IMG/VR virus record: IMGVR_UViG_2529292726_000023 | Coordinates: 1-15,263 of that record | Length of the DNA: 15,263 bases | Origin: a virus | Taxonomy: Duplodnaviria; Heunggongvirae; Uroviricota; Caudoviricetes | Reading direction: 5' to 3' (one strand) | Shown here: positions 1 through 15,263 of the stretch, one piece after another | Layout: every line of letters starts with the position of its first letter | How positions within the stretch are numbered: the first letter of the stretch is position 1 | Program-made: the position numbers and the translations under genes | The notes under the pieces: generated by a model | Told to the model about the DNA's origin: nothing | Databases searched by the model: none | What the model saw: the letters and a program-made list of their open reading frames with translations, nothing else

Positions 1-403
<403 letters not shown>

Positions 404-469
404 TAATAAGTCCTCACTATATAAAGATATTCAGTGATGAGATAAATAATCAGTTAATTAAGAACGATA

Positions 470-832
470 TTAATGACCTGCTGCGCGGAGTTTTCCGTCA
501 GGTTCACCGGCAAGAGTCAGTAATTGTCCCTGGTCTTCCTGCAGAATAGTCAGGCGACCACCGCGATTGACATACATCGGCGTTTCGGTGGTGTCTTCTT
601 CGGAAATTTTCCCGCGGTTAGTCGGGCGGACATATGAGAGTTTATGTTTGATTTTCACACGGCTCTCATCAAACGGTTCGATTTCCAGGTTGAGTGAGAC
701 CTTACCTTTGGTTTTCGTGTTCATCACACCGGAAGCGACTTCACTGAGAACTGCGCCGATTTTGGTTTCAAATACGCCGCCGTCCAGCTCCCCGATAAAT
801 GCCTGTACATCAGTACTGCGTTCGCTAGCCAT
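470..832 (-). CDS. Hypothetical phage protein, 120 aa, first gene of the leftward early operon; function unknown
   Basis: ORF track 470..1018 trimmed to the ATG at 832, which has a GAGGAG RBS 7 nt upstream (MASERSTDVQAFIGELDGG...). No family confidently recognised; not Arg-rich like an N antiterminator. Confidence 0.6.
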   Translation of the reverse strand: MASERSTDVQAFIGELDGGVFETKIGAVLSEVASGVMNTKTKGKVSLNLEIEPFDESRVKIKHKLSYVRPTNRGKISEEDTTETPMYVNRGGRLTILQEDQGQLLTLAGEPDGKLRAAGH

Positions 833-880
833 TTTGCTGCTCCTCATCATATCGACCCTGCAAGGTCGGTTGGTTTCTCC

Positions 881-969
881 ACAAAACAGAGAAGAACACC
901 TGCGGTGGCAGCCGCCCGGATGGATTGGGTTATGAGCCCGTCGTCCGGTGATGCTCTTCTCTGTTTTGT
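881..969. repeat. Perfect 15-bp inverted repeat (ACAAAACAGAGAAGA at 881-895, TCTTCTCTGTTTTGT at 955-969) with 59-nt spacer, upstream of the 470-832 gene
   Basis: Direct reading of the sequence; arms are exact reverse complements. Confidence 0.7.
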
Positions 970-1014
970 AAAAAGAGCGGTACCAGCCGGAAGCAAGTGT
1001 ACAAACTGGTACCG
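968..1014 (-). terminator. Candidate intrinsic terminator or antitermination-site hairpin on the leftward transcript
   Basis: 10-bp perfect stem GCGGTACCAG (977-986) / CTGGTACCGC (1005-1014) with 18-nt loop; on the minus strand it is followed by TCTTTTTAC, which also resembles a boxA-like CGCTCTTTTTA. Confidence 0.35.
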
Positions 1015-1460
1015 CCAAAGCAGTGGCTGTTGTGGTGACCGGTGCTGATCTCCGGCTTGCGGTTATTTCAGACTCTCACGGGCGTTTAATTGCCCCGCCG
1101 AACAGCTCTTTTCCGCAATAGCTGCAATGTCTTTCGCGCATCAGCCTGCGCATTCACCACAACGCTGAGAGCACTTAGCCAGTTACGGCACCACACTTTG
1201 TCGCGGTTCCATAAATGCCCTCATCGTTGCACCCTGGTCTCTTCCCAGGCGTCAAACCGAATCGCCACGCTGGTTAGGCGTCTTATCAGCATCATCATTG
1301 ACTTGCACATTCCGGCTACCTGGTTTGTTTGCTCGAGCAAGGAGTGGATTGTCCCCTTTAACGTCACCAGACCGCTAACGACGCATGTGCCATACGCCGT
1401 ATTACAACCAAATTTTGTTAGTACCTTGTTTGTTGGTCTGGAAAGAAAGATAAAATGAAG

Positions 1461-1498
1461 TTGCGCATTATGCAAGTGTTTTGTTGCGAGATGTGCAA
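1461..1498. promoter_or_regulatory. Putative left operator region: two operator-like 15-mers TTGCGCATTATGCAA (1461-1475) and TTGCGAGATGTGCAA (1484-1498)
   Basis: Same TTGCG-N-GCAA architecture as the 15-mer TTGCGCGTTAAGCAA at 2267-2281 in the repressor/cro intergenic region; sits immediately left of the repressor gene where OL/pL is expected in lambdoid phages. Confidence 0.4.
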
Positions 1499-1504
1499 TT
1501 TTAT

Positions 1505-1533
1505 GGGAAATGAAAAGCCACCTTTGGGTGGCT
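1505..1533 (-). terminator. Intrinsic terminator downstream of the repressor gene
   Basis: Stem AGCCACC (1516-1522) / GGTGGCT (1527-1533), loop TTTG; on the minus strand followed by TTTCATTT; lies 21 nt past the repressor stop codon. Confidence 0.55.
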
Positions 1534-1553
1534 AATTGATGAGGAGGTAAGGG

Positions 1554-2246
1554 TTAATTGTGTCGCTTAAGGGTTTGTGACTGGCTGATTAAGACCTTTC
1601 CAAAGACCATAAACCGGTGTTCATTTTCGCTGGTAATTCCCCATTCACGGTAAATCTGGTTATCAGAAATCACCAGTAGTTTGTCAGGTATCATTTGCAG
1701 TCGTTTGACATAAATTTTATCATCAAAACCAAATACATAGATACCATCTCCATCAAACTGATTGATACTGACATCAACGAAGATGAGATCTCCTGGCTCA
1801 ATGGTTGGACACATACTGTCCCCACGAACGTTGATAACTTTAATGTGATTGGCTGGTCGTCCGCCAAACATCGATACAGCATTATCAGTTCTGTATTCAA
1901 TGGCATGAATCACATCAATGACATCACCGCCCTGGATAAGGCCATTTCCCGCACTGGCACTGACATCCAGCATTTCAATACGGAATACATCCTTCACCTG
2001 CGCAACATCCTCACTAATACTGTTTTTACATACAGTATTACTTTTGAAGTCTGAGGTAAAGAGATCAGCAATATCAACACCTAAGCTCCTGGCAATATTA
2101 CTCAGGGCTTGTTCAGTGAATTGTTTCTGCTTACCTGTTTCCAGGCGCGAGATATTCGCCGCATCCACTCCTATTGCTTCAGCGAGATCGGCGATTTTCA
2201 TGTTCTTCGCCTGGCGAAGTTGTCTGACTCGATTTCCTATGTTCAT
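1554..2246 (-). CDS. CI-like prophage repressor, 230 aa: N-terminal XRE-type HTH plus C-terminal S24 (LexA-like) self-cleaving peptidase domain
   Basis: MNIGNRVRQLRQAKNMKIADLAEAIGVDAANISRLETGK HTH; C-terminal GDSMCPTIEPGDLIFVD with downstream KRLQ consistent with the Ser/Lys dyad; divergent from a Cro-like gene. Confidence 0.9.
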   Translation of the reverse strand: MNIGNRVRQLRQAKNMKIADLAEAIGVDAANISRLETGKQKQFTEQALSNIARSLGVDIADLFTSDFKSNTVCKNSISEDVAQVKDVFRIEMLDVSASAGNGLIQGGDVIDVIHAIEYRTDNAVSMFGGRPANHIKVINVRGDSMCPTIEPGDLIFVDVSINQFDGDGIYVFGFDDKIYVKRLQMIPDKLLVISDNQIYREWGITSENEHRFMVFGKVLISQSQTLKRHN

Positions 2247-2343
2247 GCGTTTATTACATTTCTTTATTGCGCGTTAAGCAAATCAACTTGCGCAAAATAT
2301 TTGCGTGAAATAACATGCTCATCACGCAATATGTGGAGGTTAT
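2247..2343. promoter_or_regulatory. Immunity switch intergenic region (OR-like operators, divergent promoters for repressor and cro)
   Basis: 97-bp gap between divergent repressor and cro genes containing TTGCGCGTTAAGCAA (2267-2281), near-palindromic CGCAAAATATTTGCG (2291-2305) and CACGCAATAT (2322-2331); GGAGG RBS before cro ATG. Confidence 0.5.
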
Positions 2344-2604
2344 ATGCAATCACCATTACGAAATGTGCGTAAGGCGCACGGGCTTACTTTGCAGCATGTT
2401 GCTGCGGGCGTTCAGGTTAATCCAGCAACGCTGAGTCGTATTGAGAGACTGGAACAAATTCCATCTATCGATCTTGCAGAGCGTCTGGCCAATTTTTTTA
2501 AGGGAGAAATCAGCGAAATGCAGATTCTCTATCCTGCACGCTTTCAATCTAGTCAAAACCGGAATGAGTTAAAACCACAGGAACAGGAGGTAAGCCGTGG
2601 GTAA
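2344..2604 (+). CDS. Cro-like HTH transcriptional regulator, 86 aa
   Basis: MQSPLRNVRKAHGLTLQHVAAGVQVNPATLSRIERLEQIPSIDLAERLANFF is a helix-turn-helix fold; position divergent from the repressor; GGAGG RBS. Confidence 0.8.
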   Translation: MQSPLRNVRKAHGLTLQHVAAGVQVNPATLSRIERLEQIPSIDLAERLANFFKGEISEMQILYPARFQSSQNRNELKPQEQEVSRG

Positions 2605-3148
2605 GCATCACTGGAAAGTGGAAAAACAACCTGAGTGGTACGTGAAAGCTATCAGAAAAACTATCGCGGCATTGCCAGGTGGTTACGCTGAAGCTGCTGA
2701 CTGGCTGGATGTAACAGAGAACGCATTATTTAACCGCCTTCGTGCCGATGGCGATCAGTTTTTTCCGTTGGGATGGGCAATGGTTTTACAGCGTGCGGCT
2801 GGTACTCACCACATTGCGGATGCTGTCGCACAGTCTGCTGGTGGGGTGTTTGTATCACTTCCTGAAATTGAGGAAGTAGAGAACGCCGATATAAACCAGC
2901 GCCTGCTGGAAGTCATCGAACAGATCGGGAGTTACTCAAAGCAGATTCGTTCGGCAATCGAAGACGGGGTAGTGGAGCCACATGAGCAGACAGCAATTAA
3001 TGATGAGTTGTATCTGTCGATTTCGAAGCTCCAGGAACATGCGGCACTGGTCTACAAAATTTTCTGCGTTCCAGAAAAGAGTGACGCCCGCGAGTGTGCA
3101 GCTCCGGGCGTCGTGGCGTTTTGTGTCTGTGGAGAAACTAACGCATGA
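2597..3148 (+). CDS. Hypothetical early regulatory protein in the CII position, 183 aa; family uncertain (possibly CII/CP76-like)
   Basis: GTG start with AGGAGG RBS 6 nt upstream, overlapping the cro stop; stop overlaps the next start (ATGA). Family assignment is from position and memory only. Confidence 0.5.
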   Translation: MGKHHWKVEKQPEWYVKAIRKTIAALPGGYAEAADWLDVTENALFNRLRADGDQFFPLGWAMVLQRAAGTHHIADAVAQSAGGVFVSLPEIEEVENADINQRLLEVIEQIGSYSKQIRSAIEDGVVEPHEQTAINDELYLSISKLQEHAALVYKIFCVPEKSDARECAAPGVVAFCVCGETNA

Positions 3149-3750
3149 ACAGTTTAACGGCAAATAACCGTTGGTCGCAACAGCTGGTGGTCCGCGTGGC
3201 TGAACACCTGTTGTTACGGCATGAATGCAGATTACCAAATCACCTGGCTGTAAGTAACCACAGAGAACTTTACCTGACTGTGGGGGGCGAGTTGTGCAGG
3301 AACTTAACCGCTGGTTTCGTGACGGAAGAGGACTTTATGTTCATGTTATTCGTTGGGAGCCAGAAACACAGCGCGTTATCTATCTTCGCAAAGACTACCC
3401 GCATGAGTGCTTTAGTCCTTTGTGGAAATTCAGGCGTGATTTTGTTGAGTGTGAAGGACCACCAGCACATTGATTCTGCCATTCCGGGACGTTACACTGT
3501 TCAGGCACCTTATAAAGCGGGTGCCGGGCGTGGAAACCCGGAATTCACCAAAGCGCACAACCGCGCTCTTGCGGTTTTTTTGTGTCATGAGCAGCATTAC
3601 GCCCAAATTATGGTGGGGCGTGCAGGGCCAACTTCGGTTGGGCCGGGTTCTTTGGTGACCGGTATTTCCACCCCTGTACGTCTCACCACCAATAAGGTCG
3701 TGGAAAGCCTTGGTGGTGAGTTATTTAAAATCACCAAAGAGGCTGCCATC
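3145..3750 (+). other. Ambiguous coding region upstream of rha, in frame with it (no stop between 3145 and 4296); possible N-terminal extension, fusion or decayed gene
   Basis: ATG at 3145 is translationally coupled (ATGA) to the upstream gene, but the Rha domain has its own RBS and start at 3751. An alternative-frame ORF at 3294-3473 has a GGGGGG RBS 6 nt before its GTG. Confidence 0.35.
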
Positions 3751-4296
3751 ATGGCTACGATCCCAACCCTCACTCAACCTGAAATTGCCATCGTTGATGG
3801 TCAGGCTGTTACTTCATCCCTGGCTGTTGCCAACTTCTTCTCCAAACGTCATGACGATGTACTGAAAAAGATCCGCACGCTTGAATGCTCCGCATCATTC
3901 ACTGCCCGCAATTTTTCGGTGAGTGATTACACCGATTGCACAGGCCGCAAACTACCTTGCTATCAAATAACCCGCGACGGCTTTGCGTTTCTTGCTATGG
4001 GTTTCACGGGTAAACGTGCTGCCCAGTTCAAAGAGGCATACATCAATGCCTTTAACCAGATGGAGAAACAGCTTTCAAGGCCCGCTGTACCGAGCGACGT
4101 TGCACATAACGCCAGCGTTCTCTGTTCCTACATTTCATCAATTCATCAGGTCTGGCTGCAGCAGCTTTATCCTATGTTGGCAAAAGCCGAATCTCCGCTG
4201 GCTGTTAGCTTATATGACTATATTAATGATGCTTCGGCGCTGGCCTGCCTCATAAATTTGTCGCTGAACCCTTCAGAGGTAAGGGGGCGCAAATGA
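3751..4296 (+). CDS. Rha family phage regulatory protein, 181 aa
   Basis: MATIPTLTQPEIAIVDGQAVTSSLAVANFFSKRHDDVLKKIRTL matches the Rha domain N-terminal signature; AAAGAGG RBS 8 nt upstream of ATG 3751. May instead be the C-terminal part of a 383-aa ORF starting at 3145. Confidence 0.8.
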   Translation: MATIPTLTQPEIAIVDGQAVTSSLAVANFFSKRHDDVLKKIRTLECSASFTARNFSVSDYTDCTGRKLPCYQITRDGFAFLAMGFTGKRAAQFKEAYINAFNQMEKQLSRPAVPSDVAHNASVLCSYISSIHQVWLQQLYPMLAKAESPLAVSLYDYINDASALACLINLSLNPSEVRGRK

Positions 4297-4517
4297 TCCG
4301 GAATATTTTCAAACGTTTTACCAATCAGACTTTCCGTTGTCCTCGTCCGGGTCAGTGGTACACCACGCCTGCAGGGCATGTTCTACGTGTTAGCCTGGTT
4401 GACCGTGAATGTCAGAAGGTGGTTTGTGAACCGCTGGGCCGTAATTACCGCGTCAGTATGCCGCTTATAGCCTTTCGCTCCAGAAAAAACATGAAGCATC
4501 TCGGAGGTGCAGCATGA
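4293..4517 (+). CDS. Hypothetical small protein, 74 aa
   Basis: ATGA overlap with the upstream stop and with the downstream start (translational coupling on both sides); GGTAAGGGGG RBS. No family recognised. Confidence 0.5.
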   Translation: MIRNIFKRFTNQTFRCPRPGQWYTTPAGHVLRVSLVDRECQKVVCEPLGRNYRVSMPLIAFRSRKNMKHLGGAA

Positions 4518-5332
4518 GTATGGAGCTGATGGTTAAAGCGATGAAAATTCGAGTGGGTAATCCATTGCGAAAACTGGTTCTGATCAAGCTGGCTGATAAT
4601 GCCAGCGATCAGGGTGAGTGCTGGCCCAGCTACCAGCATATTGCTGACCAGTGCGAGATTAGCAAACGTTCTGTGATGAATCATATTGCGGCCCTTTGTG
4701 AGTCCGGGCTGGTAAAAAAAGTCACCCGGAAAGGTGAAAAAGGTAACTCAAGTAATATCTATCTCCTTCATCTGGATGGTGCAGGAGATTCACTAGGGGG
4801 TAGTGCAAATAATTCACTATCTGGTGCAGCAAATTCACCAGGTAGTGCAGGAGTTGCACCAGGGGGTAGTGCAGGAGATTCACCCAGAACCAGTCACTCT
4901 TTTGAACCAGTCAAAGAACCAGTCAATGAACCAATAGCTGTTGGTGCATCAGTTGATGAGTCCGTGCGAGTTCGTTCAAACCGACCGGAATATTCTCCGG
5001 AGTTTGAGCAGGCATGGCTGGCATATCCCAAACGTGCTGGTGGCAATTCAAAATCTGCAGCCTTCAAAGCCTGGAAAGCCCGTTTGAATGAGGGGGTAAA
5101 CCCCGAAACCATGCTGGAAGGTGTGAAACGCTATGCGGGCTGGGTATCTGCAATGGGTAACAGCGGCACACAATTTGTGAAACAGGCTGTCACGTTCTTT
5201 GGTCCGGATCGTCATTTCGAAGAATCCTGGGAAGTTCCTGCGGTATCTGCAGCCAGACGTGAGGACCCGTACTTCAAATCCAGTTACGACAACGTGGACT
5301 ACAGCCAGATCCCGGCAGGATTCAGGGGGTGA
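4514..5332 (+). CDS. O-like replication initiator candidate, 272 aa: N-terminal winged-HTH DNA-binding domain, Gly/Ser/Ala-rich linker, conserved C-terminal domain
   Basis: N-terminus LRKLVLIKLADNASDQGECWPSYQHIADQCEISKRSVMNHIAALCESGLVKK resembles phage replication-protein HTH domains; the linker coincides with iteron-like DNA repeats, as in lambda O/ori. Confidence 0.6.
   Translation: MSMELMVKAMKIRVGNPLRKLVLIKLADNASDQGECWPSYQHIADQCEISKRSVMNHIAALCESGLVKKVTRKGEKGNSSNIYLLHLDGAGDSLGGSANNSLSGAANSPGSAGVAPGGSAGDSPRTSHSFEPVKEPVNEPIAVGASVDESVRVRSNRPEYSPEFEQAWLAYPKRAGGNSKSAAFKAWKARLNEGVNPETMLEGVKRYAGWVSAMGNSGTQFVKQAVTFFGPDRHFEESWEVPAVSAARREDPYFKSSYDNVDYSQIPAGFRG
4778..4935. repeat. Iteron-like direct repeats inside the replication gene (candidate origin of replication)
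   Basis: Repeated units GGTAGTGCA (x3), GTGCAGGAGATTCAC (x2), ATTCAC (x4), then AACCAGTCA (x3) within about 160 bp. Confidence 0.5.
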
Positions 5333-5334
5333 TC

Positions 5335-5823
5335 ATGAGTCTTTTGAATGACGTTCAGAAATTCATTGAAGCCCATCCGGGGTGTACTTCCGGAGACATT
5401 GCGGATGCTTTTGCAGGTTACTCACGGCAGCGCGTACTGCAGTCAGCAAGCAAGTTACGTCAGAGTGGGCGTGTGGCTCACCGTTGTGAAGGGGATACAC
5501 GCAGACATTTCCCGCGCCTGACTGAGAGAGCGCAGGAGCCGGAACCACAACCAGTTCGTGAAACCAGACCTGTGCGCAATTTCTATGTCGGCACTAACGA
5601 TCCCCGGGGGATTTTGTGCCTGACCCGCCAGGCTGAAGAACTGGAGTCAAGAGGCTTATACCGTCGTGCTGCAACCGTGTGGATGGCGGCATTCCGTGAA
5701 AGCCACTCCCAGCCAGAACGAAACAATTTTCTGGCGCGTCGTGAGCGGTGCTTACGGAAAAGCAGCAAGCGCGCTGCATCGGGTGAAGAGTGGTATCTGT
5801 CAGGGAATTACGTGGGGGCTTAA
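5335..5823 (+). CDS. PerC-like transcriptional regulator domain protein, about 162 aa
   Basis: C-terminal QAEELESRGLYRRAATVWMAAF...LARRERCL resembles the PerC/Pch motif; ATG 5335 has an AGGGGG RBS. The GTG at 5329 in the ORF track is less likely. Confidence 0.5.
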   Translation: MSLLNDVQKFIEAHPGCTSGDIADAFAGYSRQRVLQSASKLRQSGRVAHRCEGDTRRHFPRLTERAQEPEPQPVRETRPVRNFYVGTNDPRGILCLTRQAEELESRGLYRRAATVWMAAFRESHSQPERNNFLARRERCLRKSSKRAASGEEWYLSGNYVGA

Positions 5824-6476
5824 TGAGTAATAAATATTGCCAGGCGCTGGTGGAACTGCGGAACAAACCAGCCCATGAACTGAAGGACGTGGGCGATCAG
5901 TGGCGCACGCCGGACAACATTTTCTGGGGAATTAACACCCTGTTTGGCCCGTTTGTTCTGGATCTGTTCACTGACGGTGATAACGCCAAATGTGCTGCGT
6001 ATTACACGGCGGAAGACAACGCGCTGGCGCATGACTGGTCAGAACGTCTTGCGGAGCTTAAAGGTGCTGCCTTTGGTAATCCCCCATACAGCCGCGCCAG
6101 TCAGCATGAGGGGCAATACATCACCGGCATGCGTTACATCATGAAGCATGCCAGTGCCATGCGTGATAAGGGCGGGCGCTATGTTTTCCTGATCAAAGCT
6201 GCCACCAGCGAAGTTTGGTGGCCGGAAGATGCAGACCATATTGCTTTTATTCGCGGGCGTATTGGTTTTGAACTGCCTGCCTGGTTTATCCCGAAGGATG
6301 AGAAGCAGGTGCCGACAGGAGCGTTCTTCGCTGGTGCTATTGCTGTTTTCGACAAGACCTGGAAGGGACCGGCAATCAGCTACATCGGGCGCGATGAACT
6401 TGAGGCATGTGGTGAGGCCTTTCTGGCGCAGGTTCGCCAGCAGGCGGAAAAACTGGTCAGGGAGATGGCGGCATGA
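5823..6476 (+). CDS. Phage-type DNA N6-adenine methyltransferase, 217 aa
   Basis: MSNKYCQALVELRNKPAHELKDVGDQWRTPDNIFWGI... with WRTP and NPPY (FGNPPYSRA) motifs typical of the phage Dam family; start overlaps the upstream stop (TAATG). Confidence 0.85.
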   Translation: MSNKYCQALVELRNKPAHELKDVGDQWRTPDNIFWGINTLFGPFVLDLFTDGDNAKCAAYYTAEDNALAHDWSERLAELKGAAFGNPPYSRASQHEGQYITGMRYIMKHASAMRDKGGRYVFLIKAATSEVWWPEDADHIAFIRGRIGFELPAWFIPKDEKQVPTGAFFAGAIAVFDKTWKGPAISYIGRDELEACGEAFLAQVRQQAEKLVREMAA

Positions 6477-6799
6477 CGACGTTAACTCAATGCCAGCAGC
6501 AGGGGCTGGATATGCTGATTTCTTACCAGAAAGAACGTGGCTTCCCGCCAACCAATCAGGAGGTGGCAACCATGCTGGGATACCGTTCAGTGAATGCAGC
6601 GGTGGAGCATCTTCGCGCACTGGAGAAAAAAGGCGTCATCACGATAAAGCGTGGCGTGGCCCGGGGGATCACGCTTCATACCGCAGTGAAGGACGACGAC
6701 AGCGAAGCGGTCGGGATTATCCGCTCACTGCTTGCCGGTGAGGAAAACGCAAGGCTGCGTGCAACCCACTGGTTACATGAGAGGGGCCTGAAAGCATGA
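6473..6799 (+). CDS. LexA N-terminal DNA-binding-domain-like protein, 108 aa, with no peptidase domain
   Basis: LTQCQQQGLDMLISYQKERGFPPTNQEVATMLGYRSVNAAVEHLRALEKKGVITIKRGVARGITL parallels the LexA winged-helix domain; protein ends about 40 aa later without an S24 domain. Confidence 0.75.
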   Translation: MTTLTQCQQQGLDMLISYQKERGFPPTNQEVATMLGYRSVNAAVEHLRALEKKGVITIKRGVARGITLHTAVKDDDSEAVGIIRSLLAGEENARLRATHWLHERGLKA

Positions 6800-7185
6800 A
6801 GCTGATCCTGCCTTTTCCGCCCAGCGTGAACACGTACTGGCGACACCCCAACAAAGGGGCGTTTGCAGGTAAGAGCCTGATAAGCGCGGCGGGGCGCAAA
6901 TTCCAGAGCGCGGCGTGCGCAGCAATAGTTGAGCAGTTACGTCGTCTACCAAAACCAACGTCGGCACCTGCTTCAGTGGAGATCGTGTTGTTTCCTCCGG
7001 ATAACCGGATCCGCGATCTGGACAACTATAACAAGGCGCTGTTTGACGCGTTGACCCACGCGGGTGTGTGGGAAGACGACAGACAGGTGAAAAGAATGCT
7101 GGTGGAGTGGGGACCGGTTATCCCGAAAGGGAAGGTCGAGATCACCATCAGTAAGTACGAGAAAACGGCGGGTGCAGCCGCCTGA
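6796..7185 (+). CDS. rusA: RusA Holliday-junction resolvase, 129 aa
   Basis: MKLILPFPPSVNTYWRH...RDLDNYNKALFDALTHAGVWEDDRQV matches RusA conserved motifs; typical nin-region position. Confidence 0.9.
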   Translation: MKLILPFPPSVNTYWRHPNKGAFAGKSLISAAGRKFQSAACAAIVEQLRRLPKPTSAPASVEIVLFPPDNRIRDLDNYNKALFDALTHAGVWEDDRQVKRMLVEWGPVIPKGKVEITISKYEKTAGAAA

Positions 7186-7204
7186 TCAAGAGGAGAAACG
7201 AAGT

Positions 7205-8002
7205 ATGAATAATCTGATGGTCATTGATGGTATTGAAGTTCGTCGTGATGCTTATGGTCGTTACAGCCTGAACGATCTGCACAGGGCTGCCGGTTCTCTG
7301 GATAAGCATAAGCCTGCATTCTGGCTCCGCAATGAGCAAACTGAACGTTTAATAAGCGAGTTGCAGATTTGCAACTCGGTCAATATAGAGCCAGTTAACG
7401 TTATTCGTGGCGGAAATAACCAGGGGACGTATGTCTGCAAAGAACTGGTGTATGCCTATGCAATGTGGATAAGCCCGTCATTCCATCTGAAGGTGATCCG
7501 TACTTTCGACATGGTAACCAGCGCACCGGAAAAATTATCCGGACAGGCTGCTGACAAGATGCAGGCTGGTGTGATTCTGCTGGACTTTATGCGCCGGGAA
7601 TTAAACCTGTCTAACTCTTCAGTGCTTGGGGCCTGTCAGAAACTCCAGGAGGCTGTTGGCTTACCGAATCTGGCACCGCGCTATGCCATTGATGCTCCTG
7701 CTGACGCGCCTGATGGCTCAAGCCGCCCCACGCTGTCACTGAGTGCACTGCTGAAGCAGTATGGTATCCGCCTGACAGCTAATCAGGCATATCACCAGAT
7801 GGCGAAGCTGGGGATCGTTGAACAACGTGAACGATACAGCCGCACTGCGATTAACAACATCAAAAAATTCTGGTCGCTGACGGCGAAAGGCTGCATGTTC
7901 GGCAAGAACATCACCAGTCCCGCAAATCCGCGCGAGACGCAGCCGCATTTCTTCGAATCCCGGTTCCCTGAGCTGTTAAAGCTGCTCGATACCGTTCATT
8001 GA
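7205..8002 (+). CDS. KilA-N domain protein, 265 aa
   Basis: N-terminus MNNLMVIDGIEVRRDAYGRYSLNDLHRAAG...KPAFWLRNEQTERLISEL...GGNNQGTYVCKELVYAYAMWISPSFHLKVIRTFD is a KilA-N fold; GAGGAGAAA RBS before ATG 7205. Confidence 0.8.
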   Translation: MNNLMVIDGIEVRRDAYGRYSLNDLHRAAGSLDKHKPAFWLRNEQTERLISELQICNSVNIEPVNVIRGGNNQGTYVCKELVYAYAMWISPSFHLKVIRTFDMVTSAPEKLSGQAADKMQAGVILLDFMRRELNLSNSSVLGACQKLQEAVGLPNLAPRYAIDAPADAPDGSSRPTLSLSALLKQYGIRLTANQAYHQMAKLGIVEQRERYSRTAINNIKKFWSLTAKGCMFGKNITSPANPRETQPHFFESRFPELLKLLDTVH

Positions 8003-8003
8003 G

Positions 8004-8999
8004 GTGACCGTGAGAGCGCTACTGACCCCTGAAATTGCCCCGCGTATGGGGATCGTATTGTTCAGGCCAGGTTCAGAGCTGATGCCCCTGTTTATGCAGG
8101 GGCGTGTCCTGCTGGAGCCTGAGCCGGAACGTTATTCATCTTTCGCCAGTGGTGCCGTTCCGGCTGCATCACAACCGCTGGCGGATGATCCTGCCGTTTG
8201 GGCCGTGTTCCGCAATGAGGCAGTGATTCGTCGTGCTGGTGGAGTGGAATGTCTTGAACGCTGGTTACTTCGTGAAAAAGGTTGCCAGTGGCCTCATTCC
8301 GACTGGCACAGCGAGAACATGACCACAATGCGACACACGCCGGGCGCAATCCGTCTGTGCTGGCACTGCGATAACCAGCTGCGCGATCAGTTCACGGAAC
8401 GGCTGGAATCAATGGCAACGGATAACTGTACCCGCTGGGTGTTGTCTGTTGTGCGTCGGGATCTCGGTTTTGATGACAGTCACGTTGTGACAATGCCGGA
8501 ACTGTGCTGGTGGCTGATTCGTAATGACCTGGCGGATGCCTTACCGGAAAGTGCAGCCCGTAAGGCACTGAGATTACCGAAGCCTGTTGTGCCGTCTGTC
8601 ACCCGGGAAAGTGACCTTGTGCCTTCGGTTCCTGCCACCAGCATCATCCAGGATAAAGCGAAAAAGGTGCTGGCGCTGAAAGTGGATCCGGAGTCGCCGG
8701 AGTCTTTTATGTTACGCCCAAAACGTCGCCGCTGGGTTAATGAAAAGTACACGCGCTGGGTTAAGACACAGCCGTGTGCATGTTGTGGAAAGCCTGCTGA
8801 TGATCCCCACCACCTGATAGGTCACGGTCAGGGAGGAATGGGAACAAAAGCGCATGACCTTTTTGTGTTGCCTTTGTGCAGAAAGCATCACGACGAGCTG
8901 CATGCGGATACCGTGGCATTTGAAGAGAAGTATGGCTCCCAGCTGGAGCTGATATTTCGTTTTATCGATCGTGCGCTGGCAATTGGCGTGCTGGCCTGA
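8004..8999 (+). CDS. DUF968 protein (YdfU-like), about 330 aa, with C-terminal HNH-like Cys/His motif
   Basis: C-terminal [43 protein letters not shown]; sits just upstream of Q as DUF968 genes do in Qin-like prophages. True start may be GTG 8010 (GAGG RBS). Confidence 0.75.
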
Positions 9000-9016
9000 T
9001 TTTGTGGAGAAAGTTG

Positions 9017-9382
9017 ATGCGTGATATTCAAATGGTTCTTGAACGTTGGGGGGCATGGGTGGCAAATAATCACGAGGATGTCACCTGGTCGTCTATTGCT
9101 GCAGGATTTAAAGGACTAATCCCTTCAAAAGTAAAATCCCGCCCGCAATGTTGTGACGATGACGCGATGATCATTTGTGGGTGCATGGCTCGCCTGAAAA
9201 AGAACAACAGCGATTTGCACGATTTATTAGTGGATTATTATGTAGGTGGTATGACGTTTATGGCGCTTGCCCGTAAACATGGGCGTTCTGATTGCTGGGT
9301 TGGGCGTTTATTGCAAAAGGCTGAAGGTGTAGTTGATGGCATGTTAATGATGTTAGAAATTGAGCTAGAGATGGATCGTTAG
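9017..9382 (+). CDS. Late-gene antiterminator Q (QuuD-like family), 121 aa
   Basis: [76 protein letters not shown] matches the Q antiterminator family of DLP12/phage-82 type as I remember it; GGAG RBS. Confidence 0.85.
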
Positions 9383-9423
9383 AAGACCTCTTATTGAGGG
9401 GGTAATTGAATCAGTTTAATGTG

Positions 9424-9458
9424 TGGGGAGTCGATTTATTCTCCCCATTTATTTAATT
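9424..9458 (+). terminator. Hairpin plus A/T-rich tract downstream of Q
   Basis: Stem GGGGAG (9424-9429) / CTCCCC (9440-9445), 10-nt loop, followed by ATTTATTTAATTAATTT; a possible promoter (TTGAGG 9393-9398, 17 nt, TAATGT 9416-9421) lies just upstream. Confidence 0.35.
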
Positions 9459-9465
9459 AATTTAC

Positions 9466-9912
9466 TTAAGGTTTTAATTCATCAAGACGTTGTTGGATAG
9501 TGTTTTTGCTTGCGTTGTCTGTTATAGCCATTTGTTGTACTTGCCCCATTGCCATTTGAGTTTCCATCCACATATCGGCCCACACTTTTGTATCGTTATT
9601 AACTTGAGCGATAGTAAATCTGACTTTTGATACCGGGGTTGTTGAATAGGCATTTCCGATTAACATTTGTCCAAAAACAGCAGAGCCGCCTTCCAGTTCT
9701 TTACCACATATAACACTGCTGTTATCCGCGTTGTAAATTATCAACCCTCTACTATTGCAGTAATTCACAAGGGCATCTTTGACTTTATCTTTTGTCGTAT
9801 TTTGATAAACCCCCTCAGGTTTTCCTGATTGAGTTTTCTTTATCAATGGTACGGAAGAAGTACAACCTGAAATGATAGTTGCGCTAAGTAATAGTACAGT
9901 CATTTTATTCAT
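9466..9912 (-). CDS. Lipoprotein of unknown function, 148 aa, AT-rich moron between Q and the tRNA array
   Basis: N-terminus MNKMTVLLLSATIISGCTSS is a signal peptide with lipobox (ISGC); opposite strand to flanking late genes; local GC visibly lower than the neighbours. Confidence 0.7.
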   Translation of the reverse strand: MNKMTVLLLSATIISGCTSSVPLIKKTQSGKPEGVYQNTTKDKVKDALVNYCNSRGLIIYNADNSSVICGKELEGGSAVFGQMLIGNAYSTTPVSKVRFTIAQVNNDTKVWADMWMETQMAMGQVQQMAITDNASKNTIQQRLDELKP

Positions 9913-10041
9913 GTTTCTTATCCATTGTTAAGGGTATACCCACACAATTATTTTTATTGGAGATGAATAATCAACCGTTTACAATCGTAAAAAATCAAAT
10001 ATGCTGTTAAGAGTGGTTACTTCGCCACACAACTTAACCCC

Positions 10042-10061
10042 GCCGCTGAGCGGTTTTTTTT
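10042..10061 (+). terminator. Intrinsic terminator (short GC stem plus T8)
   Basis: GCCGC-TGA-GCGG hairpin at 10042-10053 followed by TTTTTTTT at 10054-10061. Confidence 0.55.
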
Positions 10062-10142
10062 GTACCTGTAAACTTGGTGCAGTACAGTAAACACGCTGGT
10101 GGACAAGTGAAAAACAGCATTTAATCAGGCCTTCTGAAGATA

Positions 10143-10171
10143 TTGCAGTATTAATTCTGTAACGTTATTAT
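10143..10171 (+). promoter_or_regulatory. Candidate sigma70 promoter for the tRNA array
   Basis: -35 TTGCAG (10143-10148), 17-nt spacer, -10 TATTAT (10166-10171), about 9 nt before the first tRNA. Confidence 0.45.
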
Positions 10172-10180
10172 TCTGTGCGC

Positions 10181-10256
10181 GGCCCTTTAGCTCAGTGGTG
10201 AGAGCGAGCGACTCATAATCGCCAGGTCGCTGGTTCAAATCCAGCAAGGGCCACCA
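10181..10256 (+). tRNA. tRNA with CAU anticodon, most like tRNA-Ile2 (lysidine type; a plain scan would call it Met)
   Basis: 76-nt cloverleaf GGCCCTTTAGCTCAGTGGTGAGAGCG...CTCATAA...GGTTCAAATCCAGCAAGGGCCACCA; anticodon CAT at 10214-10216; encoded CCA; resembles enterobacterial ileX/ileZ. Confidence 0.85.
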
Positions 10257-10257
10257 A

Positions 10258-10334
10258 CTGCCACTAGCTCATCAGGAAAGAGCGTCAACCCTTTAAGTTG
10301 AGAGTGCGAGGTTCGAGTCCCCGGTGGCGGTCCA
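10258..10334 (+). tRNA. tRNA-like gene with noncanonical anticodon loop CCTTTAA (position 33 is C); anticodon reads UUU (Lys) by standard numbering; identity uncertain, possibly a pseudo-tRNA
   Basis: Acceptor CTGCCAC/GTGGCGG (one G-U pair), D-stem GCTC/GAGC, anticodon stem TCAAC/GTTGA, T-loop TTCGAGT with one A-C mismatch in the T-stem, encoded CCA. Confidence 0.5.
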
Positions 10335-10336
10335 GT

Positions 10337-10412
<76 letters not shown>

Positions 10413-10415
10413 TGT

Positions 10416-10490
<75 letters not shown>

Positions 10491-10496
10491 GTTAGA

Positions 10497-10542
10497 GTCT
10501 TTCAGTCTGCGATGATGGGAAATCCCGGAGTGACTGAAAGAC
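10497..10542. repeat. Perfect 11-bp inverted repeat GTCTTTCAGTC / GACTGAAAGAC with 24-nt spacer
   Basis: Direct reading; immediately downstream of the tRNA array. Confidence 0.7.
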
Positions 10543-10550
10543 GTTTAAGT

Positions 10551-10620
10551 TATGAATGATCGCTTTTTTTGCAAAATTGCTGTGCAGAAATACTAACCTT
10601 CGGGCAGGCGATCATTCATA
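10551..10620. repeat. Perfect 13-bp inverted repeat TATGAATGATCGC / GCGATCATTCATA with 44-nt spacer
   Basis: Direct reading; spacer contains a T7 run and a possible promoter (TTGCAA ... TACTAA). Confidence 0.7.
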
Positions 10621-10696
10621 AGCACTCTGCTTTTATTCCGATTAACTGTGGGTGGTTTGTTGGATAGAGTGCTTCCCTTACTGTATATATCGTTTC

Positions 10697-10720
10697 GCCC
10701 GCTTTTGCGGGTTTTTCTTT
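10697..10720 (+). terminator. Strong intrinsic terminator just upstream of the lysis cassette (candidate tR'-type terminator read through by Q-modified polymerase)
   Basis: GCCCGC-TTTT-GCGGG hairpin (10697-10711) followed by TTTTTCTTTT. Confidence 0.65.
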
Positions 10721-10781
10721 TCAAATCCCTTTCATTTCTCAGTGTAAAACTACGCCATCCGTTATTTGCGGAGGTGAGGCT

Positions 10782-10997
10782 ATGAAATCCATGGACAAAA
10801 TTTCAACGGGCATTGCCTACGGCACCTCCGCAGGCAGTGCTGGCTACTGGTTTTTACAGTGGCTTGATCAGGTCAGTCCGTCACAGTGGGCTGCGATTGG
10901 TGTACTGGGGAGTCTGGTTCTGGGCTTCCTGACTTATCTGACAAATCTGTACTTCAAAATAAGAGAAGATAAGCGTAAGGCTGCACGGGGAGAGTAA
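10782..10997 (+). CDS. Phage-21-type class II holin (pinholin) with dual-start motif: 71-aa antiholin from ATG 10782 and 68-aa holin from ATG 10791
   Basis: [71 protein letters not shown] is near-identical in pattern to phage 21 S21 / DLP12 EssD as I remember them; GGAGGTGAGG RBS. Confidence 0.9.
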
Positions 10998-11001
10998 TTC
11001 A

Positions 11002-11346
11002 ATGACACAAAAATATGAACTGATTGTGAAAGGGATCCGCAATTTTGAGAATAAAGTTACGGTAACTTTAGCGTTACGGGACAAAAAACGCTTTGACGGT
11101 GAAATTTTAGACCTGGACATCTCGCTGGACCGTGTTGAAGGTGCCGCGCTGGAGTTTTATGAGGCAGCAGCCAGAAGGAGCATCAGACAGGTCTTCCTGG
11201 ATGTTGCTGCCGGGTTATGTGAAGGGGATGAGCAGTCACCGGAAAAGCGCCCCATAATTTTAGAGGCGCAGGGTGTGTGGATAACCTACAAAGGAAAACT
11301 GCCGGGAAGAATTACTGGTTCACTGAAGACTCCGCCGAAATGGTAA
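11002..11346 (+). CDS. Hypothetical protein, 114 aa, between holin and endolysin (same position as Qin YdfR); function unknown
   Basis: ATG 11002 with GGGGAGAG RBS, 4 nt after the holin stop; product MTQKYELIVKGIRNFENKVTVTLALRDKKRFDGEILDLD...; 3' end overlaps the convergent gene by 35 bp. Confidence 0.6.
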   Translation: MTQKYELIVKGIRNFENKVTVTLALRDKKRFDGEILDLDISLDRVEGAALEFYEAAARRSIRQVFLDVAAGLCEGDEQSPEKRPIILEAQGVWITYKGKLPGRITGSLKTPPKW

Positions 11347-11584
11347 TTTCACCAGCATATTTTTCTTCCAGTAATACCGCCAGCCACTTGAAAGAATTTT
11401 GTTGTTGCTGGGACCATTTGGGGTTGAGTGATTCAAGCTGGAGCGATGCCAGTGTTGGTTGCATTTGTTCCTTGGGAATTGAGAATGCCAGATATGAAAA
11501 TGCGACAGTAAGGGCATTTACATCATCCCGAAGCTTGGAAATGCAGTCGAGCAACTCCTGTAGAGAAATGGTGCTATTGTCCAT
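11312..11584 (-). CDS. Hypothetical small protein, 90 aa, antisense to the lysis operon; one hydrophobic segment; function unknown
   Basis: ATG at 11584 on the minus strand with GAGAGGA RBS 6 nt upstream; product MDNSTISLQELLDCISKLRDDVNALTVAFSYLAFSIPKEQ...; candidate promoter TTGAAT (11624-11629) / TACAAT (11599-11604). Confidence 0.55.
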   Translation of the reverse strand: MDNSTISLQELLDCISKLRDDVNALTVAFSYLAFSIPKEQMQPTLASLQLESLNPKWSQQQQNSFKWLAVLLEEKYAGEITISAESSVNQ

Positions 11585-11689
11585 AAACAATCCTCTCTAT
11601 TGTATTTAACTATTCCTTGCCTGATTCAACAGGCCGGGACAGATAAACATATCCAGGGTTCAGAAACCGATAAATCCTGATAAATATCC

Positions 11690-12223
11690 ATGAGCGCAAA
11701 AATCAAATACGGCCTGTCAGCTGCTGTTCTGGCGCTGATTGCTGCAGGCGCGTCTGCTCCTCAAATACTTGACCAGTTTCTGGATGAAAAAGAGGGTAAC
11801 CACACTACGGCATACCGCGATGGTTCCGGTATATGGACCATCTGTCGTGGTGCCACAATGGTGGATGGTAAGCCCGTCATACCGGGAATGAAGCTGTCGA
11901 AGGAAAAATGCGACCAGGTTAACGCTATTGAACGTGATAAGGCGCTGGCATGGGTGGAGCGCAATATTAAAGTACCACTGACCGAACCACAGAAAGCGGG
12001 TATAGCGTCATTTTGTCCCTATAACATTGGCCCCGGTAAGTGTTTCCCGTCGACGTTTTATAAGCGGCTGAATGCCGGTGATCGTAAGAGTGCATACGAG
12101 GCGATTCGCTGGTGGATAAAAGATGGTGGGCGCGATTGCCGCATACGTTCAAATAACTGCTATGGACAGGTTATTCGTCGTGACCAGGAAAGCGCATTAG
12201 CCTGTTGGGGGATAGATCAGTGA
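11690..12223 (+). CDS. SAR endolysin (T4-lysozyme-like muramidase with N-terminal signal-anchor-release domain), 177 aa
   Basis: N-terminal [18 protein letters not shown] hydrophobic SAR segment, then E...D...T lysozyme motif region ([23 protein letters not shown]); follows a pinholin as in phage 21. Confidence 0.9.
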
Positions 12224-12687
12224 GCAGAGTCGCCGCGATTATTTATGCTCTGGTTATCTGCATCATCGTCTGCCTGTCGTGGGCGGTCAATCATTGCCGT
12301 GATAACGCCATCGCCTACAAAGAACAGCGTGATAAAAAAGTCAGTGAGCTGAAGCAGGCGACCGCCACCATTACTGACATGCAGCAACGCCAGCGTGCTG
12401 CTGATGTACTCGATGCTAAATACACGAAGGAGTTGGCTGATGCGAAAGCTGAAAATGATGCTCTTCGGCGCAAGCTTGATAATGGTGGTCGGGTGCTCGT
12501 CAAAGGAAAATGCTCTGTGCCATCCTCAGCCGAAACCTCCAGCGCCTCCGGCATGGGCAATGATGCCACCGTCGAACTCTCTCCAGTTGCTGGACGAAAC
12601 GTTCTCGGTATCCGGGACGGAATCATCAGAGACCAGACAGCACTGAGAACGCTTCAGGAATATATCAGGACGCAATGCCTTCGATGA
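12220..12687 (+). CDS. Rz inner-membrane spanin, about 155 aa
   Basis: GTG 12220 overlaps the endolysin stop (GTGA); N-terminal [22 protein letters not shown] then charged coiled-coil region; contains Rz1 in the +1 frame. Confidence 0.85.
12440..12646 (+). CDS. Rz1 outer-membrane lipoprotein spanin, 68 aa, embedded in Rz
   Basis: [39 protein letters not shown]: signal peptide, lipobox VVGC, proline-rich; AAGGAG RBS 7 nt upstream. Confidence 0.85.
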
Positions 12688-12861
12688 TAGCGATAATTTT
12701 ACTCATCATCCTTCACATCTGGCTCTGTAGACAGGGTGGTGATCACTTCTGGAGTGAATCCAGATTAAACATCTCATTGCTGATGCTTGAAGTTGAGCAT
12801 CTGGCGCGCGGTAAGGGGCTGCGTTGAAATAAGAGCCAGTCATTACAAATACCAGGATTTA

Positions 12862-12887
12862 GCCTCGTATTCGCGGGGCTTTTTATT
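12862..12887 (+). terminator. Intrinsic terminator candidate downstream of the lysis genes
   Basis: GCCTCG-TATTCG-CGGGGC hairpin (one G-U pair) followed by TTTTTATT. Confidence 0.5.
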
Positions 12888-12944
12888 GCCATTACAAAAG
12901 CCACTCCCTACAGAGTGGCTTTGATAATGGCTTATACCCTACAC

Positions 12945-12970
12945 GGGATAACTTAACTGATATCCCTTTT
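12945..12970 (+). terminator. Second hairpin plus T-run
   Basis: GGGATA-N10-TATCCC followed by TTTT. Confidence 0.4.
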
Positions 12971-13312
12971 AACGGATAAAGGTATTCAAGCCTGACACAT
13001 CATGCGCTGTATCGTCGCCGTATTCCCGTATTAACAGAGACCGTAGCCCGACGGGGAACTCCTTCTGCGAGAGTGTGCGGGAATAATCAAAAACGATGCA
13101 CACCGGGTTTTTACCGCGTTTATGGTTCGCGGGTTTGTCCCTCATGCTCGCCAGTCCTGTGCGGGGGTGGAAGAAACAGGATACTCACACAGATTCTTGT
13201 GGGCACGATGCTATTCCTTTCTGGATTATCCCGATGCCATTCATGCAAGGCGCTGTATCAGACGTTCGTCATGGCTGTCAGGCTGACGGGTCCTCCCGGT
13301 GGGGTGGCCTGC

Positions 13313-13333
13313 CACGGGGCGGGAGCGTCGCGG
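13313..13333. other. Candidate cohesive-end site (cosN-like) upstream of the terminase genes
   Basis: ACGGGGCGGGAGCGTCGCGG resembles the lambda cos region ACGGGGCGGCGACCTCGCGGG as I recall it, followed by an AT-rich stretch before the small terminase gene. Confidence 0.45.
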
Positions 13334-13501
13334 AAAAAGGCTAGTTTTTGCATTTTTATCGGCCACCATCATCTTTGCATCTTATTGATTATTAATGTTA
13401 TTTGTTTTTTGTATGTCGAATTGAGTGTTTTTTGTTCGACATCGAACGCGTTTTCTTAAAGTTGTTCGCACGATGCATGTTTAAAGCTCTCCGGAGGAAA
13501 T

Positions 13502-13993
13502 ATGGATCATGAGTTGAAAAACCTGGTGCTGAATATTAATCAACTGGCGGCTTTATCTGGTCTGCACCGCCAGACTGTCGTGGCAAGACTGAAAAACATT
13601 CGTCCCGCTGGTGGACATGACAAACTCAAGCTATACCGGTTGACCGATATTCTGACTGAATTTATGGGGTTACCACCGCCGGTTGCTGAGGGCGAAATGG
13701 ATCCACATGAACGCAAAGCCTGGTATCAGTCTGAACGTGAGCGTCTTAAGTTCGAACAGGAAACGGCACAACTCATTCCGGCCAGTGATGTCAGACGGGA
13801 GTTTGCCATCTGGGCAAAAGCGGTCGTGCAGGTGCTGGAGACATTACCGGATATTCTGGAACGTGACTGCGGCCTGCAGCCTGTCGCTGTGAGCCGTGTT
13901 CAGTCCATTATTGATGATCTGCGCGATCAGATAGCCCTGCGGGTGACCGAAGCAGGTGCGGATGATGAGGAGGAATTACAGCAGGAGGAGTAA
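13502..13993 (+). CDS. Terminase small subunit (Nu1-like), 163 aa
   Basis: N-terminal HTH-like LNINQLAALSGLHRQTVVARLKNI, acidic C-terminus; directly precedes the large terminase with TAATG overlap; GGAGG RBS. Confidence 0.8.
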   Translation: MDHELKNLVLNINQLAALSGLHRQTVVARLKNIRPAGGHDKLKLYRLTDILTEFMGLPPPVAEGEMDPHERKAWYQSERERLKFEQETAQLIPASDVRREFAIWAKAVVQVLETLPDILERDCGLQPVAVSRVQSIIDDLRDQIALRVTEAGADDEEELQQEE

Positions 13994-14859
13994 TGCTGAA
14001 TCAGGAAACCGCAAAGGCAGCACGAACCGATTCAGGTTATATCCTTCGCGCACCGAGACGAATGCGGGTTGCTGATGCCGTTGCTCAGTATATGCGAGTG
14101 CCCATGGGGGCCGGGAACTCAGTCCCGTGGGATCCGCTGGTGGCACCGTATGTTCTTGAGCCGATGAACTGCCTGGCCTCGCGTGAATACGACGCAGTGA
14201 TATTTGTTGGTCCGGCACGAACCGGCAAGACTATCGGCCTGATTGACGGCTGGGTGATTTACAACGTGATTTGCGATCCTGCGGATATGCTGATCATTCA
14301 GATGACGGAGGAAAAAGCCCGCGAACACTCCAAAAAACGACTTGCCAGAACGTTTCGCGTCAGCCCGGAAGTGGTCAGTCGCCTGAGTCCGAACAAAAAT
14401 GACAACAACGTTTATGACAGAACATTCCTTGCTGGCAACTACCTGAAAATCGGCTGGCCGTCAGTCAATATCATGTCCTCATCAGATTATAAATGCGTGG
14501 CGCTGACGGATTATGACCGTTTTCCGGAAGATATTGATGGCGAGGGGGATGCCTTCTCTCTTGCCTCAAAACGTACCACCACATTTATGTCCAGTGGTAT
14601 GACGCTGGTGGAGAGTTCCCCCGGCAGGGATGTGAAGGATGTGAAATGGCGACGGACTTCACCGCATGAGGCTCCACCAACCACGGGGATACTGTCGCTC
14701 TATAACCGTGGCGATCGCCGTCGCTGGTACTGGCCCTGTCCACACTGTGGTGAGTATTTTCAGCCCTGCGGCGATGTGGTTGCTGGTTTCCGTGATATTG
14801 CCGATCCCGTGCTGGCAAGTGAGGCGGCTTATATTCAGTGTCCTTCCTGTTCATATTAG
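13993..14859 (+). pseudogene. Terminase large subunit (lambda gpA-like), truncated after about 288 codons at the IS21-family insertion
   Basis: Walker A-like FVGPARTGKT; ...DYDRFPEDIDGEGDAFSLASKRTT...YWPCPHCGEYFQ parallels lambda gpA; frame stops at 14857-14859, where the IS terminus begins. Full-length gpA is about 640 aa. Confidence 0.8.
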
Positions 14860-15263
14860 ACGTCAACTAGTTTTGCCGACTCGCGCCAACTATACTGGCC
14901 GCACCCTTCAGTGCGACATCAAGTCGCGCTTGTTACTGCCTTCGCTGTCTTTTTCCTGTAGCTTTCACCTTTCAGTTCGAACATATATCCGTGATGGATC
15001 AGCCGGTCTGCCGCCGCCACCGCCATAGTCTCATCCACGAAGATGCTGCCCCACATGCTGAACGGATGGTTACTGGTTATCACCAGGCTCCCACGTTCAT
15101 AGCGATGCGCTATTAACTCGAACAGTACTCCCGTTTCGGCGCTGTCGCGTTTGACATAGCCAAGATCATCCACCACTATCACCCGGTAGCGATCCAGTTT
15201 CAGTAGCAGCTCATTCAGTTTCAACTGCGCTCTGGCTTTACGTAGTTCCTGCAACAACTCTCC
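14848..15263 (-). mobile_element. IS21-family insertion sequence, partial copy (IstB side), continuing beyond the window end
   Basis: Terminus TGTTCATATTAGACGTCAACTAG at 14848 shares the TTAGACG.CAAC motif with the other IS end; IstB C-terminus encoded at 14919-15263. Confidence 0.75.
14919..15263 (-). CDS. istB: IS21-family IstB helper ATPase, C-terminal about 114 aa only (gene starts beyond the window)
   Basis: ...YRVIVVDDLGYVKRDSAETGVLFELIAHRYERGSLVITSNHPFSMWGSIFVDETMAVAAADRLIHHGYMFELKGESYRKK has the Walker B (VVDDLGY) and C-terminal features of IstB/DnaC-like ATPases. Confidence 0.85.
   Translation of the reverse strand, partial: GELLQELRKARAQLKLNELLLKLDRYRVIVVDDLGYVKRDSAETGVLFELIAHRYERGSLVITSNHPFSMWGSIFVDETMAVAAADRLIHHGYMFELKGESYRKKTAKAVTSAT

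Follow-up and report, generated by a model that had tools for sequence, protein, structure and literature searches.

How is early leftward transcription controlled in lambdoid phages that have no N gene? The question arises from a viral sequence of 15,263 nucleotides (the window, by which we mean the whole stretch of DNA analysed), in which an earlier note, written from the letters alone, had pointed to inverted repeats and a boxA-like string ahead of a first leftward gene that does not resemble N. Bases 300-1600 of the window are 100% identical to E. coli strain 510016 and most of the stretch is found in about 800 genomes. According to the annotation of 510016 and of intact relatives, the leftward order from the immunity region is a CI-like S24 repressor, an unannotated gap of about 720 bp, yfdP, yfdQ and yfdR, and the rightward side carries cro, the CII-like YmfL, Ash/Rha, replication genes, Q, tRNAs and lysis genes. 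An equal layout is found in phages SfV, SfII, mEp460, cdtI, Ayreon and several Stx2 phages. No N gene was seen in the identical genome or in these annotated relatives, and the phage is an SfV/mEp460-type lambdoid prophage without an N gene.

The first early-left gene and its surroundings

The gap between repressor gene and yfdP is bounded by recognizable control sites. The CI-like repressor gene (1554-2246, minus strand), identified by Pfam matches (HTH and S24 peptidase) and annotation, is followed by the terminator of its transcript at 1516-1533 (minus strand), which was found by a terminator scan and is annotated at the equivalent site in SfII and Ayreon. A search for the operator-like pattern TTGC-N7-GCAA returned five sites against 0.6 expected. 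Two sites, at 1461-1475 and 1484-1498, are taken as oL with an overlapping pL, the promoter being placed only approximately, and the interval from the repressor gene to cro holds a third, at 2267-2281. From the operators (1461-1498) and the repressor terminator (1533-1516), pL is placed about 480 nt upstream of the leader terminator described below, and the leader from pL to the first early-left gene is about 620 nt long. On the far side of yfdP, positions 1-350 (minus strand) are annotated in the identical genome as the end of an IS100 (IS21-family) insertion. With this IS100 copy about 120 bp downstream of yfdP, yfdQ is cut off and the remaining left arm removed; relatives align only from position 351 on and their yfdQ is intact. 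Beyond IS100, the identical genome continues with additional copies of IS66 and IS100 and with a tail gene that is broken.

The first gene of the early-left operon, yfdP (470-832, minus strand), encodes a 120-residue protein with a pI of 5.7 that is labelled 'protein YfdP' by PGAP in the 100%-identical genome. A Shine-Dalgarno sequence, GAGGAG (840-845, minus strand), stands 7 nt before the ATG at 832. The protein matches phrog_204 with an E-value of 4e-49 over residues 1-119, and PF27127 is present in all 120 listed homologs of the 281 found. The earlier note had called the protein non-basic and unplaceable in any family. The first half of this description stands, as YfdP is acidic (pI 5.7 compared to 11.0 for lambda N), possesses no arginine-rich motif and is thus unlike the small, basic, arginine-rich product of the first pL gene in lambda; the second half does not, since the profile searches which that note proposed place the protein in PF27127/phrog_204. 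The structure searches it also proposed returned nothing significant. A sequence search of the PDB gave no match for YfdP, and its AlphaFold model, of intermediate confidence (pLDDT 66), shows for residues 20-82 a single helix plus a meander of three strands. For this model Foldseek found nothing significant in the PDB and only unnamed phage proteins in BFVD. Within its phage family, which is uncharacterised, YfdP is a typical member, and a 2025 survey of lambdoid phages lists yfdP and yfdQ without known function (PMC12315714). A well-characterised family together with unconserved repeats had been named as grounds for giving up the earlier idea; the family is uncharacterised, and the terminator and junction that contain the repeats are kept in relatives.

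Terminator and three-way-junction RNA in the early-left leader

Two perfect inverted repeats dominate the leader. The shorter one (10 bp) pairs 977-986 with 1006-1015 across a 19-nt spacer and overlaps the string CGCTCTTTTTA on the minus strand at 980-970; the longer one (15 bp) pairs 881-895 with 955-969 across 59 nt and extends to 25 nt at 84%. The 120-residue reading frame, the hairpin, CGCTCTTTTTA and the long repeat with its 59-nt spacer are all located where the earlier note had put them. The window holds no second repeat like the 15-bp one, for which the mean in 200 dinucleotide shuffles is 0.01. Repeats of 10 bp with a spacer of at most 30 nt occur seven times (five distinct sites) against a shuffle mean of 0.38. 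Folding of the 211-nt leader RNA yields -93.4 kcal/mol with z = -7.0.

The shorter repeat belongs to an intrinsic (Rho-independent) terminator at 970-1016 (minus strand). Its stem is formed by 1016-1006 and 986-976, its loop by 1005-987 and its U-tract by 974-970. The minus strand reads GGCGGUACCAG, 19 nt of loop and CUGGUACCGCU, followed by CUUUUUAC, so that a GC-rich 11-bp stem is directly followed by UCUUUUU on the transcribed strand, the combination that defines an intrinsic terminator. A simple terminator scan skipped the site solely because its 19-nt loop exceeds the permitted 8 nt. Relatives were gathered as loci coding for YfdP relatives from other species and as viral contigs containing the junction loop sequence. 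They contain about 40 different terminator stems, for example GCGGCGTC/GGCGCCGC, TGCCCATC/GGTGGGCA and GGCGGTTATCCA/TGGATAACCGCC, each 0-2 nt from a run of 5-8 T. The terminator adjoins about 106 of the 114 distinct junction copies and is located just upstream of the long repeat.

This arrangement disposes of the boxA-like reading of CGCTCTTTTTA. The string mismatches three of the ten specified positions of the gamma-proteobacterial boxA consensus GYTCTTTAANA (PMC5725501), and it follows a hairpin rather than preceding one. Its sequence is not conserved either: the equivalent stretch in relatives reads CGCAATTTTTT, CGCACTTTTTT or CGCCCTTTTT, with only the stem end and the T run kept. A search of the leader for the consensus with at most one mismatch found nothing, and the leader does not contain the lambda-type combination of boxA and boxB hairpin. 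The 10-bp hairpin and CGCTCTTTTTA are the stem, with its 3' end, and the U-tract of the terminator, not a boxA. A second boxA-like string, UGCUCUC, is located at 1167-1174 (minus strand) just 5' of the boxU element described below and reads UGCUCUUU in some relatives (homologous sites in loci L020 and L022); it mismatches GYTCTTTAANA at a minimum of three positions. Many relatives (L010, L026, L029, L030, L032, L033, L034 and L043) carry a conserved insertion in the terminator loop with the consensus GAGGAnGAAGAUAAUGUUCUG, which lengthens the terminator hairpin, leaves a AAUGUUCUG bulge, has the look of a Shine-Dalgarno sequence with AUG and is absent from the window. A leader peptide encoded in the terminator loop (the GAGGAUGAAGAUAAUGUUCUG insertion of some relatives) was considered and rejected: neither its frames nor its stops show conservation, and the insertion is missing from the window.

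The longer repeat forms the core of the outer helix of a three-way-junction RNA of about 100 nt (876-974, minus strand), defined by minimum free energy folding, covariation and a covariance model. The 25-bp outer helix pairs 974-950 with 900-876, its 5' strand beginning within the terminator U-tract. Of the two inner arms, H1 (948-916) contains an internal loop and is capped by a 7-nt loop on an apical stem of 3 bp, and H2 (915-902) is short and variable. The fold was evaluated on a MAFFT alignment of 20 copies less than 96% alike; an alignment derived from the covariance model contains both strands and was excluded from pair counts. Standard pairs make up 95.1% of cells compared to 43-58% with slid partners, 11 pairs show double changes compared to 1-2 in the slid controls, and none of 500 shuffles reaches any observed measure. 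All three helices show covariation well above slid and shuffled controls. The folding and covariation analysis across relatives that the earlier note had advised was thereby carried out and bears out a structured element. A small GC hairpin (853-868, minus strand), predicted by folding, separates the junction from the Shine-Dalgarno sequence, and relatives keep its position with different sequences (CGGCGGTGGCAGCCGCC).

Model scores indicate that the conserved structure is formed by RNA of the coding strand. With the covariance model R1, the minus strand of the window reaches 116.5 bits and the plus strand 33.1 bits, and across every locus the coding strand scores 78-122 bits against 28-41 bits for the opposite strand. 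Five U-G pairs of the window helix would become A-C mismatches on the other strand. This strand specificity shows that the structure is RNA rather than DNA. The earlier suspicion of an RNA-based or processing device was thus right in kind: the leader carries a conserved, strand-specific RNA structure with a plausible role in termination or processing. R1 finds a single copy in the window and none in the pR operon. The junction was found neither in the literature searched nor in Rfam 15, which gave no match even at E-values up to 10, and Rfam and ARAGORN searches over the junction gave no match to hammerhead or other ribozymes, Y RNA or tRNA.

That the repeats might instead be a protein-binding palindrome in DNA, or that the region codes for a small protein, is highly improbable. 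Several phage records do annotate open reading frames over the structured RNA as hypothetical proteins, at 847-996 (minus strand) and 905-1048 (plus strand), and the 49-residue frame at 847-996 matches phrog_33599 with an E-value of 2e-17. The annotated frames are on both strands, however, and the G-U pairs and strongly strand-specific scores do not fit a DNA site. Substitutions are compensatory across the helix and not codon-wise, and relatives contain indels of 1, 2 and about 27 nt in H2, within the frame. Because of the covariation and these frameshifting indels, the 'hypothetical proteins' annotated here, phrog_33599 included, can almost certainly be dismissed as genes, and the annotation of structured RNA as protein is corrected accordingly. 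An in-frame upstream extension of the yfdP reading frame from a TTG codon (470-1018) was likewise rejected as a gene, as it overlaps the structured RNA and contains 1- and 2-nt indels in relatives.

Upstream of the terminator, the leader contains a further domain at 1029-1163 (minus strand). It is closed by a long-range helix of 10 bp with perfect complementarity between boxU (GUUGUGGUGA, 1163-1154) and boxD (UCACCACAAC, 1038-1029), which in the predicted fold surrounds three hairpins. BoxU and boxD are conserved in relatives, including one fully compensated variant, GTTGTGAC/GTCACAAC; the fold of the window's domain is no more stable than shuffles (z = -1.1). An N-like peptide starting from boxU (VVNAQADARKTLQLLRKRAVRRGN) was rejected as unconserved, its frame comprising 24 codons in the window, 75 in SfV and 9 in locus L011. 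More generally, small open reading frames of the leader are not conserved and match no N-like family. The earlier statement that the region encodes no N-like antiterminator thus holds, for YfdP as for the leader.

Spread of the cassette and its invariant loop

Terminator and junction travel together as a cassette that stands ahead of the first early-left gene whatever the identity of that gene. Distinct copies number more than 100 and come from Escherichia, Shigella, Salmonella, Klebsiella, Enterobacter, Kosakonia, Providencia and other genera. The gene following the cassette is YfdP in 80 cases, RdgC in 15, YfdR in 7-8 and others for the rest. In some Klebsiella-type phages, junction copies with short stems are also found in late leaders before holin genes (L073, 1917-1971; L146, 12006-12060). 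In Klebsiella phage GZ7 (L158, 2508-2579) the order is Q, pR', terminator, tRNA-Asn, tRNA-Arg and junction, with the junction beginning 5 nt after tRNA-Arg, closed by a 6-bp stem and followed by ACCA, like a third, D-arm-less member of the tRNA array. In locus L134 the junction directly follows the operators and promoter with no terminator in between, which indicates that the terminator is not obligatory. The K-12-type yfdP locus (CPS-53; L008 and L017) has neither terminator nor junction and instead carries tandem GATTTTGACGG-like repeats upstream.

The apical loop of H1 is the most conserved part of the element. The near-invariant sequence GGCUCAUAACCCAAUC occupies 938-923 of the minus strand (feature 923-940). 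It recurs in 18 of 24 loci that were collected from other species via YfdP, a set hence unbiased toward the RNA. The 14-nt segment CGGGCUCAUAACCC (940-927) is identical to positions 29-42 of the E. coli initiator tRNA, spanning three G-C pairs and the entire 7-nt anticodon loop of tRNA-fMet. The tRNA-fMet sequence was confirmed by a 100% match in 5426 of 5426 E. coli genomes (median of 4 copies). In natural variants of the loop, AA at positions 37-38 is replaced by UC or UA, or the first G of GGG is missing (CGGCUCAUAACCC). Within the window, no complementary target for the loop was found in cis or in trans save its own antisense strand, and pairing of the loop with the yfdP Shine-Dalgarno sequence was discarded as inconsistent across loci.

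The junction is nevertheless not a tRNA by standard criteria. It possesses no D arm, and in the window ARAGORN and the Rfam model RF00005 call only the four tRNA genes at 10181-10490 (plus strand; CAU, Lys, Thr and Gly), which are located between Q and the holin gene. The CAU tRNA of this cluster presumably resembles tRNA-Ile2. The tRNAs are followed at 10497-10720 (plus strand) by two long hairpins with perfect repeats of 11 and 14 bp and by a terminator-like GCGGG hairpin with U-tract (z = -5.2). The junction model found no match in the tRNA cluster and hairpins (10181-10720). Also between Q and the tRNA cluster, a 148-residue reading frame with a moron-like look is present on the opposite strand (9466-9912, minus).

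Known systems and possible functions

Several known phage RNAs share features with the cassette. In position it matches the lambda N leader, where a large hairpin sensitive to RNase III comes between nutL and the first pL gene, immediately ahead of the latter (Wilson et al. 1997, 2002, cited in PMC5725501). Both are long, highly structured RNAs between pL and the Shine-Dalgarno sequence of the first leftward gene, and both contain a helix of more than 20 bp, the kind that RNase III cuts. With 25 consecutive pairs the window helix exceeds the approximately two turns (at least 20 bp) of an RNase III substrate, and early-left copies keep the helix by covariation. In contrast to lambda, the cassette comes without N and without boxA and boxB, an intrinsic terminator precedes the element, the helix closes a three-way junction whose tRNA-like loop is invariant, and the element is also found in late leaders and tRNA arrays. 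The put elements of HK022 are likewise located close to an early promoter of an N-less lambdoid phage, but HK022 contains two copies (L and R) compared to one in the window, and put lies upstream of the terminators it suppresses, acting in cis through the zinc-binding domain of the RNAP beta' subunit. Put consists of two stem-loops without a closing helix (PMC9378689). The put-like site proposed in the earlier note is thus not borne out: a two-stem-loop element of about 70 nt was not found, the retrieved HK022 putL and the junction show no sequence similarity, R1 finds nothing in HK022 and the window carries a single copy.

Two families of small RNAs show partial likeness. STnc100 and PasD are related prophage sRNAs described near Q, stx and lysis genes (RF02076; bioRxiv 10.64898/2026.05.13.724894). 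The upstream leader domain resembles them in that a UGGUGAAU...CACCA helix closes it, a CCGG..CCGG hairpin lies inside and a terminator ends it, and differs in its location in a pL leader; the three-way junction falls outside the STnc100 family. The SfV homolog of domain plus terminator scores 39.5 bits (E-value of 3e-7) against the Rfam STnc100 model, below the gathering score of 47, and the window copy gives no match at E-values up to 10, so that the boxU-boxD domain with terminator appears STnc100-like by resemblance, not by membership. PasB was rejected as a name for the junction RNA, because PasB sits in a structural-gene operon. As for the C4/CI antisense RNAs of P1, P7 and P4 (RF01695), these are tRNA-like RNase P substrates and resemble the junction in their long closing stem, two inner hairpins, one with a functional loop, and a CCA-like 3' flank, which reads ACCA in the GZ7 copy. 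In the junction, however, the hairpins are arranged in the opposite order; cmscan gave no C4 match over 870-1016, and the window contains no complementary a1/b1 or seqA/seqC sites.

A genuine C4-type RNA is located elsewhere in the window. An adjoining pair of isrK (67 bits) and C4 antisense RNA (83.6 bits) is found at 3505-3693 (plus strand) within the annotated 383-residue Ash/Rha frame (3145-4296), which suggests that this long open reading frame call could be wrong. The pair is also present in SfV and in P4, where the C4-family match lies inside the annotated cI region and is taken by us to be the CI immunity RNA. Roberts et al. in 2007 reportedly described a 'transcription-termination-mediated immunity' of SfV. 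We considered and rejected this system as an identity for the pL leader, as the P4-like C4/isrK of SfV and of the window is in the rightward operon; that work most likely concerns window positions 3505-3693.

How might the cassette function? We tentatively propose, with close to an even chance of being right, that the terminator acts as an attenuator or insulator and that the junction is processed into a stable, tRNA-like RNA, with N, nut and put uninvolved. The terminator would stop most pL transcription and any read-through of the repressor transcript, and the resulting leader RNA would share the build of the prophage sRNA STnc100. Polymerases passing the terminator would make the junction. 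By analogy with the lambda N leader, its long double-stranded helix is a likely RNase III substrate, and in the tRNA-array version the 6-bp stem with ACCA would likely serve as an RNase P-type substrate. These cuts would detach the yfdP mRNA, in trimmed form, from the leader and would free a stable tRNA-like small RNA whose invariant loop would bind a conserved host factor. The terminator would in this way attenuate and insulate the left operon. Too much of the products of this operon is harmful: over-expression of the yfdQRST cluster is reported to inhibit replication initiation (PMC4776307). RNase III could not act on the late-type outer helices, which comprise only 6-8 bp, so that the copies cannot all share one processing route. 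The proposed mechanism does not explain how enough polymerase passes the terminator on induction.

It has to be weighed against two other readings of the junction. One is that it represents a new class of cis-acting processive antiterminator, performing a put-like job while unrelated to put, which binds RNA polymerase and replaces the missing N. Such a role would suit a phage family lacking N, an element that comes soon after pL (immediately after it in L134) and that precedes a terminator in late leaders (GZ7); specialists also guessed at put-like antitermination for phage LLS, which carries part of the motif (PMC12315714). We nonetheless consider it unlikely, given that the junction matches HK022 putL in neither sequence nor structure, put lacking a closing helix, and that the pR operon has no copy to accompany the one in the window. 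The abutting terminator, moreover, is upstream of the element and cannot be suppressed by it, late copies coexist with the Q antiterminator, and no strong sense-strand terminators were found downstream in the left operon of mEp460.

The other reading takes the junction RNA as a trans-acting mimic of the initiator-tRNA anticodon arm, either a decoy or inhibitor of enteric toxins of the VapC/MvpT type, which cut this tRNA in its anticodon loop, or a binder of MetRS, IF3 or the 30S P site that modulates initiation. The identity of CGGGCUCAUAACCC to tRNA-fMet, including its three G-C pairs and 7-nt loop, is one argument here, along with a loop that stays near-invariant while the helices covary and does so independently of the neighbouring gene, the placement of the GZ7 element with its ACCA in a tRNA array, and natural variants whose changes fall precisely on loop positions 37-38. 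The anticodon loop of initiator tRNA is cut by the VapCs of both S. flexneri and S. Typhimurium (PMC5175351), and Shigella and Salmonella, together with E. coli and Klebsiella, are among the hosts of these phages. Yet the likeness is purely one of sequence, some variants lack the first G of GGG (CGGCUCAUAACCC), the arm below the three G-C pairs is unlike tRNA, neither ARAGORN nor the Rfam tRNA model calls the element a tRNA, and no evidence was found of VapC acting against phage; we regard the mimic as improbable. Attenuation with processing of the junction is the reading put forward here. A bolder combination, in which a mobile, tRNA-derived leader RNA of N-less lambdoid phages is excised from early-left or late transcripts and acts in trans on a factor reading the initiator anticodon arm (a VapC-type nuclease, MetRS, IF3 or the 30S P site), is a speculative idea to which we assign only a small chance. 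If true, such a trans-acting excised leader RNA would be a new kind of phage RNA mimicry.

For early-left control in the many N-less lambdoid phages (SfV, SfII, mEp460, ST64B, LLS, cdtI and several Stx2 phages), the 2025 survey could only guess at a put-like mechanism (PMC12315714). A concrete conserved RNA cassette, absent from Rfam, is now defined at the early-left control point, with clear boundaries, a structure and an invariant loop that can be mutated. The match of this loop to the initiator-tRNA anticodon arm represents a specific lead on its function.

What the first reader, a model, noticed from the sequence alone, without database searches (positions are those of the whole stretch)
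3145..3750. Ambiguous 600-bp coding stretch fused in frame to the Rha gene, with a plausible overlapping alternative-frame small gene
The frame starting at ATG 3145 (translationally coupled to the upstream gene) runs without a stop into the Rha gene, yet Rha has its own RBS and start at 3751 and a normal-length product. Inside, a different frame encodes 59 aa (GTG 3294 to TGA 3473; VQELNRWFRDGRGLYVHVIRWEPETQRVIYLRKDYPHECFSPLWKFRRDFVECEGPPAH) with a GGGGGG RBS 6 nt upstream. This may be a decayed or frameshifted gene, a genuine N-terminally extended Rha, or overlapping genes.
Basis: seen in the sequence. Interest (0 to 1): 0.5.

Follow-up and report, generated by a model that had tools for sequence, protein, structure and literature searches.

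The report
RNA immunity switch inside Rha leader
The puzzling 600-base stretch is a phage control cassette: one real small gene plus two small-RNA genes that gate a Rha-type regulator gene, all threaded by a reading frame that evolution keeps open without conserving its protein. It is a new copy of a system known from phages P4, P1 and Gifsy-1, and genome annotation misreads it as one long protein.

Summary
ORF 3145-4296 (383 aa) runs into Rha without a stop, and the 59-aa alternative-frame ORF 3294-3473 exists.

The stretch is not a decayed gene. It holds four things:
- A genuine DUF4222 gene at 3294-3473 (Pfam E 9.5e-14; variation falls on its third codon positions).
- An internal promoter (3470-3498) driving an IsrK / c4-a1b1 leader RNA (3505-3581) that ends in an intrinsic terminator.
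- A C4/CI-type antisense RNA (3606-3693).
- The C4 target sites a2 (3700-3706) and b2 (3731-3740). Site b2 covers the Shine-Dalgarno sequence of rha (ATG 3751).

Across 61 distinct homologous modules (45 specificity combinations), the leader sites, the C4 loops and the target sites co-vary.

The long frame is also not chance. It is stop-free in 138 of 139 variants, while the other two frames carry stops at 13-22 distinct positions. Yet it shows no amino-acid constraint. This matches the phage P4 eta/kil arrangement, where a read-in ORF starting upstream of the internal promoter is thought to override RNA immunity simply by being translated.

Pfam's "Ash domain" is the translation of this RNA cassette. 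Verdict: a new member of a known kind, missed by RefSeq annotation.

The parts
2597..3148 (+). Upstream gene ymfL (CII/CP76-like). Its TGA overlaps ATG 3145 as ATGA.
   Evidence: ORF list; Pfam Phage_CP76 E 8.2e-15; RefSeq name ymfL.
3145..4296 (+). Long 'frame A' ORF (383 aa at most), a read-in ORF of the P4 eta type. It runs through the DUF4222 gene in another frame, then the internal promoter, IsrK, C4 and the target sites, and continues in frame into rha. The true start is unresolved. Candidates are ATG 3145 (coupled to ymfL), ATG 3337/3343 (preceded by GAAGAGGA) and GTG 3451 (homologous to the ATG used in other contexts).
   Evidence: The Pfam Phage_ASH match at aa 117-213 equals nt 3493-3783. 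P4 eta shows the same pattern.
3294..3473 (+). DUF4222 small protein gene (59 aa, GTG start, G-run 3280-3285 upstream), in the +2 frame relative to frame A.
   Evidence: Pfam DUF4222 E 9.5e-14; phrog_1343 E 1e-36; variable sites 3/3/16 by codon position; window vs K-12 differences 19/15/38; annotated in some RefSeq records.
3470..3498 (+). Putative internal sigma-70 promoter (PisrK / P4 PLE / P1 P51b equivalent): -35 TTGATT 3470-3475, 17-nt spacer, -10 TACACT 3493-3498, giving a start near 3505.
   Evidence: Read from sequence. It matches 8 of 12 consensus positions, so the scan did not list it. It aligns column for column with the annotated -35 and -10 of P1 promoter P1c4.
3505..3581 (+). IsrK / c4-a1b1-type leader RNA. 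Site a1 GTGGAAA (3530-3536) sits in a hairpin loop; site b1 TCACCAAAG is at 3545-3553. The intrinsic terminator stem is 3559-3576, followed by a T-run.
   Evidence: Rfam isrK 67 bits against gathering score 50; terminator scan; a1:a' and b1:b' covariation.
3610..3612 (+). AUG at the 5' edge of C4, equivalent to the first start codon of Gifsy-1 orf45. Here it is in frame with rha, 141 nt upstream of ATG 3751.
3606..3693 (+). C4 / P4 CI-type antisense RNA; by homology to P1 the mature form is about 3612-3689. Site b' TCTTTGGTGA (3649-3658) lies in the 12-nt loop; site a' TTTCCAC is at 3665-3671.
   Evidence: Rfam C4 83.6 bits against gathering score 45; fold -44.5 kcal/mol, z -4.8; stems 100% paired with compensatory changes.
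3700..3706 (+). Target site a2 (GTGGAAA), complementary to a'.
   Evidence: Formal counts are partly blurred by an indel in the alignment.
3731..3742 (+). Target site b2 (TCACCAAAGA, 3731-3740), overlapping the rha Shine-Dalgarno AAAGAGG (3736-3742).
   Evidence: In b':b2, 9 of 10 pairs show changes on both sides.
3751..4296 (+). rha short form (181 aa), a Rha-family regulator. It sits where P4 kil, P1 icd and Gifsy-1 anrP sit. Its stop overlaps the next ORF's ATG at 4293.
   Evidence: Pfam Phage_pRha E 1e-30; TIGR02681; the ATG is invariant in 61 of 61 modules.

Best explanation
Window 3145-3750 is the control region of a Rha-family regulator gene in an E. coli lambdoid (e14-like) prophage. 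It is built like the immunity regions of phages P4 and P1.

A real small gene (DUF4222, 3294-3473) is followed by a constitutive-type internal promoter at 3470-3498. That promoter makes a short terminated leader RNA (IsrK, 3505-3581) carrying sites a1 and b1. By read-through it also makes a C4/CI-type antisense RNA (3606-3693), whose exposed sites a' and b' pair with a2 (3700-3706) and b2 (3731-3740).

Because b2 overlaps the Shine-Dalgarno sequence of rha (ATG 3751), C4 is expected to block rha translation. This step is inferred from P1 c4-icd and P4 CI-kil. IsrK carries the same two sites as the target, so it can bind C4's a' and b'. In Gifsy-1, supplying IsrK in trans turns on translation of the downstream gene. 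How IsrK acts here is inferred.

The open frame from 3145 (or a later start) into rha is a read-in ORF of the P4 eta type. It begins upstream of the internal promoter, so only transcripts arriving from the early operon (cro-ymfL side) can translate it. Selection keeps it free of stops but does not conserve its amino acids. This indicates that the act of translating through the RNA cassette is what matters. By analogy with P4 eta, translation would prevent termination and bypass the RNA block, yielding a long Ash-Rha form alongside the 181-aa form.

Shown here: the element identities, the covariation, the stop avoidance and the lack of codon periodicity. Inferred: promoter activity, RNA processing, repression, and the anti-termination role of translation.
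For: Element identities:
- Rfam isrK scores 67 bits and C4 83.6 bits, both above their gathering scores.
- A terminator-like hairpin lies at 3559-3576.
- Pfam assigns DUF4222, Phage_ASH and Phage_pRha.

Covariation:
- 139 distinct modules fall into 45 a'/b' combinations, with matching a1, b1, a2 and b2 at fixed offsets.
- On 61 distinct modules, C4 P1 is 100% paired and hairpin 1 has compensatory changes in 5 of 5 pairs.
- Changes on both sides occur in 9 of 10 b':b2 pairs, 6 of 7 a1:a' pairs and 8 of 9 b1:b' pairs.
- No shuffle out of 500 reached the observed values, and slid controls were 37-47% paired against 89-94% observed.

Coding tests:
- DUF4222-frame variable sites are 3/3/16 by codon position.
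- The IsrK, C4 and target segments show no periodicity.

Stop avoidance:
- Frame 0 is stop-free in 138 of 139 modules between the C4 AUG and the gene AUG, and in 136 of 139 across the 138 nt upstream.
- The other frames have stops at 17, 13, 14 and 22 distinct positions.
- No b' loop out of 31 has a stop in that phase, against 19 and 3 in the other two phases.
- Column resampling predicts 40-45% stop-free; the observed counts are 66/66 and 45/46.

Read-in starts:
- In most contexts where frame 0 is closed upstream, the first in-frame start (usually an ATG) lies between -153 and -192, upstream of the promoter.
- Sixteen modules have ATG exactly at -156 as ATGA, 15 of them with an SD-like match; examples show AAGGAGG or GGGAGGTG and coupling to the preceding gene.

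P4 comparison:
- P4 ORF 8168-8812 (eta, ending in kil) contains the C4 and isrK hits and matches Phage_ASH over that region.
- The P4 mechanism is summarised in PMC10111431.

Other known systems:
- The window's -35 and -10 align with P1's annotated P1c4 promoter, and rha's ATG aligns with the P4 kil and P1 icd starts.
- In Gifsy-1, 'orf45'/STnc1160 is a C4 hit, and b2 covers the anrP Shine-Dalgarno sequence.
- Experiments on that locus are in PMC4825925.
Against: - Nothing here shows expression. The promoter matches only 8 of 12 consensus positions and was not listed by the scan.
- The IsrK fold alone is not exceptional (z -1.0).
- The start of the read-in ORF in this window is unresolved. Frame A is closed just upstream of, or early in, DUF4222 in some relatives (stops at -29, -38, -95). 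GTG 3451 lacks a convincing SD.
- P1 and Gifsy-1 work without a read-in ORF. P1 has an in-frame TAA in its b' loop, and Gifsy-1 has a stop 3 nt upstream of the AUG. So the ORF is not essential to the RNA switch.
- The 139 variants are related by descent, so counts overstate independence.
- The direction of IsrK's effect is uncertain. In Gifsy-1 an a1 mutation in cis raised basal expression rather than lowering it.
- Rha's molecular target is unknown. It is not similar to Gifsy-1 AnrP.
Confidence: 0.72

Rival explanations
1. The 383-aa ORF is one ordinary protein, as RefSeq annotates it (WP_001401085.1). Its N-terminal 200 residues, including an 'Ash domain', fold and function as protein, and the RNA-family hits are incidental.
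For: PGAP calls the 383-aa CDS. Pfam Phage_ASH matches aa 117-213. PHROG families 821, 995, 3960 and 6928 include this extension. The frame is kept open.
Against: There is no third-position excess anywhere from 3145 to 3750 in this frame. Within 3294-3473 the variation falls on its second codon position (16 of 22 sites), so DUF4222 is the frame under selection there. The same nucleotides show strong RNA-RNA covariation among three separate sites. The hypervariable parts change the peptide freely. In P4 the Ash match coincides with the CI RNA cassette.
Confidence: 0.08
2. The region between DUF4222 and rha is a purely non-coding leader (IsrK plus C4). The frame that runs into rha is open by chance or by base composition.
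For: P1 and Gifsy-1 have stops in the corresponding frame. GC-rich structured RNA has few stop triplets. There is no amino-acid conservation.
Against: Avoidance is specific to one frame: 1 of 139 and 3 of 139 sequences have stops, against 85-138 of 139 in the other frames, which have stops at 13-22 distinct positions. In the 112 modules whose downstream start is in frame (Rha-type fusions), the AUG-to-AUG spacing is 141 or 144 nt. Starts upstream of the internal promoter recur in unrelated contexts, some with strong SD. In other subfamilies the frame stays open across a diverged gene in another frame (0 of 11 and 0 of 5 with stops). Resampling expects 40-45% stop-free against about 100% observed.
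Confidence: 0.12
3. The stretch is a decayed or frameshifted gene, a pseudogenised fusion.
For: The ORF overlaps another gene and has ambiguous starts. The window resembles the defective prophage e14 in its ymfL region.
Against: The arrangement is intact and 98-100% identical in inducible-type phage genomes and many E. coli chromosomes. Every element scores above curated thresholds. Only 2 of 78 close relatives carry a frame disruption.
Confidence: 0.02

Closest known systems
Phage P4 immunity region: PLE promoter, seqA leader, CI RNA, seqC, nested genes kil and eta
   Same: The order of parts is the same. A long ORF starts upstream of an internal promoter. It spans a leader with target-like sites (Rfam isrK/c4-a1b1 hits), a C4-clan RNA and the downstream target, and it is in frame with a short gene whose ATG follows GAGGCTGCCATC. 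Pfam Phage_ASH covers exactly this part in both. The long ORF overlaps the end of the preceding gene.
   Different: The short product here is a 181-aa Rha-family regulator, not the 65-aa Kil/Icd-like killer. The host element is a lambdoid prophage early operon, not a P4 satellite. The read-in ORF additionally overlaps a whole gene (DUF4222) in another frame. P4 has about 78 extra nt between the AUUAUGG motif and its CI hit. Anti-termination by translation is shown for P4 (PMC10111431) but not here.
Phage P1/P7 immI: c4 antisense RNA, icd, ant
   Same: The promoter, a1, b1, terminator-like hairpin, C4, a2 and b2-over-SD are homologous and colinear. P1 carries annotations for P1c4, a1, b1, c4, a2 and b2, and the loci align. 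Specificity is set by the a and b sequences, as between P1 and P7.
   Different: P1's frame has a TAA in the b' loop, so it has no read-in ORF. In P1 the first regulated gene is icd, followed by coupled ant (KilAC domain). Here rha directly occupies the icd position.
Salmonella Gifsy-1 isrK-orf45-anrP (Hershko-Shalev et al. 2016, PMC4825925)
   Same: The Rfam families and their order are the same. orf45 begins at the AUG at the C4 5' end, and b2 covers the SD of the downstream regulator. The processed ~80-nt STnc1160 equals the C4-type RNA. IsrK pairing with 'orf45' at G28/G31 corresponds to a1:a'.
   Different: In Gifsy-1, orf45 is a separate 45-codon ORF ending in ATGA, with a stop 3 nt upstream of its AUG. 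Here the frame is fused to rha and open far upstream. AnrP (187 aa) is unrelated to this Rha. The Gifsy-1 locus sits next to Q, not in the early operon.
E. coli K-12 e14 ymfL-ymfM
   Same: The upstream gene ymfL is the same. An ORF starts at its stop (ATGA) and begins MNSLT. A DUF4222 ORF is nested in the same relative frame.
   Different: e14 lacks the IsrK-C4-rha cassette. There frame A ends as 112-aa 'YmfM' just before the next gene. The 150-180 nt between ymfL and DUF4222 are not homologous.

Membership tests
C4 antisense RNA (Rfam RF01695; P1/P7 C4, P4 CI) | Covariance-model match above the curated gathering score | tested here: met
   83.6 bits against 45, full length 1-87, window 3606-3693.
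C4 antisense RNA (Rfam RF01695; P1/P7 C4, P4 CI) | Long closing helix plus two hairpins, supported by compensatory changes | tested here: met
   P1 helix 17 pairs, 100% paired, 4 pairs with changes on both sides. Hairpin 1 has changes on both sides in 5 of 5 pairs. Fold z -4.8.
C4 antisense RNA (Rfam RF01695; P1/P7 C4, P4 CI) | Two exposed segments (a', b') complementary to two downstream sites, with b2 over the RBS of the first downstream gene | tested here: met
   a' 3665-3671 pairs with a2 3700-3706. b' 3649-3658 pairs with b2 3731-3740, which overlaps AAAGAGG before ATG 3751. These co-vary in 45 combinations.
C4 antisense RNA (Rfam RF01695; P1/P7 C4, P4 CI) | Processed from a longer transcript to about 77 nt, and represses the downstream gene | not testable with these tools
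   Needs Northern blots or RNA-seq and reporter fusions. Known for P1 and P4, and for Gifsy-1 STnc1160.
IsrK (RF01394) / c4-a1b1 (RF03163) leader RNA | Covariance-model match above the gathering score | tested here: met
   isrK scores 67 bits against 50 at 3505-3581. c4-a1b1 itself was not listed for the window, but it overlaps the isrK hits in Kluyvera, P4 and Gifsy-1.
IsrK (RF01394) / c4-a1b1 (RF03163) leader RNA | Own promoter and Rho-independent terminator | tested here: inconclusive
   The terminator-like hairpin plus T-run was found. The promoter matches only 8 of 12 consensus positions but is positionally homologous to P1 P1c4. Activity was not measured.
IsrK (RF01394) / c4-a1b1 (RF03163) leader RNA | Carries copies (a1, b1) of the C4 target sites that pair with C4 | tested here: met
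   a1:a' has changes on both sides in 6 of 7 pairs and b1:b' in 8 of 9, with 97-98% of cells paired.
P4 eta/kil-type nested read-in ORF | A long ORF starts upstream of the internal promoter, spans leader, RNA and target, and is in frame with the short gene | tested here: met
   ORF 3145-4296 contains the promoter at 3470-3498 and ATG 3751 in frame. P4 has the same layout.
P4 eta/kil-type nested read-in ORF | The ORF is maintained by selection (nonsense codons are deleterious) | tested here: met
   Frame-specific stop avoidance. This is comparative evidence only.
P4 eta/kil-type nested read-in ORF | Translation of the long ORF prevents Rho-dependent termination, making upstream transcripts insensitive to immunity | not testable with these tools
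   Reported for P4. Here it needs nonsense mutants with and without Rho inhibition.
P4 eta/kil-type nested read-in ORF | The short product is a Kil/Icd-like small protein | tested here: not met
   The short product is a 181-aa Rha-family protein. Icd-like genes occupy this place in other subfamilies.
DUF4222 (Pfam PF13973) | Profile match above cut-off, and coding-type substitution pattern | tested here: met
   51.1 bits against 27. Variable sites by codon position are 3/3/16 and 19/15/38. Homologues start with ATG or TTG at the same codon.
Rha family regulator (PF09669 / TIGR02681) | Profile match above cut-off in the 181-aa product | tested here: met
   Pfam 106 bits; TIGR02681 104.6 bits against 45.95.
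Single 383-aa Rha protein as annotated in RefSeq | The N-terminal 200 residues are under amino-acid-level purifying selection | tested here: not met
   No third-position excess was found. Variation falls on the second position where DUF4222 overlaps.

The most novel reading that the evidence does not exclude
The stop-free but sequence-unconstrained frame is a general 'translational read-in override' of RNA immunity in enterobacterial prophages. It is maintained even where it must thread through real genes in another frame: DUF4222 upstream, and Icd-like or MANRK-type genes downstream. As a corollary, K-12 'YmfM' (SfiC, the e14 SOS-inducible division inhibitor) would be only the vestige of such an ORF, and the conserved nested DUF4222 protein would be the actual effector in the published ymfM clones.
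Probability: 0.25. Interest if true: 0.6.

Novelty: new member of a known kind. Interest (0 to 1): 0.42.

Why it matters
Annotation. A match to this stretch is present in over half of complete E. coli genomes. It is annotated as a 383-aa or 297-aa 'Rha family protein' with no RNA genes, and the real DUF4222 gene is often dropped. The Pfam/InterPro 'Ash domain', described in the literature as a domain of unknown function, is explained as the translation of an IsrK/C4 RNA cassette.

Biology. The locus ties three separately described systems into one family: P1 c4, P4 CI/eta and Gifsy-1 IsrK. That family has at least 45 interchangeable specificities and occurs in tandem arrays, which implies strong diversifying selection on phage-phage immunity and anti-repression. 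It also suggests a re-reading of the Gifsy-1 data, in which C4:a2/b2 is the repressive pairing.

Testability. The stop-free frame gives a directly testable case of selection for translation itself rather than for a protein.

Tried and rejected
- I first read the long frame as chance read-through of RNA genes. I rejected this after the three-frame stop counts, the conserved upstream starts and the P4 comparison.
- I assumed window Rha was an orthologue of Gifsy-1 AnrP. I rejected this because BLASTP finds no significant similarity, and AnrP is 187 aa in strain LT2.
Only Kluyvera L196 and Brenneria L228 were real.
- Protein-seeded locus searches returned near-identical copies. Diversity came from a more specific DNA pattern in viral contigs.
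- A literature search including 'immI' was swamped by unrelated words.
- Segment 3145-3293 shows no RNA structure signal (z -0.04), no protein family and no codon periodicity. I could assign it nothing beyond being part of the open frame.
- The antisense ORF 3270-3482 was rejected because variation falls on its first codon position (derived) and Pfam supports the + strand.
- c4-a1b1 was not listed for the window at the gathering threshold.
- The tool-based counts for a':a2 (57% paired) and for the terminator (60% paired) are depressed by indel placement and by two stem types in alignment A1, not by real mismatches.
Full report
**1. The observation**

ORF 3145-4296 (+, 383 aa) and the GTG ORF 3294-3473 (+, 59 aa) are both present as described.
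- ATG 3145 overlaps the stop of the upstream gene 2597-3148 as ATGA.
- ATG 3751 is preceded by AAAGAGG.

The window is an E. coli lambdoid prophage. The divergent gene 1554-2246 (-) is a CI-like S24 repressor. Gene 2344-2604 is Cro-like, and 2597-3148 is ymfL (CII/CP76-like).

The 701-nt region 3100-3800 is 100% identical in many E. coli chromosomes. A match occurs in 2,940 of 5,426 complete genomes, and 475 cover at least 80% of it.

RefSeq annotates either one 383-aa 'Rha family' CDS, or DUF4222 plus a 297-aa Rha CDS. It never annotates an RNA gene here.

**2. What lies inside the stretch**

Rfam finds two families above their gathering scores inside the 'coding stretch':
- isrK at 3505-3581 (67 bits against 50).
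- C4 antisense RNA at 3606-3693 (83.6 bits against 45).

A terminator-like hairpin plus T-run ends the isrK hit at 3559-3576.

Pfam assigns the 59-aa ORF to DUF4222 (E 9.5e-14). It assigns residues 223-308 of the long ORF to Rha. It assigns residues 117-213 (nt 3493-3783, exactly the isrK + C4 + target region) to the 'Ash protein family'.

Reading the sequence shows the pairing sites:
- The C4 loop TCTTTGGTGA (b', 3649-3658) is complementary to TCACCAAAGA (b2, 3731-3740). Site b2 overlaps the rha Shine-Dalgarno sequence.
- The same loop is complementary to TCACCAAAG (b1, 3545-3553) in IsrK.
- TTTCCAC (a', 3665-3671) is complementary to GTGGAAA at 3700-3706 (a2) and at 3530-3536 (a1).

This is the a1/b1-c4-a2/b2 geometry annotated in phage P1 immI.

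A TTGATT-17 nt-TACACT promoter-like element (3470-3498) sits 6 nt before the isrK start. It aligns with the annotated -35 and -10 of P1 promoter P1c4. Likewise rha's ATG aligns with the P1 icd and P4 kil starts.

**3. Comparative evidence for the RNA switch**

I collected homologous modules from IMG/VR loci. There are 139 distinct modules, with 61 distinct C4 sequences. They comprise 31 b' types and 16 a' types in 45 combinations.

Nearly every one has perfectly matching a1 (about -67), b1 (about -51), a2 (about +91) and b2 (about +122).

Formal counts on a 61-sequence alignment (A1) are as follows:

| Helix | Result |
|---|---|
| C4 closing helix (P1) | 100% paired |
| C4 hairpin 1 | changes on both sides in 5 of 5 pairs |
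| b':b2 | changes on both sides in 9 of 10 pairs |
| a1:a' | changes on both sides in 6 of 7 pairs, 98% paired |
| b1:b' | changes on both sides in 8 of 9 pairs, 97% paired |

No shuffle out of 500 reached the observed values. Partner-slid controls fell to 37-47% paired.

The window's C4 folds at -44.5 kcal/mol, z -4.8.

The experimentally studied Gifsy-1 locus has the same Rfam hits in the same order.
- Its 'orf45' starts at the AUG at the C4 5' edge.
- Its b2 covers the anrP Shine-Dalgarno sequence.
- Its processed ~80-nt STnc1160 RNA (PMC4825925) is therefore the C4-type RNA.
- The published IsrK G28/G31 pairings with C162/C159 correspond to a1:a'.
- Notably, the published compensatory double mutants did not restore repression: 224 and 327 against 4 Miller units. 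That fits a':a2 being the repressive pairing, as in P1. This last point is my inference.

**4. Which frames are coding**

I compared 78 distinct close relatives (83-100% identity).

| Segment | Variable sites by codon position | Frame used |
|---|---|---|
| DUF4222 gene | 3/3/16 | DUF4222 frame |
| 3145-3293 | 10/13/6 | frame A |
| IsrK | 14/15/10 | frame A |
| C4 | 18/15/18 | frame A |
| target region | 13/14/13 | frame A |

In the DUF4222 gene the variable sites fall on position 2 of the long frame. The four frame-A segments show no periodicity.

Entropy profiles over the 139 modules agree, while the downstream gene does show a third-position excess.

The window and K-12 DUF4222 copies differ at 19/15/38 sites by codon position. 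Amino-acid identity is 37/59, against 18/58 in the long frame.

So DUF4222 is a real gene, and the long frame's peptide is not conserved.

**5. The long frame is nevertheless kept open**

This was unexpected.

| Region | Frame 0 (frame of ATG 3610 and of rha) | Frame 1 | Frame 2 |
|---|---|---|---|
| C4 5' AUG (window 3610) to downstream start | stops in 1 of 139 | 90 of 139, at 17 distinct positions | 124 of 139, at 13 distinct positions |
| 138 nt upstream, through IsrK and its promoter | stops in 3 of 139 | 85 of 139, at 14 distinct positions | 138 of 139, at 22 distinct positions |

Further points:
- None of the 31 b' loops has a stop in the frame-0 phase, against 19 and 3 in the other two phases.
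- Where the downstream start is in frame (112 of the 139 modules, the Rha-type fusions), the spacing is 141 or 144 nt.
- Resampling alignment columns predicts only 40-45% stop-free sequences; the observed counts are 66/66 and 45/46.

In contexts other than DUF4222 the frame begins upstream of the internal promoter:
- Where frame 0 is closed upstream, the first in-frame start is usually an ATG between -153 and -192.
- Sixteen modules have ATG exactly at -156 as ATGA, 15 of them with an SD-like match.
- Examples show a strong SD (AAGGAGG, GGGAGGTG) and an ATGA overlap with the preceding gene's stop.
- The homologous codon in the window is GTG 3451.

In subfamilies where the SD-preceded downstream gene lies in another frame, frame 0 still has no stop across it:
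- These genes are Icd-like or 'MANRKQ...' type, and both show a third-position excess.
- Frame 0 has stops in 0 of 11 and 0 of 5 sequences. The other shifted frame has stops in all of them.

**6. The known paradigm**

This is the arrangement of phage P4. PMC10111431 summarises it as follows:
- A constitutive promoter lies inside eta.
- Its transcript is terminated through CI/seqA RNA interactions and is processed to CI RNA.
- Kil is the truncated form of Eta.
- Full-length Eta is translated only from an upstream late promoter and is coupled to the upstream gene.
- Eta translation prevents termination.

I checked this on the P4 genome:
- ORF 8168-8812 (-) is 214 aa and ends in the 65-aa Kil.
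- It contains the Rfam C4 hit (CI RNA), the isrK hit and a c4-a1b1 hit just below threshold.
- It matches Pfam Phage_ASH over exactly that part (aa 37-161).

Hence the 'Ash domain' is the translation of the RNA cassette. The window's long frame is an eta-type read-in ORF, and the 181-aa Rha is the kil-position short form.

P1 has a TAA in its b' loop. Gifsy-1 has a stop 3 nt before the AUG. Both lack the read-in ORF, so it is an optional layer.

**7. Mechanism: shown and inferred**

Shown by sequence and comparison:
- the identities of DUF4222, IsrK, C4 and Rha;
- the three-way specificity covariation;
- b2 lying over the rha RBS;
- frame-specific stop avoidance without amino-acid constraint;
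- starts upstream of the internal promoter.

Inferred from P1, P4 and Gifsy-1:
- PisrK is active in lysogens.
- Most transcripts stop at the IsrK terminator.
- Read-through is processed to C4.
- C4 blocks rha translation, and probably transcription through Rho.
- IsrK carries decoy copies of the targets and modulates C4.
- Transcripts entering from the early operon are translated in frame A through the cassette and so escape the block.

The start of frame A in this window is unresolved:
- ATG 3145 is conserved in 78 of 78 close relatives and shares its ATGA/MNSLT start with e14 ymfM.
- However, the frame is closed just upstream of, or early in, DUF4222 in some relatives.
- ATG 3337/3343 (preceded by GAAGAGGA) and GTG 3451 are the alternatives.

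**8. Verdict**

- The stretch is a known kind of system in a new setting: a lambdoid early operon, with Rha as cargo, and DUF4222 overlapped.
- It is widespread in E. coli and is mis-annotated.
- Interest is moderate. The surprising part is that the read-in frame is preserved across 45 specificities, and even across genes in other frames.
- A side issue worth testing is whether K-12 'YmfM' or the nested DUF4222 is the e14 division inhibitor.

Noticed in passing
L004 (K-12 MG1655 e14) 4323-4680; window 3145-3473: K-12 'cell division inhibitor YmfM' (112 aa) starts at the ymfL stop, like window frame A. It fully contains a conserved DUF4222 ORF in another frame (TTG 4502, SD AAGGAG, Pfam E 8.6e-19). 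The DUF4222 frame is the conserved one: 37/59 amino-acid identity against 18/58. The ymfM paper cloned the whole ORF in pBAD24 and reports no frame-specific mutants. The effector could therefore be DUF4222.
   Followed up: partly
L306 (3 copies), L296, L297, L332, L344, L349, L031, L035, L384: There are tandem arrays of two or three complete modules with a period of about 656 nt. Each module has an ATGA-coupled start, internal promoter, IsrK, C4, a2/b2 and a short Rha-like gene. Each carries a different a/b specificity.
   Followed up: partly
window 3493-3783; L405 (P4) 8330-8704: Pfam PF10554 'Ash protein family' (107 positions) matches the translation of the IsrK/seqA + C4/CI + target cassette in both the window and P4 eta. 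The apparent domain conservation is RNA-level conservation. Papers still list Ash as a domain of unknown function (PMC8951638).
   Followed up: yes
L358, L379, L294, L392, L289 (IMG/VR loci), +110 to +1250 from C4: In other subfamilies the SD-preceded gene after b2 (Icd-like, or 'MANRKQ...' of 75-88 aa) is in frame 2. Frame 0 nevertheless stays open across it, and in L289 and L392 it runs on in frame through sequence that looks like the next protein-coding gene.
   Followed up: partly
L406 (Gifsy-1) 34075-34330 (-): The published 'orf45'/STnc1160 is a C4-family RNA (69 bits). Published compensatory double mutants (G28A/C162U and G31A/C159U) restored RNA conformation but not repression. This fits C4 a':a2 being the repressive pairing rather than the IsrK:orf45 helix.
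   Followed up: partly
window 3710-3720 and 3681-3691: TTGGTGGTGAG, between a2 and b2, is complementary to the C4 3' strand CTCACCACCAA. It mimics the C4 5' strand and is largely conserved in the 61-module alignment. It may form an alternative helix affecting C4 folding or processing.
   Followed up: no
window 4293-4517: A 74-aa ORF is coupled to the rha stop (ATGA) and matches phrog_1153 (E 1.5e-45). That PHROG is also weakly hit by DUF4222, and direct BLASTP of the two proteins gives E 0.039. It may be a distant DUF4222-like paralogue.
   Followed up: partly
window 10181-10487: A cluster of four tRNA genes lies on the + strand in the late region of the prophage.
   Followed up: no
L001 and L002 (RefSeq records): PGAP annotation of identical DNA is inconsistent. 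One record has a 383-aa Rha CDS without DUF4222. Another has DUF4222 plus a 297-aa Rha CDS starting at window 3403. Neither has an RNA feature.
   Followed up: yes
L196 (Kluyvera georgiana) 7600-7730: An EFASI RNA (Rfam RF02957, 114 bits) lies about 2 kb downstream of an isrK-C4 module.
   Followed up: no

Follow-up and report, generated by a model that had tools for sequence, protein, structure and literature searches.

Closest described systems and the present locus

Among the closest known systems, the origin of phage lambda, placed inside gene O (as also in P22 gene 18, phi80 and 82), consists of several dyad-symmetric direct repeats about two helical turns apart. In lambda, these repeats lie in the linker between an N-terminal winged helix and a C-terminal partner-binding domain, the iterons covary with the N-domain, a more conserved segment adjoins them, and O itself belongs to the pR operon, after cII. 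All these traits are shared by the locus described here, which is part of the window, i.e., the whole stretch of 15,263 nt that was analysed. Nevertheless, the present initiator carries an HTH_36 domain instead of Phage_rep_O, its iterons are 15 bp long (5+5+5) instead of 19 bp, the conserved segment is about 60% A+T, no P gene is present, and its C-terminal module bears no relation to the domain of O that binds P. The locus can be described as a lambda-ori-like arrangement whose initiator comes from another family. The Stx phages 933W and P27, studied by Kozlowska et al. (2020; PMC7466680), carry lambda-type O proteins and iterons, not those of the HTH_36 family.

Zheng et al. (2025; PMC12315714) reported O-only modules in 34 of 314 lambdoid phages and stated that their replication "is not yet understood". 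As in those modules, a single O-like initiator, no helicase or loader, and a strong Chi enrichment were found here, the O-only assignment being made by gene content (the window and the SfV annotation). In that study, neither an origin nor iterons nor a tail motif, all considered below, were described, and mEp460_4F5 was cited only as the closest relative of the cI and Cro repressors of phage LLS. The replication module of the window is 98% identical at the nucleotide level to a phage mEp460 record, which is not necessarily the isolate mEp460_4F5.

Fagerlund et al. (2022; PMC8951638) classified the Eru units of Stx phages by the two genes next to cI and described the replication proteins of these units as uncharacterised. 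The cI / cII / Ash-Rha order of the window resembles that of Eru types with Rha/Ash. The "O" of Phi24B was found to have the same N-domain, iteron and element module as the present initiator. In Rac-type YdaU/YdaV modules, DUF1376/YdaU-like initiators share this C-domain and GFRG tail; a DnaC-like gene comes after them, and the context is that of ydaS-ydaT. However, a DnaC-like loader or primase-helicase is encoded within the Rac-type and Eru modules themselves, which differs from what was found here. Replisome organisers of the DnaD/DnaB_2 type (Bacillus DnaD, SPP1 G38P/G39P, lactococcal phage Rep) are also among the closest known systems.

In our reading, a lambdoid prophage of the SfV/mEp460 type probably has its origin at positions 4729-4940, within the linker-coding part of the initiator gene, and the host helicase would be recruited to this origin through the C-terminal module or tail of the initiator.

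The initiator gene and its protein

The initiator gene (4514-5332, plus strand) encodes a 272-aa protein, as indicated by the open reading frame list, its translation, and Pfam and PHROG searches. It matched HTH_36 (PF13730) over residues 17-67 with 44.1 bits (cut-off of 25) and phrog_270, "replication initiation protein", with E = 1.8e-88, and no Pfam match to the lambda O family, Phage_rep_O (PF04492), was obtained at E <= 0.01. NCBIfam held no model for this protein, and its whole sequence retrieved only chance-level matches from the PDB (E >= 0.087). Some database records already name it "primosomal protein I". The start codon overlaps the stop of an upstream 74-aa gene (ATGA).

The AlphaFold model consisted of two confident domains separated by a disordered linker (residues 90-155). 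The N-terminal DNA-binding domain, a winged helix, comprises residues 1-88 (4514-4777, plus strand; pLDDT 91-98); its helices are at 3-11, 17-29, 40-47 and 51-64, and its strands at 67-73 and 79-85. With the full-length model, Foldseek retrieved generic winged-helix proteins only, including the DnaD N-domain 2v79. The recognition helix of this domain, ISKRSVMNHIAAL, spans about residues 49-64 (4658-4705, plus strand). The C-terminal domain is helical (about residues 157-245; 4982-5248, plus strand), was without a match in Pfam, and recurs as a portable module on several kinds of phage initiator. Among relatives, initiators of 242, 250, 272, 286, 294 and 302 aa were found, and these length variants reflect a polymorphic repeat copy number, as in iteron arrays.

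An iteron array within the linker

The sequence-only reading had described a cluster of short direct repeats in the initiator gene, and each of the repeats that it listed was recovered in place: GGTAGTGCA three times (4799, 4840 and 4865), GTGCAGGAGATTCAC twice (4779 and 4869), ATTCAC four times and AACCAGTCA three times. This cluster resolves into two arrays, one of five 15-nt units and another of three GAACCAGTCA copies, and the tandem-repeat analysis that had been proposed (Tandem Repeats Finder) gave periods of 21, 24 and 12. The 15-nt units are dyad repeats of the form GTGCA-N5-TTCAC/TGCAC, distributed over 4779-4883 with a spacing of 24/21/21/24 nt: iteron 1, GTGCAGGAGATTCAC (4779-4793); iteron 2, GTGCAAATAATTCAC (4803-4817); iteron 3, GTGCAGCAAATTCAC (4824-4838); iteron 4, GTGCAGGAGTTGCAC (4845-4859), with perfect 5-nt inverted arms and a match on both strands; and iteron 5, again GTGCAGGAGATTCAC (4869-4883). 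The five iterons cover residues 89-124 and the two arrays together residues 89-137 (pLDDT about 50), so that the earlier placement of the repeats in the linker of the HTH replication protein agrees with the disordered linker of the AlphaFold model.

When one mismatch was allowed, the 15-mer had nine matches in the 15.3 kb of the window against 1.34 expected, a number reached by none of 200 shuffles; all four of the exact matches fell inside 4779-4883, as did the remaining unit, a perfect palindrome. In the whole SfV genome (37 kb), exact copies of the repeats were confined to the homologous gene. For the second array, there were five matches to GAACCAGTCA against 0.88 expected, with three exact copies within 39 nt. 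The short repeats are genuine, and their clustering greatly exceeds what chance would give. A reading of the repeats as RNA or promoter elements was dropped because the scans for DnaA boxes, sigma-70 promoters and Rfam families found nothing in this region.

Selection at the DNA level and covariation with the recognition helix

About 80 related loci were compared. The 22 loci with the recognition helix SKRSVMNH contained 109 sites with the composition G100 T99 G100 C81/A17 A100, five variable positions, and T100 T52/G47 C100 A99 C99. The iteron arms were thus invariant and the spacers variable, regardless of codon position. Of these sites, 88 were in codon phase 1, encoding SAGDSP, SAAGSP or GAPPAP, and 21 were in phase 0, encoding VQQIHQ, while copies in the reverse orientation, GTGAATCTCCTGCAC, encoded SESPAP.

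These comparisons bear on the view that the repeats have no cis role and simply result from slippage in the coding sequence of a Gly/Ser/Ala linker of low complexity, an outcome for which the sequence-only reading had left room. The encoded stretch is indeed disordered, and copy number differs between strains, as with any tandem repeat. However, the same 15-nt site is kept in two codon phases and both orientations while specifying unrelated SAGDSP-, VQQIHQ- and SESPAP-type peptides, each unit has dyad symmetry in addition to its invariant arms, the linker peptide of one relative (L002) is rich in Pro/Ser/Met/Lys/Cys and not in Gly/Ser/Ala, and the repeat type follows the recognition helix. We regard slippage as a scarcely credible explanation; selection on the repeats acts at the DNA rather than at the peptide level.

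The correspondence between repeat type and recognition helix was observed in at least seven helix-type/iteron-type pairs over the approximately 80 loci. The helix SKRSVMRH was paired with GTGACACAGAGTCAC, GRSTVK[SL]H with GGGGCAGGAGCTGCCCC, DRSTVRKH with TGTAGGCC..., and CSKSAVRxH with CCCTrTGCC-N7-GGCA. Moreover, in two natural mosaics (P0063 and P0072) the N-domain and the repeats had been swapped together, the C-half being identical. The predicted repeat specificity changes together with the recognition helix, and the C-domain can be exchanged. Dyad symmetry, DNA-level conservation and helix covariation altogether uphold the initial comparison of these iterons, located in the initiator linker, with lambda ori in O.

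A conserved 38-nt element and an A+T-rich flank

The comparison of 80 loci also revealed a conserved cis element of 38 nt, CCCAGAACCAGTCACTCTTTTGAACCAGTCAAAGAACC (4883-4920), encoding PRTSHSFEPVKEP and abutting iteron 5. The GAACCAGTCA direct repeats (4887-4937; exact at 4887-4896, 4904-4913 and 4916-4925, degenerate at 4928) contribute their first two copies to this element. The copy number of the 12-nt unit of the GAACCAGTCA array differs between strains, and P0018 has an extra EPVK, corresponding to 12 nt.

Over the 80 loci, consensus identity at codon positions 1/2/3 was 0.93/0.90/0.92 in the element and 0.85/0.89/0.60 in the N-domain. The GC3 of the element was 0.29-0.50 even where that of the N-domain was 0.7-0.9, and this low value was maintained in GC-rich Pseudomonas. 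The element accompanies each iteron type and each C-domain type. By these measures, it is constrained at synonymous sites, i.e., at the DNA level, and we consider it a candidate unwinding or helicase-loading site, which appears not to have been described before. Alternatively, the element could be maintained as a recombination joint between modules.

The unwinding site is not obvious, since the region is only moderately A+T-rich (AT of 0.62, z = 1.2, at 4900-4939) and no DnaA boxes are present. The least stable and most A+T-rich stretch of the gene was located by a stability scan just upstream of the repeats (4729-4775), where the 40-mer at 4734-4773 has an AT of 0.675 and a dG of -45.7 kcal/mol, which places it at the 98th percentile for the window. 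This stretch is a possible flank of the unwinding region.

Plasmid iterons have control roles, such as autoregulation and copy control. By analogy, the repeats could be initiator sites for autoregulation or handcuffing-like copy control, with replication starting elsewhere in the phage, and the modest A+T richness beside the array, together with the lack of a DnaA box, would fit such a role. However, neither the window nor the entire SfV genome contains another cluster of the iteron motif, the array is coupled to the 38-nt element in all lineages, and the precedent of lambda and P22 places the origin exactly here, which makes a pure control function very unlikely and favours the origin reading of 4729-4940.

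Absence of a loader gene and occurrence of the module

When the larger ORFs of the window were all scanned against Pfam and PHROG, no homologue of DnaB, DnaC or P was retrieved; the matches comprised cI, cro, cII, Ash/Rha, PerC, Dam, LexA-like, RusA, KilA-N, DUF968, Q, lysis genes and terminase. A phmmer search of the downstream 3.5 kb found no match to DnaC, DnaB or P references, and the complete SfV genome annotation lists neither a loader nor a helicase. The sequence-only reading had likewise noted that no P-like or DnaC-like loader was nearby and that the next gene was a PerC-like regulator; the start of the latter overlaps the initiator stop.

That reading had also considered the possibility of an incomplete module. 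This single-gene module was found at 97-98% nucleotide identity in plaque-forming phages, namely SfV, mEp460, Ayreon, 1720a-02 and many Stx2 phages. Its carriers include the serotype-converting SfV and many Stx2a, Stx2c and Stx2k phages, and, of 5426 complete E. coli genomes, 925 (about 17%) matched the 301-nt repeat region (4700-5000). As the module occurs in viable phages, and the whole SfV genome is devoid of a loader or helicase, the notion that it is incomplete or defective was rejected.

Another possibility is that a neighbouring phage gene encodes a new kind of loader, in which case the module would not be a single-gene one. Candidates are the translationally coupled 74-aa phrog_1153 protein encoded upstream, the Ash/Rha protein and the PerC-like protein. 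The 74-aa gene overlaps the initiator start and is conserved alongside the initiator in SfV (orf38) and other phages; in addition, the partner genes of some relatives, such as those for the L007-type 265-aa and L025-type 246-aa proteins, have no Pfam match. On the other hand, mosaic relatives keep the initiator outside the context of the 74-aa gene (L003 begins with the initiator at nt 78, and the upstream gene of L002 differs), and the candidate proteins bear no ATPase or helicase-binding signature. We consider a hidden loader improbable, and recruitment through the initiator itself is the preferred reading.

A DnaT-type tail and its partner genes

The initiator ends in SQIPAGFRG (5303-5329, plus strand), located in a disordered segment of the AlphaFold model and identical in eight of nine residues to the end of E. 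coli DnaT, SQIPPGFRG. The E. coli dnaT gene is directly upstream of dnaC, and a similar organisation was found for the other tail-bearing phage initiators. Initiators ending in IPxGFRG are followed by a DnaC orthologue in L017, L048, L085, L086 and L087/88, these orthologues scoring 244-276 bits against E. coli DnaC by phmmer; the L017 partner, the sole one aligned directly, was 51% identical to E. coli DnaC. Apart from the present one, all the tail-bearing phage initiators that were found have a close DnaC orthologue encoded directly downstream. Initiators with a tail of the form WxxxF[LI] are followed by a gene for a lambda P-like protein; after those with other tails come a DnaC-like and a DnaB-like gene. 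The neighbouring partner gene can be predicted from the tail type, and the link between the GFRG tail and DnaC is based on gene neighbourhood, as observed in about four independent lineages and in dnaT-dnaC.

Beyond the tail, the initiator differs from DnaT. No Pfam match to the DnaT domain PF17948 was obtained, while E. coli DnaT itself scores 75 bits, and an hhalign comparison of the C-domain profile with DnaT gave a probability of 2.4%, indicating no globular relationship. No similarity to the N-terminal oligomerisation domain of DnaT or to its ssDNA-binding three-helix domain (PF17948) was found, and DnaT is a restart factor, whereas the present protein is a predicted sequence-specific origin binder. 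The identification of the initiator as a DnaT homologue, as its database name would suggest, was rejected, the nine-residue tail alone being matched.

Because the initiator carries the DnaT-type tail, which is paired with DnaC orthologues elsewhere, recruitment of the host DnaC-DnaB complex by the initiator is plausible but inferred. The DnaT-type tail may explain the loader-less replication of a common phage type. A 2026 preprimosome structure (PMC13377028) suggested the DnaT N-domain, and not the tail, as a possible recruiter of DnaB/DnaC, and described DnaT as acting together with PriA and PriB.

The helicase could also be loaded in a way other than DnaC docking. The tail or C-domain would then plug the initiator into the PriA/PriB restart primosome, or replication would be mainly recombination-dependent, at D-loops generated by RecBCD and Chi, with the initiator as a DnaT surrogate. 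The Chi excess (15 sites in the window, where 0.65 were expected, and 22 in SfV, where 1.6 were expected) favours this view and fits the "no Rec module, high Chi" class, which includes the O-only phage LLS, whose growth was enhanced by RecBCD (PMC12315714); this match to the LLS-type class concerns Chi density, as the window excludes the early-left operon, where that class lacks the Rec module. The cooperation of DnaT with PriA and PriB points in the same direction. However, the tail co-occurs with DnaC orthologues and not with priA/priB-like genes, the initiator lacks the globular domains through which DnaT contacts PriA, PriB and ssDNA, and the iteron array favours sequence-specific theta-type initiation, at least early in infection. 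We hold primosome- or recombination-based loading to be rather unlikely, and docking of the tail onto DnaC is retained as the preferred reading.

Proposed mechanism and implications

The searchable literature contained no experimental report on binding or origin activity for this initiator family; what we infer is that the protein binds the repeats, that the origin fires at this site, which DNA melts, and that the tail has DnaC as its partner. In the proposed mechanism, dimers of the N-terminal winged-helix domain would bind the five dyad-symmetric 15-bp iterons, spaced by about two helical turns, generating an O-some-like complex. This complex would destabilise adjacent DNA, for which the 38-bp element abutting iteron 5 is the candidate, and possibly also the A+T-rich stretch just upstream of the iterons. 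As no phage helicase or loader is encoded, the C-terminal module of the initiator would bring in the host machinery: its disordered tail, ending in SQIPAGFRG, would dock onto host DnaC in the DnaB6-DnaC6 complex, and host DnaB would then be loaded at the origin.

A broader view can be put forward tentatively, and we would not yet favour it. In this scenario, IPxGFRG would be a portable DnaC(-DnaB) docking motif common to DnaT and several unrelated phage initiator families, SfV/mEp460-type phages would fire their origin with a single phage protein by mimicry of DnaT, the last ~10 residues of the initiator would encode the choice of loader partner (P, DnaC, DnaC together with DnaB, or others as yet unknown), and the 38-bp element would be a common helicase-entry site across phages of Gammaproteobacteria.

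The replication of Stx2 phages carrying this module drives toxin output, and both PMC12315714 and PMC8951638 consider the replication of these phage types as not understood. The present analysis provides a concrete candidate origin and a specificity code linking the recognition helix to the iteron, together with a deeply conserved cis element and a single-peptide hypothesis for helicase recruitment. Finally, the mechanism by which DnaT hands over to DnaB-DnaC has been called unknown (PMC13377028), and, if the phage tail binds DnaC, this finding would bear on that handover in bacterial replication restart.

Gene content of the prophage

The 15.3-kb window is a lambdoid prophage segment covering the early-right and late region, in which cI (1554-2246, minus strand) is followed by cro (2344-2604), a CP76-type cII (2597-3148), an Ash/Rha ORF (3145-4296, plus strand; 383 aa, mechanical ORF call), a 74-aa gene (4293-4517) and the gene of a 272-aa replication protein (4514-5332, plus strand). 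The latter matched Pfam HTH_36 (44.1 bits, cut-off 25) and PHROG phrog_270, 'replication initiation protein'. Genes for Dam, a LexA-like repressor, RusA, KilA-N and DUF968 were found between the PerC-like gene that follows the initiator and Q (9002-9382), and holin (10782), lysozyme and terminase genes 3' of four tRNA genes (10181-10487, plus strand). Between Q and holin, these tRNA genes occupy the site that carries stx in Stx phages; the window has no toxin gene there. Within the Ash/Rha ORF, Rfam matches to the Hfq-binding RNA isrK (3505-3581, 67 bits) and to C4 antisense RNA (3606-3693, 83.6 bits) overlap the Pfam Phage_ASH match (nt 3493-3783), and the SfV orf37 compared with this ORF has only 278 aa. 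The true gene within 3145-4296 is probably shorter, encoding a Rha-type antirepressor controlled by an RNA of the P1/P7 immI or Gifsy isrK kind.

Probable iterons within the initiator gene

Every repeat listed in the sequence-only reading was present at its place, and the observation of repeats is thus confirmed. They form two arrays, one of five 15-nt units, GTGCA-N5-TTCAC, starting at 4779, 4803, 4824, 4845 and 4869 (spacings of 24, 21, 21 and 24 nt), the fourth being the perfect palindrome GTGCA-GGAGT-TGCAC, and one of three exact copies of the 10-mer GAACCAGTCA, at 4887, 4904 and 4916. Allowing one mismatch, the window contains 9 matches to the 15-mer pattern versus 1.34 expected, a count reached in 0 of 200 shuffles. 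Exact 15-mer copies all lie inside one 105-nt stretch of the window and, in the complete SfV genome, are confined to the homologous initiator gene. An AlphaFold model built on 106 sequences predicted, with confidence, a winged helix at residues 1-88 and a helical C-domain at about residues 160-240, separated by a disordered linker (90-155) and followed by a disordered C-terminal tail; since these limits place the repeats exactly in the linker, their proposed coincidence with it holds.

Such a location raises the possibility that the repeats are a by-product of coding for a low-complexity linker rather than iterons. This was addressed in about 80 related loci from genomes of Enterobacterales, Pseudomonas, Marinomonas, Shewanella, Aeromonas, Xenorhabdus and others, to which two metagenome mosaic relatives and phage Phi24B were added. 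Among 22 loci with the recognition helix SKRSVMNH (109 sites), the arms are invariant (G100 T99 G100 C81/A17 A100 ... T100 T52/G47 C100 A99 C99) and the five-base spacer is free. The site is read in two codon phases, 88 copies giving SAGDSP, SAAGSP and GAPPAP-like peptides and 21 giving VQQIHQ, and reverse-orientation copies (GTGAATCTCCTGCAC) encode SESPAP; across the compared loci, the DNA site is kept while the encoded peptide is not. Moreover, the repeat changes with the helix: SKRSVMRH pairs with GTGACACAGAGTCAC, GRSTVK[SL]H and VSRSTVKSH with GGGGCAGGAGCTGCCCC, ARSTVKxH with GGGGCGGCAGATAACCC, DRSTVRKH with TGTAGGCC-type sites, CSKSAVRxH with CCCTrTGCC-N7-GGCA, and SKRSAMRH with GTGACA-N3-TGTCAC. 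In the natural mosaics P0063 and P0072, N-domain and repeats both differ, and the C-half is identical to that of the window protein from PRTSHSFEPV onward. All four results point to selection at the DNA level and speak against the coding by-product, and the interpretation of the repeats as iterons, with predicted binding by the initiator, is strongly supported by the comparison.

Repeat number is itself variable, natural protein variants of 242, 250, 272, 286, 294 and 302 aa differing by 21-, 24- or 66-nt steps in the array. In Erwinia rhapontici (L029) and Pseudomonas bharatica (L036), both with gene start 4001, the reading frame shifts within the iteron array, so that the conserved element described below reads PESVTLLNQSKNQS in translation and the ORF is cut short. 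Possible explanations are a misassembly of the repeats, a pseudogene, or inactivation of the gene by slippage-prone repeats.

A conserved 38-nt element

An element of 38 nt, CCCAGAACCAGTCACTCTTTTGAACCAGTCAAnGAACC (4883-4920), includes GAACCAGTCA copies 1 and 2. In all lineages it directly adjoins the final iteron, independently of iteron type and C-domain type. Consensus identity across 80 loci was 0.93, 0.90 and 0.92 for first, second and third codon positions of the element, against 0.85, 0.89 and 0.60 for the N-domain, in which the third positions of invariant residues gave 0.66. Its GC3 was 0.29-0.50, even in Pseudomonas genes with an N-domain GC3 of 0.7-0.9. This third-position conservation and low GC3 indicate, from sequence comparison, that constraint on the DNA accounts for the conservation of the peptide RTSHSFEPV. 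The element would correspond to the right, conserved portion of lambda ori, serving as an unwinding or helicase-entry site, or it could be kept as a joint for recombination between modules. It is only moderately A+T-rich in E. coli (0.62); the least stable stretch of the initiator gene lies directly upstream of the array (4734-4773, AT 0.675), and no DnaA boxes are present.

The C-terminal tail and the absence of a loader gene

The absence of a nearby helicase-loader gene was borne out across the window, in which no DnaB, DnaC or P homologue was found, and the next gene (5329-5823, plus strand) is indeed PerC-like: Pfam PerC scores 35.8 bits, and NCBIfam gives a weak ANR-family match. The initiator stop codon lies within the overlap of the two genes; prophage PerC/Pch-type regulators are able to act on host virulence loci.

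The module had been considered possibly incomplete. This was rejected, because the same module (97-98% nucleotide identity) is carried by phages SfV, mEp460, Ayreon, 1720a-02, 2H10 and many Stx2 phages, and the annotation of the 37-kb SfV genome lists a single replication protein, without any helicase or loader. Zheng et al. 2025 found O-only modules in 34 of 314 lambdoid phages, none studied and their replication not understood, and many Chi sites in their model phage LLS (PMC12315714). Chi (GCTGGTGG) occurs 15 times in the window (0.65 expected; 12 on the plus strand), including one site within the initiator gene (5036-5043), and 22 times in SfV (1.6 expected). With this LLS-like excess, as in the lambdoid group described as 'no Rec module, high Chi' (PMC12315714), the window phage fits the O-only class. 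The repeat region (4700-5000) is present in 925 of 5426 complete E. coli genomes, nearly always chromosomal and in at most 4 copies per genome, and RefSeq labels its gene only 'helix-turn-helix domain-containing protein'.

The initiator ends in SQIPAGFRG, identical at 8 of 9 residues to the end of E. coli DnaT (SQIPPGFRG), whereas no relation to DnaT was detected in the rest of the protein. On the host chromosome, the gene dnaT immediately precedes dnaC. GFRG-type tails also end initiators with different globular domains. Initiators in ...IPxGFRG (L017, L048, L085, L086, L087/88) are immediately followed by a close DnaC orthologue (phmmer 244-276 bits versus E. coli DnaC; 51% identity for L017, the one pair aligned directly) and no DnaB; those in ...WxxxF(L/I) by a lambda P-like protein; those in ...NF, ...PAF, ...DCNW or ...AGxGQ by a distant DnaC-like gene and a DnaB-like helicase; and those in ...NEYL/NAFL by an uncharacterised 265-aa protein. 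The SfV type, ...IPAGFRG (window, L002, L003), has no partner gene. On gene neighbourhood alone, the simplest reading would be that the tail specifies the loader partner, with GFRG denoting DnaC of the E. coli type, and that initiators of the SfV type rely on host DnaC-DnaB; recruitment of host DnaC, with the tail as specific handle, is plausible. The structural literature consulted suggests the DnaT N-domain as a possible DnaB/DnaC recruiter and defines no role for its tail (PMC13377028, PMC4132743). Conserved 246-268-aa proteins without a Pfam match follow ...NEYL/NAFL or ...GWGDD initiators (L007:4893-5699, L025:4897-5637 and relatives) and are candidate uncharacterised helicase loaders or partners of Pseudomonas and Vreelandella prophages.

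Relation to known replication systems

In how it would work, the probable origin is of the lambda type, the same helix/repeat covariation being long known for lambda O and its iterons. However, the initiator is not Phage_rep_O, DnaT or demonstrably DnaD, but belongs to HTH_36, a family for which no description of iterons, origin or conserved element was found in the literature searched. The Stx-phage 'Eru' survey reported nothing known of non-lambda-type replication proteins (PMC8951638), and P27 and 933W, the Stx phages whose iterons have been studied experimentally, carry lambda-type ones (PMC7466680). The Phi24B/Min27 'O' (L089:2501-3277) has an N-domain of the same family, the conserved element and three GGGGCAGGAGCTGCCC iterons. 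Its C-domain differs, and the next gene encodes a primase-helicase annotated 'P' (>650 aa, CDS beyond the stretch examined); Phi24B, a well-known Stx phage, probably also has its origin within its 'O' gene. To a specialist, an origin within an O-like gene is unsurprising; the interest lies in the loader-less variant, in a tail that may specify the partner, and in the conserved cis element.

What the first reader, a model, noticed from the sequence alone, without database searches (positions are those of the whole stretch)
6473..6799. LexA DNA-binding domain without the self-cleaving peptidase domain
The 108-aa product aligns to the LexA winged-helix domain but lacks the S24 protease and dimerisation domain. 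A protein like this could occupy SOS boxes or phage operators without being cleavable after DNA damage, or act as a dominant-negative partner, linking the prophage to the host SOS response in a way I cannot assign to a characterised mechanism. It is translationally coupled between Dam and RusA.
Basis: partly seen in the sequence, partly recalled or inferred. Interest (0 to 1): 0.6.

Follow-up and report, generated by a model that had tools for sequence, protein, structure and literature searches.

The report
Uncleavable LexA-like protein in a prophage
This lambdoid prophage carries a small, very common but unstudied gene for a copy of the host SOS repressor's DNA-binding domain with no self-cleaving half, so DNA damage cannot switch it off; its DNA targets are unknown.

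Summary
ORF 6473..6799 (+) encodes a 108-aa protein. Residues 1-65 are a full LexA winged-helix domain (Pfam PF01726, E=2e-17). They superpose on DNA-bound E. coli LexA at 1.0 A with 48% identity. There is no S24 peptidase domain. ATGA overlaps join the gene to Dam upstream and RusA downstream.

It is not a fragment. A conserved two-helix C-terminal tail replaces the peptidase domain. The family (PHROG 362) is under purifying selection (pN/pS 0.12). It occurs in 2233 of 5426 complete E. coli genomes and in phages SfV, SfII, mEp460, cdtI and Stx2a/Stx2c phages. PGAP already names it 'LexA family transcriptional regulator', but I found no functional study.

The gene sits in the delayed-early cro-to-Q operon. 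It is a dispensable 324-bp cassette and co-diverges with RusA down to 41% identity.

The family lacks R28 and E44, which are near-invariant in true LexAs, so its operator may differ from the SOS box. The window's only strong SOS box lies inside cI and occurs independently of this gene.

Best reading (about 0.4): a RecA-insensitive, LexA-type operator-binding regulator acting in lytic cells. The closest characterised precedent is the truncated LexA homologue gp6 of tectivirus GIL01, which is not the same family. Verdict: a new member of a known kind, of moderate interest.

The parts
6473..6799 (+). LexN: 108-aa LexA-N-terminal-domain-only protein (stop codon included)
   Evidence: ORF listed. 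PF01726 E=1.9e-17. PHROG 362 full length, E=2.4e-58. pN/pS 0.12 over 73 alleles.
6473..6676 (+). Winged helix-turn-helix, residues 1-68: helices 6-22, 28-35 and 40-52 (recognition helix SVNAAVEHLRAL), wing strands 56-58 and 66-68
   Evidence: AlphaFold model. Foldseek match to 3jso at rmsd 1.0 A, 48% identity. S39, N41, A42, E45, R64, G65 and I66 are shared with E. coli LexA.
6695..6781 (+). Family-specific C-terminal two-helix hairpin (residues 75-87 and 93-103), standing where LexA has its S24 domain; a possible dimerisation module (inferred)
   Evidence: pLDDT 87-88 for this stretch. Conserved down to 37% identity, with A97 and L101 invariant. No Pfam match.
6459..6464 (+). Shine-Dalgarno-like AGGGAG, 8 nt before the ATG, inside the end of the Dam gene
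   Evidence: Read directly from the sequence.
6473..6476 (+). ATGA overlap of the Dam stop and LexN start; left copy of the GCATGA repeat (6471..6476) that bounds the cassette
   Evidence: LexN-less relatives carry a single GCATGA joining Dam to RusA.
6796..6799 (+). ATGA overlap of the LexN stop and RusA start; right copy of the GCATGA repeat (6794..6799)
   Evidence: A 4-nt overlap with RusA is kept in homologues of 41-64% identity.
5823..6476 (+). Phage Dam (N6-adenine methyltransferase), the upstream coupled gene. The ORF tool starts it at GTG 5790, but profile matches begin at residue 12, which is ATG 5823.
   Evidence: PF05869 E=2.4e-45. PADLOC MTase_II aligns residues 12-228 to 1-217.
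6796..7185 (+). RusA Holliday-junction resolvase, the downstream coupled gene and conserved partner of LexN
   Evidence: PF05866 E=1.3e-14. PHROG 34 E=1e-57. Co-divergence with LexN.

Best explanation
LexN is a phage accessory transcription regulator descended from the DNA-binding domain of an enterobacterial LexA.

Shown:
- It keeps the complete LexA winged helix and lacks the S24 peptidase domain and any conserved Ala-Gly cleavage site. RecA* therefore cannot inactivate it by the LexA route.
- It has a conserved two-helix C-terminal tail.
- It is under purifying selection.
- It is encoded in the tightly packed cro-cII-O-PerC-Dam-LexN-RusA-KilA-N-DUF968-Q operon, with overlapping start and stop codons and no promoter of its own detected.

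Inferred:
- It is made as a delayed-early product once PR is derepressed, that is, in induced or newly infected cells.
- The tail replaces the S24 domain as the dimerisation module.
- The dimer binds palindromic operators of the LexA type. These are either SOS boxes themselves or a close family-specific variant, given the loss of R28 and E44.
- It represses the adjacent promoters regardless of DNA damage.

The gene moves independently of every other phage module except RusA, and it is dispensable. Its targets are therefore more likely to be host operators conserved across Enterobacterales than phage operators. That would make it an uncleavable stand-in for LexA, putting SOS-controlled genes back under repression at a time when the host LexA pool has been destroyed. 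Such genes include host SOS toxins and mutagenic polymerases, LexA-controlled genes of rival prophages, and SOS-boxed phage morons.
For: - Domain and fold.
- DNA-reading residues: S39, N41, A42 and E45, which are four of the five E. coli LexA residues reported to be involved in DNA binding (PMC13416735, citing Knegtel 1995), plus wing R64-G65-I66, are kept. They are invariant or nearly so across the family. Identity to LexA is concentrated in the recognition helix (8/13) and wing (7/13) rather than helix 1 (3/17); I counted this from the alignment.
- Conserved tail: with high model confidence.
- Selection: pN/pS 0.12 over 140 intact copies and 73 alleles.
- Operon position, gene overlaps and absence of a sigma-70-like promoter nearby.
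- Dispensable cassette: 6 of 63 phages with the same immunity region join Dam directly to RusA.
- Independence from immunity type: only 21 of 54 LexN loci carry the cI allele of this window.
- Real SOS boxes are frequent in these phage lineages, so LexA-type control is part of their biology.
- Precedents: lambda NinH, a nin-region mimic of host Fis that keeps a Fis-related site preference (PMC7166090), and GIL01 gp6, a truncated LexA homologue that binds DNA (PMC6182141).
Against: - No binding data exist.
- R28 and E44 are present in 15/15 and 14/15 of the closest longer LexA-type proteins but in 0/19 LexN family members. Canonical SOS-box recognition may therefore be weakened or altered.
- GIL01 gp6 shows that a LexA domain 44% identical to its host's can evolve a different operator and even activate transcription.
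- Dimerisation through the tail is only inferred.
- The strong SOS boxes found in these phages occur with or without LexN, so they give no co-occurrence support.
- Expression timing is inferred from gene order only.
Confidence: 0.4

Rival explanations
1. gp6-like regulator with its own operator. LexN would have diverged from LexA to recognise a distinct palindrome. It would control, and possibly activate, a small set of phage or host promoters unrelated to the SOS regulon, timing gene expression during lytic growth.
For: GIL01 gp6 is a characterised truncated LexA homologue. It binds GaCACAnnTGTGaC at -43.5 of the late promoter P3 and activates it (PMC6182141). LexN has lost the LexA-invariant residues R28 and E44 family-wide. 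Apart from the cI-internal box, no SOS-like site exists in the window, even when single half-site positions are masked.
Against: LexN is dispensable (clean deletions and one frameshift), whereas gp6 is required for late expression. Late genes here have a Q antiterminator. No phage module other than RusA is co-inherited with LexN, so a phage-borne operator has no obvious home. No candidate palindrome stood out. LexN and gp6 are not the same family.
Confidence: 0.25
2. Recombination accessory of RusA. LexN would be a small DNA-binding, perhaps architectural, partner that works with the Holliday-junction resolvase encoded immediately downstream. It would target or restrain junction resolution rather than regulate transcription.
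For: LexN lies directly upstream of RusA with a 4-nt overlap in the window, mEp390, and homologues of 41-64% identity. One small ORF intervenes in two others. LexN and RusA co-diverge: LexN 64/46/45/41% against RusA 90/72-76/66%. As an analogy, lambda NinH is a small DNA-binding mimic of Fis encoded in the nin region (PMC7166090); that it sits next to the nuclease gene ninG is my recollection, not checked here.
Against: RusA occurs without LexN in otherwise identical phages and in many other phages. A Klebsiella phage has a LexN-like gene without an adjacent RusA. Every gene in this operon overlaps its neighbour, so coupling is not specific. A sequence-specific LexA-type recognition helix is conserved, which architectural proteins do not need.
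Confidence: 0.15
3. Protein-level interference with the SOS machinery. LexN would act as a decoy or dominant-negative that binds LexA or RecA* rather than DNA.
For: Phages do encode such modulators, for example GIL01 gp7 binding LexA (PMC6182141) and DinI-like genes in related phages. The tail region aligns weakly to the LexA hinge and cleavage region.
Against: The LexA dimer interface and the RecA*-engaging surface lie in the missing C-terminal domain (established knowledge of LexA). The Ala-Gly is not conserved. Conservation is strongest in the DNA-reading helix and wing.
Confidence: 0.05
4. Decaying remnant of a captured lexA gene with no function.
For: The gene is dispensable. One frameshifted copy (L136) and one truncated copy (L122) were seen.
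Against: pN/pS is 0.12. 140 of 142 copies are intact. Full-length conservation, including the tail, extends down to 37% identity. The gene is present in 2233 of 5426 E. coli genomes.
Confidence: 0.02

Closest known systems
E. coli LexA repressor (TIGR00498; PDB 1lea, 3jso)
   Same: The N-terminal winged helix is 48-50% identical and matches the DNA-bound structure at rmsd 1.0 A. S39, N41, A42, E45 and wing R64-G65-I66 are retained.
   Different: There is no S24 peptidase and dimerisation domain, no Ser/Lys dyad and no conserved Ala-Gly site. R28 and E44 are replaced. A 40-residue helical tail stands in place of the S24 domain. The gene is phage-borne and sits mid-operon rather than being autoregulated.
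GIL01 (Betatectivirus) gp6, a truncated LexA homologue that activates late promoter P3 (PMC6182141)
   Same: A phage-encoded LexA DNA-binding domain without the cleavable domain, produced from an early operon in a temperate phage whose induction is SOS-linked.
   Different: gp6 is 66 aa with no tail. It shows no pairwise BLASTP similarity to LexN and belongs to PHROG 3502, not 362, so it is probably an independent capture from a different host lineage. gp6 is required for late transcription. LexN is dispensable, and this phage has its own CI, Cro and Q.
Bacteriophage lambda NinH, a nin-region mimic of the host nucleoid protein Fis (PMC7166090)
   Same: A small accessory gene in the nin region of a lambdoid phage, copying only the DNA-binding part of a global host DNA-binding protein. 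NinH is dimeric and prefers a site related to its host model's.
   Different: The fold is different (Fis-type HTH versus LexA winged helix) and there is no sequence relationship. NinH bends DNA non-specifically as well.
Short LexA_DNA_bind-only proteins of other phages (PHROG 362, 24920, 3502; BFVD entries)
   Same: Many 65-150 aa phage proteins consist of a LexA winged helix alone. LexN is a full-length member of PHROG 362, 'transcriptional repressor'.
   Different: None of these is characterised apart from gp6. The PHROG label is an annotation, not a tested function.

Membership tests
Canonical LexA repressor (TIGR00498 equivalog) | N-terminal LexA winged-helix DNA-binding domain (PF01726) | tested here: met
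   PF01726 matches residues 1-65 of 65 model positions, E=1.9e-17. Foldseek match to 3jso at rmsd 1.0 A.
Canonical LexA repressor (TIGR00498 equivalog) | C-terminal S24 peptidase and dimerisation domain with the Ser119/Lys156 dyad | tested here: not met
   The protein ends at residue 108. No PF00717 hit. TIGR00498 scores 65.8 bits against a cutoff of 110.95 and covers only model positions 1-91 of 203. The next gene is RusA.
Canonical LexA repressor (TIGR00498 equivalog) | Conserved Ala84-Gly85 self-cleavage site | tested here: not met
   An A88-G89 exists in this copy, but it becomes AN or VG in close relatives and is absent in distant ones. It is modelled at a helix end or loop of the tail.
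Canonical LexA repressor (TIGR00498 equivalog) | Binds the SOS box CTGT-N8-ACAG | not testable with these tools
   Indirect evidence only. Four of five reported DNA-contact residues are kept (S39, N41, A42, E45). E44 and R28 are lost family-wide, although they are present in 14/15 and 15/15 LexA-type relatives.
PHROG 362 (phage 'transcriptional repressor', LexA-DBD plus tail) | Full-length profile match | tested here: met
   E=2.4e-58; residues 1-107 align to profile positions 1-105 of 106.
GIL01 gp6-type truncated LexA activator | LexA DNA-binding domain only, phage-encoded | tested here: met
GIL01 gp6-type truncated LexA activator | Sequence membership in the gp6 family | tested here: not met
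   No BLASTP alignment at E<=100. gp6's best PHROG is 3502 (E=1.8e-21), and it scores only 25 bits against PHROG 362.
GIL01 gp6-type truncated LexA activator | Binds a palindrome overlapping the -35 of the late promoter and activates it; works alongside host LexA plus gp7 as the lysogeny repressor | tested here: inconclusive
   Binding and activation are not testable here. The context differs: this phage has its own CI (S24), Cro, CII and Q, and no gp7-like partner was seen.
Lambdoid nin-region accessory genes | Located between the replication genes and Q in the PR operon, and dispensable | tested here: met
   Gene order O-PerC-Dam-LexN-RusA-KilA-N-DUF968-Q. Clean presence/absence polymorphism.

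The most novel reading that the evidence does not exclude
A non-cleavable LexA paralogue carried by lambdoid prophages, including Stx2a and Stx2c phages, is present in about 41% of complete E. coli genomes. In this reading it acts as a phage-encoded SOS shut-off. Once the prophage is induced and host LexA is destroyed, LexN re-occupies SOS boxes. It silences SOS toxins, error-prone polymerases and the LexA-controlled antirepressors of competing prophages. This would shape burst size, mutagenesis, inter-prophage competition and Shiga-toxin phage output.
Probability: 0.25. Interest if true: 0.7.

Novelty: new member of a known kind. Interest (0 to 1): 0.42.

Why it matters
The SOS response governs prophage induction, Shiga-toxin release, mutagenesis and antibiotic tolerance in E. 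coli. It is assumed to be reset only by resynthesis of cleavable LexA. A LexA-type DNA binder that RecA* cannot remove sits in about two-fifths of sequenced E. coli genomes, often in several copies and in Stx2 phages. If it binds SOS-type operators, it would be an unaccounted input into that circuit.

The question is directly testable. One could run EMSA or ChIP-seq, use an SOS reporter in a lexA(Def) host, and compare the natural LexN-plus and LexN-minus phage variants, which differ by a clean 324-bp cassette.

If LexN instead binds its own operator or assists RusA, it is an ordinary accessory nin-region gene.

Tried and rejected
1. Co-occurrence of LexN with phage SOS boxes. I scanned 80 LexN loci and 80 loci sharing this cI allele with a position-specific scoring matrix (PSSM). 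The matrix was built from 20 E. coli boxes recalled from memory, so scores are indicative only. Strong boxes exist but are independent of LexN, so they give no support for a dedicated LexN-box pair.
2. Relaxed SOS-like sites, with one half-site position masked, and perfect 6-bp-arm palindromes in intergenic DNA. Nothing beyond the cI-internal box and terminators was found.
3. An own promoter for Dam-LexN, as the SfV record annotates. No sigma-70-like match lies near the gene in this window.
4. A trans-cleavable Ala-Gly site in the tail. Rejected because it is not conserved.
5. A defence-system role. There was no meaningful PADLOC hit.
6. The tail as a known domain. No Pfam match. Foldseek hits cover only the winged helix.
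7. Restriction-modification controller-protein analogy (methyltransferase, small HTH protein, nuclease). Rejected because RusA is a junction resolvase, the upstream gene varies (Dam, C5-methyltransferase, replication protein, PerC), and LexN-less variants are common.
8. Literature. Six searches found no study of this enterobacterial family, and the LexA-DNA structure paper was not held.
9. Searches that could not run or found little. The alignment-based locus search failed for lack of conserved blocks. The genome-contig scan found only 7 loci. The afdb50 library was unavailable. A homodimer or LexN-RusA complex could not be predicted with the tools allowed.

Full report
**Observation.** An ATG-initiated ORF of 108 codons occupies exactly 6473..6799 on the + strand. 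Its start codon overlaps the Dam stop (GCATGA), and its stop overlaps the RusA start (GCATGA). An AGGGAG ribosome-binding sequence lies 8 nt upstream. Pfam PF01726 (LexA_DNA_bind) matches residues 1-65 end to end (E=1.9e-17), and no Peptidase_S24 is present. The full-length LexA equivalog TIGR00498 matches only its first 91 of 203 positions and falls below its cutoff, at 65.8 against 110.95 bits. The closest solved structure by sequence is the E. coli LexA N-terminal domain (E=7e-15). An AlphaFold model built on a 19-sequence alignment (pLDDT 83) superposes on DNA-bound LexA (3jso) at 1.0 A with 48% identity.

**The protein is a complete, selected product, not a fragment.** After the wing (strands 56-58 and 66-68) and a short disordered linker (residues 69-75), the model has two further helices, 75-87 and 93-103, with pLDDT 87-88. 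This tail is conserved in relatives down to 37% identity. Its pattern is EAvxIIRaLLxxxxxArxRAxxWLxxRG, with A97 and L101 invariant. It has no Pfam match. The whole protein is a full-length member of PHROG 362 (E=2e-58). Across the loci fetched here, 140 of 142 copies are intact. They comprise 73 DNA alleles encoding 34 proteins, with pN/pS = 0.12. Two-helix hairpins of this size are usually not stable alone. I therefore infer that the tail is the dimerisation module replacing the S24 domain. Other winged-helix regulators such as the Rrf2/IscR family use C-terminal helices this way; that is general knowledge, and a weak Rrf2 hit appears. This step is not shown.

**Non-cleavability.** The catalytic domain is absent. 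HMMER aligns LexN 'LLAGEE' to the LexA cleavage region 'VAAGEP'. However, the Ala-Gly becomes AN or VG in close relatives and disappears in distant ones. It is also modelled at a helix end. It is therefore not a conserved cleavage site.

**Context.** The window is the early-right arm of a lambdoid prophage. The genes are:
- CI with an S24 domain, 1554..2246 on the - strand
- Cro, CII and a Rha/Ash protein
- an O-like replication protein and a PerC-family protein
- Dam, LexN and RusA
- a KilA-N protein, a DUF968/HNH protein and Q
- four tRNAs and the lysis genes

From O to Q every gene overlaps or abuts its neighbour. No sigma-70-like promoter was found near LexN. The gene is therefore most simply a delayed-early product of the PR transcript; this is inferred.

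DNA 97-98% identical over the Dam-LexN-RusA segment is found in phages mEp460, 1720a-02, Stx2a_1447, Stx2a_WGPS2 and phiSTEC1575-Stx2k and in fifteen Stx2c phages. LexN proteins 96-97% identical are encoded by SfII, SfIV, SfV (orf42) and cdtI. Annotations range from 'unknown' to 'LexA DNA binding domain protein' to the erroneous 'SOS-response repressor and protease LexA'. The gene is present at 95% identity or more in 2233 of 5426 complete E. coli genomes, with up to four copies per genome. PGAP names it 'LexA family transcriptional regulator'. Relatives occur in Citrobacter, Salmonella, Hafnia and Klebsiella.

**Two features of its inheritance are informative.**

First, LexN is a dispensable cassette. 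Among 63 IMG/VR loci that share this window's cI allele and extend far enough, 53 have intact LexN. Six join the Dam stop directly to the RusA start through a single GCATGA, one has a frameshift, one is truncated, and two carry other replacements. The 324-bp gene thus sits between two GCATGA repeats and is cleanly present or absent.

Second, the only constant partner is RusA. In homologues of 41-64% identity from other phages, the upstream gene varies: Dam, a C5-methyltransferase, a replication protein or PerC. LexN still lies immediately upstream of RusA with a 4-nt overlap. One small ORF intervenes in two cases, and RusA is absent nearby in one Klebsiella phage. The two proteins also co-diverge: LexN at 64, 46, 45 and 41% against RusA at 90, 72-76 and 66%.

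**Search for targets.** I built a scoring matrix from 20 E. coli SOS boxes recalled from memory, so it is a lead and not a calibrated tool. It finds one outstanding site in the window, TACTGTTTTTACATACAGTA at 2018..2037. It scores 25.1, against 9.8 for the next best site and a maximum of 18.8 in 200 shuffles. The site lies inside the cI coding sequence, in the linker between the HTH and S24 domains. It is present in 80 of 80 loci with this cI allele. It sits at the same codon offset in CI homologues about 71% identical, in locus L167 and phage Eeyore, even though the surrounding linker has diverged. It is therefore selected as a DNA element.

The site is nevertheless independent of LexN. Eeyore and the six LexN-less phages keep it, and only 21 of 54 LexN loci with enough upstream sequence carry it. 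Other strong boxes recur in related phages:
- at the start of a methyltransferase gene between Q and the holin gene
- upstream of a variant KilA-N gene
- as pairs before dinI

These also occur irrespective of LexN, and 35 of the 80 LexN loci have none in the sequence held. Masking single half-site positions revealed no relaxed SOS-like site in the window. The phage therefore offers a candidate operator but no co-occurrence evidence.

**DNA-reading residues.** Five E. coli LexA residues are reported to be involved in DNA binding: S39, N41, A42, E44 and E45 (PMC13416735, citing Knegtel 1995). LexN keeps S39, N41, A42 and E45, and also the wing residues R64-G65-I66. Identity to LexA is highest in the recognition helix and wing. 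However, E44 is hydrophobic (V, F, A, L, T or Y) in all 19 family members, and R28 is never arginine. Among the 15 closest longer LexA-type proteins, E44 is present in 14 and R28 in 15. This family-wide signature argues that affinity or specificity has shifted relative to LexA. By how much cannot be computed here.

**Comparison with known systems.** The nearest characterised case is gp6 of the tectivirus GIL01. It is a 66-aa truncated LexA homologue, 44% identical to its host's LexA domain. It binds its own palindrome at -43.5 of the late promoter and activates it (PMC6182141). LexN works like gp6 in being a phage-borne, uncleavable LexA domain, but it is not a member of that family. There is no pairwise alignment between them, the PHROG families differ, gp6 has no tail, and gp6 is essential for late expression whereas LexN is dispensable and this phage has its own Q. 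A second useful analogy is lambda NinH. It is a nin-region mimic of host Fis that dimerises and prefers a Fis-related site (PMC7166090). Short LexA-domain-only proteins are common in phage structure and sequence collections. I found no experimental paper on the enterobacterial family.

**Mechanism.** LexN travels independently of every phage module except RusA, is dispensable, and keeps a LexA-like reading head. I therefore favour a host-directed role (about 0.4). In this reading LexN is a RecA-insensitive dimer that binds SOS-type operators or a close variant of them. It would re-impose repression in induced cells whose LexA has been cleaved. The main rival is a gp6-like regulator with its own diverged operator (0.25), which the R28/E44 signature supports. 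Next is a role as a DNA-binding accessory of RusA (0.15), which the conserved and co-diverging gene pair supports. Protein-level interference with LexA or RecA (0.05) and a non-functional remnant (0.02) are unlikely.

**Verdict.** The object is already catalogued and extremely common, and a characterised precedent exists for the kind. It is a new, uncharacterised member of a known kind. Interest is moderate, chiefly because of its prevalence in E. coli and Stx phages, and because natural variants with and without the cassette make the SOS-shut-off hypothesis easy to test.

Noticed in passing
window 2018..2037 (inside cI, 1554..2246, - strand): A near-consensus SOS box, TACTGTTTTTACATACAGTA, lies within the CI repressor coding sequence, in the linker at codons 70-77. 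It is kept in 80/80 loci with this cI allele. It sits at the same 209-nt offset in CI homologues about 71% identical (L167: TACTGTTTATAAATACAGTA; phage Eeyore: CACTGGATTTACATACAGTA), while the flanking linker diverges. No adjacent promoter was found, and its role is unexplained; it could be a LexA roadblock on cI transcripts. It is independent of LexN.
   Followed up: yes
L003 (SfV) 34170; L004 (cdtI) 44083; many of L005-L166: A recurrent strong SOS box, TACTGTAAAAATAAACAGTG, overlaps the start of a DNA methyltransferase gene between Q and the holin gene in related phages. That is the position where stx sits in Stx phages. It is absent from this window.
   Followed up: partly
L027 10789; L041 12114; L078, L081, L083; L087 5886: An SOS box, TACTGTATTTATGAACAGTG, lies about 80 nt downstream of RusA. 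It occurs only in loci whose KilA-N gene is a 67%-identical variant, which suggests a LexA-controlled KilA-N (antirepressor-like) gene next to LexN-RusA in some phages.
   Followed up: partly
L004 (cdtI) 26720 and 26748; L002 (Stx2c phage) 49261 and 49289: Paired SOS boxes. In cdtI they lie in the gap between the dinI-like gene and the next ORF; the Stx2c record is unannotated.
   Followed up: no
window 10181..10490: A cluster of four tRNA genes (Met-CAT, Lys-TTT, Thr-TGT, Gly-TCC) lies between Q and the lysis genes.
   Followed up: no
window 9466..9912 (- strand): An antisense 148-aa ORF with no Pfam match lies just after Q. In a Klebsiella relative (L086 3994), the equivalent leftward genes have an SOS box at their upstream end.
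   Followed up: no
L174 3560: In a distant relative (LexN 41% identical), an SOS box, ACCTGTACATTCATACAGTA, lies in the gap between a divergent RNase-toxin/CdiI-like pair and the small ORF that heads the LexN-RusA-DUF968-Q run.
   Followed up: no
L136 5449..5771: A locus whose other early-right proteins (cro to Q) and CI are 99-100% identical to the window's carries a frameshifted LexN copy.
   Followed up: partly
window 5329..5823 and 3145..4296: A PerC-family activator gene and a 383-aa Ash+Rha fusion ORF lie in the same early operon. The Dam ORF as listed (GTG 5790) probably starts at ATG 5823, overlapping the PerC stop by one base.
   Followed up: no

Follow-up and report, generated by a model that had tools for sequence, protein, structure and literature searches.

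The gene at 9466-9912 on the minus strand of the window (the whole stretch of viral DNA that was analysed, 15,263 nt) is a self-contained, horizontally mobile moron encoding a lipoprotein of the Sec/Lsp type. That it is real, moron-borne and specifies an exported lipoprotein we regard as very probable. We are more tentative about its function: the reading we prefer, which we hold to be plausible but somewhat short of probable, is that the lysogen would make a periplasmic lipoprotein, anchored in the outer membrane, which would block phage entry as a superinfection exclusion factor acting at the envelope. This reading draws on the family context and on analogy.

The reading frame starts at an ATG and encodes 148 aa (ORF listing, profile match and alignments), matching PHROG 3152, which has no assigned function, over residues 1-148 of 148 (E 1.3e-104). 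The coordinates of the low-GC, minus-strand frame originally predicted between Q and the tRNA array are exact, and its GC content is 0.378 (GC3 0.322) versus 0.511 in the 4 kb flanking it on each side. The same deficit, 10-16 points relative to the flanks, is found in the enterobacterial phage loci. Homologues that are 50-72% identical show a pS of 0.6-0.9, with synonymous sites saturated, for a pN of 0.08-0.4, and dN/dS is 0.07-0.23 among the pairs where it was computable. These substitution patterns indicate that the gene is under clear purifying selection and is not a chance ORF. At a 99.9%-identical locus RefSeq labels the product a hypothetical protein. We judged moron status in the sense of Juhala and Hendrix, i.e. 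extra DNA, deviant base composition, its own promoter and terminator, and expression from the prophage. The base composition is deviant as described above, and the comparison with a collinear relative reveals the extra DNA: about 590 bp separate the Q stop codon from pR′ here, and only 26 bp do so in the CFSAN029787 prophage, which has the same Q family and lacks the gene. On this comparison the moron status first proposed holds.

The slot in which the gene lies is well delimited. Its left edge is the stop codon of the Q antiterminator gene (PF06530-type, 82/QuuD-like; 9017-9382, plus strand), identified from the RefSeq annotation of the 99.9%-identical locus and its translation, 83-89% identical to quuD alleles, and convergent with the lipoprotein gene. 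Its right edge is a late promoter pR′-like element, TTTACA-16-TATGCT (9978-10005, plus strand), found by promoter scan, which aligns both with the element located 26 bp past Q in the lipoprotein-less prophage and with one located beyond the porin gene of a DLP12-like prophage. Next come a late leader (CTGTTAAGAGTGGTTACTTCGCCACACAACTTAA) and an intrinsic terminator (10006-10062, plus strand; terminator scan and folding), whose stem GCCGC-TGA-GCGGT at 10042-10054 is followed by eight T, and which we read as the tR′-like site that the Q-modified polymerase must read through. The leader motif has one occurrence in every Q-linked locus, and the exact pR′ motif is present in 45 of 49 loci. Downstream of tR′, the tRNA array Ile2/Met(CAU), Lys(UUU), Thr(UGU), Gly(UCC) (10181-10490, plus strand; ARAGORN and Rfam) is interchangeable late-region cargo, outside the lipoprotein cassette. 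Indeed, homology to other prophages resumes at about 10143, and most relatives have a Dam methylase in place of the array. The holin gene follows at 10782 on the plus strand, in a full and separate lysis cassette of holin, lysozyme and Rz, the Rz-type gene being the ORF at 12205-12687.

Three states of this slot were observed, empty, lipoprotein and porin. In the DLP12-like prophage of strain RX24, a reverse-oriented nmpC-type porin gene lies between quuD and the same pR′/leader/terminator element. The lipoprotein gene thus occupies the reverse-oriented cargo slot of the nmpC/Lc cassette (DLP12/PA-2-type): slot and orientation are identical, convergent with Q and divergent from pR′, and both products are envelope proteins, although one is a 16-strand porin and the other a small lipoprotein, and the porin cassette is about three times longer. 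Envelope genes in reverse orientation, of a type expressed in the lysogen, are recurrent occupants of the Q-pR′ interval in 82/QuuD-type lambdoid prophages. The gene had been assigned to a lysogenic-conversion position by comparison with both nmpC and stx, and only the first of these comparisons is correct. In Stx phages, stx lies downstream of pR′/tR′, co-oriented and within the late transcript, whereas the lipoprotein gene lies upstream of pR′ and is divergent from it. For this reason late transcription reads it in neither sense, and in this prophage lineage of E. coli the gene does not belong to the late transcript that depends on Q. Throughout the lineage (185 genomes and 49 viral loci of E. 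coli type) it is reversed and upstream of pR′, and every E. coli copy is strictly linked to one Q/pR′ block.

Candidate regulatory elements of its own can be proposed for the gene. Promoter scans point to a candidate sigma-70 promoter, TTGATT-16-AATAAT (9947-9974, minus strand), with only 9 of 12 consensus matches; it is located 34 nt upstream of the ATG, and its -35 is back to back with that of pR′, 3 bp apart. Another promoter-like site, at 9931-9902, was set aside, its -10 hexamer falling downstream of the start codon. The terminator scan found no canonical terminator on the gene's own strand in the window copy. Between Q and the lipoprotein gene, the same scan detected a GC-rich hairpin, GGGGAGT...ATTCTCC (9425-9444), with fold z-scores of -3.7 on the plus strand and -3.2 on the minus strand. 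With its T-rich tail on the plus strand it is a candidate terminator of Q read-through; on the minus strand, where the U-tract is absent, it may form the 3′ end of the lipoprotein mRNA or stabilise it. Across the family, an intrinsic terminator lies at most 70 nt from the stop codon in 20 of 27 loci, versus 11% of control windows, and a promoter-like upstream site is found in 5 of 27, versus 4.5% in the control.

Export of the product is predicted from its sequence. Codons 1-17 (9862-9912, minus strand) were read as a signal peptide with an n-region K3, a hydrophobic core and a lipobox I-S-G-C; the N-terminus, MNKMTVLLLSATIISG followed by C17, fits the pattern [LVI][ASTVI][GAS]C (IISG before C17). 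The lipobox check bears out the lipoprotein originally predicted, as Cys17 is invariant in both family alignments (A1 and A3) and of 167 family members at least 130 have a lipobox. Lipidation is predicted at Cys17. Position +2 is occupied by Thr in the window protein, which predicts no retention in the inner membrane, and by Asp in none of 130 family members; since the residue is not Asp, the Enterobacterales sorting rule predicts sorting to the outer membrane.

The AlphaFold model (pLDDT 86) shows a compact alpha/beta domain of about 115 residues, of the helix-grip/BamC/KA1-like kind, on a short tether. Residues 21-30 are confidently modelled and only about four residues past Cys17 are of low confidence, so that the tether is probably very short. 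The mature domain carries the conserved motifs SGKPE, IGNxYSTTP and ETQMAxGQ, as well as a Cys52/Cys69 pair conserved in both family alignments. Certain relatives have an ordinary signal peptide, or a C-terminal PDZ or CpoB-like TPR domain. From the cysteine pair, the signal peptides and PDZ/TPR domains of these relatives and the short tether, we infer a periplasmic location. Fold searches brought out a resemblance to BamC helix-grip domains, Flpp3 (DUF3568), DUF4468/TBP-like lipoproteins and eukaryotic KA1, at 6-10% sequence identity and with no profile match. What is shared is a common superfold, from which nothing about function can be read. Searches of PDB sequences with both family profiles gave no meaningful match.

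The homology and structure searches suggested with the original prediction led to PHROG 3152 only and to this fold, and its statement that no family was recognisable is confirmed: Pfam, NCBIfam and PADLOC gave no match for the protein, nor any to the lipoprotein domain across 50 diverse members scanned singly, the members of alignment A3, all of which match PHROG 3152. No exclusion or defence model of PHROG or PADLOC matched, Llp of T5 included, the PADLOC result being empty. The only other PHROG matches, to Rz-like spanins, were very weak (E ~0.02-0.04) and confined to the N-terminal 33-48 residues. Nor is the protein an o-spanin Rz1, a short proline-rich lipoprotein encoded within or adjoining Rz: the spanin matches do not extend past residues 1-45 in that comparison, and the present gene lies 2.3 kb upstream of the Rz-type gene, on the opposite strand. 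The Cor family (PHROG 1119) was considered and rejected, as only 2 of the 50 members reach E ~1e-4 and the alignment of the family profile with N15 Cor covers only residues 1-26 of Cor, i.e. signal peptide and lipobox. A DUF6491 match, over residues 1-24 only, was likewise discarded, and in our judgement weak matches to TrbK and YgdI/YgdR reflect the signal peptide too. One Xenorhabdus homologue is labelled "VirB7" in UniRef, probably an annotation carried over from the lipid-attachment-site motif. Literature searches under protein accession, locus tag or phage name found no phenotype or function for any family member.

The family is large (823 clusters at 50% identity), and all the contexts examined are mobile elements. 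Related loci were retrieved with alignment A1; a second, word-indexed homology search added few members. Among 5426 complete E. coli genomes, 185 (3.4%) have the gene, from very mixed sources and including UTI89 and NU14. It is at least 99% identical in 176 of these 185 carriers, and a variant of 91.9% identity has no annotation. Of 50,697 sequenced phage genomes only two carry it, those of the isolated temperate phages PhiR40_1 and PhiR55_1. The insertion sites seen were K/I, H/M, M/L, before H, before or after J, the nin region, beside cI and a P1-like element, and distant members adjoin a resolvase, a relaxase, or an integrase and a primase.

The family strongly prefers the tail-tip module. 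Of 25 divergent IMG/VR loci, 23 have the gene within a lambda-type tail-tip module (H-M-L-K-I-J), at five or more different junctions. Exclusion genes are known to adjoin the entry machinery on which they act (PMC3594210, PMC9586334, PMC10883804, PMC11893012): HK97 gene 15 is between the chaperone and tape-measure genes (PMC3594210), llp adjoins pb5 and lipoprotein genes lie downstream of gpJ (PMC9586334), sieA is between genes 16 and 9 (PMC10883804), and the mEpimmI Lpp genes are in the structural cluster (PMC11893012). In N15, cor is downstream of J. Position alone does not specify a function, since intergenic sites of tail operons are general moron hot spots. We also looked for a link to one J receptor-binding domain (RBD) and rejected it. 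Homologues that are 70% identical accompany unrelated J C-termini, those of the tail-embedded relatives are unrelated to the C-terminus of PhiR40_1 J, and of about 50 phages whose RBD shares at least 80% identity with the PhiR40_1 domain only two carry the gene, this RBD type being common in Stx phages without it. In three E. coli carriers of one lineage (n=3), the lipoproteins are at least 99% identical and the tape-measure proteins 98-99% identical, and the J RBDs range from 61 to 92%, a sample too small and too closely related to discriminate.

How would such a protein exclude a phage? Under the exclusion reading, the gene would be transcribed from its own weak candidate sigma-70 promoter while CI represses the prophage. 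Its product would receive its lipid on Cys17 and be taken by Lol to the outer membrane, into the inner leaflet, with Cys52 and Cys69 oxidised to a disulfide, and the short tether would keep the domain against the periplasmic face of this membrane. Its target there could be an outer-membrane receptor, bound on the periplasmic face in the manner of Llp and Cor on FhuA, or else the tail-tip/tape-measure complex of an infecting phage, the mechanism proposed for HK97 gp15. In both cases the DNA of a lambda-type siphophage would be kept from crossing the envelope. Along with the moron features, the mobility, the tail-tip preference and the signs of a periplasmic location, the survival of an intact copy in a prophage remnant speaks for this reading. 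Against it weigh the weak promoter match, the missing canonical terminator on the gene's own strand, the want of a link to one RBD, the general attraction of tail operons for morons and the small number of sequenced phage genomes with the gene.

Known exclusion systems offer partial parallels. Like Cor (phi80/N15/T1) and Llp (T5), the window protein is a small phage lipoprotein with a classical lipobox and a predicted outer-membrane anchor facing the periplasm; Cor and Llp contain a disulfide, and the conserved cysteine pair suggests one here; and in both cases the genes are accessory and mostly found, in relatives, beside tail-tip or receptor-binding genes (PMC9586334). However, homology to Cor and Llp is limited to the signal peptide, the mature domain is about 130 aa instead of 45-60 aa and has a helix-grip-like fold, the family is not linked to FhuA-type receptor-binding domains, and the gene here adjoins Q, not J. 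HK97 gp15 and P22 SieA resemble the family in another way, as morons inside or beside DNA-delivery genes, with an independent terminator in most family loci and a presumed prophage expression; in one relative (L090) the gene lies between the tail-tube and tape-measure genes, in the region of HK97 gene 15 (PMC3594210). Nevertheless, gp15 and SieA reside in the inner membrane and are no lipoproteins (PMC3594210, PMC10883804), and they have no sequence relationship to the family. A broader and more daring proposal, which we consider unlikely as it stands, is that PHROG 3152 would be only the known part of a far larger family, not covered by any model (823 or more clusters at 50% identity, in prophages, P1-like elements, mobilisable islands and plasmids), of periplasmic helix-grip lipoproteins. 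These would form a new superinfection-exclusion class which, from its anchor in the outer membrane, intercepts the incoming tail-tip/tape-measure complex of lambda-type siphophages in the periplasm rather than masking a particular surface receptor. Such interception would explain why the gene travels with the H-to-J module, why it is not tied to one J RBD and how it could move to the Q-pR′ slot without loss.

Other functions have to be weighed against exclusion. The gene might be host-fitness or virulence cargo with no role against phages, altering the envelope as Bor/Iss, Lom and TraT do (serum resistance, adhesion, stress, permeability) to the benefit of the lysogen. We hold this to be improbable, although its slot, orientation and lysogen-type layout are those of the nmpC/Lc porin cassette, and the same DLP12-like prophage also has a reverse-oriented iss/bor lipoprotein gene. 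Bor/Iss of lambda and DLP12 is comparable in this respect, a reverse-oriented lipoprotein gene of lysogen-expressed type flanking the late/lysis region, but bor comes after Rz and the window gene before pR′. The uropathogenic strains UTI89 and NU14 and the blood isolates among the carriers, the resemblance of the fold to those of the envelope lipoproteins BamC and Flpp3, and an intact copy kept in a decayed prophage, a remnant cut off by an IS21 element after the lysozyme gene, all go in the same direction. Against it, the protein has no similarity to the TraT, Lom and Bor/Iss families, PF06291 giving no match even at E up to 1; there is no obvious reason for host cargo to sit in the tail-tip module of nearly all the divergent phages; and carriage is limited to a few percent of complete E. 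coli genomes of very mixed origin. It is less likely again that the protein assists the lytic cycle, being made late and periplasmic during or after lysis, where it would neutralise receptors in debris and so spare the progeny, a role also ascribed to Llp, which has been described as a lytic conversion protein (PMC9586334), or would modulate envelope breakdown. In the 23 divergent loci of the tail-tip module the gene points the same way as the tail genes and is part of the late operon, which means that it must be covered by late transcription, and the scarcity of promoter-like upstream sites agrees with this. But late transcription cannot make the product in the reversed E. coli-type loci and genomes, the window already has its own lysis cassette, and the spanin matches are those very weak N-terminal ones.

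The family could also comprise periplasmic immunity proteins or inhibitors, acting against a colicin or other bacteriocin, a type VI amidase or muramidase effector, or a lysozyme, as orphan immunity genes on mobile elements; we give this marginally less weight than a lytic role. A small periplasmic or outer-membrane lipoprotein with a probable disulfide and conserved polar loops (SGKPE, GNxYSTTP, ETQMAxGQ) would suit such a function, as would the fusion of relatives to protein-binding PDZ or TPR modules and the spread over many kinds of mobile element beyond phages. Moreover, the protection given by Cor is reported to extend to colicin M (PMC3594210). Yet no cognate toxin gene adjoins in about 40 contexts examined, Ivy, MliC/PliC and the known type VI immunity proteins were not returned by the fold searches, and the tail-module preference is left unexplained. 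Finally, we think it very improbable that the gene is a silent passenger in E. coli, AT-rich and silenced by H-NS, or promoterless, and kept only because a successful lineage of prophages carries the Q/pR′ block to which it is linked. The weak promoter match, the lack of a canonical terminator on its own strand, the GC content of 38% and the strict linkage of all E. coli copies to one block would fit. The strong purifying selection across the family does not, nor does the repeated independent insertion at many sites with its own terminator, and the 185 genome copies are all full length, with no disrupted copy noticed.

Were no phage phenotype to emerge, the gene would be one more uncharacterised lipoprotein moron. 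If the exclusion reading is true, it would add a widespread prophage-borne envelope defence, present in about 3% of complete E. coli genomes, including model uropathogens, and in many Enterobacterales prophages, in a family that no current defence-finder model detects. As the protein is structurally unlike Cor and Llp, it would then also open a new way to study the passage of siphophage DNA through the periplasm. Whatever the function, the Q-pR′ slot and the tail-tip preference can be reused for the annotation of other prophages.

The reverse-oriented ORF at 9466-9912 (minus strand), which starts with ATG and encodes 148 aa, is a real gene, as indicated by the constraint acting on it, its distribution among genomes and its presence in isolated phages. 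Its translation opens MNKMTVLLLSATIISGC, with a lysine-containing n-region, a hydrophobic core and the lipobox I-S-G-C. GC content is 0.378 and GC3 0.322, against 0.511 in the 4 kb on each side, and the coordinates, lipoprotein call and low GC of the original prediction are thus all borne out. Among homologues of 50-72% protein identity, synonymous sites are saturated (pS 0.6-0.9) and pN is only 0.08-0.4; dN/dS, where computable, is 0.07-0.23. Of 5426 complete E. coli genomes, 185 carry a full-length copy, UTI89 and NU14 among them, with at least 99% identity in 176 of these carriers, and the isolated temperate phages PhiR40_1 and PhiR55_1 both carry the gene. In an E. coli prophage 99.9% identical to the window (stretches compared: 9300-10150 and 9000-10600), RefSeq labels the ORF a hypothetical protein, WP_001038608.1; there it converges on the gene of an "antiterminator Q family protein", and beyond it come four tRNA genes and the genes for a class II holin, YdfR and lysozyme. 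The prophage of the closest complete genome, strain 510016 (L001, 11391-14742), is cut inside the lysozyme gene by IS21 (ISEc62) and IS1 and is devoid of structural genes; its lipoprotein gene is nonetheless intact and 100% identical. The window has its lysozyme ORF (11690-12223) intact, an Rz-type ORF at 12205-12687 and, in the position of the terminase genes of the related phage PhiR40_1, ORFs at 13502-14859; it therefore comes from a different, less decayed copy.

How is the gene placed with respect to late control? In lambdoid phages the Q-responsive promoter pR' and the terminator tR' lie immediately downstream of Q. In the CFSAN029787 prophage, which lacks the lipoprotein gene, Q belongs to the same family and the tRNA array is similar; this prophage matches the window only from about 9985 onward. 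After its Q stop codon and 26 bp stands TTTACG-17-TATTCT, and beyond this a conserved leader and a GC-rich hairpin with a T-run. The counterparts in the window, all on the plus strand, are a promoter-like TTTACA-16-TATGCT (9978-10005), the leader CTGTTAAGAGTGGTTACTTCGCCACACAACTTAA just after it, and a terminator stem (10042-10054) followed by eight T. Because pR' and tR' directly follow Q in lambdoid phages, we infer from position, consensus and conservation that this set of elements is pR'/leader/tR'. The comparison with CFSAN029787 therefore indicates that the lipoprotein cassette (about 9383-9975) entered the interval from Q to pR'. It converges on Q and diverges from pR', so that late transcription would never cross it in either sense. 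All 49 E. coli-type viral contigs share this Q-lipoprotein-pR' arrangement, 45 of them with the exact promoter motif; what follows tR' differs between them, a Dam methylase being usual and the tRNA array rare.

A DLP12-like prophage of E. coli strain RX24, with the order ybcN-ninE-ybcO-rusA-quuD-porin-essD-rrrD-rzpD-iss, carries a reverse-oriented nmpC-type porin gene between quuD and the conserved pR'/leader/terminator element (L102, 1632-3507); the leader motif, common to RX24 and the window, is found there past the 5' end of the porin gene. A second reverse-oriented envelope gene, iss/bor, follows rzpD in this prophage. Comparison of CFSAN029787, the window and RX24 thus gives at least three states of the interval between Q and pR' (empty, lipoprotein, porin), which recurs as a site of envelope cargo in reverse orientation. 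The original prediction of a moron placed like nmpC and stx holds in its first half: the nmpC analogy is exact, the RX24 porin occupying the identical interval in reverse orientation, whereas the stx analogy fails, since stx in Stx phages sits downstream of pR'/tR'.

The transcription signals of the gene itself are less clear-cut. A promoter-like TTGATT-16-AATAAT lies at 9974-9947 (minus strand), 34 nt 5' of the lipoprotein ATG, and is by sequence a weak match. A site at 9931-9902 scores higher but is unusable, because its -10 hexamer falls inside the coding sequence. The stable hairpin at 9425-9444, between the convergent Q and lipoprotein genes, has a fold z-score of -3.7 on the plus and -3.2 on the minus strand, and a T-rich tail on the plus strand only; it looks more like a read-through stop for Q than a classical terminator of the lipoprotein mRNA. 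Across the family, a strong intrinsic terminator stands 8-68 nt past the stop codon in 20 of 27 loci, against 11% of control windows, and these terminators of its own are present even in the middle of tail operons; upstream promoter-like sites occur in just 5 of the 27, against 4.5% of controls.

The four-tRNA array at 10181-10490 (plus strand; ARAGORN, Rfam) reads Ile2(CAU)-Lys-Thr-Gly in the window and Ile-Arg-Thr-Gly, within the same flanks, in CFSAN029787 (L013, 2089-2399); its first tRNA is Met(CAT) according to ARAGORN and Ile according to RefSeq. Other prophages are homologous to the tRNA block from about 10143 on, irrespective of the Q/pR' block, and the array is modular. It is separated from the holin gene by a second strong intrinsic terminator (10697-10712, plus strand), formed by GCCCGCTTTTGCGGGT and a T-run, so that with tR' late transcripts must pass at least two terminators. 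Within the lysis cassette lies a second reverse-oriented ORF (11312-11590, minus strand), which encodes 92 aa if read from its first TTG and overlaps ydfR at its end; RefSeq gives a 90-aa hypothetical protein, WP_000370546.1, and we found no signal peptide in the product. In the early region, an isrK Hfq-binding RNA (3505-3581, plus strand; Rfam, 67 bits) and, directly after it, a C4 antisense RNA (3606-3693, plus strand; Rfam, 83.6 bits) lie inside a Rha-family gene (3145-4296). This pair (3505-3693) forms a P1/P7-type c4/ant-like antisense immunity element within a lambdoid early region.

The lack of a recognisable family noted originally was confirmed: the Pfam, NCBIfam and PADLOC models gave no match, and only PHROG 3152, of unknown function, matches end to end (E of 1e-104). 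A word-indexed search returned about 30 relatives, Enterobacterales without exception, and an exhaustive profile search 823 representative clusters (50% identity) at E ≤1e-3, 408 of them at E ≤1e-10. The lipobox cysteine, a Cys52/Cys69 pair and three polar motifs, K-x-T-x-SG(K/Y)PE, IGN(A/S)YSTTP and ETQMAxGQ, are conserved. In Enterobacterales, a residue other than Asp after the lipidated cysteine leads to Lol-dependent transport to the outer membrane; Asp is never present there in the family, and outer-membrane sorting is therefore predicted. A minority of distant relatives have an ordinary signal peptide in place of the lipobox, and some have the domain fused to C-terminal PDZ or CpoB/YbgF-like TPR domains, one PDZ-fused member having a SHOCT domain as well; the distant members with one or other of these traits include P0106, P0117, P0141, P0188, P0101, P0105, P0116 and the case of the Erythrobacter plasmid NZ_CP031358.1. 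The ordinary signal peptides, the fusions and the conserved Cys pair argue for a periplasmic domain.

An AlphaFold2 model built on 20 sequences (mean pLDDT 85.8, pTM 0.76) has the topology beta-alpha-beta-beta-alpha-beta-beta-beta-alpha. Residues 21-30 are already confident in it, which probably leaves no more than a few residues for the tether that follows Cys17. DUF4468/TBP-like lipoproteins are among the fold resemblances, and a structure search of BFVD and a sequence search of the PDB found nothing; the modelled fold points to an "envelope-type binding module" and to nothing more specific.

All family contexts examined are mobile elements. Close homologues lie at the K-I junction or close to I and J of the lambda-type tail-tip module in Salmonella and Jejubacter prophages, past J and the genes that follow it in a position like that of cor, next to DarA/DdrB in a P1-like element, and in a nin-type region. 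In two more lineages they stand between the tape-measure gene H and M: a homologue of Citrobacter amalonaticus (P0010) and P0014, the latter from read-archive assemblies only. Distant members adjoin a resolvase, a MobA/MobL relaxase or an integrase/AlpA/primase set, and also occur on two plasmids. An IMG/VR scan gave 75 loci, 25 of them divergent (40-70% identity); 23 of these 25 are inside the H-M-L-K-I-J module and co-oriented with it, at no fewer than five junctions (H-M, M-L, K-I, before H, before J). Several groups are near-duplicates, and the loci are not all independent; the distinct junctions and terminator sequences nevertheless indicate repeated insertion. The E. coli position adjoining Q is the exception. 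In several relatives embedded in tail genes (L003, L074, L075, L077, L081 and the P0007 contig) the lipoprotein gene adjoins an Arc-like repressor, Bro-N, KilA-N/ANT block, an immI-like accessory island within the tail operon, which recalls the sieA/mnt layout of P22, where sieA adjoins mnt (PMC10883804).

What could such a protein do? We found no experimental work on it or its family in the literature, and no homology to Cor, Llp, Bor or Rz1 beyond the signal peptide. The family is uncharacterised and outside every known exclusion family; its known kind is the prophage moron lipoprotein. Envelope-level exclusion of incoming phage seems to us its most likely function, tentatively, because five features are common to the family and known exclusion genes: lipoprotein type, predicted location on the periplasmic face of the outer membrane, short tether, moron architecture and genomic neighbourhood. 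Against this stand the weak promoter match and the fact that tail-operon junctions are general moron hot spots. A Bor/Iss-like host-fitness factor is unlikely. A late-acting lytic helper is quite improbable, and the window lineage speaks against it, since the gene there is not part of the late transcript. About as improbable is an orphan immunity protein directed at toxins that act in the periplasm. That the gene is a silent passenger is very unlikely, given the purifying selection on it.

Where extra genes inserted among the DNA-delivery genes of temperate and virulent phages, or beside them, have been characterised, most serve superinfection exclusion. N15 cor is located downstream of J. In HK97, gene 15 is flanked by the genes for the chaperone and the tape measure, with specificity in the tail region (PMC3594210). 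T5 llp adjoins the receptor-binding protein gene, and many siphophages have genes for similar lipoproteins downstream of gpJ (PMC9586334). P22 sieA stands between the ejection-protein gene 16 and the tailspike gene 9, and phages that escape it are mutated in the ejection proteins (PMC10883804). The structural cluster is also where the mEpimmI lipoproteins are encoded, which exclude OmpA- or LamB-dependent phages (PMC11893012). Exclusion by the present lipoprotein could work by Llp-like receptor jamming or by intercepting the tail-tip/tape-measure complex. As the family is not linked to one receptor-binding domain of J, we lean mildly towards interception, or a target other than the phage's own receptor. 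Among three lipoprotein-carrying E. coli prophages (L103 and L104 against L012/L022), tape measures are 98-99% identical and J C-terminal domains 61-92%, which shows ongoing swapping of receptor-binding domains within this lineage.

A lipoprotein moron would come as no surprise to a specialist, but the size of this unmodelled family and its consistent placement justify a cheap, clean test. The results that can be reused are the strong preference of the family for the tail-tip module and the cargo slot between Q and pR' that it has in common with nmpC.

Follow-up and report, generated by a model that had tools for sequence, protein, structure and literature searches.

A prophage tRNA gene with cytosine 33 and a UUU anticodon is of tRNA-Arg descent and looks weakly constrained

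Introduction

Clusters of tRNA genes between the Q antiterminator gene and the lysis or stx genes are a familiar feature of prophages, usually explained as a supply of tRNAs for rare codons. How does a member of such a cluster fit that explanation when it carries the anticodon UUU and has a cytosine in place of the near-universal uridine at position 33, and is such a gene a tRNA-Lys, a tRNA of another kind or a gene in decay? The question is raised by a stretch of 77 nt in 15,263 nt of viral DNA (positions 1 to 15,263 of the IMG/VR record IMGVR_UViG_2529292726_000023, hereafter called the window), which represents an E. coli lambdoid prophage. The original prediction, made from the letters of the window, described a tRNA with four folded arms, an encoded CCA, the loop CCTTTAA with C33 and anticodon UUU, and an A-C mismatch in the T stem, and it offered three readings: a decaying pseudo-tRNA, an unusual Lys-type tRNA, or a tRNA with altered decoding.

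Annotation pipelines routinely label this gene tRNA-Lys, and it is already so annotated in GenBank and RefSeq records. Literature searches on ileZ/argN/argO and on prophage tRNA-Lys genes in lambdoid and Stx phages returned no paper on the gene, and no description of its Arg ancestry or of its C33 was found in the literature searched. The gene departs from the rare-codon explanation in that an AGA-reading tRNA-Arg has become a UUU tRNA with C33, in a form found in approximately 14% of complete E. coli genomes.

Results

The gene at 10258-10334 is a genuine tRNA gene

The gene occupies the second place in a row of four tRNA genes, and we refer to it as slot 2. Its sequence on the + strand reads CTGCCAC TA GCTC ATCAGGAAA GAGC G TCAAC CCTTTAA GTTGA GAGTG CGAGG TTCGAGT CCCCG GTGGCGG T CCA, which gives an acceptor stem of seven pairs (including U2·G71), a D stem of four pairs, an anticodon stem of five Watson-Crick pairs and a T stem with a single A·C mismatch between A51 (10309) and C63 (10321). 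The anticodon loop, CCUUUAA, is 7 nt long (10290-10296), with C33 at 10291 followed by the anticodon TTT (10292-10294). TTCGAGT forms the T loop, and the discriminator U73 precedes an encoded CCA. Every structural feature named in the original prediction was confirmed. Among the tertiary and loop residues of the window allele, U8, A14, G18G19 and TTCGAGT are present and U33 is replaced by C.

ARAGORN called tRNA-Lys(ttt) for slot 2 at exactly these coordinates. In the covariance-model check that had been proposed for the gene, the Rfam tRNA model RF00005 matched slot 2 at 40.4 bits (E = 1.1e-5), above the gathering score of 29 and below the scores of the three adjacent tRNAs (Table 1). Across 16 alleles of the family to which slot 2 belongs, 97.6% of the cells in the cloverleaf were paired, against at most 53% in slid controls, and compensatory changes were observed at five family pairs (4:69, 7:66, 27:43, 30:40 and 51:63). 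Thermodynamic folding gave a z of -0.8 and a minimum-free-energy (MFE) structure that is not the cloverleaf, with the cloverleaf energy level with the MFE; as the neighbouring real tRNAs behave in the same way, the thermodynamic fold is uninformative on slot 2. Its head-to-tail arrangement with three canonical tRNAs, together with the cloverleaf covariation, places slot 2 far beyond a chance match. Slot 2 is a genuine tRNA gene, common to many E. coli prophages.

Slot 2 lies in a compact four-tRNA module

The tRNA genes lie between the Q antiterminator and holin genes and are arranged head to tail in the order Ile2-CAU, slot 2, Thr-UGU and Gly-UCC (Table 1), with intergenic gaps of 1-3 nt (1 nt between Ile and slot 2, 2 nt between slot 2 and Thr). 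Over bases 10100-10560 the window matches strain 510016 at 100% identity and the complete genome of Escherichia phage PhiR47_1 (ECOR13) at 99.8%; an allele identical to slot 2 is present in PhiR47_1. Following its PGAP annotation as tRNA-Ile, the CAU tRNA upstream of slot 2 would read AUA after lysidine modification.

Table 1. Positions of the features in and around the four-tRNA module.
Feature	Coordinates	Strand	Evidence or remark
Q antiterminator	9002-9382		Pfam Phage_antitermQ
148-aa ORF	9466-9912	-	phrog_3152 (function unassigned) the sole match
Terminator-like hairpin and T run in the Q-dependent late leader, upstream of the module	10042..10064	+	consensus scan: GCCGCTGAGCGGT then TTTTTTTTGTA
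Putative tRNA promoter: -35 TTGCAG (10143-10148), 17-nt spacer, -10 TATTAT (10166-10171)	10143..10171	+	sequence reading
tRNA, anticodon CAU, ileZ/ileX-like; PGAP tRNA-Ile	10181..10256	+	ARAGORN, Rfam 72.5 bits
Slot 2, argN/argO-family tRNA: C33, anticodon UUU, A51·C63, U73, encoded CCA	10258..10334	+	sequence, ARAGORN, Rfam 40.4 bits, family alignment
tRNA-Thr(UGU), 100% identical to host thrU	10337..10412	+	ARAGORN, Rfam 73.8 bits
tRNA-Gly(UCC), 100% identical to host glyT	10416..10490	+	ARAGORN, Rfam 64.9 bits
Perfect 11-bp inverted repeat, GTCTTTCAGTC ... GACTGAAAGAC, directly 3' of the last tRNA	10497..10542	+	sequence reading
P21-type holin	10782-10997		downstream of the module; lysozyme and Rz follow

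The hairpin in the late leader lies at a matching relative place to the 'possible rho-independent terminator upstream of tRNA genes' annotated in phage 933W. Likewise, the putative tRNA promoter, whose -10 element is directly followed by the GC-rich stretch TCTGTGCGC, aligns with the element annotated in 933W as 'pT; putative tRNA promoter'; the consensus scan did not flag it, its -35 element matching at three of six positions only. In most related loci, homology begins at 10143, the left boundary of the conserved tRNA module, so that the module is a mosaic cassette. At the other end, the sequence of the inverted repeat is also found 3' of the cluster in five other loci (L047, L114, L131, L139 and L141), and its diversity is low (pi = 0.009 in 60 linked loci); the repeat may be an element for processing or termination of the module.

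A nuclease or defence gene beside the cluster was considered and rejected. The 148-aa ORF upstream of the module had no match in Pfam or PADLOC, and the other nearby ORFs are ordinary lambdoid late and lysis genes.

The A·C mismatch of slot 2 has parallels elsewhere, a point that, together with the tRNA-Arg descent described below, lay outside the original prediction. A T-stem A·C mismatch is also present in the tRNA-Thr of the window, which is identical to host thrU, and the 51:63 A·C mismatch is present in an annotated tRNA-Arg of an Stx2c phage.

Slot 2 descends from the argN/argO family of phage tRNA-Arg genes

Slot 2 can be aligned from end to end with argN of phage 933W (loop CUUCGAA, anticodon UCG), with a Nissle-type tRNA-Arg (TCAGC CTTCTAA GTTGA) and with the corresponding gene of locus L114. 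Its closest relatives are the prophage tRNA-Arg(UCU) alleles of the Nissle type and of L114, the latter of which has an identical Ile-X-Thr-Gly layout with an Arg(UCU) gene in slot 2 (loop TTTCTAA). Relative to these closest tRNA-Arg(UCU) alleles, the loop of slot 2 has two differences, U33C and C35U.

Identity to the argN/argO tRNA-Arg genes is 78-88% over the full length, and the shared features comprise the acceptor stem CCGCCAY/RTGGCGG, U73, the D loop ATCRGGAxA and the T arm. The position of the gene is shared as well: as in the ileZ-argN-argO cluster of 933W, slot 2 follows an ileZ-like tRNA, 3' of Q and a homologous pT and 5' of the late and lysis genes. Slot 2 differs from argN/argO in its anticodon (UUU rather than UCG or UCU), in having C33 rather than U33 and in the A51·C63 mismatch, and it is followed by host-like tRNA-Thr and tRNA-Gly genes, whereas the partner of the 933W-type argN is argO. 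Judged by this alignment, slot 2 is a descendant of a phage tRNA-Arg of the argN/argO family. It has the homology of that family and its place in a tRNA cluster between Q and the lysis genes, and it does not have an Arg anticodon with C35, its position 35 being U; slot 2 is therefore a family member by descent and is not a tRNA-Arg.

With an Arg(UCU) tRNA in the second slot, the ancestral module would have read the four NNA codons AUA, AGA, ACA and GGA. All four are low-usage codons in E. coli, and the ancestral module thus fits the usual rare-codon explanation, which the UUU anticodon of slot 2 does not.

C33 is fixed in a widespread and young lineage

A BLAST search with the 77-nt gene recovered family members from 2,121 of the 5,426 complete E. 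coli genomes. Within it, the C33-UUU lineage accounts for 788 E. coli records with a copy of at least 90% identity, or ~14% of complete genomes; the other family matches in complete E. coli genomes are annotated as tRNA-Arg. When IMG/VR was scanned with a search pattern that left the anticodon loop free, 118 of the 121 matches had the loop CCTTTAA. The alignment of homologues that had been proposed as a check therefore shows C33 to be conserved and fixed in a widespread lineage, and the case that would have told against the original prediction, a sporadic mutation of an ordinary tRNA with no conservation, does not apply. This conservation reflects recent common descent and is no proof of selection.

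Within the C33 lineage the loop varies at position 32 only (U in two to three copies, A in one). None of the 20 segregating sites in the 77 positions of the lineage falls in positions 33-38, an absence that is not significant. A scan of one genome per species gave six matches, among which the C33 allele occurs in E. coli and Shigella flexneri only, indicating a young lineage; the matches in other genera have different and mostly degenerate anticodon arms.

No allele combining C33 with UCU was found in IMG/VR, and the sole relative there combining U33 with UUU is the L021 type, a Lys(UUU) gene with the loop CUUUUAU, stems that are Watson-Crick throughout and a compensatory U4-A69 pair, which is carried by ~20 E. 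coli genomes. Either order of U33C and C35U would fit these alleles. The exact host-like loop CUUUUAA is kept by no UUU allele of the family. UUU also occurs, through G35U, on a tRNA-Thr body; as this allele is a single haplotype in six genomes, it is weak evidence of recurrent selection for UUU. A metagenome scan with the pattern TCAACNCTTTAAGTTGA proved too unspecific, 119 of 120 loci being chance matches.

Constraint on slot 2 looks relaxed

Diversity was compared across 60 loci that have the module in common up to and including the holin gene (Table 2). Slot 2 is three to six times as diverse as the neighbouring tRNAs, approximately as diverse as the linked intergenic DNA and less diverse than the third-codon positions of the holin gene. 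Counted as segregating sites, it is significantly less variable than the holin third-codon positions (p = 0.003), and its difference from the three neighbours taken together (16/227) is not significant (p = 0.23).

Table 2. Diversity of slot 2 and of linked sequences in 60 loci.
Sequence	pi	Segregating sites
Slot 2	0.0186	9/77
tRNA-Ile	0.0030	4/76
tRNA-Thr	0.0067	8/76
tRNA-Gly	0.0063	4/75
Linked intergenic DNA, three stretches	0.009-0.022	32/291
Holin third-codon positions	0.041	23/71

Substitutions in the stems of slot 2 mostly preserve pairing, with seven C>U changes opposite G against two G>A changes; one of the seven repairs the A·C mismatch and one of the two is compensated. In the stems of the neighbouring tRNAs, nine substitutions preserve and 16 disrupt pairing (p = 0.05 against slot 2).

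In Rfam scores, C33-UUU alleles reach 40.4-44.4 bits, compared with 51-58 bits for canonical Arg members of the family and 65-74 bits for the neighbours. Additional lesions affect approximately half of the copies of the C33 lineage in E. coli. U8C, together with C4U and C11U, is present in 27 of 109 clusters, and other changes in sister alleles comprise G18A, the loss of 1 nt from the D stem (PPompW type), a deleted anticodon arm and a fusion with tRNA-Gly. The lesion-bearing sister alleles escape Rfam at E <= 1 and are left unannotated by PGAP. Among rows sampled at even spacing from the E. coli matches, which are not independent of one another, 10 of the 23 that belong to the C33 lineage carry a tRNA annotation, compared with 32 of the 36 that belong to Arg alleles (Fisher's exact test, p = 0.0009, computed on 11/12 versus 32/4).

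Outside E. coli, the anticodon arm in the family slot is degenerate in Yersinia phage YeP1 (annotated 'tRNA-Pseudo-TTG'), Edwardsiella, Salmonella diarizonae and Citrobacter, and the acceptor and T arms of the family members in other genera are conserved despite this. The YeP1 gene and the PPompW-type D-stem deletion are thus prophage pseudo-tRNAs of the same family and in the same slot as slot 2 that have lost canonical features. The window allele differs from them in having an intact cloverleaf and in passing the Rfam threshold: a broken cloverleaf, indels and a score below detection are found in its sister alleles and not in the window allele itself. Taking these patterns of variation together, constraint on slot 2 looks relaxed but not absent, and the residual part could reflect decoding, shape or mere youth.

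Expected effects of C33 and C35U

A natural C33 in an otherwise ordinary 7-nt loop has a precedent in tRNA-Leu(GAG) of S. cerevisiae, in which changing C33 to U makes little difference (PMC13492127). That tRNA, unlike slot 2, is eukaryotic, belongs to another isoacceptor and is encoded by a single-copy chromosomal gene, and its expression and function have been demonstrated (PMC13492127). In addition, the bacterial t6A enzyme makes no base-specific contact with U33 and requires 36-UAA-38 (PMC13276492), and slot 2 retains this t6A determinant as U36-A37-A38. C33 removes the U-turn uridine, and by analogy with these cases it need not disqualify the tRNA from function.

The host tRNA-Lys(UUU) shares with slot 2 the anticodon UUU, C32 and U36-A37-A38; it differs in having U33 and a body that is not homologous, and in the anticodon stem, where slot 2 has G39-U40-U41 and the host tRNA U39-C40-A41 (PMC12409363). 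As a tRNA-Lys(UUU) isoacceptor, slot 2 has U34-U35-U36 and the t6A context, and it departs from that class in its discriminator, which is U73 instead of A73, and in descent, as slot 2 aligns with argN/argO and not with bacterial tRNA-Lys.

In E. coli, the identity elements for ArgRS are C35, the dominant determinant, and A20, and those for LysRS are U35 along with U34, U36 and A73, the last being the discriminator of the host tRNA-Lys. On these identity rules, C35U should abolish Arg identity and create a Lys identity weakened by U73.

Discussion

The explanation that we favour, at a probability of about one half, is that slot 2 is an anticodon-shifted, weakly constrained Lys-type tRNA of the argN/argO family that is drifting to pseudogene status. 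From the homology, ancestry, distribution and pattern of variation of the gene we infer a course of events in which expression, charging and decoding are conditional steps. C35U turned UCU into UUU and removed the main ArgRS determinant, and U33C removed the U-turn uridine; the pair is fixed in one Escherichia/Shigella prophage lineage, where it moves within a compact four-tRNA module with a putative promoter of its own. Slot 2 would be co-transcribed with its neighbours 1-2 nt away, and ordinary tRNA processing enzymes would probably release the transcript. Charging, if any, would be by LysRS via U34-U35-U36 and poor owing to U73, and the tRNA would decode AAA and AAG at somewhat reduced efficiency. 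Because these codons are already served by host tRNA-Lys genes, constraint on slot 2 would be relaxed, leaving a marginal or relic tRNA that in many sub-lineages has decayed past recognition. Between them, the pseudo-tRNA and Lys-type readings of the original prediction span this explanation and its main rival, discussed below.

If slot 2 is a relic, hundreds of 'tRNA-Lys' annotations in E. coli are questionable, and the locus would provide a natural series for tRNA gene decay. Several observations count against decay. All tRNA hallmarks except U33 are retained both in S1, the commonest allele, and in the window allele, stem changes tend to preserve pairing, a copy is present in PhiR47_1, and segregating sites are not significantly more frequent than in the neighbours and are less frequent than in holin third-codon positions. 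Presence in ~14% of complete E. coli genomes is also a high frequency for a defective gene, which hitch-hiking with a successful module could explain.

A tentative alternative is that slot 2 is a selected and functional spare tRNA-Lys(UUU), which would sustain translation of AAA and AAG when defence nucleases (PARIS, P2-OLD, PrrC) destroy the host tRNA-Lys, its Arg-derived body and possibly its C33 making it a poor nuclease substrate. The tRNA-Lys(UUU) of E. coli is a recurrent nuclease target. PrrC cleaves 3' of U33 (PMC2610378), and P2-OLD, which attacks tRNA-ThrU above all and tRNA-Lys(UUU) as well, cleaves at CNG motifs that are paired within the anticodon stem; the tRNA-Thr(UGU) of the lambdoid phage 21 protects against P2-OLD (PMC12445682). 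Like the tRNA-Lys(UUU) of T5, which acts against PARIS AriB, and the tRNA-Thr(UGU) of phage 21 and other coliphages, which acts against P2-OLD, slot 2 is phage-encoded. Like these nuclease-resistant tRNAs, moreover, it shares the anticodon of the targeted host tRNA and diverges from it at known cleavage or recognition positions (PMC12409363, PMC12445682): with G39-U40-U41 in place of U39-C40|A41, and with the stem UCAAC/GUUGA, it has neither the AriB site nor a CNG motif. The tRNAs of T5 and phage 21 differ from slot 2 in that they keep U33 and are divergent cognate tRNAs, not a recruited tRNA-Arg.

The makeup of the module can also be read in favour of a spare tRNA-Lys, as it encodes Thr(UGU) alongside slot 2 and as UUU arose in it more than once (in the C33 lineage, in the L021 type with its loop CUUUUAU and, by G35U, on the Thr body), without any allele keeping the exact host-like loop CUUUUAA. 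The preserved stems, the allele in a complete phage genome and the tolerance of C33 elsewhere (PMC13492127) point the same way. Against this, gamma-toxin is indifferent to U33C (PMC2275089), the discriminator for LysRS is A73 and not U73, the UUU allele on the Thr body amounts to one haplotype in six genomes, and the C33 lineage combines further damage in about half of its E. coli copies with a diversity equal to that of linked intergenic DNA. The Thr(UGU) of the window, being identical to host thrU, should itself be sensitive to OLD and AriB. We regard as doubtful the more specific proposal of an arms-race adaptation, whereby lambdoid phages would have recruited a tRNA-Arg(UCU) as a spare tRNA-Lys(UUU) with a stem that evades P2-OLD and AriB and a C33 that alters the PrrC junction.

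If functional, slot 2 would represent a natural bacterial switch of tRNA identity by anticodon mutation and a working elongator tRNA with C33, and it would extend the recently discovered counter-defence by phage tRNAs from large virulent phages to temperate lambdoid ones. The main value of slot 2 lies in this testable possibility of recruited tRNAs as counter-defence in temperate lambdoid phages.

It is improbable that slot 2 is inactive in translation and kept tRNA-shaped as a spacer for processing of the module as a unit. Such a role is conceivable because the four genes lie 1-3 nt apart: with gaps of 1 and 2 nt on either side of slot 2, the cuts made by RNase P at slot 2 and Thr define where the adjoining tRNAs end. 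Pairing is preserved in the lineage while U8C, G18A, C33 and changes at position 32 accumulate, and the members in other genera keep acceptor and T arms around a degenerate anticodon arm, as a spacer might. However, clusters persist in which slot 2 has a deletion in its D stem, lacks its anticodon arm or is fused with Gly, so that an intact fold of slot 2 is not required, and exonucleases are able to trim long 3' trailers.

Very improbable, too, is a residual Arg identity, in which ArgRS would still charge slot 2 through A20 and the Arg-type body, placing Arg at Lys codons, and C33 would attenuate a toxic missense tRNA. The Arg-family body and A20 are retained, and both UUU derivatives carry a second change in a near-invariant loop position (U33C in slot 2, A38U in L021), but C35, the dominant ArgRS determinant, is lost in slot 2.

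The altered decoding suggested in the original prediction, whether as a +1 frameshifter or as a shifted-register suppressor (e.g. UUA against UAA), is hardly credible and was rejected: the oddity of C33 is all that speaks for it in this lineage, in which the loop of the window allele and of all C33 copies (118/118) is 7 nt long, presents UUU, a sense triplet, and closes on five Watson-Crick stem pairs, with neither an 8-nt loop nor a stop anticodon. An 8-nt loop, CUUUUUAU, is present in L266, which is related to the canonical-Lys lineage and not to that of slot 2; its cluster shows visible decay, with damage to the tRNA-Ile as well.

Plasticity of the anticodon arm in slot 2 and its relatives

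Among homologues of slot 2, the second gene of the tRNA module, copies from other genera carry aberrant anticodon arms, with loops of six nucleotides in Salmonella diarizonae and Citrobacter amalonaticus and mispaired stems in Edwardsiella hoshinae and Yersinia phage YeP1 (see table). The acceptor and T arms are conserved in all four copies despite these aberrations. The anticodon arm is unusually plastic in this argN/argO-type family. In E. coli O2:H6 PG20180057 (locus L266), an otherwise canonical prophage tRNA-Lys(UUU) copy has an anticodon loop of eight nucleotides, CUUUUUAU, through the addition of one U; the tRNA-Ile of the same cluster is damaged too. This enlarged loop may reflect either decay by slippage or a potential +1 frameshifter.

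Variant and host-identical tRNAs of the module

The tRNA-Thr gene of the module is also found in variant forms. In one haplotype, present in IMG/VR loci L051, L067, L080, L084 and L110 and in six E. coli genomes, the substitutions G35U and A26G yield a tRNA with a Thr body (A73) and the anticodon UUU, which PGAP labels as tRNA-Lys. This haplotype is linked to a slot 2 allele bearing U8C, C63U and U73G. In two other Thr alleles, T16 and T17 (loci L023 and L070), positions 42-43 are altered (TCAGT to TCATC or TCACC) and the anticodon stem is shortened. Shortening of this stem in phage tRNA-Thr has been reported to confer resistance to the tRNA-cutting defence nuclease P2-OLD (PMC12445682), and the two alleles resemble the resistant tRNAs in this respect.

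In the window itself, tRNA-Thr(UGU) and tRNA-Gly(UCC) are each 100% identical to a host gene, thrU and glyT, respectively, yet they are separated by only 3 nt and lack tyrU, which lies between thrU and glyT on the chromosome. This combination of host identity and a distinct junction suggests that the pair was captured from the host or that gene conversion is still ongoing.

Surroundings of the tRNA module

Across approximately 140 related loci, shared homology begins almost exactly at window position 10143, where the putative tRNA promoter has its -35 hexamer. Upstream of it the gene content differs among loci, with Q genes of differing types, DNA methyltransferases or still others, so this position is a sharp mosaic recombination joint. 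Between Q and the module, the window contains a 148-aa ORF matching phrog_3152 (unknown function), for which Pfam and PADLOC searches returned no match. Because Escherichia phage PhiR47_1 carries other genes in its place, the ORF looks like a moron-type insert. Downstream of the tRNA genes, Stx-type and related clusters (Ile-Arg-Arg) contain the sRNA STnc100 (131-158 bits); an Rfam search of the window found no STnc100 match.

Elsewhere in the window, Rfam matches to isrK and C4 antisense RNA neighbour each other, both within an ORF (3145-4296) annotated as a Rha-family regulatory protein. The region they span (3505-3693) has the appearance of an antirepressor control region of the P1/P7 or Gifsy kind that lies inside or overlaps the called CDS.

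Coordinates of features in the window and related loci
Feature	Locus	Position	Strand	Detail
isrK	window	3505-3581	+	67 bits
C4 antisense RNA	window	3606-3693	+	83.6 bits
148-aa ORF	window	9466-9912	- (opposite to tRNAs)	
tRNA-Thr/tRNA-Gly	window	10337-10490		
STnc100	L013	664-864		
STnc100	L014	641-849		
STnc100	L016	642-841		
Slot 2 homologue, S. diarizonae	L138	2762-2835		loop CGGGAT
Slot 2 homologue, C. amalonaticus	L143	2-75		loop CAGGAT
Slot 2 homologue, E. hoshinae	L142	1226-1302		'UUG'
Slot 2 homologue, phage YeP1	L265	602-679		'UUG'
tRNA-Lys, 8-nt loop	L266	3117-3194		
Thr-body UUU (example)	NZ_CP025842.1	1040162-1040237		E. coli

Follow-up and report, generated by a model that had tools for sequence, protein, structure and literature searches.

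A covarying three-hairpin RNA as the probable 3′ trailer of a tRNA unit in the late-operon leader of a lambdoid prophage

Introduction

The 3′ trailers of E. coli tRNA operons give rise to the RNAs 3′ETS-leuZ and RtT (tyrT operon), and phage T4 encodes two small RNAs, RNAC and RNAD, that are co-transcribed and co-processed with tRNAs. RNAC and RNAD (species 1 and 2 RNAs) belong to the T4 tRNA gene cluster, and their function is still unknown (PMC9697503). The rrA, rrB and rrF sRNAs are located between dual rRNA terminators (PMC8144298). In lambdoid phages, lambda 6S RNA and StxS are short transcripts that run from the late promoter PR′ to the terminator tR′, and StxS of Stx phages is a regulatory sRNA (PMC7547250). 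The interval between Q and the lysis genes of prophages also houses the sRNA genes STnc100/PasD, PasA/PasC, IsrI and IsrJ; these sRNAs are bound by Hfq and have defined seeds (bioRxiv 10.64898/2026.05.13.724894; PMC8550237).

Here we describe an element at positions 10491–10720 of a 15,263-nt stretch of viral DNA (IMG/VR record IMGVR_UViG_2529292726_000023, positions 1 to 15,263), hereafter referred to as the window. Like 3′ETS-leuZ, RtT and rrA/rrB/rrF, it corresponds to a non-coding RNA that immediately follows a stable-RNA gene in the same orientation, lacks its own promoter and would be co-transcribed with that gene up to an intrinsic terminator; by analogy it would be freed by the normal 3′ cut of the tRNA. 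Unlike these RNAs, to which it has no sequence or Rfam relation, it is phage-borne, is far more structured, with three covarying hairpins, and lies before lysis genes. With T4 RNAC and RNAD it shares the character of a small, presumably stable RNA beside phage tRNA genes; those RNAs, however, were detected experimentally in a virulent myovirus, whereas the RNA described here is predicted and belongs to a temperate lambdoid prophage.

Within the lambdoid late leader, the element resembles 6S RNA and StxS as a terminated non-coding RNA; these two are made in lysogens and read through under Q. They extend from PR′ to tR′, whereas the element follows tRNAs, has a separate tRNA promoter in most cases and shows no tie to a Q allele. 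The niche and the 'gene plus terminator' build are shared with STnc100, the Pas RNAs, IsrI and IsrJ, and STnc100, isrI and isrJ adjoin the element in related loci. Finally, the put RNAs of HK022 and HK639 also form a pair of neighbouring stem-loops, 5′ of terminators, while the phage transcript is being made (PMC9378689); they differ from the element in sequence, size and location, being found just downstream of early promoters, and a put-like activity at the present site would be harmful in a lysogen.

Results

Inverted repeats and terminator between the tRNA array and the holin gene

The window belongs to a lambdoid prophage of E. coli. The features from Q to the holin gene are given below.

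9002–9382: gene of the antiterminator Q, Q21 family (Pfam PF06530)
9466–9912, minus strand: open reading frame
10040–10062, plus strand: tR′-type intrinsic terminator upstream of the tRNA array, CCCGCCGCTGAGCGG followed by T8 (terminator scan)
10143–10148 and 10166–10171, plus strand: predicted sigma-70 promoter of the tRNA unit, −35 TTGCAG and −10 TATTAT with a 17-nt spacer
10181–10490, plus strand: tRNA array Met(CAU)-Lys(UUU)-Thr(UGU)-Gly(UCC) (ARAGORN, Rfam tRNA)
10497–10542, plus strand: predicted hairpin 1 (H1; inverted repeat, 16 distinct homologues)
10550–10621, plus strand: predicted hairpin 2 (H2; inverted repeat, RNAalifold, pair counts)
10622–10672, plus strand: predicted hairpin 3 (H3; inverted repeat, covarying lower stem)
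10675–10696, plus strand: A/U-rich unpaired linker from H3 to the terminator (minimum-free-energy and centroid folds, alignment)
10697–10720, plus strand: intrinsic terminator, GCCCGC-UUUU-GCGGGU followed by UUUUUCUUUU (terminator scan)
10782–10997, plus strand: S21-type holin gene, the first late gene past the terminator (ORF list; Pfam PF04971, E = 1.4e-35)

Genes for a DUF1327 protein, an endolysin and Rz follow 3′ of the holin gene. Phage PhiR47_1 is 99.9% identical to the window over 10100–10800 and 100% identical over 10491–10720, and homologues are present in several further coliphages, HK639 included.

A repeat search confirmed the 11-bp perfect inverted repeat with a 24-nt spacer reported in the original prediction (10497–10507/10532–10542). 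The second repeat has the 44-nt spacer claimed there, but extends over 14 bp instead of 13 bp (10550–10563/10608–10621), and a third perfect repeat of 9 bp (10620–10628/10666–10674) had been overlooked. The terminator scan also recovered the GC hairpin and T-run said to precede the holin gene: GCCCGC-TTTT-GCGGGT at 10697–10712 continues as TTTTTCTTTT to 10720, leaving 61 nt between the end of the terminator and the holin ATG at 10782.

The repeats and the terminator are real, and chance is excluded because of the low expected counts, the rarity of such repeats in the window and the z-score of the fold. By our own estimate over ~230 × 50 position/spacing combinations, which is not the output of a tool, ~4e-5 perfect 14-mer repeats and ~3e-3 perfect 11-mer repeats would be expected. 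In the entire 15.3-kb window, perfect repeats of 11 bp or longer within 80 nt occur just three times, and two of these are here. The plus-strand fold of 10491–10725 yielded −80.9 kcal/mol, with z = −5.9 relative to 200 dinucleotide shuffles.

Covariation of the stems

Homologues were located by scanning viral contigs for motifs and by one scan each of genomes and metagenomes, and were then extracted with BLAST. This yielded 141 loci with 65 distinct core sequences, the metagenome subset being biased to conserved H3 because the search pattern contained part of that hairpin. Between HK639 and the window (~77–80% identity), compensatory changes are seen in all three stems. Analysis of 25 sequences by RNAalifold and pair counting revealed that 98.3% of the cells in the 40 pairs of H2 and H3 are paired, compared with merely 35–51% in slid controls. 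Both sides had changed in six pairs (42 cells), a level that was reached by 0 of 500 shuffles. With metagenome variants included (62 distinct sequences), compensatory pair types were present in 16 of the 39 pairs of H2 and H3; these counts ignore kinship, and the covarying pairs derive from few clades and perhaps 7–12 independent events. H1 alone, analysed over 17 pairs in 16 distinct homologues, had 97% of its cells paired (slid controls, 40–48%) and double changes in 3 of the 17 pairs.

In the 62 distinct sequences, 334 G·U cells were counted versus 8 A·C cells. The minus strand folds with −61.3 kcal/mol, leaving a gap of ~20 kcal/mol in favour of the plus strand, and the covariance model R1 scores the window at 140 bits on the plus strand and 20 bits on the minus strand. 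The G·U excess, the fold advantage and the covariance-model scores all place the RNA on the plus strand, which also carries the tRNAs and the late genes.

Two explanations had been put forward for the length of the repeats, namely protein-binding sites and a structured leader RNA. The covariation supports the RNA. The first explanation is contradicted because a protein-bound DNA palindrome would conserve both arms and would not produce an asymmetry between G·U and A·C; here the arms change while the pairing stays, and the asymmetry indicates selection on one strand. Judged by sequence comparison, these data show the inverted repeats to be predicted stems of a plus-strand RNA structure that is kept by compensatory change.

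Anatomy of the three hairpins

The predicted trailer is ~185 nt long and is made up of the three hairpins H1 to H3. H1 consists of the 11-bp stem, an invariant asymmetric internal loop of the type GAUGA/GA, a GGG/CCC apical stem and a variable loop. It is an optional member of the family and is missing where H2 directly follows tRNA-Gly. In the alignment, the interior of H1 matches the segment of tRNA-Gly that comprises anticodon stem, variable loop and T arm, and the copy in locus L008, in which the D arm is still present, resembles an intermediate; H1 is therefore probably derived from a duplicated tRNA-Gly that was subsequently remodelled. The GAUGA/GA loop was also considered as a K-turn or C/D-box; a standard K-turn is at odds with its strand polarity, and we do not make this assignment.

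H2 is found in all homologues. Its outer stem, 14 bp when only perfect pairs are counted and 16 bp when a U·G and a U-A pair are added, closes a three-way junction that contains an inner helix (10566–10573/10583–10590) with the loop AAAUUGCUG and a mini-hairpin, C(UUCG)G, at 10597–10604. The interior of H2 is swapped in L243 and L275, in which the outer stem is retained by way of a compensatory C-G to U-A change. A 14-codon ATG frame within H2, MNDRFFCKIAVQKY, was rejected as a gene: the run length varies from T6 to T9 among near-identical copies and indels between clades break the frame. No ORF of at least 50 amino acids overlaps 10491–10720.

H3 adjoins H2 without a spacer. Its lower stem (10622–10629/10665–10672) is followed by an internal loop and by two upper stems (10637–10641/10660–10664 and 10644–10647/10654–10657), which are rich in G·U pairs and are formed from the invariant GGGUGGUUUGUUGG. 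In the lower stem, three to four pairs in a row covary (UA/CG, CG/UA), and 100% of their cells are paired. Another sequence takes the place of H3 in L008, L027 and L118, and the linker at 10675–10696 differs between clades.

As H1 is dispensable, and H3 and the interior of H2 are replaceable, some parts of the trailer are non-essential. Such variability would suit an inert, self-folding spacer in which H1 is a decayed tRNA-Gly duplicate, the terminator is the sole functional part, and folding is selected merely to spare the folding and processing of the tRNAs and the terminator hairpin. The alignment of H1 with tRNA-Gly and the intermediate-like L008 copy point in the same direction, and searches of the window for sites in cis that the conserved loops might target yielded no target or partner, but only the element itself at chance level. 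An inert spacer, however, does not explain why loop and junction sequences are near-invariant across clades at ~75% overall identity, why the H2/H3 core outlasts a degenerate or missing tRNA-Gly, and why this core persists where the terminator, the Q gene or the downstream genes have been exchanged. We consider a spacer of this kind unlikely.

A proposed tRNA transcription unit with its own predicted promoter and terminator

The predicted promoter of the tRNA array is conserved. Almost every locus has the hexamers TTGCAN and TAT[TC]AT 5′ of tRNA-Met; in ~30 distinct upstream sequences they remain 17 nt apart and at a constant distance from tRNA-Met, and the spacer sequence varies. Nine G+C-rich nucleotides form a discriminator between the −10 hexamer and tRNA-Met, and homology to Stx/PPompW phages starts exactly at 10143, the first position of the −35 hexamer. 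A simple scan missed this promoter because its −35 hexamer matches at only three of six positions. Arrays of the HK639 type are devoid of the tRNA promoter, so the element would be transcribed there by read-through from PR′ alone.

In most loci, a tRNA array ending in tRNA-Gly(UCC) is positioned directly 5′ of the element. H1 of the window begins 6 nt past tRNA-Gly, and its extended stem 1–2 nt past. In L051, H2 begins 1 nt past the end of tRNA-Gly, and the alignment places H2 directly after tRNA-Gly also in L036, L075, L122, L076 and L053; a promoter could not fit in between. A small ORF, not a tRNA, precedes the element in some loci, and H2 and H3 are retained where tRNA-Gly is degenerate (HK639) or replaced by the small ORF.

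The sequences diverge past H3. Most of them have an intrinsic terminator within 15–50 nt, a few relatives have no recognisable terminator after H3, and the terminators of different clades are non-homologous and fall into at least three unrelated sequence families. The depositors of HK639 annotated a terminator at the equivalent site and nothing else of the element. A riboswitch-like alternation of antiterminator and terminator was rejected because the terminators vary between clades and the core is constant. In many relatives the terminator-ended sRNA genes STnc100 and isrI are inserted between the element and the lysis genes; in L027, isrJ is located upstream of the element.

The unit thus has its own predicted promoter and terminator, within flanks (Q type, downstream genes) that vary between loci, and the trailer is found directly 3′ of a tRNA on the same strand and ends at the intrinsic terminator of the operon. 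Promoter, tRNAs, trailer and terminator would therefore constitute a self-contained 'moron' between tR′ and the lysis cassette. The aligned loci show the element to be coupled, by position, to the 3′ end of tRNA-Gly and to no Q allele.

The proximity to the tRNA also permits a role in cis. The 5′ hairpin of the ompA mRNA blocks 5′-end-dependent attack by RNase E, and the element could similarly shield the lysis and structural mRNA, which would bear a 5′ monophosphate once the tRNAs have been excised from the Q-antiterminated late transcript, from 5′-end-dependent RNase E. Such a shield is consistent with a long stable stem no more than 2 nt from the CCA of tRNA-Gly (H1 in the window; H2 in L051 and L036), and with the location of the element, which is always on the late-gene strand and upstream of the lysis genes. 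A generic hairpin, however, needs neither conserved loops nor three domains. Moreover, the terminator, often together with STnc100 or isrI, separates the element from the first late gene; transcription that starts at the tRNA promoter would stop at this terminator, which leaves no mRNA to protect; and the element is kept in loci without an adjacent tRNA. A 5′ shield is thus rather improbable.

Placement of the late promoter and tR′

The original prediction had expected the Q-dependent late promoter, the Q-utilisation site (qut) and tR′ at 10491–10720, in keeping with a position between Q and the holin gene and with a strong terminator just 5′ of the latter. This assignment found no support. 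The promoter scan returned no sigma-70-like promoter on the plus strand of 10491–10781. Promoter-like sites at 9958–10005 precede the tR′-type terminator at 10040–10062, all of them upstream of the tRNAs, and this terminator is separate from the strong one at 10697–10720 behind the tRNA operon.

The terminator at 10040–10062 marks the exact start of the homology between the window and PhiR47_1. In PhiR47_1, a first copy of the terminator (CCCGCCGCTGAGCGG + T8) occurs ~100 nt after a lambda-type Q and is preceded by TTGCAT-17-TAAGAT and then AACGATGGG, which we take to be a lambda-type late promoter PR′ with its pause-inducing element. This lambda-like PR′ and the first terminator copy are found right after Q, ~800 bp upstream of the tRNAs. 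Similar terminators are located 5′ of the tRNA promoter in L032 and L036, and 5′ of tRNA-Asn in HK639. The terminator at 10040–10062 is probably the real end of a short PR′ transcript. Candidates for the PR′ that serves the Q21-family Q of the window are the sites at 9958–10005 or a position right after Q, near 9395–9452.

Q proteins recognise their cognate promoter and qut alone. The element is found downstream of a PF06530 Q (window, HK639), a PF03589 Q (PhiR47_1, L011) and a PF06323 Q (L036, L027). Its reading as a Q-utilisation site is excluded because qut is Q-specific, yet the element occurs with three unrelated Q families. A late promoter immediately downstream of Q, together with unconserved repeats, had been named as the finding that would speak against the assignment: such a promoter is seen in PhiR47_1, but the repeats are conserved, and they follow the tRNA unit, not the Q allele. 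We regard it as extremely improbable that 10491–10720 is a Q-dependent module or that its repeats are duplex-DNA sites for a regulatory protein.

Distribution and database status

The element is carried by 522–536 of 5426 complete E. coli genomes (~10%), ST131, APEC and environmental isolates among them. It is exclusively chromosomal, with approximately one copy per prophage. Beyond E. coli, the element is found in prophages of five enterobacterial species (Phytobacter, Enterobacter, Shigella, Yokenella and Citrobacter). A transposable element or MITE was considered and rejected on the basis of copy number (about one per prophage), absence from plasmids and fixed position.

At the gathering score, Rfam gave zero matches in 10491–10781 and tRNAs only across the whole window. 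When E values up to 10 were allowed over 9900–10800, matches remained at chance level (ceN44, 15 bits; anti-hemB, 14 bits; STnc540, 13 bits). The families of Rfam 15 covered by this search comprise STnc100, AgvB, AsxR, Esr41, IsrI/J/K and C4, among others, as well as RtT, which is presumably part of the library. Nothing is annotated at the element by RefSeq in any of the 522–536 E. coli carriers, and in two phage records a 'hypothetical protein' is drawn over it. A literature text search for the conserved motifs found no paper; the 10,006 unnamed candidates of one catalogue of viral structured RNAs (PMC10690425) lay outside this search. The element appears to represent a new RNA family of an already known type. 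Identity with a Pas sRNA or STnc100 was examined and dismissed: there is no Rfam match, and the published PasA and PasD fragments differ from the element. In addition, PasA is encoded on the opposite strand and PasB among structural genes (Pas preprint, EPEC RIL-seq supplements).

Discussion

We propose, with a probability of about 0.6, that 10491–10720 is the 3′ trailer plus terminator of an autonomous tRNA 'moron' in the lambdoid late-operon leader. The order of elements would be Q, PR′ and tR′ (upstream of 10062), the tRNA unit and the S21-type holin gene. In a lysogen, the unit would be transcribed from the tRNA promoter or by leakage through tR′. Maturation of the tRNA 3′ end by RNase E and then exonucleases would cut 5′ of the trailer and release a stable RNA of ~190–230 nt, whose 3′ end is formed at the terminator 10697–10720. 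The same terminator would bar constitutive transcription from the holin, endolysin and spanin genes. Upon induction, Q-modified RNA polymerase would read through, and the leader of the late mRNA would then include the structure.

The conserved loop sequences (AAAUUGCUG, GGGU in GGGUGGUUUGUUGG and GAUGA/GA) speak against a purely inert trailer. Together with the persistence of H2 and H3 in the absence of an intact tRNA-Gly, they suggest that it has a function of its own. On sequence grounds, the trailer is most likely a stable processed non-coding RNA that acts in trans or is bound by protein. Among putative Hfq features, a terminator and a U-tail are present, the conserved loops are short, and the sole long unpaired stretch (10675–10696) varies. 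The RNA is almost fully paired and has no obvious single-stranded seed common to the clades, which is atypical for Hfq-type sRNAs. A more specific and so far tentative idea, to which we assign a low probability, is that the trailer works with the phage tRNA array, for example as a partly tRNA-derived decoy or a protein-binding RNA. As a decoy it would titrate a host RNA-processing enzyme, a chaperone or a tRNA-targeting defence factor.

The adjacent stem-loops H2 and H3, which precede one or several terminators, also invite comparison with put/EAR-like RNAs that render polymerase resistant to downstream terminators in cis, all the more so as HK639, itself a carrier, employs a put-like RNA at another genomic site. 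The putL-like RNA of HK639 (L216, 4188–4313, minus strand), however, is dissimilar after folding and is missed by R1, and an antiterminator behind a constitutive tRNA promoter would be expected to express the lysis genes in the lysogen. A put-like activity of the element is very unlikely.

The proposed tRNA-operon trailer adds a covariation-supported RNA family, present in ~1/10 of sequenced E. coli strains, that is lacking in Rfam and in RefSeq annotation. It corrects the map for prophages of this class, with the late promoter and tR′ placed upstream and the tRNAs forming a self-contained promoter-to-terminator unit. It further broadens the emerging view, known from StxS, the Pas RNAs and STnc100, that small-RNA cargo has a hotspot between Q and the lysis genes, and offers a tractable lambdoid analogue of the RNAs of the T4 tRNA cluster. 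If the decoy or companion role were true, the trailer would be the temperate-phage counterpart of T4 RNAC and RNAD and the founding member of a new class, the 'tRNA-operon companion' RNAs.

The pre-holin terminator probably acts as a safety barrier that keeps a constitutive stable-RNA promoter from driving the lysis genes. Natural copies with weakened terminator stems exist, and such stems suggest a link to leaky lysis.

Small-RNA genes and variants of the element

In related loci the structured three-hairpin RNA element, which in the window lies 3' of tRNA-Gly, is followed directly by STnc100 and isrI; in one homologous locus (L027) isrJ lies 5' of it. The STnc100, isrI and isrJ entries in these loci were as follows.

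L002, 2818-3023
L008, 2129-2317
L112, 2489-2686, minus strand
L176, 830-1035 and 1202-1298 (minus strand)
L027, 1535-1608, minus strand

Because these genes adjoin the element, the interval from tR' (the terminator of the late-promoter PR' transcript) to the lysis genes is a chain of small-RNA genes, each of which ends in a terminator.

In loci that lack tRNA-Gly (L112, L004, L097, L046; L074, L167), a small hydrophobic ORF precedes hairpin 2, which begins immediately after its stop codon. This ORF occurs in two versions, MGVWMIALILIASLIAGVVIYIDVISDFIIDANFLHLL and (M/V)KFNPRQVALIGAIFILISLSGIALLVRSVVFSSF, the latter being conserved at the protein level across two loci; such ORFs could encode small membrane or toxin-like peptides. 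Two metagenome loci, L243 and L275, carry an unrelated insert of ~43 nt with a GGCAUGCC palindrome in place of the hairpin 2 interior; both hairpin 3 and the outer stem of hairpin 2 are retained, the latter with a compensatory change.

Promoter and second slot of the tRNA unit

Predicted transcription signals and a further ORF lie 5' of the element in the window.

9466-9912, minus strand, 148-aa ORF between the late antiterminator gene Q and the tRNA unit, opposite to them in orientation
10040-10062, tR'-type terminator (CCCGCCGCTGAGCGG and a T-run; also in L001 at about 3255-3290 and 3960-3990)
10143-10171, sigma-70 promoter directly 5' of tRNA-Met (TTGCAG-17-TATTAT, G+C-rich discriminator)

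The sigma-70 promoter is phylogenetically conserved and was absent from the output of a simple consensus scan; its -35 hexamer is the exact start of homology with the tRNA regions of Stx/PPompW phages. At the second position of the array (10258-10334) the tRNA identity differs from locus to locus (L011, L036, L053, L079, L107 and L209, among others): Lys(UUU) in the window, and Phe(GAA or AAA), Leu(UAA) or Arg elsewhere. Some loci carry there a tRNA reported by ARAGORN as '???', with abnormal anticodon loops, and the tRNA-Lys of the window reaches only 40 bits with the Rfam tRNA family. The second position may thus be a slot in which the tRNA switches its anticodon or decays.

The 148-aa ORF gave no Pfam matches and has a promoter-like site of its own (9931-9902); in phage PhiR47_1 other genes occupy its place. 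It is probably another moron, an autonomous promoter-gene-terminator unit. PhiR47_1 carries two copies of the tR'-type terminator, one on each side of a two-ORF moron, which suggests that the terminators act as recombination joints. Its PR' looks lambda-like, with a AACGATGGG pause element.

Terminator and holin start

In several near-identical copies of the window clade (L104, L110, L084, L018 and others), the terminator that corresponds to window 10697-10712 carries point mutations that leave it a shorter stem, with GCGG or GCG where GCGGG is otherwise present; they might allow more read-through into the lysis genes. Further downstream, the Shine-Dalgarno region of the holin gene (TGCGGAGGTG) pairs with codons about 14-17 through a perfect 10-bp inverted repeat (10767-10776/10823-10832). 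The S21-type holin contains a dual-start motif (MKSM), and the repeat is probably an sdi-like structure setting the holin/antiholin ratio.

Antisense RNA module

Two Rfam matches lie elsewhere in the window.

3505-3581, isrK (67 bits)
3606-3693, C4 antisense RNA (83.6 bits)

The adjoining isrK and C4 show the same arrangement as antirepressor control modules of the P1/P7 and Gifsy types. At its 3' end C4 overlaps with a perfect inverted repeat of 11 bp (3682-3692/3710-3720).

Follow-up and report, generated by a model that had tools for sequence, protein, structure and literature searches.

A conserved antisense small gene in a variable slot between ydfR and the endolysin gene of an Escherichia coli prophage lysis cassette, probably the cargo of a moron-like unit

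The window, which is the whole stretch of 15,263 nucleotides analysed here, harbours the lysis cassette of an E. coli prophage. Between a phage-21-type pinholin and a SAR endolysin, this cassette contains a plus-strand gene for a 114-aa protein and a minus-strand gene for a 90-aa protein. The features of the region are the following.

10782-10997, plus strand: phage-21-type class II holin (pinholin S), 71 aa (PF04971, E 1.4e-35; RefSeq 'class II holin family protein')
11002-11346, plus strand: YdfR-family (DUF1327) protein, 114 aa (PF07041, phrog_406)
11240-11270, minus strand: terminator-like hairpin (RNA folding)
11312-11346, both strands: convergent 3' overlap of 35 bp between ydfR and the antisense gene (direct sequence reading)
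11312-11584, minus strand: antisense gene, the probable cargo, 90 aa from the ATG, PHROG 2411 family (phrog_2411)
11585-11635, minus strand: cargo-specific part of the leader (15 of 51 sites variable, 29 variants)
11636-11689, minus strand: conserved part of the leader, common to all cassette types (4 of 54 sites variable)
11690-12223, plus strand: SAR endolysin R, 177 aa, late gene that follows the slot (PF00959, E 2e-23)
12205-12687, plus strand: Rz spanin with embedded Rz1 (12395-12646), which completes the lysis cassette (PF03245, E 9e-29; PF06085, E 8e-21)

Two convergent small genes between the pinholin and the SAR endolysin had been described in the original prediction, and both ORFs, 11002-11346 (+) and 11312-11584 (-), were confirmed. 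The coordinates of the 35-bp 3' overlap (11312-11346) and of the 105-bp gap (11585-11689) separating the minus-strand ATG from the endolysin ATG at 11690 are also in agreement with that description. Pinholin S is the upstream neighbour of the 114-aa gene in the late operon, and the N-terminus of endolysin R possesses a 19-residue hydrophobic SAR-like stretch (Kyte-Doolittle 1.78). Within the overlap, the reverse complement of the conserved YdfR codons for ...TGSLKTP... supplies the last seven codons of the antisense gene, and this sequence of the YdfR 3' end is also kept in phage H-19B, where the cargo is absent.

Neither of the two proteins was recognised originally, and both could be placed in families. 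The 114-aa protein, whose co-orientation and YdfR-like position had been noted correctly, belongs to DUF1327/YdfR. It matches PF07041 with 142.7 bits (Pfam gathering cut-off 25; E 4e-42; profile positions 1-92 of 93) and phrog_406 over its full length, and the identical protein is named 'YdfR family protein' in RefSeq. Similar to ydfR of the K-12 Qin prophage in Qin-type cassettes, the gene is located between holin and endolysin. In an alignment with relatives, K-12 YdfR not included, residues 1 to ~85 form the conserved family core and the C-terminal class varies with the cassette; the window protein ends in ...ITGSLKTPPKW, whereas those of mEp460, Perceval, and the 104-aa database variants (P0246, P0247) end in ...SITGC. 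The last codons of the window protein (...ITGSLKTPPKW) correspond to the left conserved flank of a variable slot. K-12 YdfR, the only member for which binding was shown, reportedly co-purifies with RNA and uses a surface mapped to its residues 1-72 to bind RNase E at the N-terminal catalytic half (PMC13232886). The AlphaFold2 model of the 114-aa protein was too poor (pLDDT 45) to be of use in a fold search. The gene would be an ordinary co-oriented late gene, whose 3' end would merely supply the conserved left flank for cassette exchange by recombination.

The minus-strand ORF encodes 90 aa from its ATG, or 92 aa if started at the upstream TTG at 11590. The strong ribosome binding site described earlier is present as the Shine-Dalgarno sequence GAGAGGA (11591-11597), 7 nt upstream of the ATG. 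Its product matches phrog_2411 over positions 1-90 of 90 (E 4e-59) and is labelled 'hypothetical protein' in RefSeq, which annotates the gene in all copies inspected. The pattern of variation among related copies shows the ORF to be a real protein-coding gene under purifying selection. Across 64 related loci (87-100% nucleotide identity) the frame is open in 62. Among the 29 distinct variants, stops were found in two for the minus-strand ORF versus eight for the overlapping plus-strand ORF of 110 aa (11277-11609). The pN/pS values were 0.087/0.394 (Fisher p 6e-7), and the variable sites were distributed as 12/9/29 over the three codon positions. The base composition (GC 0.44, versus 0.47-0.53 in the flanks) differs only slightly from the surroundings. 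A search of the literature around YdfR, DUF1327, and antisense morons in lysis cassettes revealed nothing on the antisense gene or on its expression.

Some observations are consistent with a gene that is hitch-hiking or in decay, serves no function in today's E. coli prophages, and persists only through its position between strongly conserved recombination flanks. The family is narrow within E. coli (at least 67% identity), several of its clusters are frameshifted 94-aa variants, two of the 64 loci carry nonsense mutations, and the leader of the window has lost both consensus hairpins described below. Nonetheless, we regard decay as quite unlikely. The dN/dS ratio is 0.15-0.6, well below 1 over lineages with dS up to 0.55, the remaining 62 copies are intact, and distant relatives with 30-40% identity retain the same core motif. 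Moreover, a module covering at least 80% of the query was found in 1053 out of 5426 complete E. coli genomes (~19%).

The 90-aa protein is acidic (pI 4.4), and AlphaFold2 predicts three helices (pLDDT 77). Its best 19-residue Kyte-Doolittle window reaches only 0.88, compared with 1.7-1.8 for the holin and the SAR segment of the endolysin, and the protein is therefore predicted not to span the membrane; what had been taken for a hydrophobic segment is a helix core only. A holin, an antiholin, and a membrane lysis regulator were considered as functions and rejected, given the lack of a transmembrane segment and the soluble three-helix model. The search with this model against the PDB and the viral BFVD returned generic helical matches only, all with E > 0.1, and nothing useful was detected in the PDB by sequence, Pfam, NCBIfam, or PADLOC. 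The homology searches suggested earlier identified PHROG 2411 as the family of the protein, and the fold, defence, and family libraries gave no functional hint.

Judged by the loci compared, the junction between YdfR and the endolysin is a hypervariable slot, which is either empty or occupied by a small antisense gene, of which at least five unrelated kinds were found. The slot is empty in L003, mEp460, and H-19B, and the distance from YdfR to R is 55-63 bp in L003 and mEp460 versus 343 bp in the window. Sixty-four out of the eighty-one loci measured possess the module and seventeen are empty, and the geometry of the cassette is constant (346 nt) in 60 out of 60 full copies measured. Other cargos of the slot include PHROG 2572 (86 aa), Stx2-86 gp06 (104 aa), and a protein of 79 aa without annotation in Perceval. 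One YdfR core pairs with four unrelated cargos. Homology of the slot cargo proteins to one another was undetectable, and when the profile of the 90-aa family was compared with the sequences of three other cargos, all probabilities were below 1%. The label 'DUF1823' of the PhiR5_1 cargo was not reproduced by Pfam.

Regarding annotation of this interval, the minus-strand slot genes are left unannotated in phages 2H10 and Perceval, and in the old H-19B record it is the plus-strand YdfR-family gene that lacks annotation.

Members of the 90-aa family were also found outside this context. One lies antisense in a lysis region of Citrobacter and another antisense in a tail operon of Atlantibacter, both without YdfR. 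In Serratia and Chimaeribacter the family is encoded by a chromosomal gene between dinI and bssS, and in these two genera and in Sodalis it is chromosomal and unpaired. A CTG-N10-CAG motif is located just upstream of the Serratia homologue, occurs elsewhere in Chimaeribacter, and is absent in Sodalis and in the window; LexA control is therefore unproven.

These occurrences bear on the suggestion that the 90-aa and 114-aa proteins form a toxin/antitoxin-like pair or, more broadly, a two-gene module in which the 90-aa protein acts together with the co-oriented protein it overlaps, with one as the toxin and the other as its antidote, or one as the regulator of the other. Convergence of a family member with a small gene of the late strand, over an overlap of 7-35 bp, was found in three unrelated contexts, the overlapped genes have similar C-termini (window ...RITGSLKTPPKW, Citrobacter ...KITGSLRAPIKL, Atlantibacter ...QIFGDLKKPPSY), and in tail-context cassettes a late-sense terminator follows the pair. 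However, the common C-terminal motif is equally explained as the conserved recombination flank of the cassette. The conservation of the pair was also checked, and obligate co-occurrence was not found; YdfR is present without any antisense gene in many phages, and each of the two genes occurs alone, which leaves the toxin/antitoxin reading unsupported. The association of the same YdfR core with unrelated cargos also argues against the module. Similar to type I and type II toxin-antitoxin pairs, the window possesses two small adjacent genes, whose transcripts would overlap if made. Unlike those pairs, the two genes lack co-occurrence, a membrane toxin, and a family match, and they are convergent and not co-transcribed. 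Neither protein matched a toxin, antitoxin, or defence model in Pfam, NCBIfam, or PADLOC. A joint function of the two proteins is thus very unlikely.

The antisense cassettes have a leader in common, organised as UAUCAGGAU ... CCUGG(A/U)UAUGUU, hairpin 1, hairpin 2, Shine-Dalgarno, and ATG. We defined this conserved-leader antisense cassette as covariance model R1. In the window, the leader at 11636-11689 on the minus strand reads UAUCAGGAU ... CCCUGGAUAUGUU and aligns to the invariant columns, on the strand opposite to the late operon; the same 54 bp are the region immediately 5' of the endolysin start. The CCTGG(A/T)TATGTT columns are invariant across 39 leaders with different cargos, and among the 29 variants 4 out of 54 sites differ in this part versus 15 out of 51 in the cargo-specific part (11585-11635). 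Scanning of the sequence collection with the leader gave 120 matches, four of which are chance GC-rich sequences. In the remaining matches the cargo belongs to 12 unrelated families and adjoins endolysin R, tail L, tail M, tail J, or a holin-like gene. As small proteins of at least 12 unrelated families, at both lysis and tail junctions, are encoded behind this leader, it travels with the cargo.

The hairpins of the leader are supported by covariation. Standard pairs were found at 90.8% of the pair positions, compared with 31-45% when the partners were slid, and nine pairs have changed on both sides, which was reached in 2 out of 500 shuffles. The covariation score was 0.237 versus 0.142, and none of the 500 shuffles reached it. 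The covariance-model alignment indicates that the window leader lacks both consensus hairpins, as hairpin 1 (CCGYCAGYGG...) is deleted and hairpin 2 (GGCUGA-loop stem) is unpaired; the window is thus a divergent member of the cassette type. Instead, a small hairpin, GCCUG-uugaau-CAGGC (11619-11634), is present in the minimum-free-energy and centroid folds. Neither the window leader nor those of five other loci were covered by an Rfam family, and the tail-type leader, which is rare in E. coli genomes (71 genomes), is never annotated as RNA. Two further elements were considered in the leaders. A leader peptide ATGGCTGATTACCTCTGA (MADYL*) in the loop of hairpin 2 is unlikely, the Shine-Dalgarno-like GAGG being 1 nt from the AUG, and a possible LexA site in tail-context leaders, TACTG-N9-CAGGA, was rejected for being one base short of the LexA spacing.

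The original prediction had placed a candidate promoter in the gap before the endolysin, which we could not substantiate. A consensus scan of the 105 bp detected no sigma-70 site. The probable candidate proposed there, TTGAAT (11624-11629)-N19-TACAAT (11599-11604), has a PWM score of 10.5 and a 19-nt spacer, and its transcript would begin inside the Shine-Dalgarno sequence because only 14 nt are left before the ATG. The positionally conserved candidate is TTTATC (11669-11674)-17-TATGTT (11646-11651), with a PWM score of 8.0, below the 90th percentile of the background (9.0, 200-nt windows); conservation of its -35 element is limited to the endolysin context. Reading of the leader for extended -10, sigma-38, sigma-32, sigma-24, and sigma-54 motifs gave no convincing match. 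About 40 nt past the antisense stop, a hairpin on the minus strand (11270-11240) consists of GCGCCUC, a 9-nt loop, and GGGGCGC, followed by UUUUCC. It is present in the minimum-free-energy and centroid folds, fails the terminator-scan criteria (loop of 9 nt, 4 U), and lies within the ydfR codons PEKRPIILEAQ, a constrained coding sequence, so that it is only terminator-like. The sister cargos C2, C4, C5, C6, and C8 possess clear hairpin-plus-T-run terminators in the same place.

A lysis-timing regulator had been proposed for the minus-strand gene. In its wider form, this explanation holds that the antisense transcript or protein tunes ydfR, S, or R, through transcriptional interference, double-stranded RNA with the late mRNA, or binding to a lysis protein, and thereby sets the timing of lysis or silences leaky expression of lysis genes in the lysogen. 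The position of the gene between pinholin and endolysin and its convergent overlap with ydfR are consistent with this, as are the leader that abuts an endolysin start without an obvious Shine-Dalgarno sequence and the almost invariant 54 bp proximal to the endolysin. RNA decay could also be involved, given the reported association of K-12 YdfR with RNA and its binding to RNase E in the catalytic half (PMC13232886). However, the same units of leader and cargo are present at tail-gene junctions and upstream of holins, and the cassettes are therefore not tied to lysis genes. The slot is empty in many functional phages, and the lack of relatedness among its cargos is hard to square with a single dedicated partner in lysis. 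Nor is the 90-aa protein a membrane protein. We found no link of the gene to lysis and consider such control unlikely.

The 90-aa gene is probably the cargo of a moron cassette in antisense orientation, where an accessory transcription unit has been inserted, facing backwards, between two genes of the late operon. Morons were reportedly conceived by Juhala, Hendrix and colleagues as extra transcription units between late genes of lambdoid phages; lambda bor and lom, and HK97 gp15, are examples. In related phages YdfR and R are directly adjacent, and in the window the 90-aa gene lies between them. Similar to classic morons, it is a small accessory gene of the late operon, inserted at a lysis or tail junction between genes that are otherwise neighbours, and its sister cassettes possess a promoter-like upstream region and their own terminator. 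Unlike classic morons, the window gene runs antisense, with its 3' end overlapping that of the adjacent late gene; moreover, classic morons are described as one-off insertions with their own signals, whereas the window gene is one of at least 12 unrelated cargos that have one conserved structured leader and conserved flanks in common.

Temperate phages also carry other variable accessory loci, such as the anti-CRISPR loci of Mu-like Pseudomonas phages and the defence hotspots of P2 and P4. The slot resembles these in having a fixed position in or beside structural or late genes, conserved flanks and regulatory sequence, and many unrelated small cargos. It differs from them in that the cassettes lack an HTH regulator (aca-like gene) and the cargo is antisense to the operon. 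No known defence model of PADLOC was matched by the cassette cargos. The only hint toward defence among the cargos comes from one family, a free-standing DUF1883; in bacteria, this domain was reported to be frequently partnered with TIR domains (PMC9153377).

The comparison of loci supports in outline that the gene sits in a slot behaving like an independently transcribed accessory unit. Expression on its own, antisense to late transcription, fits the presence/absence polymorphism, the travelling leader, and the terminators of the sister cargos. For the proposed moron cassette, the leader would supply a structured 5' untranslated region together with a weak sigma-70-type promoter, for which TTTATC-17-TATGTT, with transcription starting near 11639, is the best conserved candidate. 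Transcription would be independent of Q, so that the cassette would be active in the lysogen or immediately upon infection, and after induction the convergent Q-antiterminated late transcription would oppose it. The product would be a small acidic three-helix cytoplasmic protein, most likely binding a protein of the host or of a competing phage, and would in that case serve to benefit the lysogen, in exclusion, or against host defence, and not as lysis machinery.

On a wider and more tentative level, the covarying leader may mark an undescribed cassette system of lambdoid phages, a portable regulatory and recombination element which plugs at least 12 unrelated small proteins antisense into late-operon junctions. 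The cargos, including the 90-aa family and DUF1883, which elsewhere occurs in fusion with TIR immune proteins of bacteria, might then be an exchangeable arsenal of host- or phage-directed inhibitors (anti-defence, defence, exclusion), and the leader, absent from Rfam, might be a new cis-regulatory RNA that times their expression. We consider this possible, although less likely than not to hold in full.

For annotators, these results are a warning that the holin-endolysin interval of phage-21-type cassettes, Stx phages included, often holds real unannotated minus-strand genes. A large share of the uncharacterised 'dark matter' in E. coli genomes resides in temperate phages, and the slot and its sister slots contribute at least 12 conserved small proteins without assigned function, the 90-aa protein alone being present in about one fifth of the complete E. 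coli genomes. The common leader provides a handle for finding every cargo by sequence. A single reporter assay on the leader could show when the whole class of cargos is expressed, and the cargos could be screened jointly for effects on lysogen fitness, superinfection, and defence systems.

The region belongs to a lambdoid E. coli prophage, of which it forms the late-lysis part. The chromosome of E. coli 510016 is 100% identical to it over 11300-11700, and has an identical gene order from the repressor to the lysis genes. The predicted features are:

preceding the tRNA cluster, gene of the antiterminator Q family
10181-10490, four tRNA genes, downstream of Q
10694-10712, terminator-like hairpin
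10782-10997, phage-21-type holin
11002-11346, plus strand, 114-aa ORF (ydfR)
11312-11584, minus strand, ORF of 90 aa from ATG (the antisense gene)
11690-12223, lysozyme with N-terminal SAR-like hydrophobic stretch (endolysin)
12205-12687, Rz, with Rz1 embedded (12395-12646)

The geometry of the original prediction was exact, with a 3' overlap of 35 bp between ydfR and the minus-strand ORF and a 105-bp gap to the endolysin ATG, and the GAGAGGA ribosome-binding site was confirmed 7 nt before the minus-strand ATG. Upstream of the endolysin start codon lies GATAAATCCTGATAAATATCC (11670-11692), without a purine-rich Shine-Dalgarno sequence, and this almost invariant stretch doubles as the outer part of the antisense leader. 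The tRNA cluster between Q and holin includes a first tRNA (10181-10256), and Lys, Thr and Gly tRNAs. The first was called Met (anticodon CAT) by ARAGORN and tRNA-Ile by RefSeq, and is probably a lysidine-modified Ile2 tRNA. A further minus-strand ORF (148 aa, 9466-9912) lies between Q and the tRNA cluster; its copy in the identical prophage (L005 10167-10613) is a hypothetical protein according to RefSeq. In Rfam, the Hfq-binding RNA isrK (3505-3581, plus strand, 67 bits) and the C4 antisense RNA (3606-3693, plus strand, 84 bits) gave strong matches, which sit within an ORF annotated as Rha-family regulator, similar to the c4-ant arrangement of P1/P7 immI, here in a lambdoid prophage.

The minus-strand ORF is a gene. 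A plus-strand shadow ORF (110 aa, GTG start, 11277-11609) spans the entire antisense gene, and the third-codon positions of both coincide, so the distribution of variable sites by codon position (12/9/29) does not alone decide on the strand. Eight of 29 distinct variants have stop codons in the shadow ORF, which is not a gene, and two of 29 have them in the minus-strand ORF, whose reading frame is intact in 62 of 64 loci. Over its 79 non-overlapping codons, pairwise dN/dS was 0.15-0.6, and the most divergent pair gave pN 0.087 and pS 0.394 (Fisher p 6e-7). Of 5426 complete E. coli genomes, 1053 had a module match covering at least 80% of the query, and RefSeq labels the antisense gene as hypothetical protein in all copies inspected. 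Between copies, its dS reaches 0.55 (11347-11584), far above that of the adjacent ydfR (0.01-0.16; 11002-11346); the histories of both genes differ, consistent with cassette exchange. Several clusters of frameshifted 94-aa variants (P0045, P0049, P0051, P0058) keep the first ~58 residues and then change frame; this apparently recurrent frameshift near a CAACAACAACAAAA run indicates decay or variation in some lineages.

Neither protein had been recognised originally, and both are present in databases, experimental data being available for YdfR only. The 114-aa protein belongs to DUF1327/YdfR (PF07041, E 4e-42), a family restricted to Escherichia and Shigella, conserved over a core of residues 1-~85 and with C-termini varying with what comes after the gene. 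AlphaFold2 modelled it with low confidence (pLDDT 45) as three strands, a helix and a disordered tail. K-12 YdfR, the sole member for which functional data were found in the literature, bound RNase E in two-hybrid and co-purification experiments; the interaction is between its first 72 residues and the catalytic N-terminal half of the enzyme, and RNA may co-purify with YdfR (PMC13232886). Over its full length, the 90-aa protein corresponds to PHROG 2411 (E 4e-59), without matches in Pfam, NCBIfam, PADLOC or PDB. It is acidic (pI 4.4), with three predicted helices (residues 8-34, 38-52 and 59-76; AlphaFold2 pLDDT 77), and fold searches returned generic helical matches only. The hydrophobic segment previously ascribed to it could not be established; its best 19-residue hydropathy window scores 0.88, while the holin and the SAR segment reach 1.7-1.8, and the protein is therefore not a membrane protein.

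A plain sequence search with the 90-aa protein detected relatives in Escherichia, Shigella and E. albertii only, with at least 67% identity. Two successive profile searches, the first over 1.8 billion representatives, added relatives in Citrobacter (63%) and Atlantibacter (40%), and many proteins with 30-40% identity from Serratia, Chimaeribacter, Sodalis, Chania, Gibbsiella and Acerihabitans. These relatives have in common the core motif ELL..I..LR..VN.L..AFSYLAFS...E.M.PT[LI]ASL.[FY]ES.N. The homologue is antisense to the late operon directly upstream of the holin in a Citrobacter prophage, and antisense between tail genes M and L in an Atlantibacter prophage. Both converge on a small late-strand gene, overlapping it by 7-14 bp, and the C-termini of these overlapped genes (...KITGSLRAPIKL and ...QIFGDLKKPPSY) resemble the YdfR tail of the window (...RITGSLKTPPKW). 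Since both carry the same leader despite different neighbours, the leader travels with the antisense gene.

Chromosomal members of the family lack the leader. Serratia and Chimaeribacter possess the homologue (X) in the fixed order pyrC-dinI-X-bssS-solA, while in Sodalis and an uncultured relative it stands alone on the chromosome. In Serratia (L089) and Chimaeribacter (L100) it directly follows dinI and the dinI terminator. A LexA-box-like TACTGAATACTTTAACAG is located just upstream of the Shine-Dalgarno sequence in the Serratia locus (L089 4973-4988), and CTG-N10-CAG at 89 nt upstream instead in Chimaeribacter; as evidence for SOS control this is too weak. In an uncultured relative, one strand of a chromosomal locus (L097 3176-4321) encodes three neighbours, a DUF1883 protein (95 aa), a 57-aa ORF and a 106-aa protein of the 90-aa family. 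The first and last of these families are also phage cassette cargos, and a marginal match to our leader model R1 (17.8 bits) lies just upstream of the DUF1883 gene.

The junction between ydfR and the endolysin is a hypervariable slot. It is empty (55-63 bp) in phages L003 and mEp460, and elsewhere contains:

the 90-aa gene of the window (PHROG 2411)
an 86-aa PHROG 2572 gene in PhiR5_1 and 2H10 (in 2H10 unannotated, L102 1320-1580, minus strand)
the 104-aa gp06 of Stx2 phage 86
a 79-aa unannotated gene in phage Perceval (L104 1132-1371, minus strand)

Every slot cargo is encoded on the minus strand, with no detectable relationship between any two of them. Comparison with an empty cassette placed the insert at ~11335-11632, which means that conserved YdfR codons, read in reverse complement, supply the last seven codons of the antisense gene. 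Phage H-19B has a YdfR-family gene and, behind it, a leader remnant joined without a gap to the conserved YdfR-tail sequence; this is an emptied cassette slot. The 115-aa YdfR-family gene is unannotated in the classic H-19B record (L226 1169-1576).

In cargo direction, every version opens with one common sequence, the leader, which immediately follows the endolysin ATG in reverse complement. It runs from UAUCAGGAU through ~15 variable nt and an invariant CCUGG(A/U)UAUGUU to a GC-rich hairpin. Scanning the collection with GGWTATGWT-N11-CCGYCAGYGG matched at least 120 stretches, four of them chance GC-rich sequences. Among the genuine matches listed, the downstream ORFs (52-118 aa) belong to at least 12 unrelated families, including free-standing DUF1883 (PF08980) and the 90-aa family. 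On the opposite strand, these matches adjoin the gene of the SAR endolysin (46 matches), of tail protein L (21), of a holin-like membrane protein (8) or of tail protein M (6). Two cassettes in tandem (L123 9321-10377; cargos of 190 and 86 aa) between tail genes I and J suggest that cassettes may accumulate as arrays. The cargo families tested all correspond to PHROGs of unknown function, without matches in PADLOC. The diversity of cargos, the cassettes in tail operons, and the functional phages with an empty slot speak against a dedicated role in lysis or a specific partnership with YdfR; the proposed lysis-timing and toxin/antitoxin roles are not supported.

Two hairpins were identified in an alignment of 39 leaders. 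Hairpin 1 is CCGYCAGYGG-loop-CCRCUGRCGG; hairpin 2 has a conserved GGCUGA loop, with stems AGAGG/CCUCU, GAGGCC/GGCCUC, GCGAG/CUCGC and GGGG/CCCC. In a covariance-model alignment of 47 distinct leaders, standard pairs occupy 90.8% of pair positions, versus 31-45% with partners slid. Changes on both sides were found in nine pairs (equalled in 2 of 500 shuffles), and the covariation score was 0.237 versus 0.142 (equalled in 0 of 500). This is support and not proof, because the leaders are related sequences and were aligned by fitting to the model; an unfitted alignment gave the same picture. The leader of the window keeps the 5' block (11636-11689; 4 of 54 sites variable among 29 variants), while a short GCCUG/CAGGC hairpin and a variable stretch (15 of 51 sites) replace both consensus hairpins. 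In consensus leaders (e.g. L108, L130), the hairpin 2 loop ATGGCTGA opens a six-codon mini-ORF ATGGCTGATTACCTCTGA (MADYL*), in some loci in frame into, or abutting, the cargo start; it is probably coincidental, since a Shine-Dalgarno-like GAGG is just 1 nt away.

The promoter originally proposed for the antisense gene remains unproven. A strict scan of the gap before the endolysin detected nothing, and a position-weight scan, with a self-built matrix of sigma-70 frequencies, gave two candidates. TTGAAT-19-TACAAT (score 10.5) has a poor 19-nt spacer and leaves 14 nt before the ATG, so that transcription would start inside the Shine-Dalgarno sequence. TTTATC-17-TATGTT (8.0) falls short of the background's 90th percentile (9.0). 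The block that is invariant in all leaders forms its -10, but its -35 is not conserved in tail contexts. Many sister cargos are followed by clear intrinsic terminators in their own orientation, such as GCCCCGG-cuagu-CCGGGGC-UUUU after cargo C4, which fits the promoter-gene-terminator layout of classical morons. The window has a terminator-like element (GCGCCUC-9 nt-GGGGCGC-UUUUCC, 11270-11240) inside ydfR codons, narrowly missing the terminator scan criteria. Evidence for independent transcription of the cassette is thus indirect. In tail contexts (e.g. L130, L108, L121), a canonical late-sense intrinsic terminator (AGCCACCUCCGGGUGGCUUUUUUU / AGCCACCTCCGGGTGGCTTTTTTT) is located left of the leader, directly in front of the next tail gene's ATG. 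Any polymerase lacking the Q modification would stop there; Q-modified polymerase is expected to ignore it.

The original observation was largely right, and the best-supported reading is that the antisense gene is the cargo of an antisense moron cassette. Such a cassette would form an accessory transcription unit that can be exchanged, since its conserved flanking sequences, the YdfR tail to the left and the leader to the right, would permit cargo swapping by recombination. The most plausible guess for the 90-aa protein is that it modulates some function of the host or of a rival phage by binding to proteins, based on its size, charge, helical fold, exchangeability with other small proteins, and the presence among sister cargos of DUF1883, a TIR-associated domain (PMC9153377). 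No description of the leader or of the cassette family was found in the searchable literature or in Rfam, where no family matches the leader. Recognition of this shared structured leader places the antisense gene in a family of cassettes with multiple cargos and multiple sites.

What the first reader, a model, noticed from the sequence alone, without database searches (positions are those of the whole stretch)
13993..15263. Terminase large subunit truncated by the IS21-family insertion: prophage is probably defective
The gpA-like frame stops after about 288 codons exactly where the IS terminus begins (14848-14859), and no head or tail genes follow in the window. Unless the remainder lies beyond the IS, the prophage cannot package DNA and is a cryptic element whose regulatory and accessory genes persist.
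Basis: partly seen in the sequence, partly recalled or inferred. Interest (0 to 1): 0.45.

Follow-up and report, generated by a model that had tools for sequence, protein, structure and literature searches.

The report
Phage terminase gene split by ISEc10
A mobile DNA element (ISEc10) has recently jumped into the DNA-packaging gene of an E. coli prophage; the rest of the gene and the head and tail genes almost certainly lie just beyond it, past the end of the assembled contig, so this is an ordinary, well-known kind of prophage damage.

Summary
ORF 13993-14859 (+) encodes residues 1-287 of a GpA-type terminase large subunit whose intact form is 700 aa. It is cut by the end of an IS21-family element, ISEc10, which starts at 14854. 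The target duplication TGTTCA lies at 14848-14853, and the last Tyr codon and the TAG stop come from the IS.

The inference that no head or tail genes follow is an artefact. The window is a whole draft contig (APXK01000162.1) that breaks inside repeats at both ends: IS100 on the left, ISEc10 on the right.

A closed genome (CP025886.1) differs from the window by 3 substitutions over 15,263 bases and carries the same insertion. There, the 2,410-bp IS is followed by a second TGTTCA, terminase codons 288-700, then portal, protease/capsid and tail genes. Removing the IS and one repeat copy in silico rebuilds a terminase gene 100% identical in nucleotides to an intact allele.

So this is a simple, recent insertion, not a deletion. 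The prophage probably cannot package its own DNA, but it is otherwise colinear. It also carries IS2 with a nested IS100 in yfdQ. It could be rescued in trans, as shown for O157 Sakai Sp4. This is a known phenomenon of low interest.

The parts
13993..14859 (+). Truncated terminase large-subunit ORF (terL'): 287 native codons, 1 IS-encoded Tyr, then TAG.
   Evidence: ORF list and translation. Pfam GpA_ATPase E=1.3e-69. Walker A GPARTGKT at residues 73-80. 100% identical to residues 1-287 of the intact 700-aa protein.
14848..14853 (.). TGTTCA, the target sequence duplicated by the ISEc10 insertion (left copy).
   Evidence: In CP025886.1 the same hexamer directly follows the other IS end, and terL resumes from it.
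14854..15263 (-). Right (istB-side) end of ISEc10, IS21 family. The terminal inverted repeat starts at 14854, and the 3' part of istB lies at 14919-15263 (minus strand). The window ends inside the element.
   Evidence: 99.8% identity to annotated ISEc10 copies. The full 2,410-bp copy in L003 has IstA and IstB above the NCBIfam IS21 cut-offs. It is identical to another ISEc10 copy in strain 510016.
14854..14859 (+). IS-derived TAT (Tyr288) and TAG stop that close the truncated frame.
   Evidence: Alignment of the window with the intact gene...TGT TCA | TAT TAG versus ...TGT TCA GGA CGG.
13502..13993 (+). DUF1441 gene in the small-terminase position, intact, immediately upstream of terL.
   Evidence: Pfam PF07278 E=1.1e-43. 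RefSeq annotation of homologous loci.
1..335 (-). Left (istA-side) end of IS100, IS21 family; the istA start codon is at 249. This is the other contig end.
   Evidence: 100% match to IS100. The terminus ...GTTCGTGACA was defined from three copies. The 1,954-bp element with 5-bp repeat TCAGG is seen in CP025886.1.
336..351 (.). Terminal 16 nt of an IS2 copy into which IS100 inserted.
   Evidence: In CP025886.1 and strain 510016 the rest of IS2 lies on the far side of IS100.
352..398 (-). First ~16 codons of prophage gene yfdQ (DUF2303), cut by the IS2 insertion. GAAAT at 352-356 is the IS2 target duplication.
   Evidence: Comparison with uninterrupted relatives and with CP025886.1.

Best explanation
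A single, recent, simple transposition of ISEc10 (IS21 family, 2,410 bp) landed in codon 287/288 of the 700-codon GpA-type terminase large-subunit gene of a lambdoid prophage. The site is 17 profile positions before the end of the ATPase domain and upstream of the nuclease domain.

The insertion splits the gene in two. One piece is the 288-codon N-terminal ORF seen in the window, closed by a stop codon in the IS end. The other is a C-terminal piece that lies, with the portal, capsid and tail genes, directly beyond the IS. The window does not show this because it is a short-read contig that breaks inside the repeated IS.

Consequence (inferred): no full-length TerL is made, so the prophage cannot cut and package its own DNA. 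All other late and early genes in view are intact, so it could still lyse the host, express its cargo and possibly be packaged in trans or repaired by recombination.
For: Shown:
- terL homology is 100% up to 14853, and ISEc10 homology starts at 14854.
- The window equals contig APXK01000162.1.
- CP025886.1 has the identical junction and differs from the window only at 5609, 6504 and 10038.
- There, the IS is flanked by direct TGTTCA repeats and followed by a 410-aa GpA_nuclease ORF, then a 70-aa ORF, portal (502 aa), ClpP/capsid fusion (675 aa) and tail genes. These have the same lengths as in the uninterrupted locus of strain 510016.
- Deleting the IS and one repeat gives a 2,103-nt ORF with 0 nucleotide differences from the intact allele.
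- tblastn finds residues 1-287 in the window and residues 1-287 plus 286-700 in L003.
- IstA (227 bits, cut-off 160) and IstB (266.7 bits, cut-off 200) pass the NCBIfam IS21 models.
- The same truncated protein is encoded on five contigs read from public assemblies (four besides the window's own contig), and the four draft contigs all end at or just inside the IS.
Against: The DNA beyond the IS in the window's own genome (GCA_000356245.1) could not be retrieved, so the continuation is inferred from a near-identical closed genome. Recombination between ISEc10 copies could have rearranged this particular strain, as happened to the same prophage in strain 510016 through other IS copies. Loss of packaging function is inferred from the split and was not tested.
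Confidence: 0.88

Rival explanations
1. IS-mediated deletion or rearrangement. Here the ISEc10 copy would mark a breakpoint beyond which the terminase 3' part and the head and tail genes are gone or moved elsewhere. The window would then be a truly cryptic remnant.
For: Nothing beyond the IS is visible in the window. The same prophage in strain 510016 has been scrambled by recombination between IS copies: ISEc62 in the lysozyme gene, and IS100 copies with a split GTAAC repeat.
Against: A closed genome with 3 SNPs relative to the whole window shows a colinear prophage. It has intact target duplications around ISEc10 (TGTTCA), IS100 (TCAGG) and IS2 (GAAAT), and the structural module lies directly after the IS.
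Confidence: 0.08
2. Assembly artefact: the terL/IS junction is a chimeric join made by the assembler, and the gene is really intact.
For: The contig ends in repeats at both ends, which is where assemblers make errors.
Against: The identical junction is present in an independently closed chromosome and in three further assemblies or read sets. A 6-bp target duplication flanks a complete IS.
Confidence: 0.01
3. A functional split terminase. The N-terminal ATPase fragment (1-288) and a separately translated C-terminal fragment (from Met291, preceded by AGGA 6 nt upstream) would associate and still package DNA.
For: The break lies near the ATPase/nuclease domain boundary: ATPase 41-304, nuclease 326-644. 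An ATG with a Shine-Dalgarno-like AGGA lies 3 codons past the insertion. The gene shows no decay.
Against: The last 17 profile positions of the ATPase domain are separated from the rest. From general knowledge of large terminases, translocation needs both domains in one chain. The absence of decay is equally explained by a very recent insertion. Nothing was tested.
Confidence: 0.03

Closest known systems
IS-disrupted terminase genes in lambdoid prophages of E. coli O157 Sakai (Sp4, nu1::IS; Asadulghani et al. 2009, PMC2669165)
   Same: A lambdoid E. coli prophage whose packaging enzyme gene is interrupted by an insertion sequence while most other genes remain. It is one of several IS hits in the same prophage.
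   Different: Here the large subunit (GpA type) is hit rather than the small subunit, and the IS is ISEc10 (IS21 family). Packaging in trans was shown for Sp4 and is only a possibility here.
Phage lambda gpA / GpA-type large terminase (Pfam PF05876 + PF20454)
   Same: N-terminal ATPase domain with Walker A, a C-terminal nuclease domain, and a gene placed between a small-subunit-position gene and the portal gene.
   Different: In this lineage the two domains are on separate ORFs because of the IS. The upstream gene is DUF1441 rather than a recognised Nu1.
ISEc10 and other IS21-family elements (IS21, IS100)
   Same: An overlapping istA-istB pair, long imperfect terminal inverted repeats, a short target duplication and simple insertion. 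ISEc10 insertions at other E. coli loci are documented (afa/dr promoter region in ST131, PMC8764528).
   Different: Nothing functionally different. This is only a new insertion site. As delimited by the repeat, the ends read TA...TA rather than the TG...CA that I recall as typical of the family.

Membership tests
GpA-type terminase large subunit | N-terminal GpA_ATPase domain with a Walker A motif | tested here: met
   PF05876 E=1.3e-69, residues 41-287 matching profile positions 2-230 of 247. GPARTGKT at residues 73-80. The last 17 profile positions are missing from the window ORF.
GpA-type terminase large subunit | C-terminal GpA_nuclease domain in the same polypeptide | tested here: not met
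   It is absent from the 288-aa window ORF. In CP025886.1 it sits on a separate 410-aa ORF beyond the IS (PF20454, E=3.1e-86). The intact allele has both domains in 700 aa.
GpA-type terminase large subunit | Position in the late operon between the small-subunit gene and the portal gene | tested here: met
   DUF1441 lies immediately upstream in the window. The portal gene (PF05136) follows the terL 3' part in L003 and in the uninterrupted locus L001.
GpA-type terminase large subunit | ATP-driven cos cleavage and packaging activity | not testable with these tools
   This needs induction and packaging assays.
IS21 family (ISEc10) | IstA DDE transposase | tested here: met
   NF033546 scores 227 bits against a cut-off of 160 on the 499-aa ORF of the full copy in L003. 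This ORF is not inside the window.
IS21 family (ISEc10) | IstB helper ATPase downstream of and overlapping istA | tested here: met
   NF038214 scores 266.7 bits against a cut-off of 200. The istA stop overlaps the istB start at L003 11679-11682. The window holds the C-terminal ~114 codons.
IS21 family (ISEc10) | Terminal inverted repeats and a short target-site duplication | tested here: met
   The ends TATGAGACGACAA... and TATTAGACGTCAA... (reverse complement) match at 11 of the first 13 bases and continue imperfectly for about 49 nt. A 6-bp TGTTCA repeat flanks the element. A second copy in strain 510016 is flanked by ATCAGCG.
IS21 family (ISEc10) | Terminal dinucleotides 5'-TG...CA-3' (recalled from memory as typical of the family) | tested here: inconclusive
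   IS100 in the window ends ...GTGACA, as expected. As delimited by the repeats, ISEc10 ends TA...TA, with TG two bases in. The defining criterion itself is from memory.

The most novel reading that the evidence does not exclude
The insertion happens to fall near the ATPase/nuclease domain boundary, and an SD-ATG lies 3 codons downstream. The prophage might therefore make a two-piece terminase that still works, or the IS might excise precisely at a useful rate, which would make packaging competence switchable.
Probability: 0.03. Interest if true: 0.4.

Novelty: already known. Interest (0 to 1): 0.08.

Why it matters
It matters little beyond annotation. It shows that this strain's prophage is packaging-defective through one recent IS hit, not through decay. 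This bears on whether its cargo (a PerC-family regulator and tRNA genes) can still be mobilised. It is also a practical reminder that a gene cut at a contig end, with nothing after it, is usually an assembly break at a repeat and not a deletion.

Tried and rejected
- An exact-match scan of genome contigs for the 40-nt terL/IS junction found nothing. The source strain is not a species representative.
- Hit H31 (strain 200112) appeared to cover the junction, but it is ISEc10 next to ISEc12, with a few chance matches.
- A homologue search with that ORF listed only full-length or end-clipped terminases (643-702 aa) among its best 120 hits, not the 410-aa fragment, so the look-up could not be made. 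It did show that the full-length form is very widespread in E. coli and Shigella.
- A look-up with the 182-aa YfdP ORF and one with the repressor did not bring up CP025886.1. The Rha protein did.
- A PDB sequence search with the intact protein gave no hit, so the break could not be mapped on a solved structure.
- A promoter and terminator scan of the IS gave no more sites than shuffled sequence, so nothing can be said about polarity.

Full report
**What is in the sequence**

The + strand carries an ATG-initiated ORF at 13993-14859, 288 codons plus TAG. Pfam assigns it to the ATPase domain of GpA-type large terminases (PF05876, E=1.3e-69). The match stops at profile position 230 of 247. A canonical Walker A motif (GPARTGKT) lies at residues 73-80. 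The gene directly upstream (13502-13993) is an intact DUF1441 gene, which occupies the small-subunit position.

**Is the ORF truncated, and by what**

- A megablast of 13400-15263 against 5,426 complete E. coli genomes found about 2,500 records. All matches to the terminase part end at window 14853, and no record covers 80% or more of the query.
- The best hit, strain 510016, is 100% identical up to 14853. Its gene is 2,103 nt (700 codons) and has both GpA_ATPase (41-304) and GpA_nuclease (326-644) domains.
- The remaining 410 bases of the window are 99.8% identical to copies of ISEc10. These are annotated as an IS21-like element, with istB on the minus strand.
- Base-by-base comparison puts the breakpoint between 14853 and 14854...TGT TCA | TAT TAG in the window against ...TGT TCA GGA CGG in the intact gene. 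Tyr288 and the stop codon are therefore IS sequence.

**Where the window comes from**

An exact look-up of the 288-aa product found five contigs. One is APXK01000162.1 (assembly GCA_000356245.1), which is 15,263 bases long and identical to the window. The window is therefore a whole draft contig.

It ends in repeated elements on both sides. Positions 1-335 are the istA end of IS100, and 14854-15263 is the istB end of ISEc10. That is the usual signature of a short-read assembly breaking at repeats. It explains why no head or tail genes follow.

**What lies beyond the IS**

The same look-up returned the closed chromosome CP025886.1. Over the full length of the window it differs at only three positions: 5609, 6504 and 10038.

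- In that genome the IS is a complete 2,410-bp ISEc10, with istA (499 aa) and istB (251 aa).
- Both proteins exceed the curated NCBIfam cut-offs for the IS21 family: 227 bits against 160, and 266.7 against 200.
- The element has long imperfect terminal inverted repeats and is flanked by a direct repeat of TGTTCA.
- After the second TGTTCA the terminase sequence resumes.
- It is followed by a 70-aa ORF, portal (502 aa), ClpP-protease/capsid fusion (675 aa), decoration, head-tail and tail genes. These have the same lengths as in the uninterrupted locus of strain 510016.
- Deleting the IS and one repeat copy in silico gives a 2,103-nt ORF with zero nucleotide differences from the intact 510016 allele.
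- tblastn with the intact protein finds residues 1-287 in the window, and residues 1-287 plus 286-700 in CP025886.1.

This is a simple transposition, recent enough that the split gene has not accumulated a single further change.

**The rest of the prophage**

All early, regulatory and lysis genes in the window have the same lengths as in uninterrupted relatives.

The left contig end is a second site of damage.

- IS2 has inserted, with a GAAAT repeat, about 16 codons into yfdQ (DUF2303).
- IS100 has then inserted, with a TCAGG repeat, 16 nt from the IS2 end.
- Window 336-351 is therefore a sliver of IS2.
- In CP025886.1 the left arm (yfdQ, yfdR, a 120-aa ORF, DUF551 and further genes) continues colinearly beyond these elements.
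- Uninterrupted relatives carry the integrase a few kb further on, next to yjjG.

In strain 510016 the same prophage kept terL intact but was broken differently. ISEc62 sits in the lysozyme gene, ISEc10 and IS100 sit in the tape-measure gene, and there are inversions between IS copies.

**How it most likely works**

Shown: the gene is split near the ATPase/nuclease boundary, and the remainder of the late operon is present in the closed relative.

Inferred:
- No full-length TerL is made, so cos cleavage and translocation by this prophage's own enzyme are lost.
- Q-dependent late transcription would have to cross the IS antisense to istAB. A simple scan found no more terminator-like sites than in shuffled sequence, so polarity cannot be judged.
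- A C-terminal ORF starting at Met291 has an AGGA 6 nt upstream and might be translated. A working two-piece terminase is unlikely.

'Cannot package' should be read as 'cannot package by itself'. In O157 Sakai, prophage Sp4 has an IS in its small-terminase gene, yet its DNA is packaged, most likely by the terminase of Sp14, which has a near-identical cos (PMC2669165). This terminase type is extremely common in E. coli and Shigella, so a helper is plausible. It was not checked for this strain.

**Comparison with what is known, and novelty**

IS insertions that inactivate lambdoid prophage genes, terminase genes included, are well documented (PMC2669165). ISEc10 is a known IS21-family element found inserted at other E. 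coli loci (PMC8764528). The only new element is the particular insertion site. It is rare: absent from 5,426 complete RefSeq genomes and found on five contigs from a handful of public samples.

**Limits**

I could not retrieve the partner contig from the window's own assembly. The continuation beyond the IS is therefore inferred from a genome that differs by 3 bases in 15 kb. No functional claim was tested.

**Verdict**

The gene is disrupted, but the element is not a stripped remnant. This is an ordinary phenomenon: interest 0.08.

Noticed in passing
window 1-398: Nested insertion sequences at the left contig end. IS100 (1-335, minus orientation, 5-bp repeat TCAGG) sits 16 nt inside the end of an IS2 copy (336-351). 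That IS2 copy in turn (5-bp repeat GAAAT, 352-356) cut prophage gene yfdQ/DUF2303 after about 16 codons (352-398, minus strand). Several other E. coli records share the IS100 + IS2-end junction, which suggests a widespread composite or a preferred target.
   Followed up: partly
window 10181-10490: Four tandem tRNA genes lie between the Q antiterminator gene and the holin gene: CAT anticodon (ARAGORN calls it Met, RefSeq annotates the homologue as Ile), Lys-TTT, Thr-TGT and Gly-TCC. The flanking stretches (9913-10180 and 10491-10781) have no ORF of 50 aa or more.
   Followed up: no
window 5329-5823: A PerC-family transcriptional regulator gene (yfdN-like) sits in the early region. One of the three SNPs against CP025886.1 (5609) falls in it. 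Gene callers give 164 or 162 aa depending on the start chosen.
   Followed up: no
L001 and L008 (E. coli 510016, NZ_CP025851.1): The same prophage in strain 510016 has an intact terL but is split into pieces about 125 kb apart. ISEc62 sits in the lysozyme gene, and ISEc10 plus IS100 sit in the tape-measure gene. A GTAAC target repeat is divided between two IS100 copies, which indicates inversion by IS100 x IS100 recombination. Its tape-measure ISEc10 copy is 100% identical over 2,410 bp to the copy in terL of CP025886.1.
   Followed up: partly
window 14666-15028 (+) and 14585-14866 (-): Two ORFs (120 aa and 93 aa) span the terL/IS junction in other frames. They are created by the junction or overlap terL, and they look spurious.
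   Followed up: no
L003 13272-14519 (CP025886.1): The 3' part of terL is called as a 410-aa ORF starting at Met291 of the intact protein, with AGGA 6 nt upstream of the ATG. The two terminase domains are therefore annotated as separate genes in that genome.
   Followed up: partly
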